Positions 1 to 60,000 of a stretch of DNA of 60,000 nt are shown one piece after another. How positions within the stretch are numbered: position 1 is the stretch's first letter; every line of letters begins with the position of its first letter. The DNA is taken from NCBI GenBank assembly GCA_051294905.1, contig CM119372.1, forward strand, positions 33,730,001-33,790,000. Reading direction: 5' to 3'. The translations under genes and the position numbers were made by a program. A model generated the notes under the pieces. The model was not told where the DNA came from. It worked only from the letters and a program-made list of their open reading frames with translations, and did no database searches. Origin of the DNA: Botryllus schlosseri. Lineage: Eukaryota.

Positions 1-503
1 GGGATTAACTCGAATCGGTCATATTTAATAATTTGTAATACACACATTAACTAAGAATCAATCACGTGACTATTTACTATTCCTGATACTTCTTCAACAC
101 AGCGCGAGAGTTGACTATACCCGAAAGTACGAATTACCACCACGGCACCGGTTGAGTGATCCCTATACCGAATAGTGTTACCGGTCGAGAGATGGCTATG
201 CTAGCACCGGTTGAGTGATCCCTATACCGAAAAGGGTCACCGGTTCAAGACGAGTTTCGAGGCACCGGTTGAGTGATCCCTATACCGAAAAGGGTTACCG
301 GTTCAAGACGAGTTTCGAGGCACCGGTCGAGTGATCCCTATACCGAAAAGGGTTACCGGTCGAGAGATGCCTATACCAACCCAGGCACCGGTCGGGTGGA
401 AGGGGGGTCTGAAAGGGTCACCGGTTCAGGACGAGTTTCGCGGCACCGGTCGGGTGCACCCATAAGAACCCCTGCCACCCCCAGAGCGATCTATACTACT
501 ACT
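1..503. mobile_element. Right terminus of a Polinton/Maverick-like element (continues upstream of window)
   Basis: Ends ...CCCATAAGAACCCCTGCCACCCCCAGAGCGATCTATACTACTACT (reverse complement begins AGTAGTAGT). Closely resembles the terminus at 54390-54433 (CCCATAAGAACCCCTGCCAGGTCACCAGCGATCTATATAACTACT) and shares TATACCGAAA motifs. Confidence 0.75.
146..460 (+). repeat. Subterminal ~58-bp tandem repeat (CACCGGTTGAGTGATCCCTATACCGAAAAGGGTTACCGG...)
   Basis: Units start at about 146, 205, 263, 321, 386 and 444; the later units are degenerate. Confidence 0.85.
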
Positions 504-1959
504 CACGACAAAAGTTAGAGAGCCACGGTACTTGAATTTCCTACTGAGCTTATCTGAATTATTCCACGTCAGAATTAGTCACAAATATCCACGATTTGCA
601 TCCGCATAACGTTTGTCACTCGCACTCCAATTATTTGCATCCGCATAAGTGCGTAAGATTTAACATCTCACTATTTAAAAAAGCACCGGCCTAAGTAGCC
701 TACTAAAGGGCATTCCTGACTAAACGCAACTAATCCTATCACTCATGCACGATACTGAAGCTAATATCTAGTATTACAGGTGTTATACATGATTGTTACT
801 ATTTCATTCATCTACACTTACGACCTCATGCATTGTCCTAGCATAGACAGATGAGAGCAAATGTGGGTGCGGATCGTTATAATTCTAACCGCTATAGTAG
901 CTAAATTAAAACACTCCTGCAGTTTCTTTTGACGTTGATTTTTGATTCTGTCATTTATGTTGCCTTCCGGATGACATGTGGCTGTCGCACCAGGCTTACG
1001 AACCTGCAAATTTGCGAAAAAGTTCTGTATCTCTCTCGGCCGAAGTGAGGTTTAATTAAATTATGTAAGTGCTTCATTTTTCAACGAGACGATATTTATT
1101 ACAACCCAATATTAAAGCCACCAAGTCATTATATGCTTATGTAACGCAATTACTGACGTACTGGTAACGGTTCCGCTAGAACATTCAAATTTTTCGATGA
1201 CACCCTGATTGTCTTTGATATCTTTTCAAGGTATAAATTAATTTTGCTAGTTGTACATGATCAAATAAATCACACTTTCACTACTTATTACCGGAATTAT
1301 TGAAAATAAGCTGGTGGAAAGCTATCTATTTTATAATGGATTCGTACTTTTGAACATTCTAATCGGCGCGTATCAACAATGACCACGTAAGAAACGGTAG
1401 ACCCACTACATCCATTTGTGTCTCGTATAGTTGATAAATATATATAGGTCTACTAGTAGCCATCGTGTATTGCCATGGACACGGCCATCTTCTTTCGCAT
1501 ACGCTTCTAAACAACATTCGAGGTTGCGCAATCGATGATGACCCGATGAAAACCGTTCGTCAGTTCAGGTTTGTTGTTTTTAGTATTTGTGGTGATTGCT
1601 TAAGACAATTGATGTCTATTGCGCTGTTTACTGTAATTCGGAGGTGCCAAACTCAAATTGCGTCGCGGGCCGGATTCCAGTCTTCAACTCGCCCACTGGC
1701 CGCATCATCCAACTGATTTCCAAATGTCACCTCGTGTCCTTGCTTTTCACTTGAATACTTTATTATCAATCATATATAGATAATTTACAGATCATAGGGC
1801 AGGCTTTTTGCCCTGGCGGCACACTTTGGAAATGAAAAATAGTTCGCGACACACTAACACAGAGGTACTAAATTATCTGGGCTTACGGCATGTGCAAGCT
1901 ACCGGAATATTTAGCAACACCCACCGTCGTACAGAGTTGGTGTCCGACGAAGTACTTCA

Positions 1960-2260
1960 ACCTTTCCGGAGCACTCAATTAGGCTTTGCTCTGCTTCAAA
2001 GAAGAAATTACGGTATCTTTTATATCTGAGGAGATGTCACAAATACATCTACGAAAAGTATCATTTGACATGGAATCGTTTTCTATTCTTCCGCAGATTT
2101 GCTCCCAAACATTTTTTACAATTATGGTGCAAGCGGGAAGAATAACATTCTCCGCAGACAAAGCGCGCTTCCTGTTAGGTTTTGAATTTTTAGCTATTAT
2201 TAGCTCCGCGATCACATATCTGGCTTGCTGCGATCTCGTTGAAACTTCGGGTTGCGCTTA
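1960..2260 (-). pseudogene. Buster/Charlie (ZBED5/SCAND3-like) hAT transposase fragment
   Basis: Translation IAELIIAKNSKP...ENVILPACTIIV...MSNDTFRRCICDISSDIKDTVISSLKQS matches the IAK..KP...E.LILPA....LSN.TV.RRI.D.S motif of this family. Confidence 0.8.
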
Positions 2261-2423
2261 TATACTATTAATTAAGATTTGTTTGACAATAAACTCTGCC
2301 CACTACCGCATTGTCAATGTAATTAATCATCGCACCGAAGAGGCCAAGCACGATCGCCATCGTTTACTTTTCTTTTTATTTTCCTTTTTCAACCAGCATT
2401 TTTTACAGTCAGACTGTATAAAG

Positions 2424-3411
2424 CAGCAGTCAGCAGACCCCTGGGTGTTCGCGAAGCATTTTCAGAGGGTCCGCGAAGCCTCAAAATATTTGGTATCCTA
2501 ATTTGTATTTTTTCAATTCGGAAAATCACGAGACAGTTTCGCTTCATTACCAGTAAAACTCCAGAGCTCACGTCAACAGAATGGTCGTCTGAGATGAAAT
2601 AGCCTACTAAGCAGACTCATTTTAATTGCTTAATTGCCAATCGCTCACTGACACAAACATTTTGCTGTTTTGAGATGTTTTGTTGGGGATTGTGGGAAAG
2701 AAAAGTTGGATGAGTAAGGTCAATCACGGTGACGTCGAAACATTTACTAAAATCGATTTTCTCCTGTGATAGACAACCGTTTTTCCATAATAACTTCAAA
2801 ATAAGCTGCTAGGTAAAAATGACCAGGCTTGATGAAGGAGCGGCGCAACGAAAGCTCGTGTAAATTTTAAAGGTATATTCATTCGCAAGTGGACGTTAAA
2901 TAGAGTGTGAAAGCTACCAAGCCATTAAGTTTATATATATCGTCTGCTATCGGCGCAACAAAACATTCAACTATGTTCATTAAGAAAATTTGTTTGCCAA
3001 TATTGGTGCCATATTTGTTGCGATCATACCCAAATGTGTCGTCGAAAGCGTTTCGCGTAATTATTGCATTCGCCACCATCAATATTTGTGGAAATGGATT
3101 CTCGTCACTCGTTCATGTCAAGTTGAAGGCGCGGATTTTCAAGACACGGCCACTTATTTCAAGAAATGCAGTTGCAGAATTCACTTTGAAATAATAAAAA
3201 TCAACCCAATTTCTACACGAATAGTATCATCTTATTTTCAAGAAAAATCATTTTGTTGATATTTATTACTGATGCTACAGTTATTTTTTGCGCAAGACAG
3301 AGGACGATTGTGCGATAATTGAGCTAAATTTGAACTAAAACTTTGTGGAGGTCCGCGGGGGTCCGTGACGATCCGAAAGGGGTCCGCAAGACAAAAAGTT
3401 TGAGAACCGTG
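2424..3411. mobile_element. hAT-type MITE nested in the 1800-3758 element
   Basis: 8-bp TSD GTATAAAG/GTATATAG; internal sequence is the reverse complement of the family member at 7637-9144. Confidence 0.65.
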
Positions 3412-6400
3412 GTATATAGAGTCAAGTGTAACCTGTTCGATGCGGGCGTAATCAGAATAGTTGACCGTTAAGGTTGTGTCGATCATTCCTATCTAATACT
3501 GAATACTGTGCAAGTGTCCAATGTCCATGCATATTTGCTGTACCACCATAATTCCCGTCTGTTATTATGTATTTTGGTTGGATGAAAATAAAGACTCTCT
3601 ATCTCTCTCTTTGACTCGGATTTAAATTAGTGATTGTTTGGTCTAGACTGGAATTATTTTGCGAATAATTTCCAAATTTCGAAGAAATCTCTTGCGGCAC
3701 CTTTGCGAGACGTAAATGACACACTTGTGCGCCGCGGCACACCGGTTGAGAACCACTGTCATAGGGGTTCTATTGGAGCAATCCGCAACACCTTTATTCG
3801 CGAATCATTGTTTTGTCGAAAAGACGATGATTGTCCTGTTCAATACACAGTTAAAAGCCGATGAAACAGTGGCGCCAAGAACGATATAAGTTGGCATATT
3901 TCTATGCTCCCTTTGCTGCAGCCGTAATCTGCCGTTAGCCCACGTGTGTGCTGTGAGAAATACAAGATATTTACCTATAACCGCGAGCGTAGGCATTTGG
4001 GTTATTATTATTAAATTGCTAGTCCGGTTTCTCTGCCGAAGTCCGTGGACCAATATTGAATGTGAAGTGATACAGCAGTGCGGCCGTAGATATTTTATTC
4101 ATTATATTTCTATAACCAAGATATTTCCGATGTAAATTGCATATAACGGTGCCGCATTGGCGTTTTCACTTCTGGGAATAGCTACTTTTTGGTATATTTT
4201 TCTATAAAACTCTGAACTCAGTGTGAACTTTTTGACTTCTAGAATTAGAGAGAGTGAAAACACAACGGCCTAGTCGGGTAGGTATAATGTGGCCTATGAA
4301 CAATGAACATGCTCGGGATTCACTGCCTTGAGGGAATATCTGATGAAAGTATTTCCTGCAAACAATCTCAACATTTGTTACAAATGTGCAGGATAATATA
4401 GGAATTTCTCAATCTACTCAGAATTGCTTCGCGGGCCGGATGAAATCATCTGGTGAGCCGTATGTTTGACAATCCTGCTGTAATTAGTTACTTCGCTCTG
4501 TTCATTCTGTCCGTTACCTCAGTTGCTTTGTTTGTGCAGGGAAGTGCATGTCTTAGTTATTTGTAGTTGATTTTAGGCGAATTTTATTAACTAAAAACTG
4601 GTAAAGCGATAAAGCAGATTCATGCTTTCCACGAAAGGTCACTACGATTTTATTGATCACTATTGACACAATCGACTATCACAGTAACTACGTTTCTTTC
4701 ATAAGCCTATATATATATATATATATAATATTGGGGGTACCCATATTCCAAGCAAGAAATCAGGTTCCAGTGAATCGCACCATATGCGGAAAATTTTTTG
4801 AAGATGAAGAAAATCTGCCCCAAAAGACGTTGTTTTATGATTGTTTACGAAATAAAGTTTGGTCGCCTACGAGCTTTGTACATCTTGAAAACTTCTACAT
4901 CACTTTCTTGCAAAAATATGGTTGTATTATATGTCTTGTGCTCCAAATCATTTGGCGTGCCATGAAAAATCATCTCGCGTGACTGAGGTTGCCGACCCCT
5001 GTGTAGGATATGGGCCTGGTGTAAATGACCATTGCAGTCCATAAACATCATAAACGCCACAAACGGCAACCGAAACAACGCAGGCTGTGTAAGTAGCTAT
5101 TATCTTACCATAGTTTTAGGTAGGTATGAATAAAAATAGGAAATATTGATTATAATATTTCTGTCCTTTGTGATAATCATGTTTTAGTGACGGTTGTTTA
5201 AATTTGTGCGATGTACAGTTCGTTTCAGTTCATCACAAGTATTCTACAGTATAGTAATATTACCGTTGTTGTTTATTAAATATTGCTTGCAAAAAAGTTT
5301 ACCAATGCCATAATGAGATTGCGTAGGGAATATTATTTCGTCAAGATACCAAAATACGACAAGACTCAAAAATCATTAATGGCGGTATAGTGCTGTATTA
5401 GATGTGCAATTATATGTGTTTTTGCGATTCGCAAAAATTTGGTGTTCGCCGAAGGTTTACAGATTTACGTAAGGGTTCGCCAACGTATTTTGTCGTATTT
5501 ATAGCGTATAGCTGGTAGTTTATCACATAAATGAGTCCTTGTGTTTTCAATGAATATGAAAAATCGAACTTTTGCTGTTGATACTTTTTACAATTATTTC
5601 ATCATCGTCATTTATATTTACAGGCTCAAACTATTACAGCGATTGGTATTTGCATCGTGAAATCGTAGCACTCGTGTGAAGGCACATCCCAGCATTTCGA
5701 GCCACCAAGCTTTATGGGGAATAACAACGTTGGTCAGAATCTTAGCTCAGTTGATTTGTGTTTCCCAGTATTATCTCGTTATGCCGGCAGAAACACATAT
5801 TCATATTGACACACTTGCATACCATAATATTTTTGCTTGCTATAAAATGGTGCATATTGTGTCAACGTAAATACACATGCGTTGAGTTTATCAAATATAT
5901 TATTATAAATCTTTCAGCCCGCAAAAATTCAACTATTTTCTAATAGAAGTTTATTGGAAGAATCTGAAGAAAACGCAGGACACTACATCAGGCGTTGCAT
6001 TTTACGCAGGCAAAGTGAGTGACGCATCACGTGTTTTCCACGTACTAACTATAAAGCAATGCGACTGGAAGATGGAGGTTGCGTCGTGAAACTGGGTTGA
6101 TCAAGTGCAACAGTGACGAAATCGTGATTTCGATTTCACAACGGGTGAACAGTGAAGACGCGCAGTCGCGACACCGACTTTAATCATTCATTTTGAATGT
6201 ATGTGAGGGGCAATTAAATTTGATAATCGACCACTCATTTCACAATAGCTTAACACATTTCGCAACTTGCTGCATCGAGTAATTGCTTGTTGCTGCAAGA
6301 CGGCGACCCGAACTAAACTATATATTCAATTCGGTGTTGCTTGAAAGCTACTATCGCTTTTATTATGAAACTATCAATATCATACTAGACATGGTACGAA

Positions 6401-7636
6401 ATTGTATGATTCAAGATAATCGTAAAGCAGCGAAAGAGTGTCCGATCCATTATTTCATGTGCTCAAGCTAAACAAAGTGGATTCCATATGACACCCCCCT
6501 AACTACTGGCGTAGCCAGCGAGGGGCGAAAGAGGCGATCGCCCCCCCCCCCCTCTTAAATTTTTGGAAAATTTTTCGTAAAATCAATAAATATGACATTA
6601 TTTTAGGGCAGATGAATGCAAACTAAAAAATTTCATTTAGTGTCCATGATCATAACTGTATTGATTTTATTATCGGTGTCCCGAAAAAAAATCTTCCGCA
6701 AATACCCACAATTGATTTTAGCTGCATTCTTAATTATGAGAATACAACAGTACCAGTAGATACACGAGAGTATTCCAAGGTCGTTGGGTTGATTGAGTTT
6801 AGGGTTGTCCGTTCAGTATGAGGATTGGGGACTGTTAGCTTCGACAATTCCCGTTACAGGACACACGAAGACATATAGGCTAAAGTAGGTTATTACATGC
6901 GACTCCGCAAAGTGCGCTCCCAAAATGATTGACGGCCATAAAACCGACGCATGTATTCGATATAGATTTTCGGGTACTTAAATGGCTGGCGCCTAATGAT
7001 CCTGTCCCTGCAATCAGATTTCTCCGACATGAATGCGACTGGCAAAGGAAAATATCGCCACCTCCCTTTAAAAAGTGCTAATTTGAAATCGCACGAGTCT
7101 GATCAAAGGAGTTTTGTAATTTGGTCTGGTATATATATCAGCAATTCCAATCTCCAAACTAGCATCAATCTTTACCAGAGGTCACTAAATAACCGTGCTT
7201 CAACGAAGTAATTATTAAGAATTGAATCCACTTGCTCATAAACACGCACCAATATTATTGATCAAATACTTTCATTTATTCGAAAACATGTACGCTCCGC
7301 GCGACTAGGTCCGAAATGCACACAGCTTTCCAACTGGAAGCAACTGGAAACTTCCATAGGGTATGAGTGTGCGTGCGTCTAAGAATCGTCTGAATAAAGG
7401 GTAGTGATGAAATTGTCCATGGCAGGATGTACGGTTCTGCGAGGTGTTCCCATGGGAGAGCTTCCCTAAACTCATAAGAACCCCCCCCCCCCCCGCAATA
7501 AAAAAAATGTAATTCTGGCTACGACCTTGTGTATGAGCGATCTCTTGAGTGGTGACAGCTTTCTCCGCAAGTCATGAAGTAACAGCAATAAATGACCACT
7601 GTCCCGCCCAGCGTCCACCCTATACAAACTCTAAAT

Positions 7637-9144
7637 CAGTGGTTCTCAACCTTTTTGTTGTCGCGGACCCTCTTTGCACCTTCCCGTAGGCCTACCCCGG
7701 CGGACCCCCAGTTCTTTTTTTCAAATTTGCCTCTATTATCATGCAACCTTCATCTGTCTTGTGCAAATATTATCTGTAGGCTAGTGATAAACAATAGCGA
7801 AATTACCTTTCTTGAAAATAACATCGACTTTTTATTATTTTAAAGCGAATTCTGTAGCTGCATTTCTTGAAATACAGGGCTATGTCTTGAAAATCCACGT
7901 CGTCGATTTGATATGAACGAGTGCCGAGAATCCATTTCCACAGAGATAGGTGGTGGCGAATGTAATAATAACGCGTAACGTGTCCGACGACACATTTGGC
8001 TATGATGGCAACATACATGGATCAATGTATCCTCCAGCCTAGTCATTTCTATCTAGCACAGGGCTGGCCAACCTTTTCAGCCAACGGGCCACATTCTATT
8101 GACAAATTTTCGCGCGGGCCACTAGCCGCGCGAAGCGCGAAAATTTTTTGAAGTTCACAGGTCAATATTATTGTCATTTGGCTATATTGCGGGCCTGTTG
8201 TACATCGCTGGGCTAATTTTGCGAGGACAGGGCTATTCGGCGCATGGACATATCGATATCGAAAGATGCGACCAACATGCGTCAATCATTTCGTGCCAAG
8301 GTTTCATAGCCAACGGTCTTACTGCGAGCGCAAACGCAATGTCGCATGTGTTGAACGACACTTTGTCTCGTAATCGCGAATATAGTTAGACTCAATCTGA
8401 TACATTACGATTAGGTGTTCTTACATTTTCATAAAAGGGCAACAATATTAAAAACAAGAAATCGAGTGACAACATGTTGCGCCAAGCTTGTAGAAAATTT
8501 TTACCTTTGATAAATCTACCGCAAATTATTCTGCTTTATTGTAGTGTACGAAGATATATATACCAATATGTGAATGGCTGATGGATCTGTCAATGCGTCG
8601 GAACTGATATTTTAGTCATCACATCTCAAGTGTTGCGGCCAGAATAATCAAATTTTCGGTTGGCCTTGCAAGTTCACAATCTGTGCAATCCATTTTTGAT
8701 GATATTAGAAATTTTGGAAATGACCTCGCGGGCCACTCAAAACCTTCTCGCGGGCCACGGGTTGGCCGGCCCTGATCTAGCAGCTCATCGTGAAGTTATT
8801 CTGGAATAGCGGTCGGTGTATTTCATAGGAGAAAATGGATCTCTGCATACAATTATTTCCAAAACCCCAGCAAAACATTCCTAAATAGCAATGTGTTCGT
8901 ATAAGTAGGCTATTGGCAATTAAAATGACTTTGCGCGGTGTAATATTTCATCTCAGACGGCCATTCTCTGTTTATGTGAGTCCTGAACTTTCAGCATTTA
9001 TGAAGCGAAAGTGCTTCATCATCTCTCTAATTTAAAGCAAACCAAAAATAGCTTATTATTATTAGGTTATCAACCATTTTGCAAATTTGGAGTTTTCGTG
9101 GATCCCTTGAAAAGGCTTTGCGGATCACCGGTTGAGAACCACTG
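7637..9144. mobile_element. hAT-type MITE
   Basis: TIRs CAGTGGTTCTCAACC...GGTTGAGAACCACTG, perfect TSD CTCTAAAT. Confidence 0.85.
8059..8774. mobile_element. hAT-type MITE nested in 7637-9144
   Basis: TIRs CAGGGCTGGCCAACC...GGTTGGCCGGCCCTG, perfect TSD ATCTAGCA. Confidence 0.85.
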
Positions 9145-11114
9145 CTCTAAATGCCGTGTGTTATTAACATAGTTCCAGTGTACTAGCGTAGTACTAGCCC
9201 TGAATGTTCGATGACACCACTGCTATCAGCTTTGCCGGTAAATCTGATAATGAAAACGTATTTGCAATATGCAAGTAACAATATTCTTTAACCAAAAAGT
9301 TTTCTACAATCACACATCACTTTATATGAGCGGAATATATGCATAAAGATCGCCTCAGATGTTGTGTTAATCATCCAATAGGGGCCCAAGACCACCGTTT
9401 TAGCCCATTTTTCCTTATCTTTAGGTGGGAGGGACTCATTTACGTCATCGCCCCCCCCCCCCCCCCAAATATTTTTTCTGGCTACGCCCTTGCCCCTAAC
9501 CGGTTGGGAACCTATGCGCTATGTCAACGCCCTGAATGAATAAAGTCGAGTTGCAAAGAAAAGAAAGCATTGGCCACGAAACGATTATAATATTTACCGA
9601 AAAGCTCTCATGAGTTTGTACGCTTGCATTGGTACATGATCTGTCATCCGGCCGCATTCCAATCGATCAATAATATTATATAACTTGAAATTAAATAATT
9701 ACGGTATCTAAAGCGATATCGCGTATTTATACGCATCACGTATTCTCCAAGAACGGATGCAATACCAAGTGATTATACGGTAACTTAAATTTCGCATCTC
9801 TTTAAATTTGCGAAAGTACTGTTCCGTATAATAATATGGTTACTATTCTTTTACCTGTGTTTAGTCGTAAGAATATCGCATATGTATAATCCGCAAATGT
9901 TAATTTATGTTGCTCTGCGACATCAAACAAGGGAGAGCGGTCGACCATATTATTCTGACGAAAGATCTTTAATGACATGATAGGAATAATTTTGGCGGCT
10001 ACCAAATATCATTTCGTTGACGAATGACTCACTGTTATAATTAGGACTATTGATTGCTTACATGTTACGGCAGTGATTCAAGTGGACAAATCCTATTTCA
10101 TTACTTCGAAAAGATGGAATATCGTTTCGTTTAGCAGATACCCAACGAAGCGATTTGCGTTTGGTTATGATATCCTTCGTAAATCACCTTCCATGTTGAT
10201 TGTTGCTAGTCAATGAGACATCCACAGTCACATCCGGAAAAAATCGAGGGTGTGACAACAGCGAAGTCTAGAAGAGTGGGGCATCCGAAGTGGCGTAGAA
10301 TTCAAAATAGTAACTGTCACAACAGCGTAGCCCTAATGCATCACCGTACCATATATGCTCAACTTGATATAGCGGAAAATCATTGAATTGATGCGACGGG
10401 TCGCATCAATTGGTCCCGACTTATTTTGTGAGCATTAGAGCTTAAATATAATTATCTGTTTTTTTATGTACATTCGGCTTATCAACAAACGGTCATCGGA
10501 ATTAATATTGTATTCTGTAGCATTTAGTTAAATTGATCCCCTTACCGGAGATAACAGCAGTTACTGTTACAGTGCGAATCGAGCAAGCACCAATGATTCC
10601 ATAATATTTTTTTCATATTTATTATAATTATCAAAAGAATATAGATAATATTCAGGGATATCCCTGATAACATTCTGTGAAATATGTTTGGATTATTCTA
10701 TATATCGACATCGAACAAATGCGAAAGACTTGTAATTATATTGTTTATCATTTGGAATTCTATCACACGAGATCTGCTAAGTACTCTAATAATCACTGCG
10801 ATTAATCAATTAATCAATTTTGATATGCCGACATGTTTTGCGAATGGCCAGCCCATGTTTGACATGGCGACGGAAAAGGCGAAATTACTCGGACGGTAAA
10901 ACTTTAACAATTTATTACATTGATATTGGTAATTGGTTGGTGGTACAAAATCTGAATACTGCTTTCAAAAGTACGTTCGTGACAAACGTTTATTCAATTG
11001 CTCGAAGTTTCATGCCAGTGACGTCATATTGGGTGATGTGATTGTGAATATACAGTTCTCCACTAGTTACTCATGATTACCCCGGACCAGCGTCAAACGA
11101 AAATATTAGGATTT

Positions 11115-11368
11115 TGTTATGTTTTTGATCTTGTTTGAACAATAACTCATACGACGAGGTTGCAATATGAAATCAGTATATTAACAGCAGAATAACTTTA
11201 AGACAGGCAACACGATCCAGAGTTCAGTTAAACGAAAGACGAGTAGACAACAGAACACAGGGTATAAATACAAAGCACGACACACGAGGAAATAATGATT
11301 GGCGGCAATTACTAATCCAAGACAAATAAGAAACAAACGATACCAACGTAAAATGCACGAACATAACA
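11115..11368. mobile_element. Solo LTR of an LTR retrotransposon
   Basis: TGTTATGT...ACATAACA termini, 5-bp TSD GATTT on both sides, 254 bp, internal TATAAATA. Confidence 0.7.
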
Positions 11369-11861
11369 GATTTACTTCAATATGAATGTCTTATTTTATG
11401 CAGGGTCGCTTCATATCTGCATTTCTACGTCGTTGACAAAGATATGAACCAATTTAAACCAGGCCTCCGGCGTGGTGCATTCTGGTTTACACGCTACTCC
11501 GTTCAACTGCTCATTCATTCCATTCAGTGTTTTTTCTAAATTTGACAGTGACCCTCACCATGCCAAGAACATAAATCTCAGAGCTATAGTAACTCGATTT
11601 CTTGAACAATTTATTGAAATTCACCTCTGCACCGGGTTGCAGACATACCTGGTGTCTAGATTTGGACACATGTGTTTTCAGTGTAAGATTTAGGAAAAAA
11701 CCAACAGCAGATCATTGTAAATTTAGGAAAACAGAACCCAACGTATGATCAGTACGTTAGATCAAATAAAGTATAGAAAGCAAATGATTAGCGTAACGGA
11801 TATCTTGCGAGAGCTGGAGATGAAAGTGGGCCATGTATACGAAAAGTCGGCATTTATAGGT

Positions 11862-12360
11862 CAGGGCCGGACAACTTCGCCAGCCGGCGGACCGGATATG
11901 GCAAAATTAAGTACTTTGCCTGCCGGATTCCTGAATCGATACATTAAAAGCGTATTTATCCATCTATATCAGGATTGATCGCATTTAAGGTAAATTTTAA
12001 GTTCGAAGCAAAGAGACCTAAGCAGTATTCAAGGAATTTATAAACGTAATGTACTTCAACAACTGTGAAGTCGATGAGACATCTGTGGTCGATCAAAGTT
12101 GCGTACAGCTTCTTTGAACACTGACTGCATGTCGGACACAAAGAAAACAAAGAAGTATTATTTGTGTCCGAATACAAGAAGGAAGGAATAACCCACACTC
12201 ACTATAATTTGGCGTATAGTAAGCAAGTCTAGAGGAGAATTGCGGAAGAATGTGACCTATACAGCCGTACTATCATTTAAGACCGAAACCTATCTGCGGG
12301 ATTGTCAAAGTCACGTCACAGGCCGGTTCCGTCCAGCGGAAAGTATGTTGCCCGTCCCTG
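11862..12360 (+). mobile_element. hAT-type MITE family member (other copies at ~14580-15054, ~26071-26960, 35461-35925, 57949-58409)
   Basis: CAGGG...CCCTG ends; shared internal motifs CCGGATTCCTGAATCGATAC and CATCTGTGGTCGATCAAAGTTG across copies. Confidence 0.7.
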
Positions 12361-12719
12361 ATTTGGGTCATTGGTTCTCAAACTGGGGGAACGCGCCCCT
12401 TGGGAGCGTGAAAGCATCTGAAGAGGGCACGAAGCTGCTTTCAACTGAAATTATTTTGCGCCCTGCGCGATTTATCTCTTATTCAGAGTTATTGCTCTTT
12501 GTATAGTCAAAATTTCATATCTAAAATTATCACTATTATTACGGAAAAAGGGGCGCTTTCAACCGATTATGGTAATATTTGCGCCACGCTTAGTATATGT
12601 TCAATGAAACTATCAGAAAAGGCAATATATATGTCTGGAAAAAATTCCCAGGAGAGAAAAAACTCATTTTTCACTGACACAATGTTCAACCAGAAAGCGG
12701 CGATGAAATTCAAATTTAC

Positions 12720-13090
12720 GGCATGAACAGTGTCCGGGGCGCAGCATAAGGAACATAAGGGGAAGTCGACAAACCCCATCCTAAATAAGTGGGAGATAAG
12801 ACGGCAATGACCTGACCGAATCCTCAATAGTAGCTGGTCTTGGTAATATTGACGATACTTCGTTGAGAATTCTCTCATCAGCAGTCATAACCTTCCATGC
12901 CACCAAACTATCCGTTGGGACTTCCAGCATTCTGGTTGTATTTTGTGATATGACGATAAGGGAGCGCAAAATTGTTCACAATACTCAAGGGAGGCGTGTC
13001 TAAAATATTTGAGAACCATTGATTCAGGTAGTAAGCCCTGAATCGCAATTGATTTCTCAGTATCCCTTTCTTGAACAATGATCATATATG
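12720..13090 (-). mobile_element. Degenerate non-LTR retrotransposon (LINE) ORF2 C-terminal fragment
   Basis: LLLRIRSGHCRLISHLFRMGFVDFPLCSLCCAPDTVH matches the L.RLR.GH..L..HL.R.G..DSP.C..C...ETV.H zinc-knuckle region of LINE ORF2. Confidence 0.75.
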
Positions 13091-13822
13091 TTAATATGGT
13101 AAACGTGGTTAAACCGTCATGGTATCGGCGACATCAAGACAAGTATCCTATCCGTCGCTCATTAATAACATTTTACGAGTAATCATTAAATGGAAGACTC
13201 CGCGAGTTCCTCTTCAGCGTTTCGGTTGATTTCAGTTTTCTTGAGTATCGTATCGCTTGCAACACTCCTGGGCAAAATCCGCGCAAACTTGCCTAAGAGC
13301 CGTTTCAATGTTTCCTTTACTGACCGCCAGAGATCTTGCGACGAAACCTTGTATACGATGGGGTTGATCGTTTCCGTGAAATGCAGAATCCAACGGCCTG
13401 TCAGGAACCCTACTGCGTGCTGACGATAACTGGCGAAGCTGACATAATACCATAAGGCGTAAGTAAACTGTGGGACATATCCGATGAAGAAGGAAGACAC
13501 GATGGCAGCAAGTTGAATCAAGGCTTGCTTCTCTTCTTTTCGGAAGGCTGAGTCCCCTGTGCGTTCTTGTCTTCTCAATTTCCGCCTCAGTAACGACAGT
13601 CCAATGGCAACACATAGTACGACAATGAAAGATATCGGAAAGAGTGTCAGCACTATAGTGTGCATTAAATGGTAAATATCGGAAAGCCATAGGTAGGATT
13701 TCTGCACAAAGCATATCTTCTTCTCACTTAACCTTGACGGGATAATATCTAGATAAATTAGGGGCAGAGGCATGATTAGAACAAGGAATGTCAGCCAAAC
13801 ACTAATTACTAGAGCCCTTGCT

Positions 13823-13864
13823 CGGGGCCTATACGATATAAGACCGTGAATATCGTAGGCCCCG
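13823..13864. mobile_element. 42-bp hairpin micro-insertion in the GPCR
   Basis: CGGGGCCTATACGATA...TATCGTAGGCCCCG inverted ends flanked by direct repeat CCTTGCT(C); removing it restores the frame. Confidence 0.8.
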
Positions 13865-14384
13865 CCTTGCTCTTTTTAGTGTTAACAAGCAGGGCATGGT
13901 ATGGTATGGTATGGAACGAGGATTCTCCATACTCCAAACTTGCCTTACTCACTCCCTACCATACTTGCAATTCTCCATACCATACCAACATTGTTCCATA
14001 CCATACTTGATACATATTCCGTACTTTTAAATACTTCAATATCATAAGTATAGCACCTTTTCTAGCACCTATGTTATTTATATTTCGGAAGTCATTATTG
14101 TTTAAACTATAGCCATGATGCGAATCTAATTCCTGGTATTAGTTTACAGAATCTGTTTTGGTGAGGTTTAGTACACGGTGGTGAGGTGCCGTGTACGTCT
14201 ACGCTACAGTTTCCGCGAGCAAAATGAGATTGTCAGCAGATTGTTATCTAGGACCGTTTACAAAAGGGACGGGCAGAGAGAGAGAGATGTGGTATTCTTT
14301 TTCGCCTGCACCATCGAGATGCTTTTGACGACGGAGATGCGATACGGCCATTATAGTAAGGTCATCTAGTCTGCACCCCCGGTT

Positions 14385-14532
14385 TTTTTCTCCTCCATGC
14401 TATCCGTGATTGCTGAGCGCCTAGCAGGATAGCCGCGGATACCAGTTTTTGAGTCTTTGGTCTGACCCGGCCGGGGATCGAACCCACGACCTACCGATCG
14501 AGAAGCCGGACGCACAACCATTACACTATCTC
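14385..14532 (-). mobile_element. tRNA-derived SINE (possible Meta-domain SINE)
   Basis: Minus strand has A-box TAGTGTAATGG and B-box GGTTCGATCCC, then GTCAGACCAAAGACTCAAAAACTGGTATCC...CTGCTAGGCGCTCAGCA. The central-domain assignment is from recall only. Confidence 0.7.
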
Positions 14533-14582
14533 GCTCGACTAGCTCGACTAGCTCGACTAGCTCGACTAGCTCGACTAGCTCG
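14533..14582 (+). repeat. 9-bp tandem repeat (CTCGACTAG)x5
   Basis: Direct reading. Confidence 0.9.
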
Positions 14583-16898
14583 CACGACCTGCGGGCTTGA
14601 TGCGGCCCGCAACAAGATTTTGTCCGGCCCGCGGCCCCAGTCTGCCGAGATTCCCCACTATACTTGCCCAAACGTCGAATTTTAGTGACTGTATGTTATT
14701 ATATACGTGTGCGCACTGCGCAGCGTGCAAGAGTGGAGCTTACGCGTAAGTTCGTCGAAGCAAGAAGACTTGCACTAGCGGCATTTACGATGTACTCAAC
14801 CCTAATGAATTGATATCTTGATAAATTTCGGGTACCGGGCTTATCAAACGCTTTGAAATCTTAAGGATTGTGAGTTAGTTCGTCATTATCGGCGAGAAAT
14901 GGTGCTAAAGTGACATTGCTGTCGTCAAAATACATTCATTAAATACGATTTACTCTTTGTATGGGCGAATAATGCATTGATTCTGTAATCCGATCCGCCA
15001 AGTACTTAATTTTCCTATATCCGGCCCGCCAGCTGGAGAAGTTGCCCGCCCATGCTCCATAAGAATATCATCGCATTTCCGGTATAGGCCTGTTGGCATG
15101 AGCCACATGTAAGTTTGAAGTAAATATTCGCAAAATCATTTATAATATAGACGCACCCATAAAATATCCCAGCTGCAAGCGATCAATACTACAGCGATCT
15201 GCGTGATTATTAGTACACTATTTGGTTGGGGTTAGCGTGGCGGAGAATTTCAAACTATATCTACCCCACTCCCTGATCTATCATCCTAATGCTAGAGCGT
15301 TTGAAATATGACCAATAAGATATCTCGGTATGTAAATAGTATAAATGTGCGGACAATGTTTCAGATGGAATGTAATTATCAATCACATTGAGAAATTAGT
15401 ACGTTGCATCATGATTGCTTGTAAGCTGTCGTCACTCAAGGAATGACGTAGTTGGAGTGGCCTACATTACCAATTATTGCGTCACATGATAGACTATGTT
15501 CGGAGATGTCGTGTCTAGTAGACTCAGTAGAATATCGGATCAACATTACTGTTGTCATTATTACATCACAAAATCATGTCATTCCAAGTGCTCTTATAAA
15601 ACCGTTGCACAAGCGTGTATTTGTTCCTACACAGTGTTCAATAGTTCACGTTCACACATAACAAAAGCCATCGTATTCCGTGAACAGCGAACAACATACG
15701 CTTCCTGAAGCTTGCACAGATCACGATAAAATGTATAAAATACCAAAGTATGGAAGTATGGAAATGTCGTTCCATACCATAGATTAAAATCTTCCATTCC
15801 ATACCATACTTGGATTGTTCCATATTCCATACCAAAATATCGATCCATACCATATCATACTTCCATACCGTACCATACTATACCATGCCCTGTTAACAAG
15901 GCGTTCGCATTGATGGAAGTTTGAAAAGCGTGAAATCTCCATGTTGATAGTGCCAGAACTTGTGCAACAGTAATGCTCGACACAACTTCAATCACGGGGA
16001 AAGCCGTTTTGCAAACGAATATGCCGCATGGAAAATTTTCATTAGTAGCCGATGCTAGTATTCGTTTTACAACAAATAGAGATATGAGCGCGGATAAAAT
16101 ATCGGAGACGCATAAACCCATGATAATTACGTTGAGCGGTGTATGTTTTATTTTAAGGAATGCAACTAAAGTTATTGCATTTGCAACAAACCCAAAGCTC
16201 CATACCGCTGCAAACCCTATCCAAGCAAGAAGTATTTCATTCTCGAAAGGCTTCGCTTGAAATCATCCGGACCTGCGGTGGTCTGCGTGGTAAAGTGTAA
16301 CACATTTTCAAATCCTGAACTCGTCACGTCCATGATCGCTATATAGGTAGAAGCTTTGATGAGTAGTTCGCTTCAGGTTTGTACTTCGCACAAACACACT
16401 CCAGATATATCTCTTTAGTATGAGTCGAAGAAGTATAATTCCAAACTGATGGTATGTATAGCTGTTTAGTGTTTATAGCTTGAGATATACGTGAATCTCT
16501 GAACAAGAATATGCGGCATTGGCACCAATTATCGTATCAGTAGGAAATCTATAGATCGTCAGTAGGGTGATTTTATTTACCTAAATAACGGAAGATTTTG
16601 ACCTGAAGAAACAAAATCAGACTTTTTTGACCTAATAAAACAGAATTCTGACCAAATTTTGACCTGACGTATGCGAATTAGGTGTTTTCCCACATAATGT
16701 AAAAATTATACTATTTATCTTTATCTCTGGCTAGAACTCTCTGTCCTTACGAAGTAGTTTCGGCTGAAAAAACGTTTTTGACTTGGAAACTAACAAATTT
16801 TTGCATGAAAAAACTAGTATTTAAATGAAATCTGGCTCTATGAAGAATTCCAGTAGTTACATCACGTATTATGGTAGAAACAATTAAAAATTTTTGTA

Positions 16899-17117
16899 CT
16901 ACAACGAAAGATACTTTCCTACATTCTCGGGTAAAAAGTGTCTGTCCTTATTAAGTAGCTTGCCCACATTAGAGAAAGAACGTTCAACAGCAGCGGTTGT
17001 TGGCTGGCAACGCTGAAGTTGTGTGTACGATGCTGGTGACACACCGTGTTGCGCCATTCTGACAATGTTGTCTACGTCACAATTTTTCATCATTTGATCG
17101 ATCATCAAAGCAGCCAC
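16899..17117 (-). pseudogene. hAT transposase C-terminal dimerisation-domain fragment
   Basis: CQPTTAAVERSFSNVGKLLNKDRHFLPEN matches the P.TS..ERSFS....L...R hATC motif. Confidence 0.75.
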
Positions 17118-18841
17118 CCCCGATTAACTGCAAAAAAATGGCGACCAATCGAACAAAACTATATACCCAGGGTTGCCATACCGTCCTTAATTCTAAGATT
17201 TGTCCTTATTTTCAAGGGCCACGTCTTAGAAAACTGAACTGTCCTTATTTCTAAGAGATGTCTTGAGACTTGATGACTTGAGTACTTATTTTGTCTTATT
17301 TTCAACAACTACAGAATTTCGATCGTTTTCCTCTGGAATCGGTGCTGCATAATATTCTAAAATTATGCTTTTGCGTCGAGATTTTATGACATCATAAATG
17401 AAAGGAGCTCCTGTGACGTACACACCACAGGATTGGACTTGATTTGACTAAGTGATGAGATAGCTTGGGCAGTGAGTGTACGTATAGCAGTTGCGGCTGT
17501 ACCAAGCTATCGCAGCTGGCGTCATTTTAGCAGTAAACAGCAGTACCAGGTTTATGCTGTTTAGTTTAGTGTACAGCAGAATAAGCTGTGGGGAAGGCAG
17601 CATTTATTGCGTACTGAAAAAGGGTGCAGTGCAGTCGACACTCGGGTTAAAAAGTAGTAAAGCTATAAATCATCGATAAATTAATCGAAATTGTATTGCT
17701 TTTGCTAAGGCTAAATCTGGTTAGTTAAAGTGAGCAGGCGTAATAACGTTTTTCGTGACGTGTATGAGAGAGAAGTGCTGTTTCGGCCCTGAGTACAGGG
17801 AAACCTAGACCTGAGCTGTCATGAGAACTTTGAAGCACTTTCTAATAACAAGGAGTTGCTGAAGCAGATTGTTTCTGGCGAAAAGTATGGAATGTGATAT
17901 GACACGGCTCGTATAAATACAAAATATGTACAAAAACGCCTTTTAATACTAATCTAATTTTTCGACTATCCTCATTTTTAGGTTTATGTCGATGGCAACT
18001 CTGTACATACCTTTGGAAACTACTGACTCGAGCTGCCTACTTTTTAGGTCCTCATACTCTAATGCTACTTGAGGCGGTCTTGACACGTCTTTGTAATTGT
18101 AACTTGTCGATCGAGGATGCGTTGTTGCGATTTGGTCAAAATGATCGAGAAGAATGAATAGCATAACTATAGAATGATAGTATAACTGCTAATGGAAAAG
18201 GGCTCGGAGATATTGTCTCTTATTACTCGATTCGGATTCGAGTAGGCTACTCGATTCATTGTGCACAGCCCTACACTCTAAATCGAAAGCATCGATTTAG
18301 ACACAAAATTGTGCATTCAAAAATGCAATATGCGACAAACACATAAAGTCGACCCAAATCTTTCGCCGAAGTGGTGTTATAATATGTGCAAGTCCACACT
18401 TCATCAGATAAAGTTACGAAATATGTGCTTCTGCTCTCATCTTATCATCTGTCGTCGGCTTATGATCACTATGAAAGAGTTTACGTATACATTTTAATAG
18501 TCCGGTAAGTCGCCGCACGAGTTGTGACATCAGTAAGATTGAGAGAGGTTGTGAGGTCGACGCTGGAAACGCTGCTGAAATGTAATCGTAATGTCACTGG
18601 TAAATGACCAGATCATCCAGGGTAAGGTACGGTACACTCGTGTGCCGATCATGACGTCAGCGGTAAACCCAATCACCCTGGGGTCCGTTTGCTCCCGCTG
18701 GGTTATTTGCAGGGGAGGAATTAAGCTGCAAGATATAGATTCTCAAATGATGCAGCATTTCTATAATAGATGTTGAACGGTAATAACGACTCTCGTGTAA
18801 GTAATGTGTGCTTTTAGCCCCGTTTACATATAGCTCAGAAG

Positions 18842-20332
18842 CAATGTTACCTCTAATTTTGACGAGTCTGCAACAAGCGCTCACCTATTCACTGCGCGCT
18901 CCCTTGGACAATAGTGCGTAACCACTAAAAAAAAGGTCATCTCTTCGGATTTTTTGTGCGCAACTTATAATTTATGCGAGCAGAGACCGTGTCAGCTCAA
19001 ATCAATTGCACACACGCGTACCTAACAGGCAGAGGTGGTCAAAGTAGTCAAGGAAGCTACTCAAGTAGAAGTAGAAGTAGCGACGAAAAAATCTACTTAA
19101 GTACAAGTAGAAGTACTTTTTCCATAAGCCACCTAAAACTACTTGAAGTAGAAGTAGAATTTACTGACTTTAAATCTACTCAAGTAAGTAAGTAGTTTTG
19201 AAAACAGTCCTAATTCGTTCACATGGACTATCAGGCTGCAAATGGAGCTATGTGCGGAAGGTGCAGAGAGCTTGATTCGTATTGATGCATCCCAGGAGGT
19301 ATCAATTTTTGACAAAATATGCATTCTTTCGCGTCATGGGATGCAACTTATAGTATTAATATGAAAATTCGATACTAACGCTTTGTTTACTAAAAGAGCC
19401 CGTTTTACAATACCGTGGCACGGCGCCCTACCCCAAGGCCCCAAGTTTAAGCGAAGAGCAATAACTAGAAGTTGTATCGGATACGGTTTCAACACTTTGC
19501 GCTATTAGTAGGCTATATGTTAATCACAAATATTGGGGATCGCAAAATTTATATTTAGTGTAGCTTTAATTTTGGAAAATACATATATTACTACACTTGC
19601 TTTTACGCTTCAACATGTATATGTTCTGGAGACAAAAGAACTGAAAGTGATTAGACATCAAAGTATGATACGCGGAATTGTAAGTGAAATACATATACCA
19701 CATCTAAAAAGCGGAAAATATATTTCATGTCTTTTGTACATACAGCTTCAATTGTGATCTGCTAAAACGGGTGCGTAACGTTCAAAAAAGCCAGATTTTC
19801 CAGATTAGCAGGACACGTCATGGGCTGCTAGATTACGATATGATAGGTGTAATTGCTAGATTGCGAAACGGTAGTTTCAAACGTTATGGTGGGCCATACT
19901 TACTATGATGAAATATTTGATATGGGCGACAATGCGGTGTGAGCTGAACCAAGCAATCCGGTACCTAAATTATATTCACTGATCTACTCTCGTGAAAACA
20001 TATTTGCCACTCCGTAACTACTGTGCGCGAAGCGCAACAAAATTTCTGGGCGTTACTTGACTTTTATGAACATTAAATGTTGGTACTCCGTGAAAACAGC
20101 CCCGAAATTTCTCAGGCTATCTTTCGTATCGGGGGATTAAACTACTTCTACTTGACAAACTGAAAATAGCGAAAAGTAAGTAAGTAGATCACAAAATATT
20201 ACGAAGTAGAAGTAGAAGTAGCGAAAATCAGATCTACTTGAGTAAGTACCAGAAGTAGAGGAAAACTACTTGAGTACTTCCAAAAAGTAGAAGTACTTCG
20301 TTACTGACCACCTCTGCTAATAGGGCACATTG
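18842..20332. mobile_element. hAT-type MITE (same family as 30717-30912) carrying a nested MITE
   Basis: CAATGTT...CACATTG ends, TSD CTCAGAAG/CTCAGGAG. Confidence 0.7.
19030..20316. mobile_element. hAT-type MITE with AAGTAG subterminal repeats
   Basis: TIRs CAGAGGTGGTCA...TGACCACCTCTG, TSD CTAACAGG/CTAATAGG. Confidence 0.8.
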
Positions 20333-22788
20333 CTCAGGAGCCATGAAGTGGACTGCTGTTTCATCAATGTCGCTCCATTATTTTAGTGCGTCGCTTTCTT
20401 GCATTTACTAGATTTTGTGAACGTTTCTCTTCTCATTTTATTTACCTACCAAACTGGCAGAAGAAATTGATCATTTCAACCCAATTATATATATCATTGT
20501 TATAACCACATGATTGTCTGACTTGACTATGACTTCCATTATATTGCGTTTCCTCATTATTGATCATTGATATATCAGCAGTATAGCAATGAAGAAATCA
20601 ATCAATCAATCAATCATTGTCATCACCATGTAATTTTGAAGTACGTTGTTTAGTAATCGTTAGTGTTACCTGGCTATTATCAGTGCATTCTGCTTTTGAC
20701 TGTTGACTGAATAAACATCTCTGTATTTCGCTATTGCTATCCCTCTCTCTCTCTCTCATTCACGCTTCACATCTCTCGGTAACGGCGGGAACTCAGTCAC
20801 GGTCAAATTTAAATGGAGCTACAGGTCGCAGTACAGTGACTTTGTGGATGTGGATGAACGTGTCGCTAATCTCATCATAGCGGAAGGAATAAAGAAGATG
20901 TTGATTGCGTACGGCATTACGAGAGAACACATTGCTTTAATAATTTAAGGTAATTCGTTCAAGAATATCAACATGCGATATGTTATGATTACCGGTATGT
21001 TGTCAAGAGGGTTCTTACAGCAAGCAGCAGTGTGAGAAATAATGGTAGATTGCCTTTTAGATCAACTTGCAGTAGCATCGAAACTGAGTTTCAGAATGTC
21101 AGTTAAGTCTCTAACTTGATGCAATATGGGTTTACAACTAGAATTCTTGACCAAGTTATATAGATCTTGCTTTGCAGTTGACTCACTTGTTTTTCCAATT
21201 ACATGACATTTTCATTGGTTGAAAACATGATATTTCATTCATGAACCTATTATAATAATTATTGTTAATATTATCCAGTGAAATAAATCTTATTATATTC
21301 ATATCAAGTTCCCTCTATATAACACATAGAAGTGTGTGTGCAATGTGCATGCTTAGCTCACTACATAGCTGCTTTTATAGTAACACTTTGCCTTTGTAAT
21401 AGATCAGAGCGGGGTTTCAAATGTTCGTTCCGAGGAGTGTCGAAGCGAAATACTTACTACTCCTGAAGAAATATTTGGAGTAGAGCTAGAGACAGGTGAA
21501 GAGGTTAGTATTATTTAACTATTCTAGAATGAATTCATTAATTGGGATAATCCTGTTTATTTTTGTTGCAATTTTATATATTAAATATTGTTGTGTCAGA
21601 ACTCTTGCCTTCATATCAACCGGAATGCAATAAGTGGAATGTCCTTCAACCAAATAGATCTTCTACTTTATATTTATTTGTAGGGAAAACAAGCCGCTGC
21701 GGTTATGCTCCTGAGGGAGTTACGAAATGCAGTAACTGAAAAGAGAATCACAACAGGATTTGAGGCCGATAACGCTTTATCAGGTGAGTTGTAGGATTTG
21801 CTGCTTGATTAACCTGGAACTGTGTGAACAATGAACATAGATGTACCATAACGTCCTGATTTGTCAGATTTGTACTGATTTCGACTCTTGTCCTGATTTT
21901 TCGGCAAACATTGTTCGGCGTTTTCCGTAACACCTTGGACGTTTTGCATGCCACTATCTGGCACAAGTTTGAACTTAACAGACCGTCACAAAAGTACAGC
22001 TAGTTGTTTGAAAATTTTATGGCTATGCGCGCATGTTGAGTTGGTTCTAATTCGGGGGTCTGTTAATTTCCAAGTTGCGCCACAAACATGTGTTCTAATT
22101 CGGGGTCTGTTGAGCTCAGACGTGTGCCACATTTTGTTTTTGGGTGCTGAAAATATGGTAGGCGTATGTTTTGATTGACGCTGTTTACATTATGACGGTG
22201 CAATAAACACTCGAACTGAAAGAAGTCCTCCAAAAATAAATGATTATTAAATGCTTTTCAATTACATCATTATTTTTGATAAGGCCATAAATCTAAGTTA
22301 GAATGAGCTGGTGTAAATTCGTTTTCGTCCCGCGCCACGGAAAATCATTTCTGCTGCTAATGTAATTTTTGGTTTTCCTGACTACGAGTCCATGAGGATG
22401 GCTACCAAGGATATAGTGCATAGAATCAGTGAATGTGAACATTATACTTTTGCCGTTCCAAAAGGAACCTGTATGATGGTATACTGATCAAATCTGAATG
22501 GATCATTAAAGGTTAGTAAACTTATGATTATGTGGAAAAACCCATACATGTCAACGACTAGACAGCATGTCGTGACGACAGAATTTGCTATCACTTGTTT
22601 CCATGAGTTAAGCTTGTTAACCATATTGGCAAAAACCTATATTGACCTATTCAGCTCTATTTTTATTCAATATGCATTATGCAGAAGTCCCATAAAGGCA
22701 ATTCTACATAATCTAAATCTTGTGCTTTCGATTCACGCATGGATTATTGGCAATATAATTTTACTTAACATATTTCTTTCAATTCCAG

Positions 22789-23076
22789 GCCCATTCAGTC
22801 CAATTAACGGCCACAAAGCTGAGTCCTCGACATCTCGTACTAGCGCACCATGAAAATGGTGACCTGCAGTCATGGATCGTGGCGAATGGCATCCGCATAA
22901 AGGGATCGTCTCACAATAAAGCGAAACCATTTGAGATGGTGCTGGATCTTCTCGCGTGTTATTATGTTTGTGACCCCGCATATCCAAAAGTTTTCCAGAT
23001 ACTGTCAATTTTACAGTATGTCCTGATTGGAGACAAAAATTTGGGTTTCAATCCAACAAGCTTCTCTGTTTTATGA
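22789..23076 (+). pseudogene. Last exon of an EnSpm-associated accessory (SAMD3-like C-terminal) ORF
   Basis: After a CAG acceptor: AHSVQLTATKLSPRHLVL...WIVANG...VLDLLACYYVCDPAYPKVFQILSILQYVL, resembling the L.A.YYVF...YP....L..LQ motif. Candidate upstream exons at ~21403-21503 and ~21684-21784 have AG/GT boundaries. Confidence 0.6.
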
Positions 23077-23149
23077 GCAGATTCCAGAATCCCAGTAATG
23101 ATTTTGATTTCGTTTGCTAACTTGGACAACTATACAATTCTAGTACTAG

Positions 23150-25240
23150 TCTAGTTGTCTAATTAGAGTGAAAAAAACGTGTAGCTAAAATTCTGATTAT
23201 ACTCTAATTTTGAAAATAAAAACTAGCTATAATTATAATTCTACTTCAATTCGTGAAGTGCTTCGTCTCTCTCATTCGAATCTAATTTGTGAGAACAACT
23301 GAACCTATAATTCTAGTTGTACTCTAATTTGGAAAAAACAGTGTTGCTATAGTTCTAATTCTACTCTATAATTTGAAAAAAACTGTTAATATAATTCTGA
23401 TCCCACTCTAATTCCGAAAAAAAACGAGCTACAAATCTAATTCTACTCTAATTTGGAAAAAGCTGTGTAGCTATAAATTCTGATGCTACTCTAATTTGTG
23501 AAATGTTTCTTTGCTCTCAATCGAATCTAATTTAGAAAAAAACTACCGTATAGCTATATTTCTAATTCTACTCTAATTTGAAATAAAAACTACCCCTAAT
23601 TGGATTCTAGTCTAATTCAGAAAATATACTGCAGTAATTATTCTGATTCTACTCCAATTTTTCAAATGTTTCTTTGCTCTGATTCGAATCTAATTTGTGA
23701 TAACAACTGTGTCGCTATAATTCTAATTCTACTCCAATTTGGAAAATATTTTTTTGATCTAATTAGAATCTAATTTGTGAAAACAACTGTGTTACCATCA
23801 TTCTAATTCTATTCCAATTTTTGAAAGGTTTTTTTTGCTCTAATTAGAATCTAATTTGTGATAACAACTGTGTCGCTATGATTCTAATTCTACTCCAATT
23901 TGGGAAATATTTTTGGGGTAATTAGAATCTAATTTGTGAAAACAACTGTGTTGGTACGATTGTAATTCTACTCCTATTTTTGAAATGTTTTTTGCTCTAA
24001 TTATAATCTATTTTGTGATAACAACTGTGTCGCTATAATTCAATTCTACTCCTATTTTTAAAATGTTTTTTGATCCAATTAAAATCTAATTTGTGGAAAC
24101 AACTGTGTTACCATAATTCTAATTCTACTCCTATTTTTGAAATGTTTTTTTTGCTCTAATTAGAATCTAATTTGTGATAAGAACTGTGTCGCTATGATTC
24201 TAACTCTACTCCAATTTATGAAATGTTTTTTGCACTGACTAGAATCTAATTTGTGATAACAACTGTGTCGCTATGACTTTAATTCTACTCCAATTTGGGA
24301 AATATTTTTTTGCACTAATTAGAATCTAATTTGTGAAAACAACTGTGTTGCTGTGATGGTAATTCTGCTCCAATTTATGAAATGTTTTTTTCAATAATTA
24401 GAATCTAATTTGTGAAAACAACTGTGTTACCATGATTCTAATTCTACTCCTATTTTTGAAATGTTTTTTTTTGCTCTAATTAGAATCTAATTTGTGATAA
24501 GAACTGTGTCGCTATGATTCTAACTCTACTCCAATTTATGAAATGTTTTTGCACTGACTAGAATCTAATTTGTGATAACAACTGTGTCGCTATGATTCTA
24601 ACTCTACTCCAATTTATGAAATGTTTTTGCACTGACTAGAATCTAATTTGTGATAACAACTGTGTCGCTATGACTTTAATTCTACTCCAATTTGGGAAAT
24701 ATTTTTTTGCACTAATTAGAATCTAATTTGTGAAAACAACTGTGTTGCTATGATTGTAATTCTACTCCAATTTTTGAAATGCTTCTCTGCTTTGATTCAA
24801 ATGTAGTTTGTGGCTGCAACTGGTCGCTATAATACTAATTCGATACCAATTTGTGAAATGTTTCTTTGCTCTAATTAGAAAGTAATTTGTTAAAACAGCC
24901 GTGTCGCTAGGATTGTAATTCTACCCCAATTTTTGAAATGTTTTTTTTCTTCAATTAGAATCTAATTTGTGATAACAACTGTGTCGCTATGATTCTAATT
25001 CTATCCCAATTTGTGAAATGTTTCTTTGCTCTGATTCAAATGTAATTTGTGGTTGCAACTGTGTCGCTATAATTCTATTTCCACACCAATTTGTGAAATG
25101 CTTTTTATCTCTGATTAGATTCTAATTTGCAAAAACAACTGTGTCGCTATAACTCTAATTCTACACCAATTAGTGAAACGTTTCTTTGCTCTAATTAGAA
25201 TCTAATTTATGATAACTTTGTAGCTGTAGTTCTTATTTCA
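23150..25240 (+). repeat. ~80-bp satellite (two related ~40-bp subunits), ~25 copies
   Basis: Repeating AATTAGAATCTAATTTGTGATAACAACTGTGTCGCTATGATTCTAATTCTACTCCAATTT..GAAATGTTTTTTGCTCT; period 78-81. Confidence 0.95.
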
Positions 25241-26439
25241 ATTTGGAAAAGCTTAAGTTTTTCAATTGTGCAATGTGCAAGCTAGAAATTCACACATTTT
25301 CGTCTGCAAATGAATGTTCTGTATTGATCTTTCGTTGCAATAAAATCTTTTTTGAGCCTGAGCTGAGTAAAAATTCATGGATGGCTGGTATTAATTTCGA
25401 GCTCTGCACCAGTCAACATGAACACACCACCACTAAACACAGGATAGCCAGGCACACATCGGCTCCAGCACGTTCTATGGTAGTTAAAAAAAAACCGGAT
25501 TTGGCGTGTAAGTTTGCGTTCCACTGCACGCATTCGAATTTAGAGTGTACATAATTCTGACTACATAATCTGCTGTTTCTTAAAAAATTCTATATTCGAT
25601 ATTTAGCTTTAGCCTTTTCCTGGTTGCTATGTCATTACAGGTTCGATTATCCAATGTTGCGTTAAGTTAATGAGTTCCTCTGACGGTCCATGGCAGCTTG
25701 TGCAAACGAGTTCCAGAACCATACTTATCGCGTTCCGAAAATATTGCTGTTCAGTCGGTATATATATCGTCACGTGAGATAATGGGGATGCATCGACAGT
25801 AAAAATAACTCGTATGGACCGCAATTTATTACAATAATATTTACATACGCGTACGTGATAATTGGAGTGAAACCACACATCAATTATTGAATATTTATGA
25901 GTGTTCGACTGATCACGATCGATTATGCCTCGAAGCACAACATAGAGAAAACCCATTGACGTATGATATATTTTTCCATTCGGTCATGGTGTATGTGGGC
26001 CTACTTTGATATTGCAACGGTTCATATAGATTCTCGTGGATTCGTACACTTTGGCAGTATAGGTCTATATCAGAGGCGGGTTACTTCTCCAATCTCTGGG
26101 CCTGATATGAGGGAATTACTTGGCGGGCCAGATTCCTGAATCGATACCTTAATCGCGGATTTATCTACCTAAAAACGGGGGATATATCGTATTTATTGTT
26201 AACTTTAATTTTAAAGCATATAGAGAAGAGACCTAAAACAGTATTCAATAAATTTATTATCGTAATGTACTTCGTTGTTGTTGAAGTCAATAAGGCATCT
26301 GTGGTCGATCAAAGTTGTCAACAAATTCTATGATGTGGGAACCCTAATTAAAAACTGAGTGTGAACATTGGTCAGATTGCAACGTAGCTTTGTATTGTTA
26401 CCCCTCAAATGTATGTAGACCCGAAAGAACAAGTAGAGT

Positions 26440-26545
26440 GACGAGATAGCGCAGTGGTATAATCCACGGCTGCAACACCAATGGGTTGCGGGTTCGGGTC
26501 CGGCCGAGGTCGACTCCAGAATTCCTACCCAAGCGTTGAAGGTTT
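26440..26545 (+). mobile_element. tRNA-derived SINE head (related copy at ~28120-28240 on minus)
   Basis: A-box TAGCGCAGTGG, B-box-like GGGTTCGGGTCC; shares ATGGGTTGCGGGTTCG with the second copy. Confidence 0.55.
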
Positions 26546-29136
26546 ATCTATGCTCCTCCTCGCCAACTCATCCGTACAATAGGTGTCTTATAAAAATCAC
26601 AGAAGTGGGCCGTGCTACACGTCGCCAGCTATGGAATAACAAACAAGAGATACGGTCTGGTGTAAATGACCATAGTAGTCGACAAACACCATAAATACAA
26701 CAAACAAACAGAGCAAGTAGTTTCATGACGATCTTTCTCAAGTTAACAAATTCGTATTCATTCAGTGACGCGTGAACGCACAACACAAATACAACGAAGA
26801 ACTAACATAAAGTCACTAAAATTTGAAAAAGTGAGCAATTATAGTGTGGGATCGCGGCAGGCTGTGCCAGCGTGCCGCATTATCACGTATGGCCGGAAAC
26901 TGTCAGCAGGCCGCTAAAATTCCCATTGCATGCCGTATGTTGCCCGCCTCTGGCCTACATGCTGCCCACATTGAAAAACCACCAAGTCTTTCGATACGGG
27001 CCATGCTCGGATGCAATGAAAATGCAGTAGTATTATTATATATAATCAATTATTTTAGGTATGAGATTTTGTTCGACTGAGTCCAAGTAGTCAAGCGATA
27101 ATTGATTGACAACTTGCTATTCAGATGTTTTTTCAGATAGCTGTTTGTAATTGATCAATGGTCAACTGATCATGCCTGTGACGACGATGCGAAAAGCGAA
27201 TGTTTTGGATGAAATCGAATCTTCGCGGTACGGTTTCGTCTGACATATAACATACTCTAGAAAATGTGCCAGGCATAATGTATATGTTGCGGGTGGGTAA
27301 GATTATATCACGTATATATTTTCGGTTTAATCAGCGGATATCCATATATGTATATAGTTACCAGTCCTGTTATTACAACCAACTTATCATTTCTATCATT
27401 ATCTAGACGAAATCGCTATTTTGTTGAGTTGCAAAGGATTCATTATACTCCCATCAGCGCTACATGATTCTTGAGTCCAGTATTTGCAAAAGGTCTGTTC
27501 ACTCAATGACCTAGGGAAGGGCTTGTGAATAACTTTTCCTCGCGCGACCAAATTTATTCTCCTACTATCATCCGTGACCCCTCAATGGTAATACGATGAA
27601 CAGTTCGGAATAAAGCATACCTCGCCGAAGCTATTAGTCGCTCCGAGAGTTTCCATAGTTTTCTGATATGGAAGGGTGACTCTAGCACATCTTATAATTG
27701 TTGTCCCTCCCAAATACGAAGATCATGAATATAGTCCATCTTATAAGTGACGTTTCGTTAACGTTACCATGTGTCAAAACGATTGTAAGTTGTATGGGAG
27801 CTGGTCCGCGATTGCAAAGGCGAGCGAACTAGAAGAATGATTGAAAACTGTTCCAACATATCTTCATCACATGTAAATACACTTTATAACTAAACTACAT
27901 TACTAAATTACATCGCATTGTTTCTACTGCAGTGGTTCTCAATCGTTGTGCCGATTAGACTGCTCAGGGGTGCCGCGATAAAATGTGGTGAATAATGTCG
28001 ACGTATAACAAAAATTAGGGAACGATATTGCATATTTTGATTCCTAAAATCCCAACTTATAGCAAGGCAAGCAAGCAAGTTTTTATAAGACATCGCTTAC
28101 GCAGATCACATTGCGAGGTGGATCCTCGGTACAACTACAACGCTCAGCATGGCCGGGATTGTAGAGCCGACATCGGTCAACCGCGAACCCGCAACCCATC
28201 TGTGCTGCAGTGATGCAAAGTACCACAGCGCTATACTCGCGACTCAGGGTAGTGGAAATGCTAGCGTGCCGCAATGTCAAAAGGGTTGAGAACAAAAGTT
28301 ATACTTTATGGTACTGTACACTGTGTGTGTCTTGACCGGCTGAAAATACATAATCCAACGATGATTAATATTTTGAATTTGTTAATGAATTCTAGGTCCA
28401 AACAACCTCGATAAAACCGCCCTCTTGAATAGATGTATATAACGAGACACTTCATCAGTTGATTCAGATTCAGTACCATAACTCAACTTCTAGTGCGGCA
28501 GCCATTCGTTTTTACCGGTATTGCCCTCTTCGATCATGTCATCTGAGTTACCACATTTGTCTGATTTTGCATTACACTGAAACGTTGTTACTACAATACA
28601 ATTTCACCGAGGCGCTATACTTTGTAGGTCAATTCATGCGCTGCCTTGGCTAAGGATTGGCAGTTTAATAATTATATCAAATAACGACTGGTCATGTATG
28701 ATCGTCCTGTTAAATATCAAATAGAGACGAAAGTTGGCTAATACATAATGCGTACCAAGATGTCACGGCCCGTAGGTTAGTCCTTAAGTAGGATTGTTAT
28801 CATTCAAGGAGTTGGCGAGTTCTGACGCGATTGTCGTGCTACATAGCGAGGACAGTGTGATGTGTGGTGAAATATATATTAAGTTAAAAATCATAAGACA
28901 TACAGAACGAAAACAGTTGACATCGATATGGGCGAAATAATATTGCACTTAAAACGAAATAATTGAGGGTGGAAACAGACAATAGAATTGATAATAAATA
29001 ACAGCGAATATACGAATGCTTTCACTATTCGGGCGGCATTCTGAGGTATGATAAACTAGCCTTCATCGCAACCAACGACACGAGATCATCGATCTTAGAA
29101 TTTCTTTTAACGGGCTACGTGATGACACTCAATCGC

Positions 29137-29217
29137 CTACATCTCTGGGTCGATACATATGCATGAATCTTCTTCTTCATCTTCGTCATCGTCATCATCA
29201 TCCTCACTGGCGTCGTT
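29137..29217 (-). CDS. LRR protein, terminal exon (acidic tail NDASEDDDDDDEDEEEDSCICIDPEM*)
   Basis: TTTTCAG acceptor, phase 0 matching the upstream donor, 27 codons ending in TAG. Confidence 0.7.
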   Translation of the reverse strand, partial: NDASEDDDDDDEDEEEDSCICIDPEM

Positions 29218-29893
29218 CTGAAAATATATATCTGTAAGTAAATGTTACGATCACCAAACCACTATGCCTGGAATGAAATACTGATAACGATGCTATCACA
29301 TTCGGTTCATGTAACTTAAATAATTCATTCGGAGGTATGACCGGAGAATTGTACAGTTCATAGGATTGGCCAAAGAAGTCAGCTTCTATACTCAAGTGGA
29401 AGTTGCAGTAACGCAGTAGAATTTTACTCAATAAAAGTGGAAAGTAGAAAGTAGAAATTTTGAAGGTACCGCTGCACTACTCAAATAGGAAGTAGAAATT
29501 AATCGAAAGTCTGAAAGCATTCAAGCACGTAATTCAATAATTTAGATTAGGTGAACGGGTCGCATATATGCGATTCCTTTCGAAACTGCAGGATGCATCA
29601 TCGCGACTAACGCGAATAAATTACGGCACCAGATATAGTCAGACTATCACCCAGTAACAATATGATTTGGGGATGAAAACATCGTGCAAATGCATTCAAA
29701 GGCGAAGATGACACTCCTGGTTAGCAAAGGCGTATGACAGCCGGCATACTGACAGACGAATTGACAGCCTTGATTTAATGCTCACGAACCGGGTTTAACA
29801 CACGGTTTTTTTCAATAACTTTCAAATCAGTCACGAAATAGACCGGCAGTATGATGTATCTATGTTTATGCGGATACCAACCATTTCTCTTAC

Positions 29894-30622
29894 TTCGGCT
29901 TGGCCCGTCTCTTCACAATCCATGTCTCCGTTCAGCGTGAACATCACGGTCTCGCCCCTATTGCATTGGTAAGAGTACGCGTCCTGTACTAAGTCCCCGT
30001 TTAGACCCATCCACTCAGCAAAAGGCTTGAGGCTACAGTCGCAATTAAACATATTATGAGAGAAATCTACAACGCGCAGCGAAAAGACACCGTCGAAAAC
30101 TTCAGGGTTTACAAAAGAGAGGTTGTTGTTTTCCATCTTCAAAGTATGCAACAGTGGAGCTATTTGCTCAAACGTTCGATCGATTTTATCGATGTGATTG
30201 TTTGAGATGCTCAGCACTTGCAAATTGGGAATTCGGACGTCCAAGAATTTATCGACGGAGTTATCGTCCAAGTCTATAAGTCGCAATAAAGGACTGTCTT
30301 GAAATGAACTGTAGTCTATTTGCGAAATTTCGTTCAGACTCAAGTCAATCTCCTCTAGACGCTCAGCTCCCTTCAACGAGCCTGCGGTTATGTTTCGAAA
30401 TTGGTTTCGCGACGCTTTTAAAACCTTGACTCTGTTTTCTTTCCAGTCGGGGAAACGCCGCAGTCTGTTGAAGGATACGTCGAGAGTTTGGAGATGTGGG
30501 AGTTTTACGGTCCCGAGATGGGTAAGCTCGTTTGCGTCCAGGCGCAGCTCAAGTAGGCTTTTTAAGTGGTGGAGTACTCGATAGTCTACGGCCCTCAGCA
30601 GGTTTTCTCCCAAATCCAAAAT
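29894..30622 (-). CDS. LRR protein exon: ~8 LRRs plus LRRCT cap
   Basis: LxxLxLxxN repeats and NMFNCDCSLKPFAEW cap; ATTCAG acceptor and GTAAGA donor; 243 codons. Confidence 0.92.
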
Positions 30623-30716
30623 CTGAATGTATAATGGTGTCATATAAAATCTACTGTTCCGGAAGTGCGCGAAGTCATCAGTTCTCGACCGCACTCCGGT
30701 AGTCGGTCGTCACAAG

Positions 30717-30912
30717 CAATGTTCCCTCTAAGCTGCGCACGTGCGCAAATGCGCAGTGTTGACACGATCTCTGAGCACAGAAAATCTAATTTGCGCACAA
30801 AAAATCTGAAGTGATGACCTTTTTTCTAGTCGTTATACGCACTGTTGTCCAAGGGTATGCGCAGTAAGTTGGTGAGCGTGCGCAGACTCGTCAAAAATTA
30901 GCGGGAACATTA
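30717..30912. mobile_element. hAT-type MITE
   Basis: CAATGTTCCC...GGGAACATTA, perfect TSD GTCACAAG. Confidence 0.85.
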
Positions 30913-31845
30913 GTCACAAGTTTATCTCACTCTTACAGTTTTGACTCGGTCAAGTCTATTCATTTTCAATTCACCACCAAGTCAAGTCCGAGTCCAAGTC
31001 AGTGGGTAGAGGGCCGGGTCCAAGGCATATTTTTGTGACTCGAGTTCGAGTCCACGACATTATGTTCACTGTTCAGTTTTGAGCTCAATTCGGTTCAACG
31101 CACATTTTTCAACTCTGCACGACTGATATAGAATGCCTCGCATTCATAATATCGTAATATTCCTCAGTCCTAACAGTTTCTGGCCATATATTTTACAAGT
31201 TTTACGTGCTCAGGACTTATAGACGAAATACTTATAATGTGGTGACTTTACTATTCGAAGTTACAATGAAATGTCTTGGCCGTAGTAGTCTCGAGTCATA
31301 TGACTTGGTTATAGTCATGCACAATATCTCGAGTATAAGTCGAGTCAATACACAAATTGACTTTAGCGGAGTAGGGATTTAATACTGAAATGAATGCAAT
31401 ATTTGAAGGCAATGGGGACAATTATTATCACCTCTGCCACTACGCTACTCACAAGCATGTTTACAGATGTATGCATCACGAATATATACAATTAACTAGG
31501 ATTACCATGCGTACTCTTTCAAGAGGATTTGTCCTCCTTTTTGACTTTTTGAAAGTGTCCTCAAAGGACGCACAAATGTCCTCTATTTTGAGATTTAGTC
31601 CTCTTTTTTGAGAACTTTTAATAAATATAGGTCAAAATTCGATTGAGATACAGTAAATCAGCACTGATGTAACGCTCCGGCGGCTATTGCGGGAGCTGAG
31701 CCGGAAATATGACTTTTTTATATTCTTGGTCAACCAACTGATAACGCGAAAGAAAAACTGTATTTTGGGAGCTGAGCAAGAAAGTTAATATGGTATATAT
31801 GGTAACCGTACAATTAACACTACATCGTACAAAGAACGCGCTTAC

Positions 31846-32421
31846 CTCTATTTTATCGAAGCCCCTGAAGGCCTCTTCGTGAATATACGCGATTCGGTTA
31901 GACCGGAGGTTCAAAACCCGCAAGTTAATCAATCCGCCCTCGGACATCGTCTTTTCGGCGGCACATTTCTTAAGCTTTTCAAGTTTCCCCATACTCCGTA
32001 ACCCAGACTTTCCGTCACTGCCTGATTTATGGGACGATCCGTTTTGAGATGCAGGCTCGCAGTTCGGGTCCAGGTGCGTTTTCAGCGAGAAATAATTTTT
32101 CTTGACGGCTCCCAGTCTGTTGTCGGACAAATCTAGAATCTGCAGAGCTACCATTGTTCCGAAACCATGATCCTGAACGTCTTCGATTTCGTTGTGGCTG
32201 AAGTTAGCATCGGTGGCGTATTCCAATCGCTTTGTCATGTTTCGAGTGATGCGCTTTAATTTAGTGCCGGTCACATCTACGGCGCGTAACGTTGCGGGAA
32301 GAGTCGGTGCGGATTGGAACGGGTTGCGGGACAATTTCAAATGTGCGACGCTGGAGAGATCGCAAAACGCGTCCGCGCTGATGTTGGCCACTTTCGAGTG
32401 GGTGATGTCGAGGTGTTTGAG
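31846..32421 (-). CDS. LRR protein exon
   Basis: LKHLDITHSKVANISADAF...LRVLNLRSNRIAYIHEEAFRGFDKIE; TTCGCAG acceptor and GTAAGC donor; 192 codons; joins the next exon as FDKIE|ILDLGEN. Confidence 0.92.
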
Positions 32422-33811
32422 CTGCGAATGGAATTGAGAACAACTTCACATTATAAGTCTACAGATTAAAAAGAACAGAGGCGGTCACAGTAGTATGCGT
32501 AGTCACTGAGGTAAAAGGAGGGCCTGTGACCGAGCTAGCACAGCATTTTATACTACATTAGGCCTCGAAAAGCAATAAACCTTCGAAATAGAGGTTACGG
32601 TGTAAATTTTAGGCAATTATGAGTAGAAGTAACTATTCCCAAGGCATGTCTAAACTATTTCATGAAAATCAGTTTGATGAGATAGTTAGATATCGGTCAA
32701 TCCGCAACTACATCTGCTTCCGCTAGAGGTGGTCTAAAGCAGTTATTGGTGTATTTCAAGCGCAAGTAGATGCGAAGACGAAAAATACTACTCTCAATTA
32801 CAGGAAGAAAGAGCTCTTTACAAAGCATGTTACTTAAATTTGAGTGTAAAACCAGGGTTTTATATATCACTGGTAAAACGAAAGGTCTGAGGAGCCTGGA
32901 TTGTCTATTCACACTATGACAGATATCGTTAATTTGGGGTAGAACGTTCATTGCTAAACTTTCGATAGTAGATTATTACGTGACAGCAGCTTATGCCTAA
33001 CTATACGGAATCGGGTATTTCCAGTAATCTTATATGAATTAGAAGAAAAGGTACTTCGTTCTAAGTCTGAGCGTGGAGTTGACCCGGCATATCACTGCAC
33101 AAACTCCGAGATTTGCATCAGCTTTTGGGTTCTCGGGCGGCAGCCAGCGGGAATGAAACAACAGTCCTCTGGTTCGCGAGACTCGAGGGCTACTGCGGCT
33201 TTCTGGTGTGATACAAGAGTGTAGAAATCACCAATAGCCATTTCAGACCCTAAACTACTGGGTATGTTTCATCAAGTGGAGATGACTGAGGATTACCTGA
33301 GAATTACATACACAGAACATCTGTGATTAAATGACGTACTTTGGCTATTATTTAAATCCAGAGCAATCTGATTCTCAAGCGAATGCGGAACATATTTCGT
33401 CATATCATAATTCCTCAAAATACATGGTAGAATTTATATCAGAATTCTACCAAGTACATCTACGGAGAGATATTTGACGCTGCTCATGTTTACGTATCGT
33501 AGTGCACGAAAATGAAAAGTCAGTCACGGGGTAACTCCGCAAATCATTTAGGTAGAAATCCGTCTCTATCTCATTATCTACTTGCCGAAAAGATCGTAAT
33601 TAATATCCGCCGCAGAATTATGGCGGCGACGCACTACCTACGTCCGCTCGTATATAATAGCACGTTAATTCGATTAGTGTCAAACGGCAATTTACTTACT
33701 GAAAGGGTGAAAGCTCCCCATGAACTGAGTAAACCCACTAAAATCCTATATCGTTGAAGACTTCTATAAATAAGAATTCGCTACCTCAAATCACAACAGA
33801 TCAGGATACAT

Positions 33812-34278
33812 CAGGGTTGTAATGACTCGAGTCGCATTTTTTGTTGACTTGACTTGACTCGAGTCGTTTTATTAAAAAGTAACGCCACTCGACTCGACTC
33901 GACTCGAGTCAATCTGTGTACCGACTCGATTTGTGCCCAAGTCATTGCGCATGACTCGAGTCAGTCATATAACTCGACACAATTTAATATCACTTATTTA
34001 AGTCTCGTATATCAGGATCGATAATTGAAAAATATACCCAAAACATTTCTTTCATCTAACCTGCTTAGAGAGAAAAAATGCGTACATTATGAATCTGAGG
34101 CCCTCGATATCACCTAAGAGTTTTACGAAAGTTAGTTGAACCTTATTTGAACTCGACCCGTTCCTGCCTGAGTTGATCCCGGTGGTTAATTGAAAATAAC
34201 TCGACTTAAATCGAGTCAAAACTATAAAGGTCAAATTGACTTATGACTCGGTACCATTCGACTTGGTTACAATCGTGT
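33812..34278. mobile_element. MITE with GACTCGAGTC repeats
   Basis: CAGGGTTGTAA...TTACAATCGTG imperfect TIRs; clustered GACTCGAGTC motifs, also seen at ~30940-31350. Confidence 0.55.
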
Positions 34279-34424
34279 ACTCCAATATTCACGCCCGAAT
34301 AATATTCACCATTACTTAAATTGTCTCTTTAGTTATATACATCTTTATATACATATCTTTTGTTGTAATGTATCAGTATCACTTCAATATCCCAGTGTCT
34401 TCAATAGGCGTGTGCTTGTGCAGT

Positions 34425-35035
34425 AGGGCTGTTCAAAACAACTTTTCTAAAGATTTCACTGCCTATGTGATACAACTGTTGGGTTGGTTGAAACAACGCT
34501 GTACACCAAATTTTGCTCAATTCCAACCAGTCGAAGCGAGATTCTTGCAGCAGAAAGCTTTGAATTTATCATTGAAAAATGAAAATAAAAAATTTGCAAA
34601 TTTTTTTTTGTCAACCATATAAAATTGTTAGGCTGTCAGTAAAGATAATGCATAGCACATTTGGCTCAATTCCAACCACTAGGAGCGAAGTTATTGGAGT
34701 AGAAAAATTCAAATTCCACGATTTTATATTAAATAATTAAAGAGTTAGCCACCGTAAATACCATTAATTTCAAATCCCAACTTTTTCTACTGCAATAAGT
34801 CAATTGAGGCAAATCTGGTGTGCATCTTCTTTACTGACAGCCTAACAATTTTACGGGATTACCGAAAAATTTTTATTTTTTAATGATAAATTCGAAACTT
34901 TCTACTGCAAAAAATCACTTCTACTGTTTGGAATTGAGTCAAATTTGGTCTGCAGCGTTGTTTTCACGAACCTAACAATTTTATCACATAGCCAATGGAT
35001 GAAATCTGAAGAAAACAGTTTTTTTAAACAGCCCA
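34425..35035. mobile_element. Long-TIR fold-back MITE
   Basis: GGGCTGTT...AACAGCCC ends; internal inverted copies such as ACAACGCTG..CCAAATTT.GCTCAATTCCAA / TTGGAATTGAG.CAAATTTGG..CAGCGTTGT. Confidence 0.65.
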
Positions 35036-38000
35036 AATGTGCAGTTTGCAGGGTGCACCCATCATCCTATATCCGTATATCGCTAGAAAATACAAAGCTC
35101 ATCATGAATGGGTTACAACTACGTTTTTCGGAGTACTCAAGTAGGTTTTGTCCATGTTTGTACTCTTTACTTCGGATATTGTAATCGCGCTTAGCGTAAA
35201 GAGCGTGTATTTCCAACCGTGTACCACCCCTGATATACGAGTGTGGATATACAGTAGACCCATGGCACACGAAACCAGATGCTACCACAGACTTACACCG
35301 CAGTTCAAACCGAGTACAACATTTTAATCCAAATTACGCATGCAGCACATTGGAACGTGTGAAGGTATGAACGAGGGCTCGTAGGATTTATGACCCCGAT
35401 ATCATTCTGAGTTAAGTTCTGTTTTCGTGTACCATCCTTTTCGGCCCTTTGGGTGTAAATCAGGGGTCGCCAGCTCAAGACGGGTAGCGGGCCACTTTTC
35501 AAATTTCGTGGAGGACGCGGGCCGCATGAATTCAATATCGAGAATAATTTGGCCAAACAGTTGAACAACGACGCTATCTCGTCACCTACTCAACCTTAAT
35601 AAAATTGATATCTTGGTAAATTTGGGGTACCGGGCTTATCGAACGCCTTGAAATCTTAATTCGGGATTGCACCGTGTGTGCATTGATCAGCTGTGAGTAG
35701 ATACGAGTGTGAGTAGCTATTCTCAAATCCACATTGCCTTCGTAATTATCGGCGAGAAATGGCTTTGAAGTGACATTGCTGTCGTCAAAATACATCCATT
35801 AAATACGATTTATTCCTTGTATACGTGGATAAATGAGCGAAAATGTATCAATGCAGCAATCCGGCCCGCCAAGTAGTTAATTTTCCCATATCCGGCCCGC
35901 CGACTGGAGAAGTTTCCCGCCCCTGGGTTACGTCATTCTTTCCATTTAACTAAAGGCAATGTTCGGCAAAATTTATTTTATACTGGCTTGCCGAACGCGA
36001 AATTTGGTATCAATCGAAAGCTACCGCGGTACTGATTACGATAATACAAACTATTTATTCTGTTCGTGATCCTGGAATCCCCCAATACGCAATGAATATT
36101 GCATTGTAACCTAGTTTGGCATTATGACGCAACAATCCCGTCTGGAACAACGTGTCGCAGCTCAGCAGCAAGGGATGGTAAGCGCAAAATGCAAGCGTAT
36201 TGGCAATTGTTGCGCAAGTGATTTCACATTGACACTCTCACTGCTGCGCTATAGAATGTAAACGTTTACATTCTATAGCTGCGCACTTGATCCTTAGCTG
36301 CGGCATCCTGTTCCAGACGACATTGTTGCGTCATAATGCAAAGTATCACATGATGTCACGTTAACGTTCGTCTGACACTAGTTCTGTCTGCATAGCTTCC
36401 CAACGGTCGCTGTAAAGCGGCAAAGGTTGCCGTTGCTCCAGATATATTGAAATCGCTTACACGTAGGCTACCATACGAAACTAAAAGAATATTTCCTTTC
36501 GTGAGACGAACACGATTTCAAATTGGCATTTCCATACGGTTATCATTATTTTCCTCGGGGGTCTCATTTCATACGTGCGGCTCAAGCTGCTGGCGCTGGA
36601 CTATTCGGCGCTGGACATTTTGCCGACTAGACAGCGTCGGACGTTTCGGCCAACATGCGGCGGTTATTTTATTTCGAGGTTTTATCGTCGCCAATCATTT
36701 CGGCAGCGCACCTATCGCATGAAGTCGTATGTTGCCCGAAACAATATGTCTAGGTCGTGTATCCTAGTGAAAGATGCCCATTGCCGAGATGTCGGCTCAA
36801 GGAGTAGTCGCGTTTCCGCAGGCTGCACATGCACAGTGGACACTCCTAGACTAAAGCAGCTAAATGGTTTCATACGATCAGGGCCGTAACAGCACTTTGT
36901 CAGCCCCCCTAAAAAAACGTTGGTCTTGGGCCCCCCATAGGGTGGTAAACCGAACTTCTGGGGGCTTCGCCCCCCCCCAGACCCCACCTCCGACCATCCA
37001 CTGTTTATATACTGTACATTGGCTATGCCTTGTTTCTTCATTCAGTGTCCGTTTAGTGAATCTGCTTTGCTTGCCTAATCGCGCGAGGCGCCAGAAATTT
37101 GCATAAGTCATGACTGAATCGGTCAATATGACGCTGTTTATACATTGGGTGTCCGTTTAGGGAGTCAGCTTTGCTTGCTTAATCGCGCGAGGCGCGAGAA
37201 ATTTCTATAATTCATGACTGAATCGGTCAATATGATCGGTATTTGCATGTATATTGCTATCAATTTTTATCCTCTCTCTGCTCCCGTATTCTGATTTACC
37301 GGTAGAGCTGAGTAAGGTGTGCTTGAAAAGGTATATGACCCCTCAATAATAATTGAAAATCTCCGGGTGTCCTACCCGTTGGCAGGAACGAAACAGCACT
37401 TCGCCAGGCCCCCCAAAAACTTGAGTCTTGGGCTCCCATAGGGTGGTAAACCGACCCCCCCTCCAATCACGTTGGTCCGCTTTTGCCACGAAATTACAGT
37501 TGTATTGTTCAGTTAGCTAGCGCTAAGCGCGACATTTTTTGATAATTCATGATAAAATCGGCCAATAAGATCGGGAATTGCATATATATTGCTATCAATC
37601 TCTTGTCCTCTCTACTCACGTAATCGGATTTACCGGTAGAGCTGAGTGATGTGTCTTTGAAACTGTAGCCCGCAAATAATAATTAAACATCTTCTGACGG
37701 GCGGACTCGTTGGTATGACTTCGTTACATGATGTTATTTCGTGACCTCCTGTCTGCTATAACAAAAAACATTCAGCGCTAGTCACTTAGGCGCCTATGGA
37801 CAAATAAACCTATATGTATTTCGTATATACAAACGATATTTTCGGTCACCATAAGGGCAGTCCTTTTCGGGCAAGGTTTCTCGCTGCCGATCGTTCTGGC
37901 ACACTTCTTGGACTCGCGCGTTACGTGGCCTAAAACTGTATATGTCTTGGTGCGTCGTGGAGCGGTAATGGCCAGCGCCGATATGACCAGTTCTATAATT

Positions 38001-40014
38001 CTTGCGTCTTTTTCCTTGGGGGAAGAGTAGCCTACCCAATAATCATAACAGTAGTTATATAGATCGCTGGTGACCTGGCAGGGGTTCTTATGGGTGCGGC
38101 GGTGAGGTGCCTGAAAACTCGTGGTGGTGATGGCACCCTTTTACACCCCCTCTCGGCGGTGAGGTGCCATGTGCTCTTATGGATGCGGTGATGATGGCAC
38201 CCTTTCGGGTATAGGCTGCGGCGGTGATGTGCCTGAAAACTCGTGGTCGTGACTCGCCTTTTTTGCTATGGGCTGCGGCGGTGATGCGCCATGTATTCTT
38301 ACGCGATATGTGGTGACTCGCCATGTGTTCTTATGGGTGCGGTTGTGATGCGCACTTTCAACCATCTCTCGCGTGGTGTTGAATAGTCACCAACAATAAC
38401 CGCACAAACGGAAACGTGGCTTGCAAGAGGATTAAGCAGTGCGACCTATATTTCGAATGACCTGCGCGCTAAATTGTTTCACAGCCAACCGCGGTGGTCG
38501 TGACTCGCCTTTTTTACTATAGGTGGTGACGGTGATTCGCCTGTCGTGTATTCTTACCAGACATGGGGTAATCGCGATTAGTAATCGTAATCGATTACGA
38601 CGATTACAGTATTTTGAAGTAATCGTAATCGCAATCGATTACATTCGAAAAAAATCCGAAGTAATCGTAATCGTAATCGACTACTTCCCATATCTAATCG
38701 ATTTTTTTGTGAAAGAACAAGAATGAGATAATATACCACGTTAGCGATAGCATAAACGTCTGTTTTCAAACGCCACTGACTCATTATTACGTCAAAAGTA
38801 TTAGCTCCGCTCGTGATTGCGTAACAAGTATCCACACTTAGTAAACAGACATGCGATGGACATTGTAGTGTGATTGTAAGAACACCTCTCGTGGTGCATA
38901 TCAGGTTATCAATACACTACAGAAGCCGCTACCTCGCAGCAAGATATTGATCACCACTCTGCCTATAGATTCAAATAGTAACTTATGTATTAATGTTTGG
39001 TTGTGCTTAGTTAAACGCAGTTTACCATTGCTGCTTGGCGAGCAGCAGGCCTACGTACGCACGACGCACGTGCACCTGACGAAGATTCGGAATTTTGTAC
39101 TCGTCGAATAAGACATTGCAGTTTCCACAACGAAGCATTACAAATAAACAGCTGCTGATATATATCATAACCGAGCCGTGCTTAGCCGTTTCTCGTAACA
39201 GCAGCTCACTGTATATGTATTAAGTTGAAGGCAGAACTTTTATGTTAACTATATCTTATTCTCATATAACTACTTGAAACGGGCGTCAATCGTTATTTCA
39301 CAGTTCGTTACTTAGCATTTGGACCAGCCGCCATAACCATCCGCTTATATAGCCTGACATGTTAGCGTGGGTTGTAGCTAGAATCAGCAATTCAGCCAAA
39401 ACAGCAATTCCCCTGTCCAACCGTTCGTCAATTTTCAAAACTGAATTTCGTCAATAATATTGGTAATTGCATTATATTACTATTCATTTATAACCTCTCT
39501 GAGCCCCGAGTGTCAGATTTACCTGCAAAGCTGGGGCACGTAATTCATATTCATAGCATCTGGTATGTTGTTATAATTACTGTATGTTGTTAATTCGCGA
39601 CCTCCAGTCCGTTGTATAATCACAAGATATTGTACTCGCCCAAACGTAGCAGACTAAAAGAATATCTTTTGTGAGACGCACACACAAACTGTCATGGCTT
39701 TATTCCTTTGTGGATGCGCCGGGTGACATTTGCATTGTGGGCTCAGATTGGAAGGACAGGACTTATTAATCACGCCCACTCAGCGCGGCTATTGACAATG
39801 GACGAATTCCCTAAGTTTCGGCCAAGGTATTTCTTTGGTATCACATCCCGTGGAGTTGCGTGTTGGCCGAAACTGCATATGTCTTTTGGTGTGTTGTGGG
39901 ATCGTGACGCGGTAATGACCGGCTCCGAAATGCCTGTTCCCGTAAAATATAGCCTATGTATGTTTTTTCTTGAGGGGAAGAGGTATGCATTTCAAACCCA
40001 GCTATCTACTGGAT

Positions 40015-40952
40015 CAGGGGTCACCAACTGTTTCGAAACAAAAAGCTACTTCTTGTGTAGTGTGTACTGATTATTGCGACGACCGACGGGTTACCACGTA
40101 CTGCCGTCGTTTATCCATGTTCAGTTGGATTTCTTCACTTAGAGTAAGACAATCGGAGCACTGGGCCGGGTTTCCGCCCCTTACCAAGAAAAAAGAACGC
40201 TCACTCGCAGGGACTCACACCAGCTCCTCCAAGCTCAGTTGCGTTGCTGCAGTGCGTGCAGAAGCGCCAATCTCCGCGTCTAGACTCGGGAATATTAACT
40301 ATAGATTCCCGTCGAGCCGCCGCGTGGGCGAAGGCAAGCAATGCCCCGAGCGACTGCGTTCGTATGTTCCTTGGCGTCGGCCGACCCATGTTCAACTGCT
40401 GCTCATACGAAACGAGCTTCAACTTTCAAATCTCTCATTTGGATATTTGCTACAGCGCAGTTGTGGCCATACGAACGGGTAGGGGGGGGGGGCTGGGCGA
40501 GACTTACCGGGGGCCCCCTATAAGTATCTATCCGTAACTTATGGGGGGCTTCGCTCCCAGACCCCTCTTTCGCATCTGTTATTATTATCTATCTATCAAG
40601 GTTTGGCCAGGTGCTGGATTCGGCCAGGTCTATTTTTGCATGTGTGCAAGGATAGACTACATCAAAACTAAGTTAATCTACCGCATGCAGAGACGTGATG
40701 ATTATCGGGATACGGGACTTTTCTAACAAATGCAGAGATTTGATGATGATTGACACATCTGTACGGAATCCTATTCTTGATTTACACGGATTTCCATGTT
40801 TATTCGTTATTATCCTTGAAAAAAGCGCATAATCTAAATAGGGGAGCCCTTCGACCAGCCCCCCCTGGCGACCGCCCACCTCGCCCACCCCAAAAGCCAC
40901 CACTACTACAGCGACCGCGGGCGACTCATTTGGTCCGCGTTGATGACCCCTG
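40015..40952. mobile_element. hAT-type MITE carrying rRNA-derived cargo
   Basis: CAGGGGTCACCAAC...GTTGATGACCCCTG, degenerate TSD TACTGGAT/TACTAGAG. Confidence 0.7.
40100..40453 (-). pseudogene. Degenerate 28S rRNA fragments
   Basis: Colinear resemblance to conserved antisense 28S motifs: ATTTCTTCACTT..GAGCACTGGGC; AAGAAAA.AGAAC; GACCCATGTTCAACTGCTG; TTTG.ATATTTGCTAC. Confidence 0.8.
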
Positions 40953-43900
40953 TACTAGAGCCATTTGAATCGCGAAGCTCGAAAAACATTTTCAAGAATT
41001 AATTAAATTCTCGAAAATACTCTATAACATATGTTGGTTTACGAAATACTTTTGAGTCCCCTTCGAGCACGCTCCCCACTCTATTAAAGAATTTGGGGTG
41101 CGGCAGGTAAAGACCTGGCAATAATGCAAATCGTTGGATGCGATAAATCATCCACTATAAAGTTGGGCAATTGATATATTATGACGTAATAAGCAAATGA
41201 CGCATGATGTATGAAGAAAGTTGATATCTCATTAAGCCTTTTCGTCGCAATCCTTGTATTGTCTTCCCATATATCATTTAAGATTATAGTCCTAAGCAAA
41301 ACAAATGTAATCGTGAGTAATCGTGATTACTTTTTCAATGTAATCGTAATCGTAATCGACTACTGCCTGATTTTGCTGTAATCGTAATCGTAATCGTAAT
41401 CGCGTGATTCCGAAGTAATCGTAATCGCAATCGATTACATTCATAAAGTAATCACCCCATGTCTGATTCTTACGGGGTCTGTGGCGACTCGCCATGTGTT
41501 CTTATGGGTGCGGTCGCATGCGGCTATTGCGTCTTATGGCGGGGGGTGGTGAGCGGCTATTGATGCTAACACGAAACCCGGGGTGGCGAGCGGCACTTAT
41601 TTCTTATGGCGGCGGGTCTTATTTCTTATGGGTGCGGTCGTGATTCGTACTTTCGGTATAGACTGCGGGCGGCATGTCGTACTTTCAGCAAAAAAAGGTG
41701 TGAAATAGTTTGCCAAGTCTAGGAATCACTTGCAAGGTAATATTTTGGTATTTAGTTTACCACAGAGCCGGCGTAGACGGCGATTCGAATATCAACAATA
41801 ACAACGCTCACGAATTAACACTTCAAATAGCTGTGAAATAGTTTGCAAAACCCCGCGATCGCTGACAAGATAATGTCTCGGTCATAACCATCTTTCACGA
41901 CTTGGTGTCCTAACCATACCGATCGCTCACGCGGTGAAATTTTAGTAATCAGTTTGTCACAGTACTTGATATCGCTGGTAAGATTTAACAAGTAACGAAT
42001 AACAGACCGCGGTAACTTGAATAGCGACAAATTGTCACTTATTTCCGCTCTAACTCTAATCCTTTGTGAAGTGAACGCTTATTCAAAAGGGTGTGATATA
42101 ATTTTAAAATCCAACGACCACTCACCGGATAATACTTCAGACATAGCAATTCCGCATACCCGCCTACAAGGTAATATTTCGGTAATTAGTTTGTCACAGA
42201 ACCGTCGCAGGCGGTGATTGGAAAACCGACAATTTGTCACTCGCCCGCGATCGCTATATGTTTCACGCCTCCAGAATAGTGGCTGACTTTAGTTGCGTGA
42301 TAAGATCCATGAAAATATTCAATCAATGTGTTAGTTTATCAACTTGAAATGAAACTCACTACACAAATCAAGTCGATTCGTATCTGAATGTTTTAAATCG
42401 GTACAACTCTAATCCTTTGACAAATCCCTTACCGCGTTTTTGTTGAATCGAACGTAACCCGAATATTACTGACGCCGACTTTCAGCCGCATCGAATTATT
42501 CGCACATTCCGCGCCACTGTTTTCACACTTATAGAATCAATACCAACTATAACTCTACAAGAATCAAGAATCACAAGTATGTGCATTACACAGTTATTGT
42601 CTTTATTAACTTGAAATCAAACACTTAACAAAAACACACAACTAATCATTTGGCAACTCTAGCATTACCAAAAAATTCCAGTATTGTTGATTGAAAATCC
42701 TTGAGTCATTATTATCAAAAATGTTATAGTACCGCATCGGAATCCATTTCGCGGGATGTACTAAAGGTAAATCCAGATAATCCAAAATGAAATATTTGGA
42801 CTTTGACATAGTCTGAATTGAAATATATTGACAAACATGACTACCAACTTTGATCCAGTCACATTTCAAGATCATACTTTGAAACAATCCTTGAAACTTA
42901 CAACTTTATTCACGACTAAGTTTTCCGTTTATCAAATAGAGTTTCAGTAAATACTATCGCGATATTTTAATGTGTTACTACACACAATAGAATCAATCAA
43001 TGTTGTTGTAAATATTTCTAACTTGACAACCACTTGTGCATACCGCGATCGACTTGCGACGCGATGAGTTAAATCGGAATATTTCAATCTATTTGTCGAA
43101 ACCTTGAACAAACTATCAGGTTATTTTTTGTTGTAATCGAGTGAACGGAAATAGTATTACGTCTCAACATTTTAGCATCTTCCCATAAACAAAGAGTAAA
43201 ATACAAAAAACCTTGTCAAGTCAATCCGTTTGTAACTTACCCAACCAAAGCAAAAACTATCCTTATGAAAAGTAGACAAGACTACGCCAGTAATTACTAC
43301 AATCCAAAATCCATAACAAGCTCGGTTGTATTCATATCCCTACGACGCGTCTTTTGTTTTTCAACTGTAAAAGTCGTTACTATTTTGCAAGACAAAGTAA
43401 TTACTACTTGATATATTTTATAAACCAAAGTAAATACTACTCGGTGTGTGGTTTGAGATTAACATATTACATTTGAGTATACCGGATTTGAATGCCTGAC
43501 CAACGTAGTTGAGAATTCATTTCTTACAATCAAACGCCGGTTTTACATTGAAAGGTATCATACTGTAAACATAAGGATTGACACATTGATTTGATATATG
43601 AGATTTTGTAATGCTCGACCACGACTTGATTATTAAATTATTCACGATAATTAGACCCGATGTTGTGGTAAAGGTTATTAGAAAATATCACTTTTGGCAT
43701 CGAGTACCAGTCGAAGTGGGTGAACAATAACACCGAAAATGATAAATGCGTTTCGTGCTACTATTGATACAAGTTCATTTCTATCAGGTGAAATAAACGC
43801 CATCACAAAACTCAGAGCATGCAAAGGTCTTGATTGATATGAATTTCGATTTGTGTCTTATGATTTTAGAAATATTATGATTCGTTAAACCAAAGTCGTA

Positions 43901-45639
43901 TGTCCGATTATTAATTGATTGGAAACTTGATCACGTACCTCGATCATTACAGAAGATTATAACCCCATTGTCCGACAATCTTTTACAAAAGGATCGAAAC
44001 CAAGTAACCCAAAGTCGTTGCCGTCGCATAAACAATTTGTACGACGTTTGATAATTGTACCCTATACGTTGGTGTACTAGAGATATTTGTAAAACACACT
44101 CTGGTAAAGAAATCGAAAAGATATCCTACACCTAAATCTGATAAAACCATTTTGCACTTTTTGTTCGTCAGTAGTATCCATTTTAATTTTCCCATTTCCT
44201 CTCGTCAAAGTAGATGTAATCATAGTCACTAAAGAACTTACTTGGATGTGTTTGAATTCTAGACATAGTTATGATTTACTCAACGCAAGACCCAAGAACA
44301 ACCGTAGTTAACAACCGTGCACACATATCCAAAATATCGCACACTCCGCTATTCCTAAAGTACAAACACCCGATACAAAATATCACTTGTTGCGGCATCA
44401 TCTTCACAATATCACCATTCTGTTTGTGTCAATTAGTTACTTTGTATGTTATCCCACAACTCTTACAAAAGTACGAAGGATATTAACATCGCACTAAGTA
44501 ATTACCTTTACTCGATATTCTCACATTACGAAACTAAAGAATGGTTGGTTAGACTCTACAAACTGTTTCGATATCACAAGACCTTTATTGTCTGAATGGG
44601 TGTTCATGTATCTTAATAATCAAATAGTTCAACACAGAACTAGTACTAACAGAAACATCAGAGTTGTTTACACAAAAGTTTGTATGTGTACAGTATGCGA
44701 ATACCATGTGTAAGTCCAGCGCAATTGCAGTATCCATTCGAGTTCAGTCAACACAAATTTATTACAACGGAGCCACGTAAACTTTCGTGAAAGAAAAGCA
44801 TACTCACTTCCAGAGGGTTATGTCAACACCATAGCAGTTCCCCAACAACAAAGTACATATGTTTCTAGCCACGGTCCTTACATCTTTCACATAGATCAAT
44901 CTACTTTGCTAACGAAAAGTGCTGAGTCATCACATGATCGCTCTCACAACAAAACAGCTAGTAGATATTATCATTCAAAATATTCCTAACCCTTTACACA
45001 CCAGTGACAAATCATACAACGAATATGCTTTGCGGGTCGAATTGTTGTTCAGTGTCAAGTCTACCTGTTGAAACGTACATTAAACAGCGCAATCCAATTA
45101 AAACCACGAATCTATTTTCATTTCGTCACATACAGAAAAATAAATTTTCTTTCTCCAACACATACTTGTAACCAATCGCTTTCATTAAACACACAACACC
45201 ATAAAAGTATTTACTTTCTACAACATAGACATTCCGATGTAGTCAAGAAATATTTTTATTAATCAAAATCATCGATTTCTGTTCACGGCGTTAGTGTGTG
45301 CATGTCATACCTGTGGGCCTCGTATTAAAATGGACACGACACGACTGAATGTAAGGGGGCAGAAGTCTATCACATCGATTTACATGTAGTCTTCGCCACG
45401 GTTTCAAAAAACGAATCATCTCTTTTGCATTGATCTAGACCGAGCAAGTTAGTTAATGGCCATGATTGTGTTTGTCATATGCGAATGATAGGGTTACTGT
45501 CAAATCTACATACAACAATCTTCTGACGATCATAATAGCAATTTCATTTTCCACCCCTTCATAATTGTACAACTCGGTAACTACGTTTAACAAGACCAAT
45601 CACACTACCGGCGTTGAACACAAGATACCTACCCAAGTA

Positions 45640-46480
45640 AAAATATCATTCTGGTTTGGACAACTGACGTTTACCTGTGTAAAATTATCATTTTCACTTG
45701 GAGGTCCACCGTTACCTAACTAAAATACCATTGTCCTTTGGAGATTTATCGTTTACCCAGTGTAACAATCCCCTTTTCACTTGGAAATCTATTTTTGGCC
45801 TGAATAACAAACCCCTTTTCACTTGGAAATCTATTTTTGCCCTGGATAACAAACCTTTTTCATTTGGAAATATATTTTTTCTCTTGGTAACAAACCTTTT
45901 TCACTTGGAAATATATTTTTTCTCTTGGTAATAAACCTTTTTCACTTGGAAATATATTTTTTCTCTGAGTAACAAACCTTTTTCACTTGGAAATATATTT
46001 TTTCTCTTGGTAATAAACCTTTTTCACTTGGAAATATATTTTTTCTCTGAGTAACAAACCTTTTTCACTTGGGAATATATTTTTTCTCTGGTTAACAAAC
46101 CTTTTTCACTTGGAAATCTATTTTTTCTCTGGGTAACAAACCTTTTTCACTTGGAAATATATTTTTTCTCTGGTTAACAAACCTTTTTCGCTTGGAAATA
46201 TATTTTTTCCTTGAGCAACAGACCATTTTTACTTGGAAATATATTTTTTCCTTGAGCAACAGACCATTTTCACTTGGAAATATATTTTTTCCCTGAGCAA
46301 CAAACCATTTCACTCGGCGGGTCGTCGTTTACCTGAGTAAAATATCATTTTTCTTTGGAGATCTGGCGTTTACCCATTGTAACAATACATTTTCACTTGG
46401 AAATCTGTCGTTTACCTGAGTACCAATACCGTTTTCACTTGGAAATCTGTCTTTTCCCTGGGTAACAATACCCTTTTCGT
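45640..46480 (+). repeat. 41-bp minisatellite in the left arm
   Basis: TCACTTGGAAATATATTTTTTCTCTTGGTAATAAACCTTTT units at 45901, 45942, 45983 and onward; degenerate toward the edges. Confidence 0.92.
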
Positions 46481-47855
46481 TTTGAAAACTGACAACCACA
46501 CCGGTCAATTTGATATTTTTTGTATATTGTTACAACAGACAGCGACAAAATATACACCAACAACGACTCCGATACATTTGTCTAATCAAATATTCACTTG
46601 CTCTGATGCATCCCATCAAAATCATTGGTTACTCACATACAATAACAATGTGCTGTTGTACATCGACATGTATGTTTTCGGAATTGGTGAATAAAGGCGT
46701 TTCCGATATGTCCGGGTTTGTGCTTTGGATTTTCCAGAGTCAAAATGTCTGAATAAAACACCTCCTCGACTTTGGTAACTGGTTGATACACGGATAATGG
46801 TGTTCGGAAAACGGATGAATTTATGTTCCCCATCGCGCTGACAACATCGGGTTACTTGTGAGTTTCCTCGGGTCTGTTTACTATATTGTGTCTTTACTGG
46901 TCAATACATGTCGCTCCAGTCAGCTGAAACCGGATCACCAATATGAGAAAGTGTGGGGGGCCGGATCCGGATATTCACTCATGACCCAACGACCGATATT
47001 CAAGTAAACATGTTACAGACCGTGTTTTGTCTCCATGAAAAATACCAATGCATACACCATCACATCAAGTACGTCACGATTGTTCACAAGTATTCGCGTA
47101 AACCAGGTGTACATACAATGTGTCGGTGTACAAACATCACGGAAAACAAATTCATGTTGTCAAGTCTCATCATGCGACGACTCTGTACATTCAATGTGGG
47201 CATAGATGACTTGGGGACAGGCAAGCAACCATATTTGGACGTAACATGGTCTTAGTATGAACCAACCTCCACCCAACTTGTGAAAAATCAATCTCACACG
47301 AGTACAACCCTTTCACGGGTTCACACCTTGATTTTGCAAGATTGTTCGGATTCTCAGGTAGACTTGCATCGTGATCAAGACCTCAATATAATCGTGTTGC
47401 GTAACTCACTCAATCCCTGCGCATTGTTGGTCATAACCTGCTAACTTTTTCGCCGAGACCGCAGTGTTTCACCCGACATAATGTATTTGGCGATCACCAT
47501 CGTTATCAATCTTTCACGCGATGAATATGTCAGATGTCGCTACTCCCACATAACGACTACAGATAAACATCGTGAGCAGTGACTCCGCATTGAAATCGTA
47601 AACATGGACTCTGTGTGTGTGTGTGTGAATCTCGAGTTCGATTACGATTTGATAATGTAATCCAAGGTGAATCTCTGCGAGTCGAAGACTGATTTCGTGG
47701 TAATCACGCCACAAGAGGGCGCTGTCTCGTAATTCTACAGGTCAACATAAACCGCGGTTGGAAACTTTTGGTCTAGTTGATCCAGCTACGTATTGAAACG
47801 GTGTACCCACACAGACCACTGAGAAAACGTTGTCGTTACCTGACTATATCCACGA

Positions 47856-48137
47856 GTGAATATGGGACTACGCGTAACGTTCCATAGATTCCTCTGGCCC
47901 CACACCGTGGTTTTACGACACAGACAAGATGCAGCGGTGGAAATATTGAAAATGAAAAACGATACCTTGGTGACATTTGATTTGGATTTTACACCTGATG
48001 AACCATACACTCGATTGGTACATTGGGATGACAACTCTATCATCGAGGTCAAGGGAAAAGAAATGTACAGATTTGTTGGTGTTGTGGATATTCAGCGAAA
48101 ATCAGGGTATATGGTTGTGTATGGTTCGCATATTTGA
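47856..48137 (+). CDS. Hypothetical ~91-93 aa ORF in the unique central spacer
   Basis: Uninterrupted ORF with globular-looking composition; no recognisable family. Confidence 0.3.
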   Translation: MNMGLRVTFHRFLWPHTVVLRHRQDAAVEILKMKNDTLVTFDLDFTPDEPYTRLVHWDDNSIIEVKGKEMYRFVGVVDIQRKSGYMVVYGSHI

Positions 48138-48918
48138 CTGAGAATATATCGGTATGCATAATGCACTATCCATTGTATCATATCGTGTGTCATCTATGCC
48201 CACATTGAATGTACAGAGTCGTCGCATGATGAGACTTGAGAACATGAATTTGTTTTCCGTGATGTTTGTACACCGACACATTGTATGTACACCTGGTTTA
48301 CGCGAATACTTGTGAACAATCGTGACGTACTTGATGTGATGGTGTATGCATTGGTATTTTTCATGGAGACAAAACACGGTCTGTAACATGTTTACTTGAA
48401 TATCGGTCGTTGGGTCATGAGTGAATATCCGGATCCGGCCCCCCACACTTTCTCATATTGGTGATCCGGTTTCAGCTGACTGGAGCGACATGTATTGACC
48501 AGTAAAGACACAATATAGTAAACAGACCCGAGGAAACTCACAAGTAACCCGATGTTGTCAGCGCGATGGGGAACATAAATTCATCCGTTTTCCGAACACC
48601 ATTATCCGTGTATCAACCAGTTACCAAAGTCGAGGAGGTGTTTTATTCAGACATTTTGACTCTGGAAAATCCAAAGCACAAACCCGGACATATCGGAAAC
48701 GCCTTTATTCACCAATTCCGAAAACATACATGTCGATGTACAACAGCACATTGTTATTGTATGTGAGTAACCAATGATTTTGATGGGATGCATCAGAGCA
48801 AGTGAATATTTGATTAGACAAATGTATCGGAGTCGTTGTTGGTGTATATTTTGTCGCTGTCTGTTGTAACAATATACAAAAAATATCAAATTGACCGGTG
48901 TGGTTGTCAGTTTTCAAA

Positions 48919-49759
48919 ACGAAAAGGGTATTGTTACCCAGGGAAAAGACAGATTTCCAAGTGAAAACGGTATTGGTACTCAGGTAAACGACAGATTTCC
49001 AAGTGAAAATGTATTGTTACAATGGGTAAACGCCAGATCTCCAAAGAAAAATGATATTTTACTCAGGTAAACGACGACCCGCCGAGTGAAATGGTTTGTT
49101 GCTCAGGGAAAAAATATATTTCCAAGTGAAAATGGTCTGTTGCTCAAGGAAAAAATATATTTCCAAGTAAAAATGGTCTGTTGCTCAAGGAAAAAATATA
49201 TTTCCAAGCGAAAAAGGTTTGTTAACCAGAGAAAAAATATATTTCCAAGTGAAAAAGGTTTGTTACCCAGAGAAAAAATAGATTTCCAAGTGAAAAAGGT
49301 TTGTTAACCAGAGAAAAAATATATTCCCAAGTGAAAAAGGTTTGTTACTCAGAGAAAAAATATATTTCCAAGTGAAAAAGGTTTATTACCAAGAGAAAAA
49401 ATATATTTCCAAGTGAAAAAGGTTTGTTACTCAGAGAAAAAATATATTTCCAAGTGAAAAAGGTTTATTACCAAGAGAAAAAATATATTTCCAAGTGAAA
49501 AAGGTTTGTTACCAAGAGAAAAAATATATTTCCAAATGAAAAAGGTTTGTTATCCAGGGCAAAAATAGATTTCCAAGTGAAAAGGGGTTTGTTATTCAGG
49601 CCAAAAATAGATTTCCAAGTGAAAAGGGGATTGTTACACTGGGTAAACGATAAATCTCCAAAGGACAATGGTATTTTAGTTAGGTAACGGTGGACCTCCA
49701 AGTGAAAATGATAATTTTACACAGGTAAACGTCAGTTGTCCAAACCAGAATGATATTTT
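48919..49759 (-). repeat. 41-bp minisatellite, mirror copy in the right arm
   Basis: Reverse complement of 45640-46480. Confidence 0.92.
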
Positions 49760-52700
49760 TACTTGGGTAGGTATCTTGTGTTCAACGCCGGTAGTGTGAT
49801 TGGTCTTGTTAAACGTAGTTACCGAGTTGTACAATTATGAAGGGGTGGAAAATGAAATTGCTATTATGATCGTCAGAAGATTGTTGTATGTAGATTTGAC
49901 AGTAACCCTATCATTCGCATATGACAAACACAATCATGGCCATTAACTAACTTGCTCGGTCTAGATCAATGCAAAAGAGATGATTCGTTTTTTGAAACCG
50001 TGGCGAAGACTACATGTAAATCGATGTGATAGACTTCTGCCCCCTTACATTCAGTCGTGTCGTGTCCATTTTAATACGAGGCCCACAGGTATGACATGCA
50101 CACACTAACGCCGTGAACAGAAATCGATGATTTTGATTAATAAAAATATTTCTTGACTACATCGGAATGTCTATGTTGTAGAAAGTAAATACTTTTATGG
50201 TGTTGTGTGTTTAATGAAAGCGATTGGTTACAAGTATGTGTTGGAGAAAGAAAATTTATTTTTCTGTATGTGACGAAATGAAAATAGATTCGTGGTTTTA
50301 ATTGGATTGCGCTGTTTAATGTACGTTTCAACAGGTAGACTTGACACTGAACAACAATTCGACCCGCAAAGCATATTCGTTGTATGATTTGTCACTGGTG
50401 TGTAAAGGGTTAGGAATATTTTGAATGATAATATCTACTAGCTGTTTTGTTGTGAGAGCGATCATGTGATGACTCAGCACTTTTCGTTAGCAAAGTAGAT
50501 TGATCTATGTGAAAGATGTAAGGACCGTGGCTAGAAACATATGTACTTTGTTGTTGGGGAACTGCTATGGTGTTGACATAACCCTCTGGAAGTGAGTATG
50601 CTTTTCTTTCACGAAAGTTTACGTGGCTCCGTTGTAATAAATTTGTGTTGACTGAACTCGAATGGATACTGCAATTGCGCTGGACTTACACATGGTGTTC
50701 GCATACTGTACACATACAAACTTTTGTGTAAACAACTCTGATGTTTCTGTTAGTACTAGTTCTGTGTTGAACTATTTGATTATTAAGATACATGAACACC
50801 CATTCAGACAATAAAGGTCTTGTGATATCGAAACAGTTTGTAGAGTCTAACCAACCATTCTTTAGTTTCGTAATGTGAGAATATCGAGTAAAGGTAATTA
50901 CTTAGTGCGATGTTAATATCCTTCGTACTTTTGTAAGAGTTGTGGGATAACATACAAAGTAACTAATTGACACAAACAGAATGGTGATATTGTGAAGATG
51001 ATGCCGCAACAAGTGATATTTTGTATCGGGTGTTTGTACTTTAGGAATAGCGGAGTGTGCGATATTTTGGATATGTGTGCACGGTTGTTAACTACGGTTG
51101 TTCTTGGGTCTTGCGTTGAGTAAATCATAACTATGTCTAGAATTCAAACACATCCAAGTAAGTTCTTTAGTGACTATGATTACATCTACTTTGACGAGAG
51201 GAAATGGGAAAATTAAAATGGATACTACTGACGAACAAAAAGTGCAAAATGGTTTTATCAGATTTAGGTGTAGGATATCTTTTCGATTTCTTTACCAGAG
51301 TGTGTTTTACAAATATCTCTAGTACACCAACGTATAGGGTACAATTATCAAACGTCGTACAAATTGTTTATGCGACGGCAACGACTTTGGGTTACTTGGT
51401 TTCGATCCTTTTGTAAAAGATTGTCGGACAATGGGGTTATAATCTTCTGTAATGATCGAGGTACGTGATCAAGTTTCCAATCAATTAATAATCGGACATA
51501 CGACTTTGGTTTAACGAATCATAATATTTCTAAAATCATAAGACACAAATCGAAATTCATATCAATCAAGACCTTTGCATGCTCTGAGTTTTGTGATGGC
51601 GTTTATTTCACCTGATAGAAATGAACTTGTATCAATAGTAGCACGAAACGCATTTATCATTTTCGGTGTTATTGTTCACCCACTTCGACTGGTACTCGAT
51701 GCCAAAAGTGATATTTTCTAATAACCTTTACCACAACATCGGGTCTAATTATCGTGAATAATTTAATAATCAAGTCGTGGTCGAGCATTACAAAATCTCA
51801 TATATCAAATCAATGTGTCAATCCTTATGTTTACAGTATGATACCTTTCAATGTAAAACCGGCGTTTGATTGTAAGAAATGAATTCTCAACTACGTTGGT
51901 CAGGCATTCAAATCCGGTATACTCAAATGTAATATGTTAATCTCAAACCACACACCGAGTAGTATTTACTTTGGTTTATAAAATATATCAAGTAGTAATT
52001 ACTTTGTCTTGCAAAATAGTAACGACTTTTACAGTTGAAAAACAAAAGACGCGTCGTAGGGATATGAATACAACCGAGCTTGTTATGGATTTTGGATTGT
52101 AGTAATTACTGGCGTAGTCTTGTCTACTTTTCATAAGGATAGTTTTTGCTTTGGTTGGGTAAGTTACAAACGGATTGACTTGACAAGGTTTTTTGTATTT
52201 TACTCTTTGTTTATGGGAAGATGCTAAAATGTTGAGACGTAATACTATTTCCGTTCACTCGATTACAACAAAAAATAACCTGATAGTTTGTTCAAGGTTT
52301 CGACAAATAGATTGAAATATTCCGATTTAACTCATCGCGTCGCAAGTCGATCGCGGTATGCACAAGTGGTTGTCAAGTTAGAAATATTTACAACAACATT
52401 GATTGATTCTATTGTGTGTAGTAACACATTAAAATATCGCGATAGTATTTACTGAAACTCTATTTGATAAACGGAAAACTTAGTCGTGAATAAAGTTGTA
52501 AGTTTCAAGGATTGTTTCAAAGTATGATCTTGAAATGTGACTGGATCAAAGTTGGTAGTCATGTTTGTCAATATATTTCAATTCAGACTATGTCAAAGTC
52601 CAAATATTTCATTTTGGATTATCTGGATTTACCTTTAGTACATCCCGCGAAATGGATTCCGATGCGGTACTATAACATTTTTGATAATAATGACTCAAGG

Positions 52701-54954
52701 ATTTTCAATCAACAATACTGGAATTTTTTGGTAATGCTAGAGTTGCCAAATGATTAGTTGTGTGTTTTTGTTAAGTGTTTGATTTCAAGTTAATAAAGAC
52801 AATAACTGTGTAATGCACATACTTGTGATTCTTGATTCTTGTAGAGTTATAGTTGGTATTGATTCTATAAGTGTGAAAACAGTGGCGCGGAATGTGCGAA
52901 TAATTCGATGCGGCTGAAAGTCGGCGTCAGTAATATTCGGGTTACGTTCGATTCAACAAAAACGCGGTAAGGGATTTGTCAAAGGATTAGAGTTGTACCG
53001 ATTTAAAACATTCAGATACGAATCGACTTGATTTGTGTAGTGAGTTTCATTTCAAGTTGATAAACTAACACATTGATTGAATATTTTCATGGATCTTATC
53101 ACGCAACTAAAGTCAGCCACTATTCTGGAGGCGTGAAACATATAGCGATCGCGGGCGAGTGACAAATTGTCGGTTTTCCAATCACCGCCTGCGACGGTTC
53201 TGTGACAAACTAATTACCGAAATATTACCTTGTAGGCGGGTATGCGGAATTGCTATGTCTGAAGTATTATCCGGTGAGTGGTCGTTGGATTTTAAAATTA
53301 TATCACACCCTTTTGAATAAGCGTTCACTTCACAAAGGATTAGAGTTAGAGCGGAAATAAGTGACAATTTGTCGCTATTCAAGTTACCGCGGTCTGTTAT
53401 TCGTTACTTGTTAAATCTTACCAGCGATATCAAGTACTGTGACAAACTGATTACTAAAATTTCACCGCGTGAGCGATCGGTATGGTTAGGACACCAAGTC
53501 GTGAAAGATGGTTATGACCGAGACATTATCTTGTCAGCGATCGCGGGGTTTTGCAAACTATTTCACAGCTATTTGAAGTGTTAATTCGTGAGCGTTGTTA
53601 TTGTTGATATTCGAATCGCCGTCTACGCCGGCTCTGTGGTAAACTAAATACCAAAATATTACCTTGCAAGTGATTCCTAGACTTGGCAAACTATTTCACA
53701 CCTTTTTTTGCTGAAAGTACGACATGCCGCCCGCAGTCTATACCGAAAGTACGAATCACGACCGCACCCATAAGAAATAAGACCCGCCGCCATAAGAAAT
53801 AAGTGCCGCTCGCCACCCCGGGTTTCGTGTTAGCATCAATAGCCGCTCACCACCCCCCGCCATAAGACGCAATAGCCGCATGCGACCGCACCCATAAGAA
53901 CACATGGCGAGTCGCCACAGACCCCGTAAGAATACACGACAGGCGAATCACCGTCACCACCTATAGTAAAAAAGGCGAGTCACGACCACCGCGGTTGGCT
54001 GTGAAACAATTTAGCGCGCAGGTCATTCGAAATATAGGTCGCACTGCTTAATCCTCTTGCAAGCCACGTTTCCGTTTGTGCGGTTATTGTTGGTGACTAT
54101 TCAACACCACGCGAGAGATGGTTGAAAGTGCGCATCACAACCGCACCCATAAGAACACATGGCGAGTCACCACATATCGCGTAAGAATACATGGCGCATC
54201 ACCGCCGCAGCCCATAGCAAAAAAGGCGAGTCACGACCACGAGTTTTCAGGCACATCACCGCCGCAGCCTATACCCGAAAGGGTGCCATCATCACCGCAT
54301 CCATAAGAGCACATGGCACCTCACCGCCGAGAGGGGGTGTAAAAGGGTGCCATCACCACCACGAGTTTTCAGGCACCTCACCGCCGCACCCATAAGAACC
54401 CCTGCCAGGTCACCAGCGATCTATATAACTACTCATAACATTTTGTAAGTTGAAATCGCGCCCAGCGCGAAATTTTTTGGAAAAGTTGCATACAGTTTCA
54501 AAAAAACTCTATAATCTATGCTAATTCACGAAAAAATTTGGGGCCCCCTTCGAGCTCGCCCCCCCCCCAATTGTGGGGTTTGGGGTGCGGCAGTTACGGC
54601 CCTGCATACGATATTAGGCTAGCGTTCTTGCATTATTGCTAATAGGATTGGACTCATTTTTGTACAGCAGGCATATGTTTTTTAAAATGTTTTATGTGAT
54701 TTGTTCTTGCTTTGATGCATATTTTACGCTGTGCACACTGTGTATACAGTATACATTCTGCTTGGATGATTACTGCTGATTATCCATGTCTTTTATCTTT
54801 TGTAATTCCTATGTCCATTGGTTAACTGTCACATTCGTTAGTCTTGATATAGGCCTACCTACATCTTGCCATATTTACTCGTTTATAACTACCAGACTTG
54901 GACAACTAGATAATTCTAGTTGACTAAATTCACTAAATTAGAGCGAAATGCCAG

Positions 54955-55105
54955 TAATCTAATTCTAATTTAATTTGTGAAATGTTTCTATGATCCAATT
55001 CTAATTCTAATCTAATTTGTGAAATGTTTCTATGATCCAATTCTAATTCTAATCTAATTTGTAAAATGTTCCTAGGCTCTAATTTTAATTCTAATCTAAT
55101 TTATT
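54955..55105 (+). repeat. Short ~42-bp tandem repeat
   Basis: AATTCTAATTCTAATCTAATTTGTGAAATGTTTCTATGATCC, about 3 copies. Confidence 0.75.
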
Positions 55106-57948
55106 GTTTTCCTGAAAATGACAGTTTTCCGCGGCATTTTGCAGCGAGTTAACAAGAATATCTCTCTCGCACAGGGAAATCTAGTGACAAGCCGCCATCG
55201 CATTACTTACACCGTACGGTCATAGTATAGGTATTGTGCGACGATTGATAGCCATGCTGGCTTAGTAGCTTGTAGTATGCGAACAATATTCTAGTTTCTA
55301 TCACAAACAGCAGCAAAGAAATATAGATAGCTATCACAGGCTTGGTCACTTTCATGCCCTCAACTACACCAACAAAAAAGAGGATGATTATTCAGATCAA
55401 ACCAAAGAAAATATGTTAGAGGATGAGGTGGAAAGATATTTCACAGCACAGAAGAGCATGGACTGCGTGAAGTTTTGAGTTACTGGAACAGACAAAATCG
55501 TTTTACTCATCTCAAGGCTGCTGCTGCTGCTCGAGAACTCGTAGCCATGATAAATCACTAGGCCAGGGGTCGCCAACTCAAAATGGGTCGCGGGCCACTT
55601 TTCCGAATGCCGAGATGCCGCGGGCCGCAGGACATCAATATCGATATAAAAGTAGGCAAAGCAGTTCAGCAACCACATCTGATAACTCTTCGTTATTACA
55701 ATGCTGTGCTCTCTAACATGGGCGACGGTTATAGTCACCACAAAAGAAATAATATTTTATTGAACAAACACAAATACAACAAAAGTATCATGATCATCAA
55801 TTTCCAATTTCGTTATATTTTGAACTATGAGCTGTACACGATACCTGACACTCTGTAGCCGCTAAAACAGGGGTGGCCCACATTTTTGCTCTTCATGGCC
55901 GCTTTTCGATTACTCATGTAGCCTGCGGCCGCATACCCGTTGTTATAGTCGTGATAAACTAGCTGGGGCCAAATGCCCACGTTAAACTGTCCATGTCCAT
56001 TGCCGGTACACTCCGAACTAATCAATTTATGCACATCGGCTTACTATGCGGACCGAAATCGTTAGTAGTTATGTTGTAATAGTCACAGGACACCCCGGTC
56101 TGTAGTCGCGCGAAGCGCGAAAAATTTTTCATGTTTATTAGTGAATTTCGTCAATATTCGTATGGTTTCACATATTACTATAAAATATTTATCCTTTCTC
56201 GGCCAATGTGATCAGATTCACCGATAGAGCTGATGCAGGGGGTATCTTAGAAAACGTAGGGTTGTTATCAAAAGTGTCGACAGCCGCATAATTTCCCTTC
56301 TACTACCGCAGATTGGCCACCCCTGGATTAAAGAATCAATATTTGGATTAGCTAGACACGGTAGGCCTACTTGCTAAACAACTATCTCCTCGTAAAGCAT
56401 GGTCTTTTGGAGAGCCCGAAGTCGTTTTTCACGCGTCTCGGTCTTGGCAGTGGTGGGCCATTGCACGTCAAGGCAATATTATGCCCATTCGTACCAGCAA
56501 ATTCTTCATCCATGGAATGATATTACCATGTCGAAGCCGTATCAACTAGTAAGGAATAGTGATATTGGGCACAGTATAATGGCTTACTTCGAACAACAAC
56601 AACATTATGTTTCAATTGAAATAATTTTCAGCGTTTAAAAATGATTTACTAAGCGTTTTTCTGAAATTTGTTCAAATCAGGTCGCGGGCCGCAAAATAGG
56701 ACCTCGCGGGCCGCATGCGGCCCGCGGGCCGCGTGTTGGAGACCCCTGGTGTAAATGCACACTCCTTTCGCCAATAGTGTGTGTTTAGTTCAGTGGTGTC
56801 ACAACCAAGTCCCGCGAGCCTCATCGTGCCCGCGAAGCAATTTTGAGTATATTGAAAAATGCACGTGTTATCCAGCACATTTCTAACAAATTTTGATATC
56901 TGCAGAAAGAAATAATTTCGTTAAATAATGTCGAGTATATGCTCATATGCCACATTATAACCACCCGATAGCGGTTTTATGGCTTCTTGTCACCACTAGG
57001 AGAAAGTTACTGGTACTGACACCGATTTCCCAGAAGACAAAAAACTGCATACGAGTCCATAGTTTTATGGAAAAATTGACCCAAAATTAGCTATCGACAA
57101 AAGCGAAACGGCCATTGCGAAACTGCTATATGCAAGGTACATGGAGAACATAACACTTGCACATATGTATAGGCCCAATTAAAATATATGTGGTCGCACT
57201 GCCGCGATTGGAATCAAATGGCCTCCAGGCTCGAGAGAAACCCGAATCGGGATATAATAATATGTAGCACATTCCAACGTCCGCATTTACGGTGGGATAC
57301 TTTGTATTCCTCATATCGCATACCCCGGGTTTACGCCAGTATACGATTTAAAGAAAAGGAGCATAGAATTATAACAACTTATATCATCGTTAGAACCAAT
57401 GTCTTGTCGTTATTAACTGAATTGTACCGCTCAATCGACATATTATTGCCAATTCTATTGTTTGCCTATGAAGGTGCGCGGCCAGAATTAAACCCCTATG
57501 ATCAGTTATTTAATGTTATATACTACTGCGTGAAAACAGGCTTGATAAAAAAGTATTCGAATAAAAAAAAGGAATGGATTATGAGGTGATAGTTCGGAAT
57601 CTTTTCGCTGGTGCGGCCCGCCAGCGATCTGAAAGATTTGCATCCGGTCCGCGGCGACAGTTGAGTTTGACACCTCCGATTTAGTACATCCTCCTTTACG
57701 AGAGATGTTCAGGCACGCTACTGGCGCTTACGGTTTTAGACACTTTCAATTGTGTTAAGTAGAAAGTTGTTCTGACATGTGTTTGCATCACTTTTATTGG
57801 TAAAATTGTCATAACGACTTGGCGATATGACCCCTGTACTACGGTGACTGAATGTATGTACGGAAATTGCACGGATATGCAGTTTAATCAATGATTTGTG
57901 TTAGTCGTGTAGTGACCCAGCAATTTCTGAAGTATAGTCGCCTTAGAT

Positions 57949-58409
57949 CAGGGACGGCAACTTCTCCAGTCACCGGGAAGGATATACGAAAATGAAGTGT
58001 TTGGCGGGCCGGATTCCTAAATCGATACAGTAATCGTGTATTCTTTATCCACGGGATTTAATGAATTTAGTAACGTAATATACTTCAATAGCTGTGGGAG
58101 TCAATGAGATTTGTAGTCGATAGAAGTTCTCGACAAGTTATTTGAACTCTGGTTGCGTGTCGGATGTAGAAACCCTTGGTAACGACTGCACGTGATCATC
58201 AGTTAGATTAGAACGGAGCTTTGTCTGTGCAATTCCGTGGTCGAAAATGGTTTGCTGGAAAATGTATGTAGACCCGAACAGAACAAGTAGTTTCATGTCC
58301 ACTTTTCTCCAACCTCGGGACACATTATCATGCGAGACCTGAAACTCTCTGCGGGCCGCTCAAAATCCGTTTGCGGGCCGGATCCGGCCCACATGTTGCC
58401 CACCGCTGC
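57949..58409 (+). mobile_element. hAT-type MITE
   Basis: CAGGGACGGCAAC...GTTGCCCACCGCTG, TSD CCTTAGAT/CCTTATAT; same family as 11862-12360. Confidence 0.75.
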
Positions 58410-58646
58410 CTTATATCAACTAAACTATGTGACGGCTCAACCACATCAGCCTTTTGAAACTACAAATTCGACTGCATTCAGATATTCATTTTGTACTTCC
58501 ATTAGCAGTAGTTTTGAAATGTCTTCGAAACCGTTACTTCTGCTTGTAATTTTGTAAAAACGTACGGCAATACTTCTCCCCGTACTTTGGTACCAACAAC
58601 GACTGCTTTCACCACCTCCTCTGTTCCTAACTAATTGTCTGCTTAC

Positions 58647-59044
58647 CTTAGTCAGGTTGCGGAACAAGTCTGAACTAAGCGTCGACAGCCTGGTTTTCGC
58701 CAACGACAGAAATACCAAAGACGCGGGGAAGGCGCTAAGATTTTCGTGGATCACCATCCGCCTATTATACGAAAGGTCGACTTCCGTCAACCTGGGTGTG
58801 TAGAACTTCGGCCGCGATCCGTTCGCTCCAACAGGGACGAACAGGGGAGTTGCGTTCAGCCAGCAATTTCTCATGCTTAGTGTGCGCAGATTTTTCATGT
58901 GTCGGAAACTGTCCACGGGTAAGGTCTTGCAAAACGTCCGAGATAAGTCAAGATGACGCAGCGAGGTGAAATCGTCAAACACGGCGGGTTCGAAGGTGAC
59001 AAACGACGATGCGAGGTTGTCGCTGAGATAGAGAGCCTTCATTT
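58647..59044 (-). CDS. LRR protein exon (most 5' exon found in the window)
   Basis: LYLSDN, LRHLDLSRT, LRTLSMRNC, LTEVDLSYN, LVFLSLAKT repeats; TTTCAG acceptor and GTAAGC donor; splices in frame across 26 kb as LFRNLTK|LKHLDITHS. Confidence 0.9.
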
Positions 59045-60000
59045 CTGAAATGCAATGGGTAATTGACTACACAACAAACATGCACATTATTACAGAATTT
59101 CATTTGTGAATGGTCCGCGGCATATATACGCGATGCGCGTGGGCAACTGCCACATAAAATAGTAACTAGTGAGCGACATTTGAGCAAACGGGACTACTTT
59201 GGCGTCATATAAGCCTAATTCCTTTCCAAAGACCTCGATATCAGATTAAGAACGACAGTATCACCAGTCACCACACAACAATAATAATAATCATTTTATT
59301 TAATTGTCTAATCGTCATTCTGAGTGTCAGTGGCGGCTCGTCCTATAGGACAACTGGGGCATTTCCCCACCTAAAATTCTATTCAATAAGAATTATTTAC
59401 CATTTATAGACGCTCAGCAATCAATATATACCGAGATCACAGCGAAACCCGCATTCTTCTTTTGCTTTCGCTTGTAAATGCCCAATGCCCATACATAGCG
59501 AAGTCTCAGCGAAAATCGAATCTTCTTCTGTGTTTTCGCTTTGTGAATGCCTAGCCGGGGCCTGCCCCTGTATAGCGCTCATAACACGCTTTCCCTATCT
59601 ATTCCCTCAAAGCCGCGCATAACAAAGAAACGGTGATCTGGTCTCTCCCATTCACAAAATTACCGAGCAAGTGGGGCGAGATGTGATGTAACAATCGTAT
59701 CTATATCTGAACTCGATTACCATAATATGCACTGAGTCGACCTTTGCTGGTATAGGTCGATTTTGACGGTGTTTCGCACCATGATAATTCTTGAAACTTG
59801 GTATGTTATGTCGCGGAGGTAGTATTTAACACTGCTCCAAGTTTCAGGCTTGCTACTAAAAGATTAGGTTGTAATTTCGTTTCCGAAGTTCAGTGTGTGC
59901 TGATACATCATATACAGTAAACAGAATTTACTCAAAAGCCGTTATTGGTCTCCATTGATTTTCACGATGTTCCATACCGAGATCGGTCATGACATTTGGC

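What the first reader, a model, noticed from the sequence alone, without database searches (positions are those of the whole stretch)
38050..54433. Giant-palindrome, gene-less Polinton/Maverick-type element (6.2-kb arms, 1-kb loop)
Seen: AGTAGT termini, a perfect 6-bp TSD CATAAC, and two 6,245-bp inverted arms around a 978-bp spacer (47211-48188), so about 93% of the 13.5-kb core is self-complementary. No long ORFs. Known: AG-rich simple termini with 6-bp TSDs are hallmarks of Polintons/Mavericks (protein-primed PolB, rve integrase, capsid genes), whose TIRs are usually at most about 1 kb. I recall palindromic non-autonomous Polintons being described in fish, so the class may have precedent, but I do not recognise this family. 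Inference: a fold-back/copy-back defective replicon or satellite. It keeps the replication and integration ends and a near-full Polinton length (perhaps a packaging constraint) and is mobilised in trans by a helper Polinton.
Basis: partly seen in the sequence, partly recalled or inferred. Interest (0 to 1): 0.9.

Follow-up and report, generated by a model that had tools for sequence, protein, structure and literature searches.

The report
Palindromic hitch-hiker of Maverick virus-like transposons
A 13.5-kb mobile element built of two mirror-image 6.2-kb halves borrows the ends of virus-like Maverick/Polinton transposons living in the same animal genome, exists in hundreds of copies whose halves always stay identical, and carries one small conserved gene of its own in its short middle piece.

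Summary
AGTAGT...ACTACT ends, a perfect 6-bp duplication (CATAAC) and two 6,245-nt inverted arms with 2 mismatches surround a 978-bp loop. The left arm is split by a nested 2,908-bp hAT-like insertion.

It is a non-autonomous Polinton/Maverick derivative.
- Ten other copies were fetched, and all 11 have AGTAGT ends and perfect 6-bp duplications.
- Seven are giant palindromes, one is a 3.5-kb deletion form, and two are 17-21-kb gene-bearing elements.
- The gene-bearing elements share the terminal ~450 bp at 88% identity. They encode a protein-primed polymerase, an rve+chromo integrase, an A32-like ATPase and a probable capsid protein.
- A 26-nt loop motif occurs 649 times in the genome.

It is not gene-less. 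The loop holds a 91-aa ORF that is open in 148 of 150 scored copies, with dN/dS 0.24-0.31 between lineages. Its function is unknown.

Copies differ at 609-1,330 arm sites, and both arms carry each change; only 2-21 sites are private to one arm. The arms are therefore reset to identity every propagation cycle. I infer snap-back or one-arm templating during helper-driven replication.

The scan found this family before on other DNA of this genome. I found no published description.

The parts
38044..38049 (.). Left copy of the 6-bp target-site duplication CATAAC
   Evidence: Read directly. It matches 54434-54439.
38050..38557 (+). Outer part of the left arm. It holds the AGTAGT terminus and subterminal repeats, and is the stretch shared with gene-bearing Polintons.
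   Evidence: 0 mismatches of 508 to the reverse complement of 53926-54433. The terminal ~448 nt are 88% identical to both ends of the gene-bearing C14 copy.
38558..41465 (.). Nested, later insertion of a 2,908-bp hAT-like non-autonomous transposon. It is not part of the palindromic element.
   Evidence: Termini CAGACATGGGG...CCCCATGTCTG and an 8-bp duplication ATTCTTAC at 38550-38557 and 41466-41473. It is absent from the right arm. Its ORFs of 118 and 165 aa have no Pfam match.
41466..47210 (+). Inner part of the left arm. It is non-coding, AT-rich and strongly C-over-G skewed.
   Evidence: 5,745 nt with 2 mismatches to the right arm. GC 34-37% and GC skew down to -0.21. No helper-protein homology. 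The 81-aa ORF at the arm/loop border is not conserved.
45656..46478 (.). 41-bp tandem array inside the left arm. Its mirror lies at 48921-49743.
   Evidence: Tandem Repeats Finder gave period 41 and about 20 copies. The repeat finder families D1 and D2.
47211..48188 (+). Unique 978-bp spacer, the loop of the foldback
   Evidence: It lies between the arms. It is homologous in other palindromic copies: 95-98% in C6 and C12, about 76% over its conserved part in others. It is absent from the gene-bearing copies.
47535..47575 (+). Conserved ~41-nt loop motif, about 330 bp upstream of the ORF. Function unknown; a candidate cis element.
   Evidence: It is the second conservation peak of the 7-copy spacer alignment. 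It occurs once in the window's spacer and in loci of 6 of the 7 fetched palindromic copies, and in none of the helper loci. Its 26-nt core has 649 genome matches at up to 2 mismatches, against 0 for the reversed control.
47862..48137 (+). Conserved 91-aa ORF of the loop (stop codon included). An orphan protein.
   Evidence: 150 matches scored of 1,202 candidates. All are at least 90% identical and 148 of 150 have no stop. Identity between deep lineages is 59-65% with the same length. dN/dS is 0.24-0.31, and differences by codon position are 28/14/35. No Pfam, Atlas or usable fold match.
48189..54433 (-). Uninterrupted right arm of 6,245 nt, ending in ACTACT
54434..54439 (.). Right copy of the 6-bp target-site duplication CATAAC
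   Evidence: Read directly.

Best explanation
This is one copy of a very abundant family of non-autonomous derivatives ('satellites') of the genome's own Polinton/Maverick virus-like elements. About 650 loop motifs occur in the genome.

The element keeps only the helper's cis-acting ends: the (AGT)2 terminus and about 450 bp of subterminal repeats. It is inserted by the helper's rve-type integrase, which makes the 6-bp duplication. This step is inferred from the shared ends and the duplications.

Between the ends it carries two identical 6.2-kb non-coding arms. A 1-kb loop between them holds a conserved 41-nt motif and a 91-aa gene of the satellite's own.

The two arms are made identical anew in every round of propagation. 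I propose that the element is copied by the helper's protein-primed, strand-displacing polymerase. The displaced single strand snaps back into a 6.2-kb hairpin. Then either differences between the paired arms are repaired in that hairpin, or one arm serves as template for both (copy-back). A change, including indels of 90-300 bp, is therefore either lost or copied into both arms. This step is inferred and no intermediate was seen.

After insertion the arms simply drift apart slowly. The role of the 91-aa protein is unknown. My guess is a factor that favours the satellite's own replication or packaging over the helper's.
For: Ends:
- All 11 copies examined (window plus 10) start AGTAGT, end ACTACT and have a perfect 6-bp duplication, with ten different hexamers (AATGGG occurs twice).
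- The end motif and the duplication length match those given for vertebrate Mavericks in passages of PMC8097293.

Helper:
- Two fetched copies with the same ends carry ORFs. The terminal 448 nt are 88% identical to the window's.
- Those ORFs include an rve+chromo integrase (E 2e-16) and an A32-like ATPase.
- A 1,222-aa ORF has 69 relatives, E down to 1.6e-167. 15 of the 69 carry PF03175, and two are named DNA-directed DNA polymerase.
- A 432-aa ORF scores 0.98 against DJR-like capsid clusters, in which 14-30% of members carry PF21738.
- 73 of 113 scored integrase matches are at least 95% identical, full length and without a stop.

Dependence:
- tblastn with the 12 helper ORFs finds nothing significant in the window element.
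- Two palindromic copies carry short helper-ORF remnants mirrored in both arms: 114 aa at 91-92% identity and 31 aa at 84%.

Family:
- 7 of 8 paired loci tested are giant palindromes, with homologous arms and loops.
- The loop motif has 649 genome matches against 0 for the control.

Arm reset:
- In five four-arm alignments, 609-1,330 sites differ between copies with both arms agreeing. Only 2-21 sites per copy are private to one arm.
- 24 lineage-specific indels of 89-294 nt (besides one alignment-edge block) are mirrored in both arms at 99.3-100% identity.
- Arm-to-arm mismatches are 2-23 per roughly 6.4-6.9 kb. The 23 in the most diverged copy are spread along the arm.
- Zero mismatches in 66 paired duplication sites argues that the copies are young, and that the 10-25% divergence between copies arose before insertion (my inference).
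- Nested insertions sit in one arm only in three copies.

Gene: as given under parts.
Against: - No extrachromosomal, hairpin or protein-linked form was observed. Replication by the helper polymerase is inferred, not shown.
- Replication of a hairpin alone does not homogenise the arms. The model needs an added repair or template-switch step.
- Gene conversion between the arms in the chromosome is not excluded by my data.
- The arms share nothing with the helper beyond the ends, so their origin is unknown.
- A 3.5-kb non-palindromic derivative also inserted with a 6-bp duplication. Neither the palindrome nor near-helper length is therefore required for integration.
- The 91-aa protein has no recognisable fold or family, and RNA support is thin.
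- Only 10 other copies of the family (649 loop-motif matches) were read in full.
Confidence: 0.6

Rival explanations
1. Same non-autonomous Polinton derivative, but the arms are kept identical by gene conversion between the two arms at each chromosomal locus. This is how large palindromes of sex chromosomes and the inverted repeats of plastid genomes stay identical (established knowledge, recalled). The element moves by ordinary integrase-mediated transposition without any snap-back stage.
For: Arm identity is 99.7-99.97% in every copy. Closely spaced inverted repeats are known substrates for intramolecular conversion. The lock-step pattern is what conversion predicts as well.
Against: - If copies had diverged in place by 10-25%, their 6-bp duplications should have decayed. 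None of 66 paired sites differs.
- The 23 arm differences of the most diverged copy are spread along the arm rather than confined to tracts.
- Nested insertions of 1-4.7 kb persist in one arm while the flanks stay identical. Conversion might simply fail on large heterologies, so this point is weak.
Confidence: 0.2
2. An unrelated foldback (FB-type) transposon family with its own, unidentified transposase. It only resembles Polintons at its tips or captured their ends once.
For: Most of the element is inverted repeat and it contains tandem sub-repeats, the hallmark architecture of foldback elements. There are no Polinton genes inside.
Against: - About 450 nt of terminal sequence is 88% identical to gene-bearing Polintons of the same genome.
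- The end motif and the 6-bp duplication are identical in both kinds.
- Helper-ORF remnants occur in some palindromic copies.
- No transposase-like ORF occurs in any of the 7 palindromic copies read.
- Drosophila FB elements make 9-bp duplications (recalled).
Confidence: 0.05
3. The palindromes act chiefly as hairpin-RNA genes. Read-through transcription of the arms would give long double-stranded RNA, and small RNAs from it would silence Polintons or the family itself. They would then be tolerated or even useful to the host. This does not exclude the best explanation.
For: A 6.2-kb perfect inverted repeat with a 1-kb loop would fold into a hairpin if transcribed (inference). RNA reads lie on the arms in both directions at low depth.
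Against: - Depth is very low, and 85 of 88 bulk RNA reads fit only partly.
- Only the non-coding terminal ~450 nt is shared with helpers, so small RNAs would not hit helper genes.
- No small-RNA data were available.
- This reading does not explain the conserved ORF.
Confidence: 0.1
4. Assembly artefact: a false inverted duplication made by the assembler or by chimeric long reads.
For: Perfect long palindromes are a known artefact class (recalled). No read spanning the locus was available to me.
Against: - A transposon insertion with its own 8-bp duplication lies in one arm only.
- A clean 6-bp duplication flanks the whole element.
- Seven other loci have the same architecture with different sequences, different flanks and homologous loops.
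Confidence: 0.01

Closest known systems
Polinton/Maverick virus-like elements (autonomous), as described for vertebrates in PMC8097293 (passages read)
   Same: (AGT)2 end motif, 6-bp target-site duplication, terminal inverted repeats, and co-residence with copies encoding pPolB, rve integrase, ATPase and a probable capsid protein. The terminal ~450 nt are 88% identical to those copies.
   Different: - None of the defining genes is present.
- The inverted repeats are 6.2 kb, against 46-1,447 bp (mean 402) in that paper.
- 93% of the element is palindrome.
- It has its own 91-aa gene, which is absent from the helpers.
- Length is about 13.1-14.7 kb, against 16.9 kb for the helper read here.
Foldback transposons (Drosophila FB and similar; recalled, and named in an earlier scan note)
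   Same: [quoted passage not shown] It is non-coding and abundant.
   Different: - The ends and the 6-bp duplication are those of Polintons.
- The arms are mostly unique sequence, not arrays.
- The element is several times larger.
- The dependence on a virus-like helper is identifiable.
Snap-back/copy-back defective genomes of viruses, and palindromic or hairpin deletion derivatives of protein-primed linear replicons (adenovirus incomplete particles, yeast killer-plasmid 'hairpin plasmids'; recalled, not found in the searchable library)
   Same: - A helper-dependent derivative that keeps one kind of replication end twice, in inverted orientation.
- Arms that are identical because of the way they are made.
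- The polymerase type (protein-primed, strand-displacing family B) is the one known to generate such forms.
   Different: - These are stable, germ-line-integrated, long-lived lineages with hundreds of copies.
- They have a non-palindromic 1-kb loop carrying a selected gene.
- No free form has been seen.
Non-autonomous DNA transposons in general (MITE-like derivatives mobilised in trans)
   Same: It keeps the cis ends, lacks the enzymes and outnumbers the helper clade read here.
   Different: It is not a deletion derivative of the helper: the interior is unrelated. It is nearly as long as the helper, is palindromic, and encodes a conserved protein.

Membership tests
Polinton/Maverick (autonomous element) | [quoted passage not shown] | tested here: not met
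   No ORF exceeds 165 aa. tblastn with the helper's 1,222-aa polymerase ORF finds nothing in 38050-54433.
Polinton/Maverick (autonomous element) | Encodes a retrovirus-like (rve) integrase | tested here: not met
   tblastn with the helper's integrase gives no hit in the element.
Polinton/Maverick (autonomous element) | 6-bp target-site duplication | tested here: met
   CATAAC on both sides. 11 of 11 family copies have perfect 6-bp duplications.
Polinton/Maverick (autonomous element) | Terminal inverted repeats ending in a short repeated motif, (AGT)2 or (AG)3 | tested here: met
   AGTAGT...ACTACT. The motif is as listed in PMC8097293. Repeat length is far outside the published range.
Non-autonomous derivative of a resident Polinton clade | Shares its termini with gene-bearing elements of the same genome | tested here: met
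   448 nt are 88% identical to both ends of the C14 copy. The C7 and C14 copies encode integrase, ATPase, polymerase and a probable capsid protein.
Non-autonomous derivative of a resident Polinton clade | Actually mobilised or replicated by the helper's proteins | not testable with these tools
   This needs a mobilisation assay or detection of intermediates.
Foldback (FB-type) transposons | Long inverted repeats making up most of the element, with internal tandem repeats | tested here: met
   92.7% of the core is inverted repeat. There are 41-bp arrays and subterminal repeats.
Foldback (FB-type) transposons | Target-site duplication of the FB family (9 bp in Drosophila; recalled) | tested here: not met
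   6 bp in 11 of 11 copies.
hAT superfamily (the nested insertion only) | 8-bp target-site duplication and short inverted termini of the CAG...CTG type (recalled consensus) | tested here: met
   ATTCTTAC is duplicated. The termini are CAGACATGGGG...CCCCATGTCTG.
hAT superfamily (the nested insertion only) | hAT transposase gene | tested here: not met
   The only ORFs, of 118 and 165 aa, have no Pfam match. At most it is a non-autonomous member.

The most novel reading that the evidence does not exclude
These palindromes are true satellites of a Polinton 'virus'. On this reading they are replicated by its protein-primed polymerase through a snap-back single-strand stage. They may be packaged in its capsids, which would explain why they stay near 80-87% of helper length despite heavy indel turnover. 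Their own 91-aa protein and loop motif would let them compete with or exploit the helper. Their lock-step arms would then be the first genomic read-out of how Polintons copy their DNA, something never shown experimentally.
Probability: 0.25. Interest if true: 0.85.

Novelty: new variant of a known kind. Interest (0 to 1): 0.65.

Why it matters
How Polintons/Mavericks replicate has only been inferred from their genes; nobody has seen it. This family records that process in three ways.
- Hundreds of helper-dependent palindromes have arms that are re-made identical at each generation.
- Mirrored indels show that whole stretches are copied from one arm to the other.
- A private, selected gene shows that the hitch-hiker is evolving as an entity of its own.

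This gives concrete, testable predictions: hairpin or protein-linked linear DNA, packaging, and interference with the helper. It also documents a parasite-of-a-parasite layer. If most of the 649 motif sites are full-length copies, the family makes up roughly 1-2% of a 495-Mb animal genome (my estimate). For genome assembly and annotation, it flags a class of 13-kb perfect palindromes that are real and not artefacts.

Tried and rejected
- **ORF as ATPase fragment.** BLASTP gave 27% identity over 79 aa between the 91-aa ORF and the helper's packaging ATPase, E 3e-5 for that single comparison. A profile-profile comparison, 6 sequences against 15, gave probability 0.83% and E 0.067. Rejected.
- **WD40 likeness of the ORF.** Two WD40-repeat proteins scored E 2e-5 and 2e-4 in the 1.84-billion-protein search, but only by adding five repeats. 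I treat this as chance or at most a lead.
- **Structure of the ORF.** Mean pLDDT was 37, so no fold search was run.
- **Family and feature searches for the ORF.** Pfam gave only a sub-threshold TriTu match at E 0.16. The Atlas gave no usable hit.
- **Relatives of the ORF.** 5 clusters of 90-93 aa, all on contigs of 0.7-1.1 kb without names. None in viral contigs: 55 pattern matches, 0 confirmed.
- **RNA runs.** No RNA holder is listed for the stretch.
- **RNA reads laid on 47211-54500.** In the bulk RNA run 88 reads lay on it, 85 of them only partly. Depth over the ORF was at most 1.4, and all those reads had the first mate on the minus strand. The single-cell run gave 217 reads, and the two contig runs may be DNA. 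This is too thin to call expression, splicing or small RNAs.
- **Other ORFs.** The 81/95-aa ORF across the arm/loop border is frameshifted in one copy and absent in diverged copies. tblastx of the arm against three diverged copies showed no coding-like conservation beyond repeats.
- **Other scans.** Rfam found nothing in the window. PHROGs and PDB sequence searches did not name the helper ORFs.
- **Literature.** Seven searches and passages of PMC6431247, PMC5499653, PMC8097293 and PMC11161782 gave no description of palindromic Polinton derivatives. Kapitonov and Jurka 2006 is not held. Repbase and Dfam are not available here, so a database entry may exist.


Full report
**Observation**

The element runs from 38050 (AGTAGT...) to 54433 (...ACTACT) and is flanked by CATAAC on both sides. 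The repeat finder reports two inverted pairs around a 978-nt spacer at 47211-48188: 41466-47210 with 48189-53933 (5,745 nt), and 38050-38557 with 53926-54433.

A script found 0 mismatches in the outer 508 nt and 2 in the inner 5,745 nt.

The two pieces of the left arm are separated by a 2,908-bp insertion at 38558-41465. It has CAGACATGGGG...CCCCATGTCTG termini and an 8-bp duplication ATTCTTAC. This is a later, nested hAT-like element that is absent from the right arm.

No ORF exceeds 165 aa. The arms are AT-rich with mirrored GC skew, about -0.2 on the left and +0.2 on the right. Each holds a 41-bp tandem array.

**The family**

The window lies in a 495.5-Mb assembly of 219 contigs. Host genes nearby are animal-type GPCR and LRR exons. 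An earlier scan note calls the organism a sea squirt; I did not check this.

The terminal 508 nt gave 66 matches, with 40 of 2,324 candidates scored. Most matches come in inverted pairs 12.8-20 kb apart.

I fetched ten other copies.
- Seven are giant palindromes. Their arms are 5.5-6.9 kb and carry 2-23 mismatches.
- One is a 3.5-kb form with ordinary ends and part of one arm.
- Two are gene-bearing elements, of 16.9 kb and about 20.9 kb. Lengths were computed by hand from coordinates.

All 11 copies begin AGTAGT, end ACTACT and have perfect 6-bp duplications, with ten different hexamers because AATGGG occurs twice. Arms and loops of the palindromic copies are homologous to the window's, from 97% identity down to about 72%.

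**The helpers**

- The gene-bearing copies share only the terminal ~450-650 nt with the palindromes, at 88% identity over 448 nt.
- They encode an rve integrase with a chromo domain and an A32-like ATPase.
- A 1,222-aa ORF has 69 relatives with E down to 1.6e-167. Fifteen of the 69 carry the protein-primed polymerase family PF03175, and two are named DNA-directed DNA polymerase.
- A 432-aa ORF resembles clusters with double-jelly-roll-like capsid domains, score 0.98. This is a lead-level tool.
- The integrase search scored 113 of 1,016 candidates. Of these, 73 are at least 95% identical, full length and free of stops. Further clades lie at about 67% and 53% identity.
- None of the 12 helper ORFs has a significant match in the window element.
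- Two palindromic copies keep short helper-ORF remnants, mirrored in both arms. This links the two kinds by descent or recombination.

The end motif and the 6-bp duplication match those described for vertebrate Mavericks. There the inverted repeats are 46-1,447 bp and elements average 16.9 kb (passages of PMC8097293).

**Not gene-less**

An earlier scan note on another copy mentioned a small conserved gene in the middle piece, and I tested that here.

- The ORF at 47862-48137 (+) encodes 91 aa.
- It gave 150 scored matches of 1,202 candidates. All are at least 90% identical, and 148 of 150 have no stop.
- In the diverged lineages it keeps its start, its length and 59-65% identity.
- Between the two deep lineages dN/dS is 0.24-0.31 in all nine comparisons. 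Differences fall 28/14/35 on codon positions 1, 2 and 3.
- It is absent from the helper loci and from the 3.5-kb form.
- It has no family, fold or named relative.
- A first hint of likeness to the helper ATPase failed a profile comparison.

A seven-copy spacer alignment shows a second conserved block, a ~41-nt motif at 47535-47575 about 330 bp upstream of the ORF. It occurs once in the window's spacer and in loci of 6 of the 7 fetched palindromic copies, and in no helper locus. Its 26-nt core occurs 649 times in the genome at up to 2 mismatches, 349 forward and 300 reverse, against 0 for the reversed control. The family therefore has on the order of 650 members.

**Lock-step arms**

- In five four-arm alignments, 609-1,330 sites distinguish two copies while both arms of each copy agree. 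Only 2-21 sites per copy are private to one arm.
- 24 lineage-specific indels of 89-294 nt (besides one alignment-edge block) are likewise present in both arms at 99.3-100% identity.
- The arms therefore do not evolve independently along the lineages.

Two observations argue that the reset happens during propagation and not in place.
- The duplications are perfect in 11 of 11 copies, 66 paired sites. The copies are therefore young, and their 10-25% mutual divergence predates insertion (inference).
- The 23 arm differences of the most diverged copy are scattered along the arm and do not lie in tracts.

Nested insertions persist in one arm in three copies. This evidence is suggestive, not decisive.

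**Mechanism**

Shown:
- Polinton ends and 6-bp duplications.
- Helpers with matching ends in the same genome.
- Absence of the enzymes in the element.
- A selected small gene in the loop.
- Concerted arms.

Inferred:
- Integration by the helper integrase.
- Copying by the helper's strand-displacing, protein-primed polymerase.
- A displaced strand that snaps back into a hairpin whose duplex end recreates an origin.
- Repair of arm differences in that hairpin, or copy-back from one arm.

Rivals: conversion in place (0.2), an unrelated foldback transposon (0.05), a hairpin-RNA role, which is not exclusive (0.1), and an assembly artefact (0.01).

**Comparison and novelty**

The element works like a non-autonomous transposon and like a snap-back defective genome. 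It fails membership as an autonomous Polinton, because polymerase and integrase were tested and are absent. It meets the test for a derivative that shares a resident Polinton's ends. It has foldback architecture but not the FB duplication length.

I found no published description in seven searches and four papers' passages. Repbase, Dfam and Kapitonov and Jurka 2006 could not be consulted.

The scan has met the same family on other DNA of this genome (notes e1-7786796, e1-7803791, e1-7786340). My tests agree with them on the palindrome, the small gene and the lock-step arms.

I rate it a new variant of a known kind, interest 0.65.

Noticed in passing
window 38558-41465: Nested 2,908-bp hAT-like non-autonomous element. 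It has an 8-bp duplication ATTCTTAC, CAGACATGGGG termini and many GTAATCG subterminal repeats, and lies in the left arm only. It gives a relative date: it inserted after the palindrome did.
   Followed up: partly
window 41466-47210 and 48189-53933: Strong mirrored strand asymmetry in the arms, with GC skew about -0.2 on the left and +0.2 on the right. The strand read inward from either terminus is C-rich. This is not what simple deamination of a displaced strand would predict, and it is unexplained.
   Followed up: no
L037 2118-2459 and L038 6112-6453; L039 1161-1253 and L040 6026-6118: Two palindromic copies carry remnants of ORFs from opposite ends of the helper, mirrored in both arms: 114 aa at 91-92% identity and 31 aa at 84%. 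This suggests repeated recombination or template switching between helper and satellite.
   Followed up: partly
L046 301-3798: A 3.5-kb non-palindromic relative. It has both ~440-nt ends plus the outer part of one arm, no loop and no 91-aa ORF, and has its own 6-bp duplication TACACC. The palindrome is therefore not needed for integration.
   Followed up: partly
L043 6227-6667 and L044 1316-1960; L041 2660-7310: In the C7 gene-bearing copy the two halves of the integrase match lie about 4.65 kb apart, so something is inserted in the gene. The left arm of the C6 palindromic copy has an insertion of about the same size. I did not check whether they are the same transposon.
   Followed up: no
genome places listed (e.g. 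pairs 7.5-11 kb apart on C13, C12, C11): Some 91-aa ORF copies lie in the same orientation less than one element length apart, which suggests nested or tandem palindromic copies.
   Followed up: no
window 23589-25301: AT-rich (29% GC) satellite array with a unit of about 80 bp and some 20 copies.
   Followed up: no
window 3009-3200 and 7829-8020: A 192-nt inverted repeat pair, 84% complementary and 4.6 kb apart. Probably the ends of another DNA transposon.
   Followed up: no
window 13189-13875 (-), 29834-30709 (-), 31687-32445 (-), 58449-59066 (-): Host coding pieces: a rhodopsin-family GPCR fragment and three leucine-rich-repeat exons or genes. The palindromic element lies between LRR-coding stretches, possibly in an intron or between paralogues.
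   Followed up: partly

Follow-up and report, generated by a model that had tools for sequence, protein, structure and literature searches.

Foldback transposons such as FB, Galileo and Tetris are non-autonomous elements with very long inverted arms, internal tandem repeats and a short middle, and FB/Mutator elements produce a target-site duplication (TSD) of 9 bp. Regeneration of one end of a molecule from the other is known from copy-back defective viral genomes and from the panhandle repair of adenovirus terminal repeats. Non-autonomous Polintons were reportedly mentioned by Kapitonov and Jurka in 2006. For vertebrate Mavericks, the excerpted account of Barreat and Katzourakis (2021, PMC8097293) gives (AGT)2//(ACT)2 or (AG)3//(CT)3 ends, a 6-bp TSD, terminal inverted repeats (TIRs) of 46–1,447 bp and lengths of 12,723–24,620 bp for intact elements. 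Polinton replication has been modelled as protein-primed synthesis through a racket-like single-stranded intermediate (PMC4196379, in excerpt), and the Polinton core gene set is given in the excerpted PMC6431247. Within titles and the beginnings of abstracts, a scope outside which Repbase and most subscription papers lie, we found no description of giant palindromic non-autonomous Polintons; the excerpts of bioRxiv 10.64898/2026.10.13.758929 and of PMC9863843 hold nothing direct on such elements.

We analysed a 60,000-nucleotide stretch of Botryllus schlosseri DNA, referred to as the window (assembly GCA_051294905.1, contig CM119372.1, positions 33,730,001–33,790,000). Self-BLAST of the window reveals an inverted repeat of 5,745 bp (41466–47210 and 48189–53933) and a further arm pair of 508 bp without a single difference (38050–38557 and 53926–54433). 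Since the 508-bp pair continues directly from the right arm, overlapping it by 8 bp, that arm constitutes a single stretch of 6,245 bp (48189–54433), and the left arm is the same 6,245-bp stretch split by a 2,908-bp insert (38558–41465). The bounds of 41466..53933 given in the preliminary description of this DNA are consequently too short; the true ends lie at 38050 and 54433, corresponding to an element of 16,384 bp, or 13,468 bp after subtraction of the insert and its duplication, 93% of which is one inverted repeat. The following features are distinguished:

32422..58646, reverse strand: predicted 26.2-kb intron (GT-AG, phase 0) in a host gene with leucine-rich repeats; this intron encloses the element
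38044..38049, forward strand: left copy of the target-site duplication, CATAAC
38050..38557, forward strand: outer left arm with terminus AGTAGTTATATAGATC and subterminal repeats whose core is CTTATGG; no difference from 53926–54433 over 508 bp
38558..41465, no strand assigned: hAT-like non-autonomous insert of 2,908 bp, in the left arm only, with 12-bp terminal repeats CAGACATGGGGT and the 8-bp TSD ATTCTTAC
40050..40453, reverse strand: degenerate fragment of large-subunit rRNA within the insert (Rfam RF02543; 25.9 bits against a gathering score of 50)
41466..47210, forward strand: inner left arm, the left arm of the preliminary description; 2 of 5,745 differences to 48189–53933
45630..46490, forward strand: array of about 20 units of 41 bp, with its mirror copy at 48909–49769
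47211..48188, no strand assigned: unique loop (spacer) of 978 bp
47862..48137, forward strand: conserved open reading frame (ORF) of 91 amino acids in the loop, with three relatives of equal length
48189..54433, reverse strand: uninterrupted right arm of 6,245 bp, ending in ...ATAACTACT
54434..54439, forward strand: right copy of the target-site duplication, CATAAC

The element starts with AGTAGT and ends with ACTACT, and the 6-bp TSD CATAAC is perfect on both flanks. Both the length of this duplication and the (AGT)2//(ACT)2 termini are those of Polinton/Maverick elements, which supports the Polinton frame in which the locus had been placed from its letters alone. A second, diverged element end, located at 403–503 of the window, has kept an AGT-repeat terminus. 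With 6,245 bp, the arms lie far outside the range of about 50–1,500 bp for TIRs of autonomous Polintons. Their long, modular build with tandem repeats is that of FB/Mutator-like foldback elements, from which the element departs in its TSD of 6 instead of 9 bp. Seven CTTATGG cores are found per arm, three of them inside 38050..38557. Letter for letter, the two arms agree across the 861-bp array, whose 41-bp units diverge from one another by an average of 20%.

The insert is labelled hAT-like because of its 8-bp TSD and its terminal repeats with CAG ends; hAT elements have 8-bp TSDs and short terminal repeats starting with CAG. The two copies of ATTCTTAC lie at 38550–38557 and 41466–41473. The ORFs of the insert gave no Pfam match, and thus none to a hAT transposase. 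The RF02543 match was obtained with an E value of 2.8e-4 in a search on 501 bp and was absent from a search on 10.9 kb. The insert is multicopy in public sequencing runs, in which reads and contigs depart from the window at 38558 and 41465, and it has neither been copied into the right arm nor removed from the left. The predicted intron around the element is based on splice motifs and on a leucine-rich-repeat reading that continues across the joint, with leucine-rich repeats matched in Pfam by the exon upstream as well as by a later one of the host gene. Exons of a rhodopsin-type receptor are also present in the window and, together with the leucine-rich-repeat exons, mark the host as an animal.

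Arm-to-arm alignment put an exact figure on the near-identity noted previously: over 5,745 bp, the arms differ by two substitutions and are free of indels. The substitutions lie at 44702/50697, a mismatch already spotted by eye and confirmed here, and at 47159/48240, and amount to 2 of 6,245 sites (0.03%; 95% interval of the divergence 0.004–0.12%). Mirrored ORFs had been described as translating identically except for one residue; the exchange KFMLSS/KFMFSS at 47159/48240 holds, and the same base alters a residue in a second frame as well.

The arms had further been read as decayed coding sequence, a view that finds no support: their ORFs occur at chance level and have no significant Pfam or PHROGs match. 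The longest arm ORF spans 103 amino acids from stop to stop, and ORF counts exceed those of a second-order Markov simulation in just 1 of 18 arm comparisons, namely for stop-to-stop ORFs of 50 amino acids or more in the outer arm (37 versus 26.5 simulated). In Pfam, none of 110 ORFs of 45 amino acids or more reached the cut-off and the six frames with stops read as X yielded no family; in PHROGs, the best E values were 0.079 for the six X-read frames and 0.013 for a single arm ORF, neither significant. Genes for a protein-primed polymerase (pPolB), retroviral-like integrase, ATPase, protease or capsid were accordingly not found with Pfam and PHROGs, and we reject decayed core genes in the arms on the basis of these 110 ORFs and six frames; we infer that an eroded pPolB or integrase would ordinarily remain detectable in X-read frames. 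Two individual candidates gave the following results in a large protein set: the arm ORF 46636–46833 (reverse strand) has no relative, and the protein-like frame 43566–44135 (forward strand) has 23 candidates, none at an E value of 0.001 or better. The ORF 42642–42875 (reverse strand) is followed by AATAAA and shows some RNA depth; it is not put forward as a gene, since 1-bp indel variants of the family fall within its bounds, at 42670 and 42747. A test for three-base periodicity, whose power is low, produced no clear signal (highest arm window 3.0, known exons 1.9–5.6). The arms thus look mostly like non-coding cis sequence or stuffer as opposed to eroded core genes. Since the loop ORF is itself unremarkable by length or periodicity, small arm genes could escape detection, and the arms may carry decayed or small accessory genes outside any known family.

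The loop ORF is the only ORF of the element shown to be conserved. Its three relatives align without gaps at 99, 73 and 76% identity and carry many conservative changes. A profile search against 1.84 billion representatives returned one of these three and a weak WD40 likeness, nothing else; the WD40 protein (E 7e-4) was rejected as a homologue, its likeness being weak and summed over repeats. No match of the loop protein was found in Pfam or PHROGs families, the PDB or the Atlas, and its AlphaFold model reaches a pLDDT of 37. For five of six proteins, the contigs that carry loop-gene relatives measure 965–1,192 bp, and the sixth measures 2,005 bp. As the relatives of 73–76% identity lie mostly on contigs of about loop size, the diverged relatives may share the hairpin build.

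The variation of the family was examined in public runs, 20 of the 24 listed containing the stretch, 14 of them at least half of the words sampled, across 11 studies. Four runs were mapped on 37700–45600, an interval comprising the left flank and the insert together with about 4.6 kb of the 6.2 kb that make up the arm; the run with the best word coverage, X1, may be the source sample. In three DNA runs, an alternative letter reaches at least 10% of depth at 477, 534 and 500 of 7,901 positions, totals that pool arm, insert and flank. Within-copy and between-copy identity were compared by way of short contigs: the arm contigs listed differ from the window at up to 32 of 231 letters, and one contig of run X5 is exact over 304 bp. 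Lower depth and a replaced segment in the bins 43772–44299 mark a part of the arm that is variable within the family. With many variant contigs in the three DNA runs, the locus belongs to a multicopy family that has Polinton termini and is devoid of recognisable core genes.

Of 880 variant entries, 40 were listed: the arm accounts for 13, the insert for 25 and the flank for 2. Among these 40, the two arms agree at all 13 polymorphic arm sites. At five of the 13 arm sites listed (41910, 42906, 43257, 44420 and 44721), the letter of the window is rare: it makes up 0.4–3% of depth in X1 and 0–0.05% in X6, and is absent from X5. Changes peculiar to the lineage that are present in both arms place the last synchronisation later than those changes, so that a recent synchronisation of the arms is supported. 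The suggestion that the arms are re-synchronised gains support from the same family-rare letters. That decay preceded one founding duplication agrees poorly with a family whose members differ at several per cent of sites and with arms that differ at 0.03%. The residual X1 depth of the five rare letters (273–7,330, compared to 8–21 for the X1 contigs listed) hints that these letters are common to sibling copies and may therefore predate the present insertion, a soft indication, as summed depth is not a copy number. No empty site was seen as a loose end at 38049/38050 among the 24 loose ends listed of 5,278. No RNA run is among those listed as containing the stretch; in the one raw RNA run that was mapped, 80% of reads continue into unlike sequence, which renders this run unusable for expression. 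Patterns of the element termini had no match in viral, metagenome and prokaryote collections. Three metagenome loci (L001–L003), selected by pattern, were rejected because the matches are short and their DNA does not resemble that of the window; viral contigs yielded no such locus.

We consider it probable that the element is a helper-dependent, non-autonomous palindrome of the Polinton/Maverick type, whose arms are reset during replication and drift after insertion. The protein-primed polymerase and the integrase would be borrowed from an autonomous Polinton that resides in the same genome. While the element is replicated by strand displacement outside the chromosome, its long arms would fold back, and either (i) the new strand would snap back just past the loop and copy its own first arm as the second, or (ii) mismatches within the 6-kb stem would be repaired. 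With the second arm re-made or the stem repaired, every new insertion would start with equal arms, which would carry whatever changes the donor had gathered. After integration, the arms would drift apart, as in the two substitutions, and acquire one-sided insertions such as the hAT-like insert. End-to-end copying of a panhandle template keeps arm differences, so that an additional equalising step is required, for which we infer snap-back or repair. Under snap-back, leftover mismatches are predicted to lie close to the loop; of the two substitutions, that at 47159/48240 is 52 bp away from it (probability by chance about 1.7%, a post hoc observation). Synchronisation is likely to take place at replication rather than in the chromosome. 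A one-off recent duplication in the lineage of this copy may also have produced the arms, as a single copy makes it indistinguishable from resetting at every round; the loop-sized contigs of five of six proteins would favour a recurring process over a one-off event.

The strongest competing explanation, which we nevertheless regard as unlikely, accepts the same element and holds that, once it was inserted in the chromosome, its arms were kept alike mainly by gene conversion between them, as in the palindromes of mammalian Y chromosomes. Rare letters in both arms are also to be expected if they had arisen in place and were then converted, and short conversion tracts could skip the 2.9-kb heterology. 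In the insert, which has no partner to convert with, the letter of the window accounts for 7% or less of X1 depth at at least 13 sites among the 25 insert positions listed, compared to 5 of 13 in the arm, and, if these letters had arisen in place, the copy would be older than its arms suggest. Residual depth in X6 at 11 of the 13 sites, however, gives most of the insert letters the look of donor inheritance rather than of changes made in place. Against conversion also speak the perfect state of both TSDs, the persistence of two arm differences and the residual X1 depth by which the rare arm letters appear common to sibling copies. If conversion did operate, the copy could far exceed the age implied by 0.03%. 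The near-identity had previously been taken to date a very recent integration, an argument that is valid only if no conversion followed insertion. The uncopied insert and the two intact TSDs argue for such an absence of conversion without proving it, and two differences make a poor clock.

We find it improbable that the element belongs among cut-and-paste foldback transposons of a different type (FB/Mutator-like or similar), with arms equalised by gap repair and a coincidental likeness to Polinton ends. Very long arms with modular tandem repeats, together with the missing core genes, would suit such an element, and a helper Polinton was not seen in the terminus-pattern searches of viral, metagenome and prokaryote collections; its (AGT)2//(ACT)2 ends and 6-bp TSD, however, fit Mavericks and not the 9-bp TSD of FB/Mutator, and the second, diverged end in the window retains its AGT-repeat terminus. 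That a real element owes inflated arm identity to read mis-assignment or assembly polishing is very improbable: short contigs cannot phase the arms and, among the pieces listed, none extends across the stretch, but the two substitutions stayed separate, as did the one-sided insert along with its TSD, the flanks are distinct and TSD-bearing, and polishing from a high-copy family would tend to bring in common letters where both arms hold rare ones.

Beyond the preferred reading of a helper-dependent Polinton-type palindrome, we tentatively raise the possibility that the element represents an integrated copy-back satellite class of Polintoviruses. Such satellites would be replicated from one arm and the loop and doubled in each round into a near-perfect hairpin, by which an information unit of 7 kb would reach the size of a helper genome, perhaps for packaging, and one conserved gene, which might act on the helper, would be retained in the loop. 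In that case, arm differences would serve as a clock of insertion age similar to that of LTRs, and mismatches would gather next to the loop. Even for resetting at transposition in general, arm differences would date insertions as LTR pairs do. Polinton replication is modelled from sequence and hard to observe; arms of 6 kb that are equal within and different between copies would record a replication intermediate and make the racket or copy-back model testable from genomes. The present copy adds corrected bounds, rare variants in both arms and a one-sided insert that limits post-insertion conversion.

Compared to the racket model of Polinton replication, the element is alike in its terminal trinucleotide repeat, suited to protein priming, and in a single strand capable of forming a panhandle; it differs in a stem that takes up 93% of the molecule and in the arm equalising, which is absent from the model as described in the excerpt (PMC4196379). 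With vertebrate Mavericks it shares the end motif, the 6-bp TSD and a length, 13,468 bp, inside the intact range reported in the excerpted account, whereas its arm of 6,245 bp is over four times the longest TIR reported there, none of the eight core genes was detected, and it carries one small orphan ORF in the 1-kb loop (PMC8097293). Without core genes and with an oversized arm, the element does not qualify as an autonomous Polinton; its ends and TSD are those expected of a non-autonomous derivative. It resembles the foldbacks FB, Galileo and Tetris in its long tandem-repeat arms, short middle and non-autonomy, but its ends and TSD length are of Polinton type and a transposase remnant was not found. 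With copy-back genomes and adenovirus panhandle repair it would share the regeneration of one end from the other, the restriction to cis signals and the dependence on a helper, and it stands apart from both as an integrated, heritable and high-copy element with arms of 6 kb.

Within the palindromic Polinton-type element, the segment 43772-44299 of the arm (the inverted repeat) is a variable cassette of the element's family. Depth over this segment is low in all three public DNA sequencing runs compared, and a stretch within it is replaced in one of them. At the inner ends of the arms, one ORF from each arm crosses into the loop, the unique spacer, and the two end differently, yielding 81 aa (47010-47255, +) and 95 aa (48102-48389, -); neither gave a match in searches of PHROGs and Pfam. 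GC skew is mirror-symmetric across window 42000-53000 (~-0.2 on the left, ~+0.2 on the right) and also changes sign within the loop (-0.14, 0.01, +0.16), a pattern that may result from strand-asymmetric replication or transcription. The hAT-like insert that splits the left arm carries a degenerate large-subunit rRNA piece (40050-40453, -), which scores 25.9 bits against Rfam RF02543 and so falls short of that family's gathering score.

The element makes up 63% of an inferred 26.2-kb intron (32422-58646, -) of a leucine-rich repeat (LRR) gene that is possibly Toll-like. Exons in the window include:

31846-32421 and from 30622 down: further LRR exons
13186-13875, minus strand: rhodopsin-family seven-transmembrane receptor exon (Pfam 7tm_1)
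15855-16262, minus strand: a second exon of this receptor (judged by eye)

Other repeats comprise a satellite-like array of 80-bp units (about 2 x 40) at 23150-25254, a related short array of 42-bp units at 54958-55102, and two short imperfect palindromes (34426-35034 and 36116-36342), which are probably MITE-like.

A second, diverged Polinton-type element is represented in the window by its right end (1-503), the remainder lying beyond the window edge. This end contains 58-bp subterminal repeats, terminates in ...CTATACTACTACT at 503 and matches the arm's first 101 bp at 72% identity.
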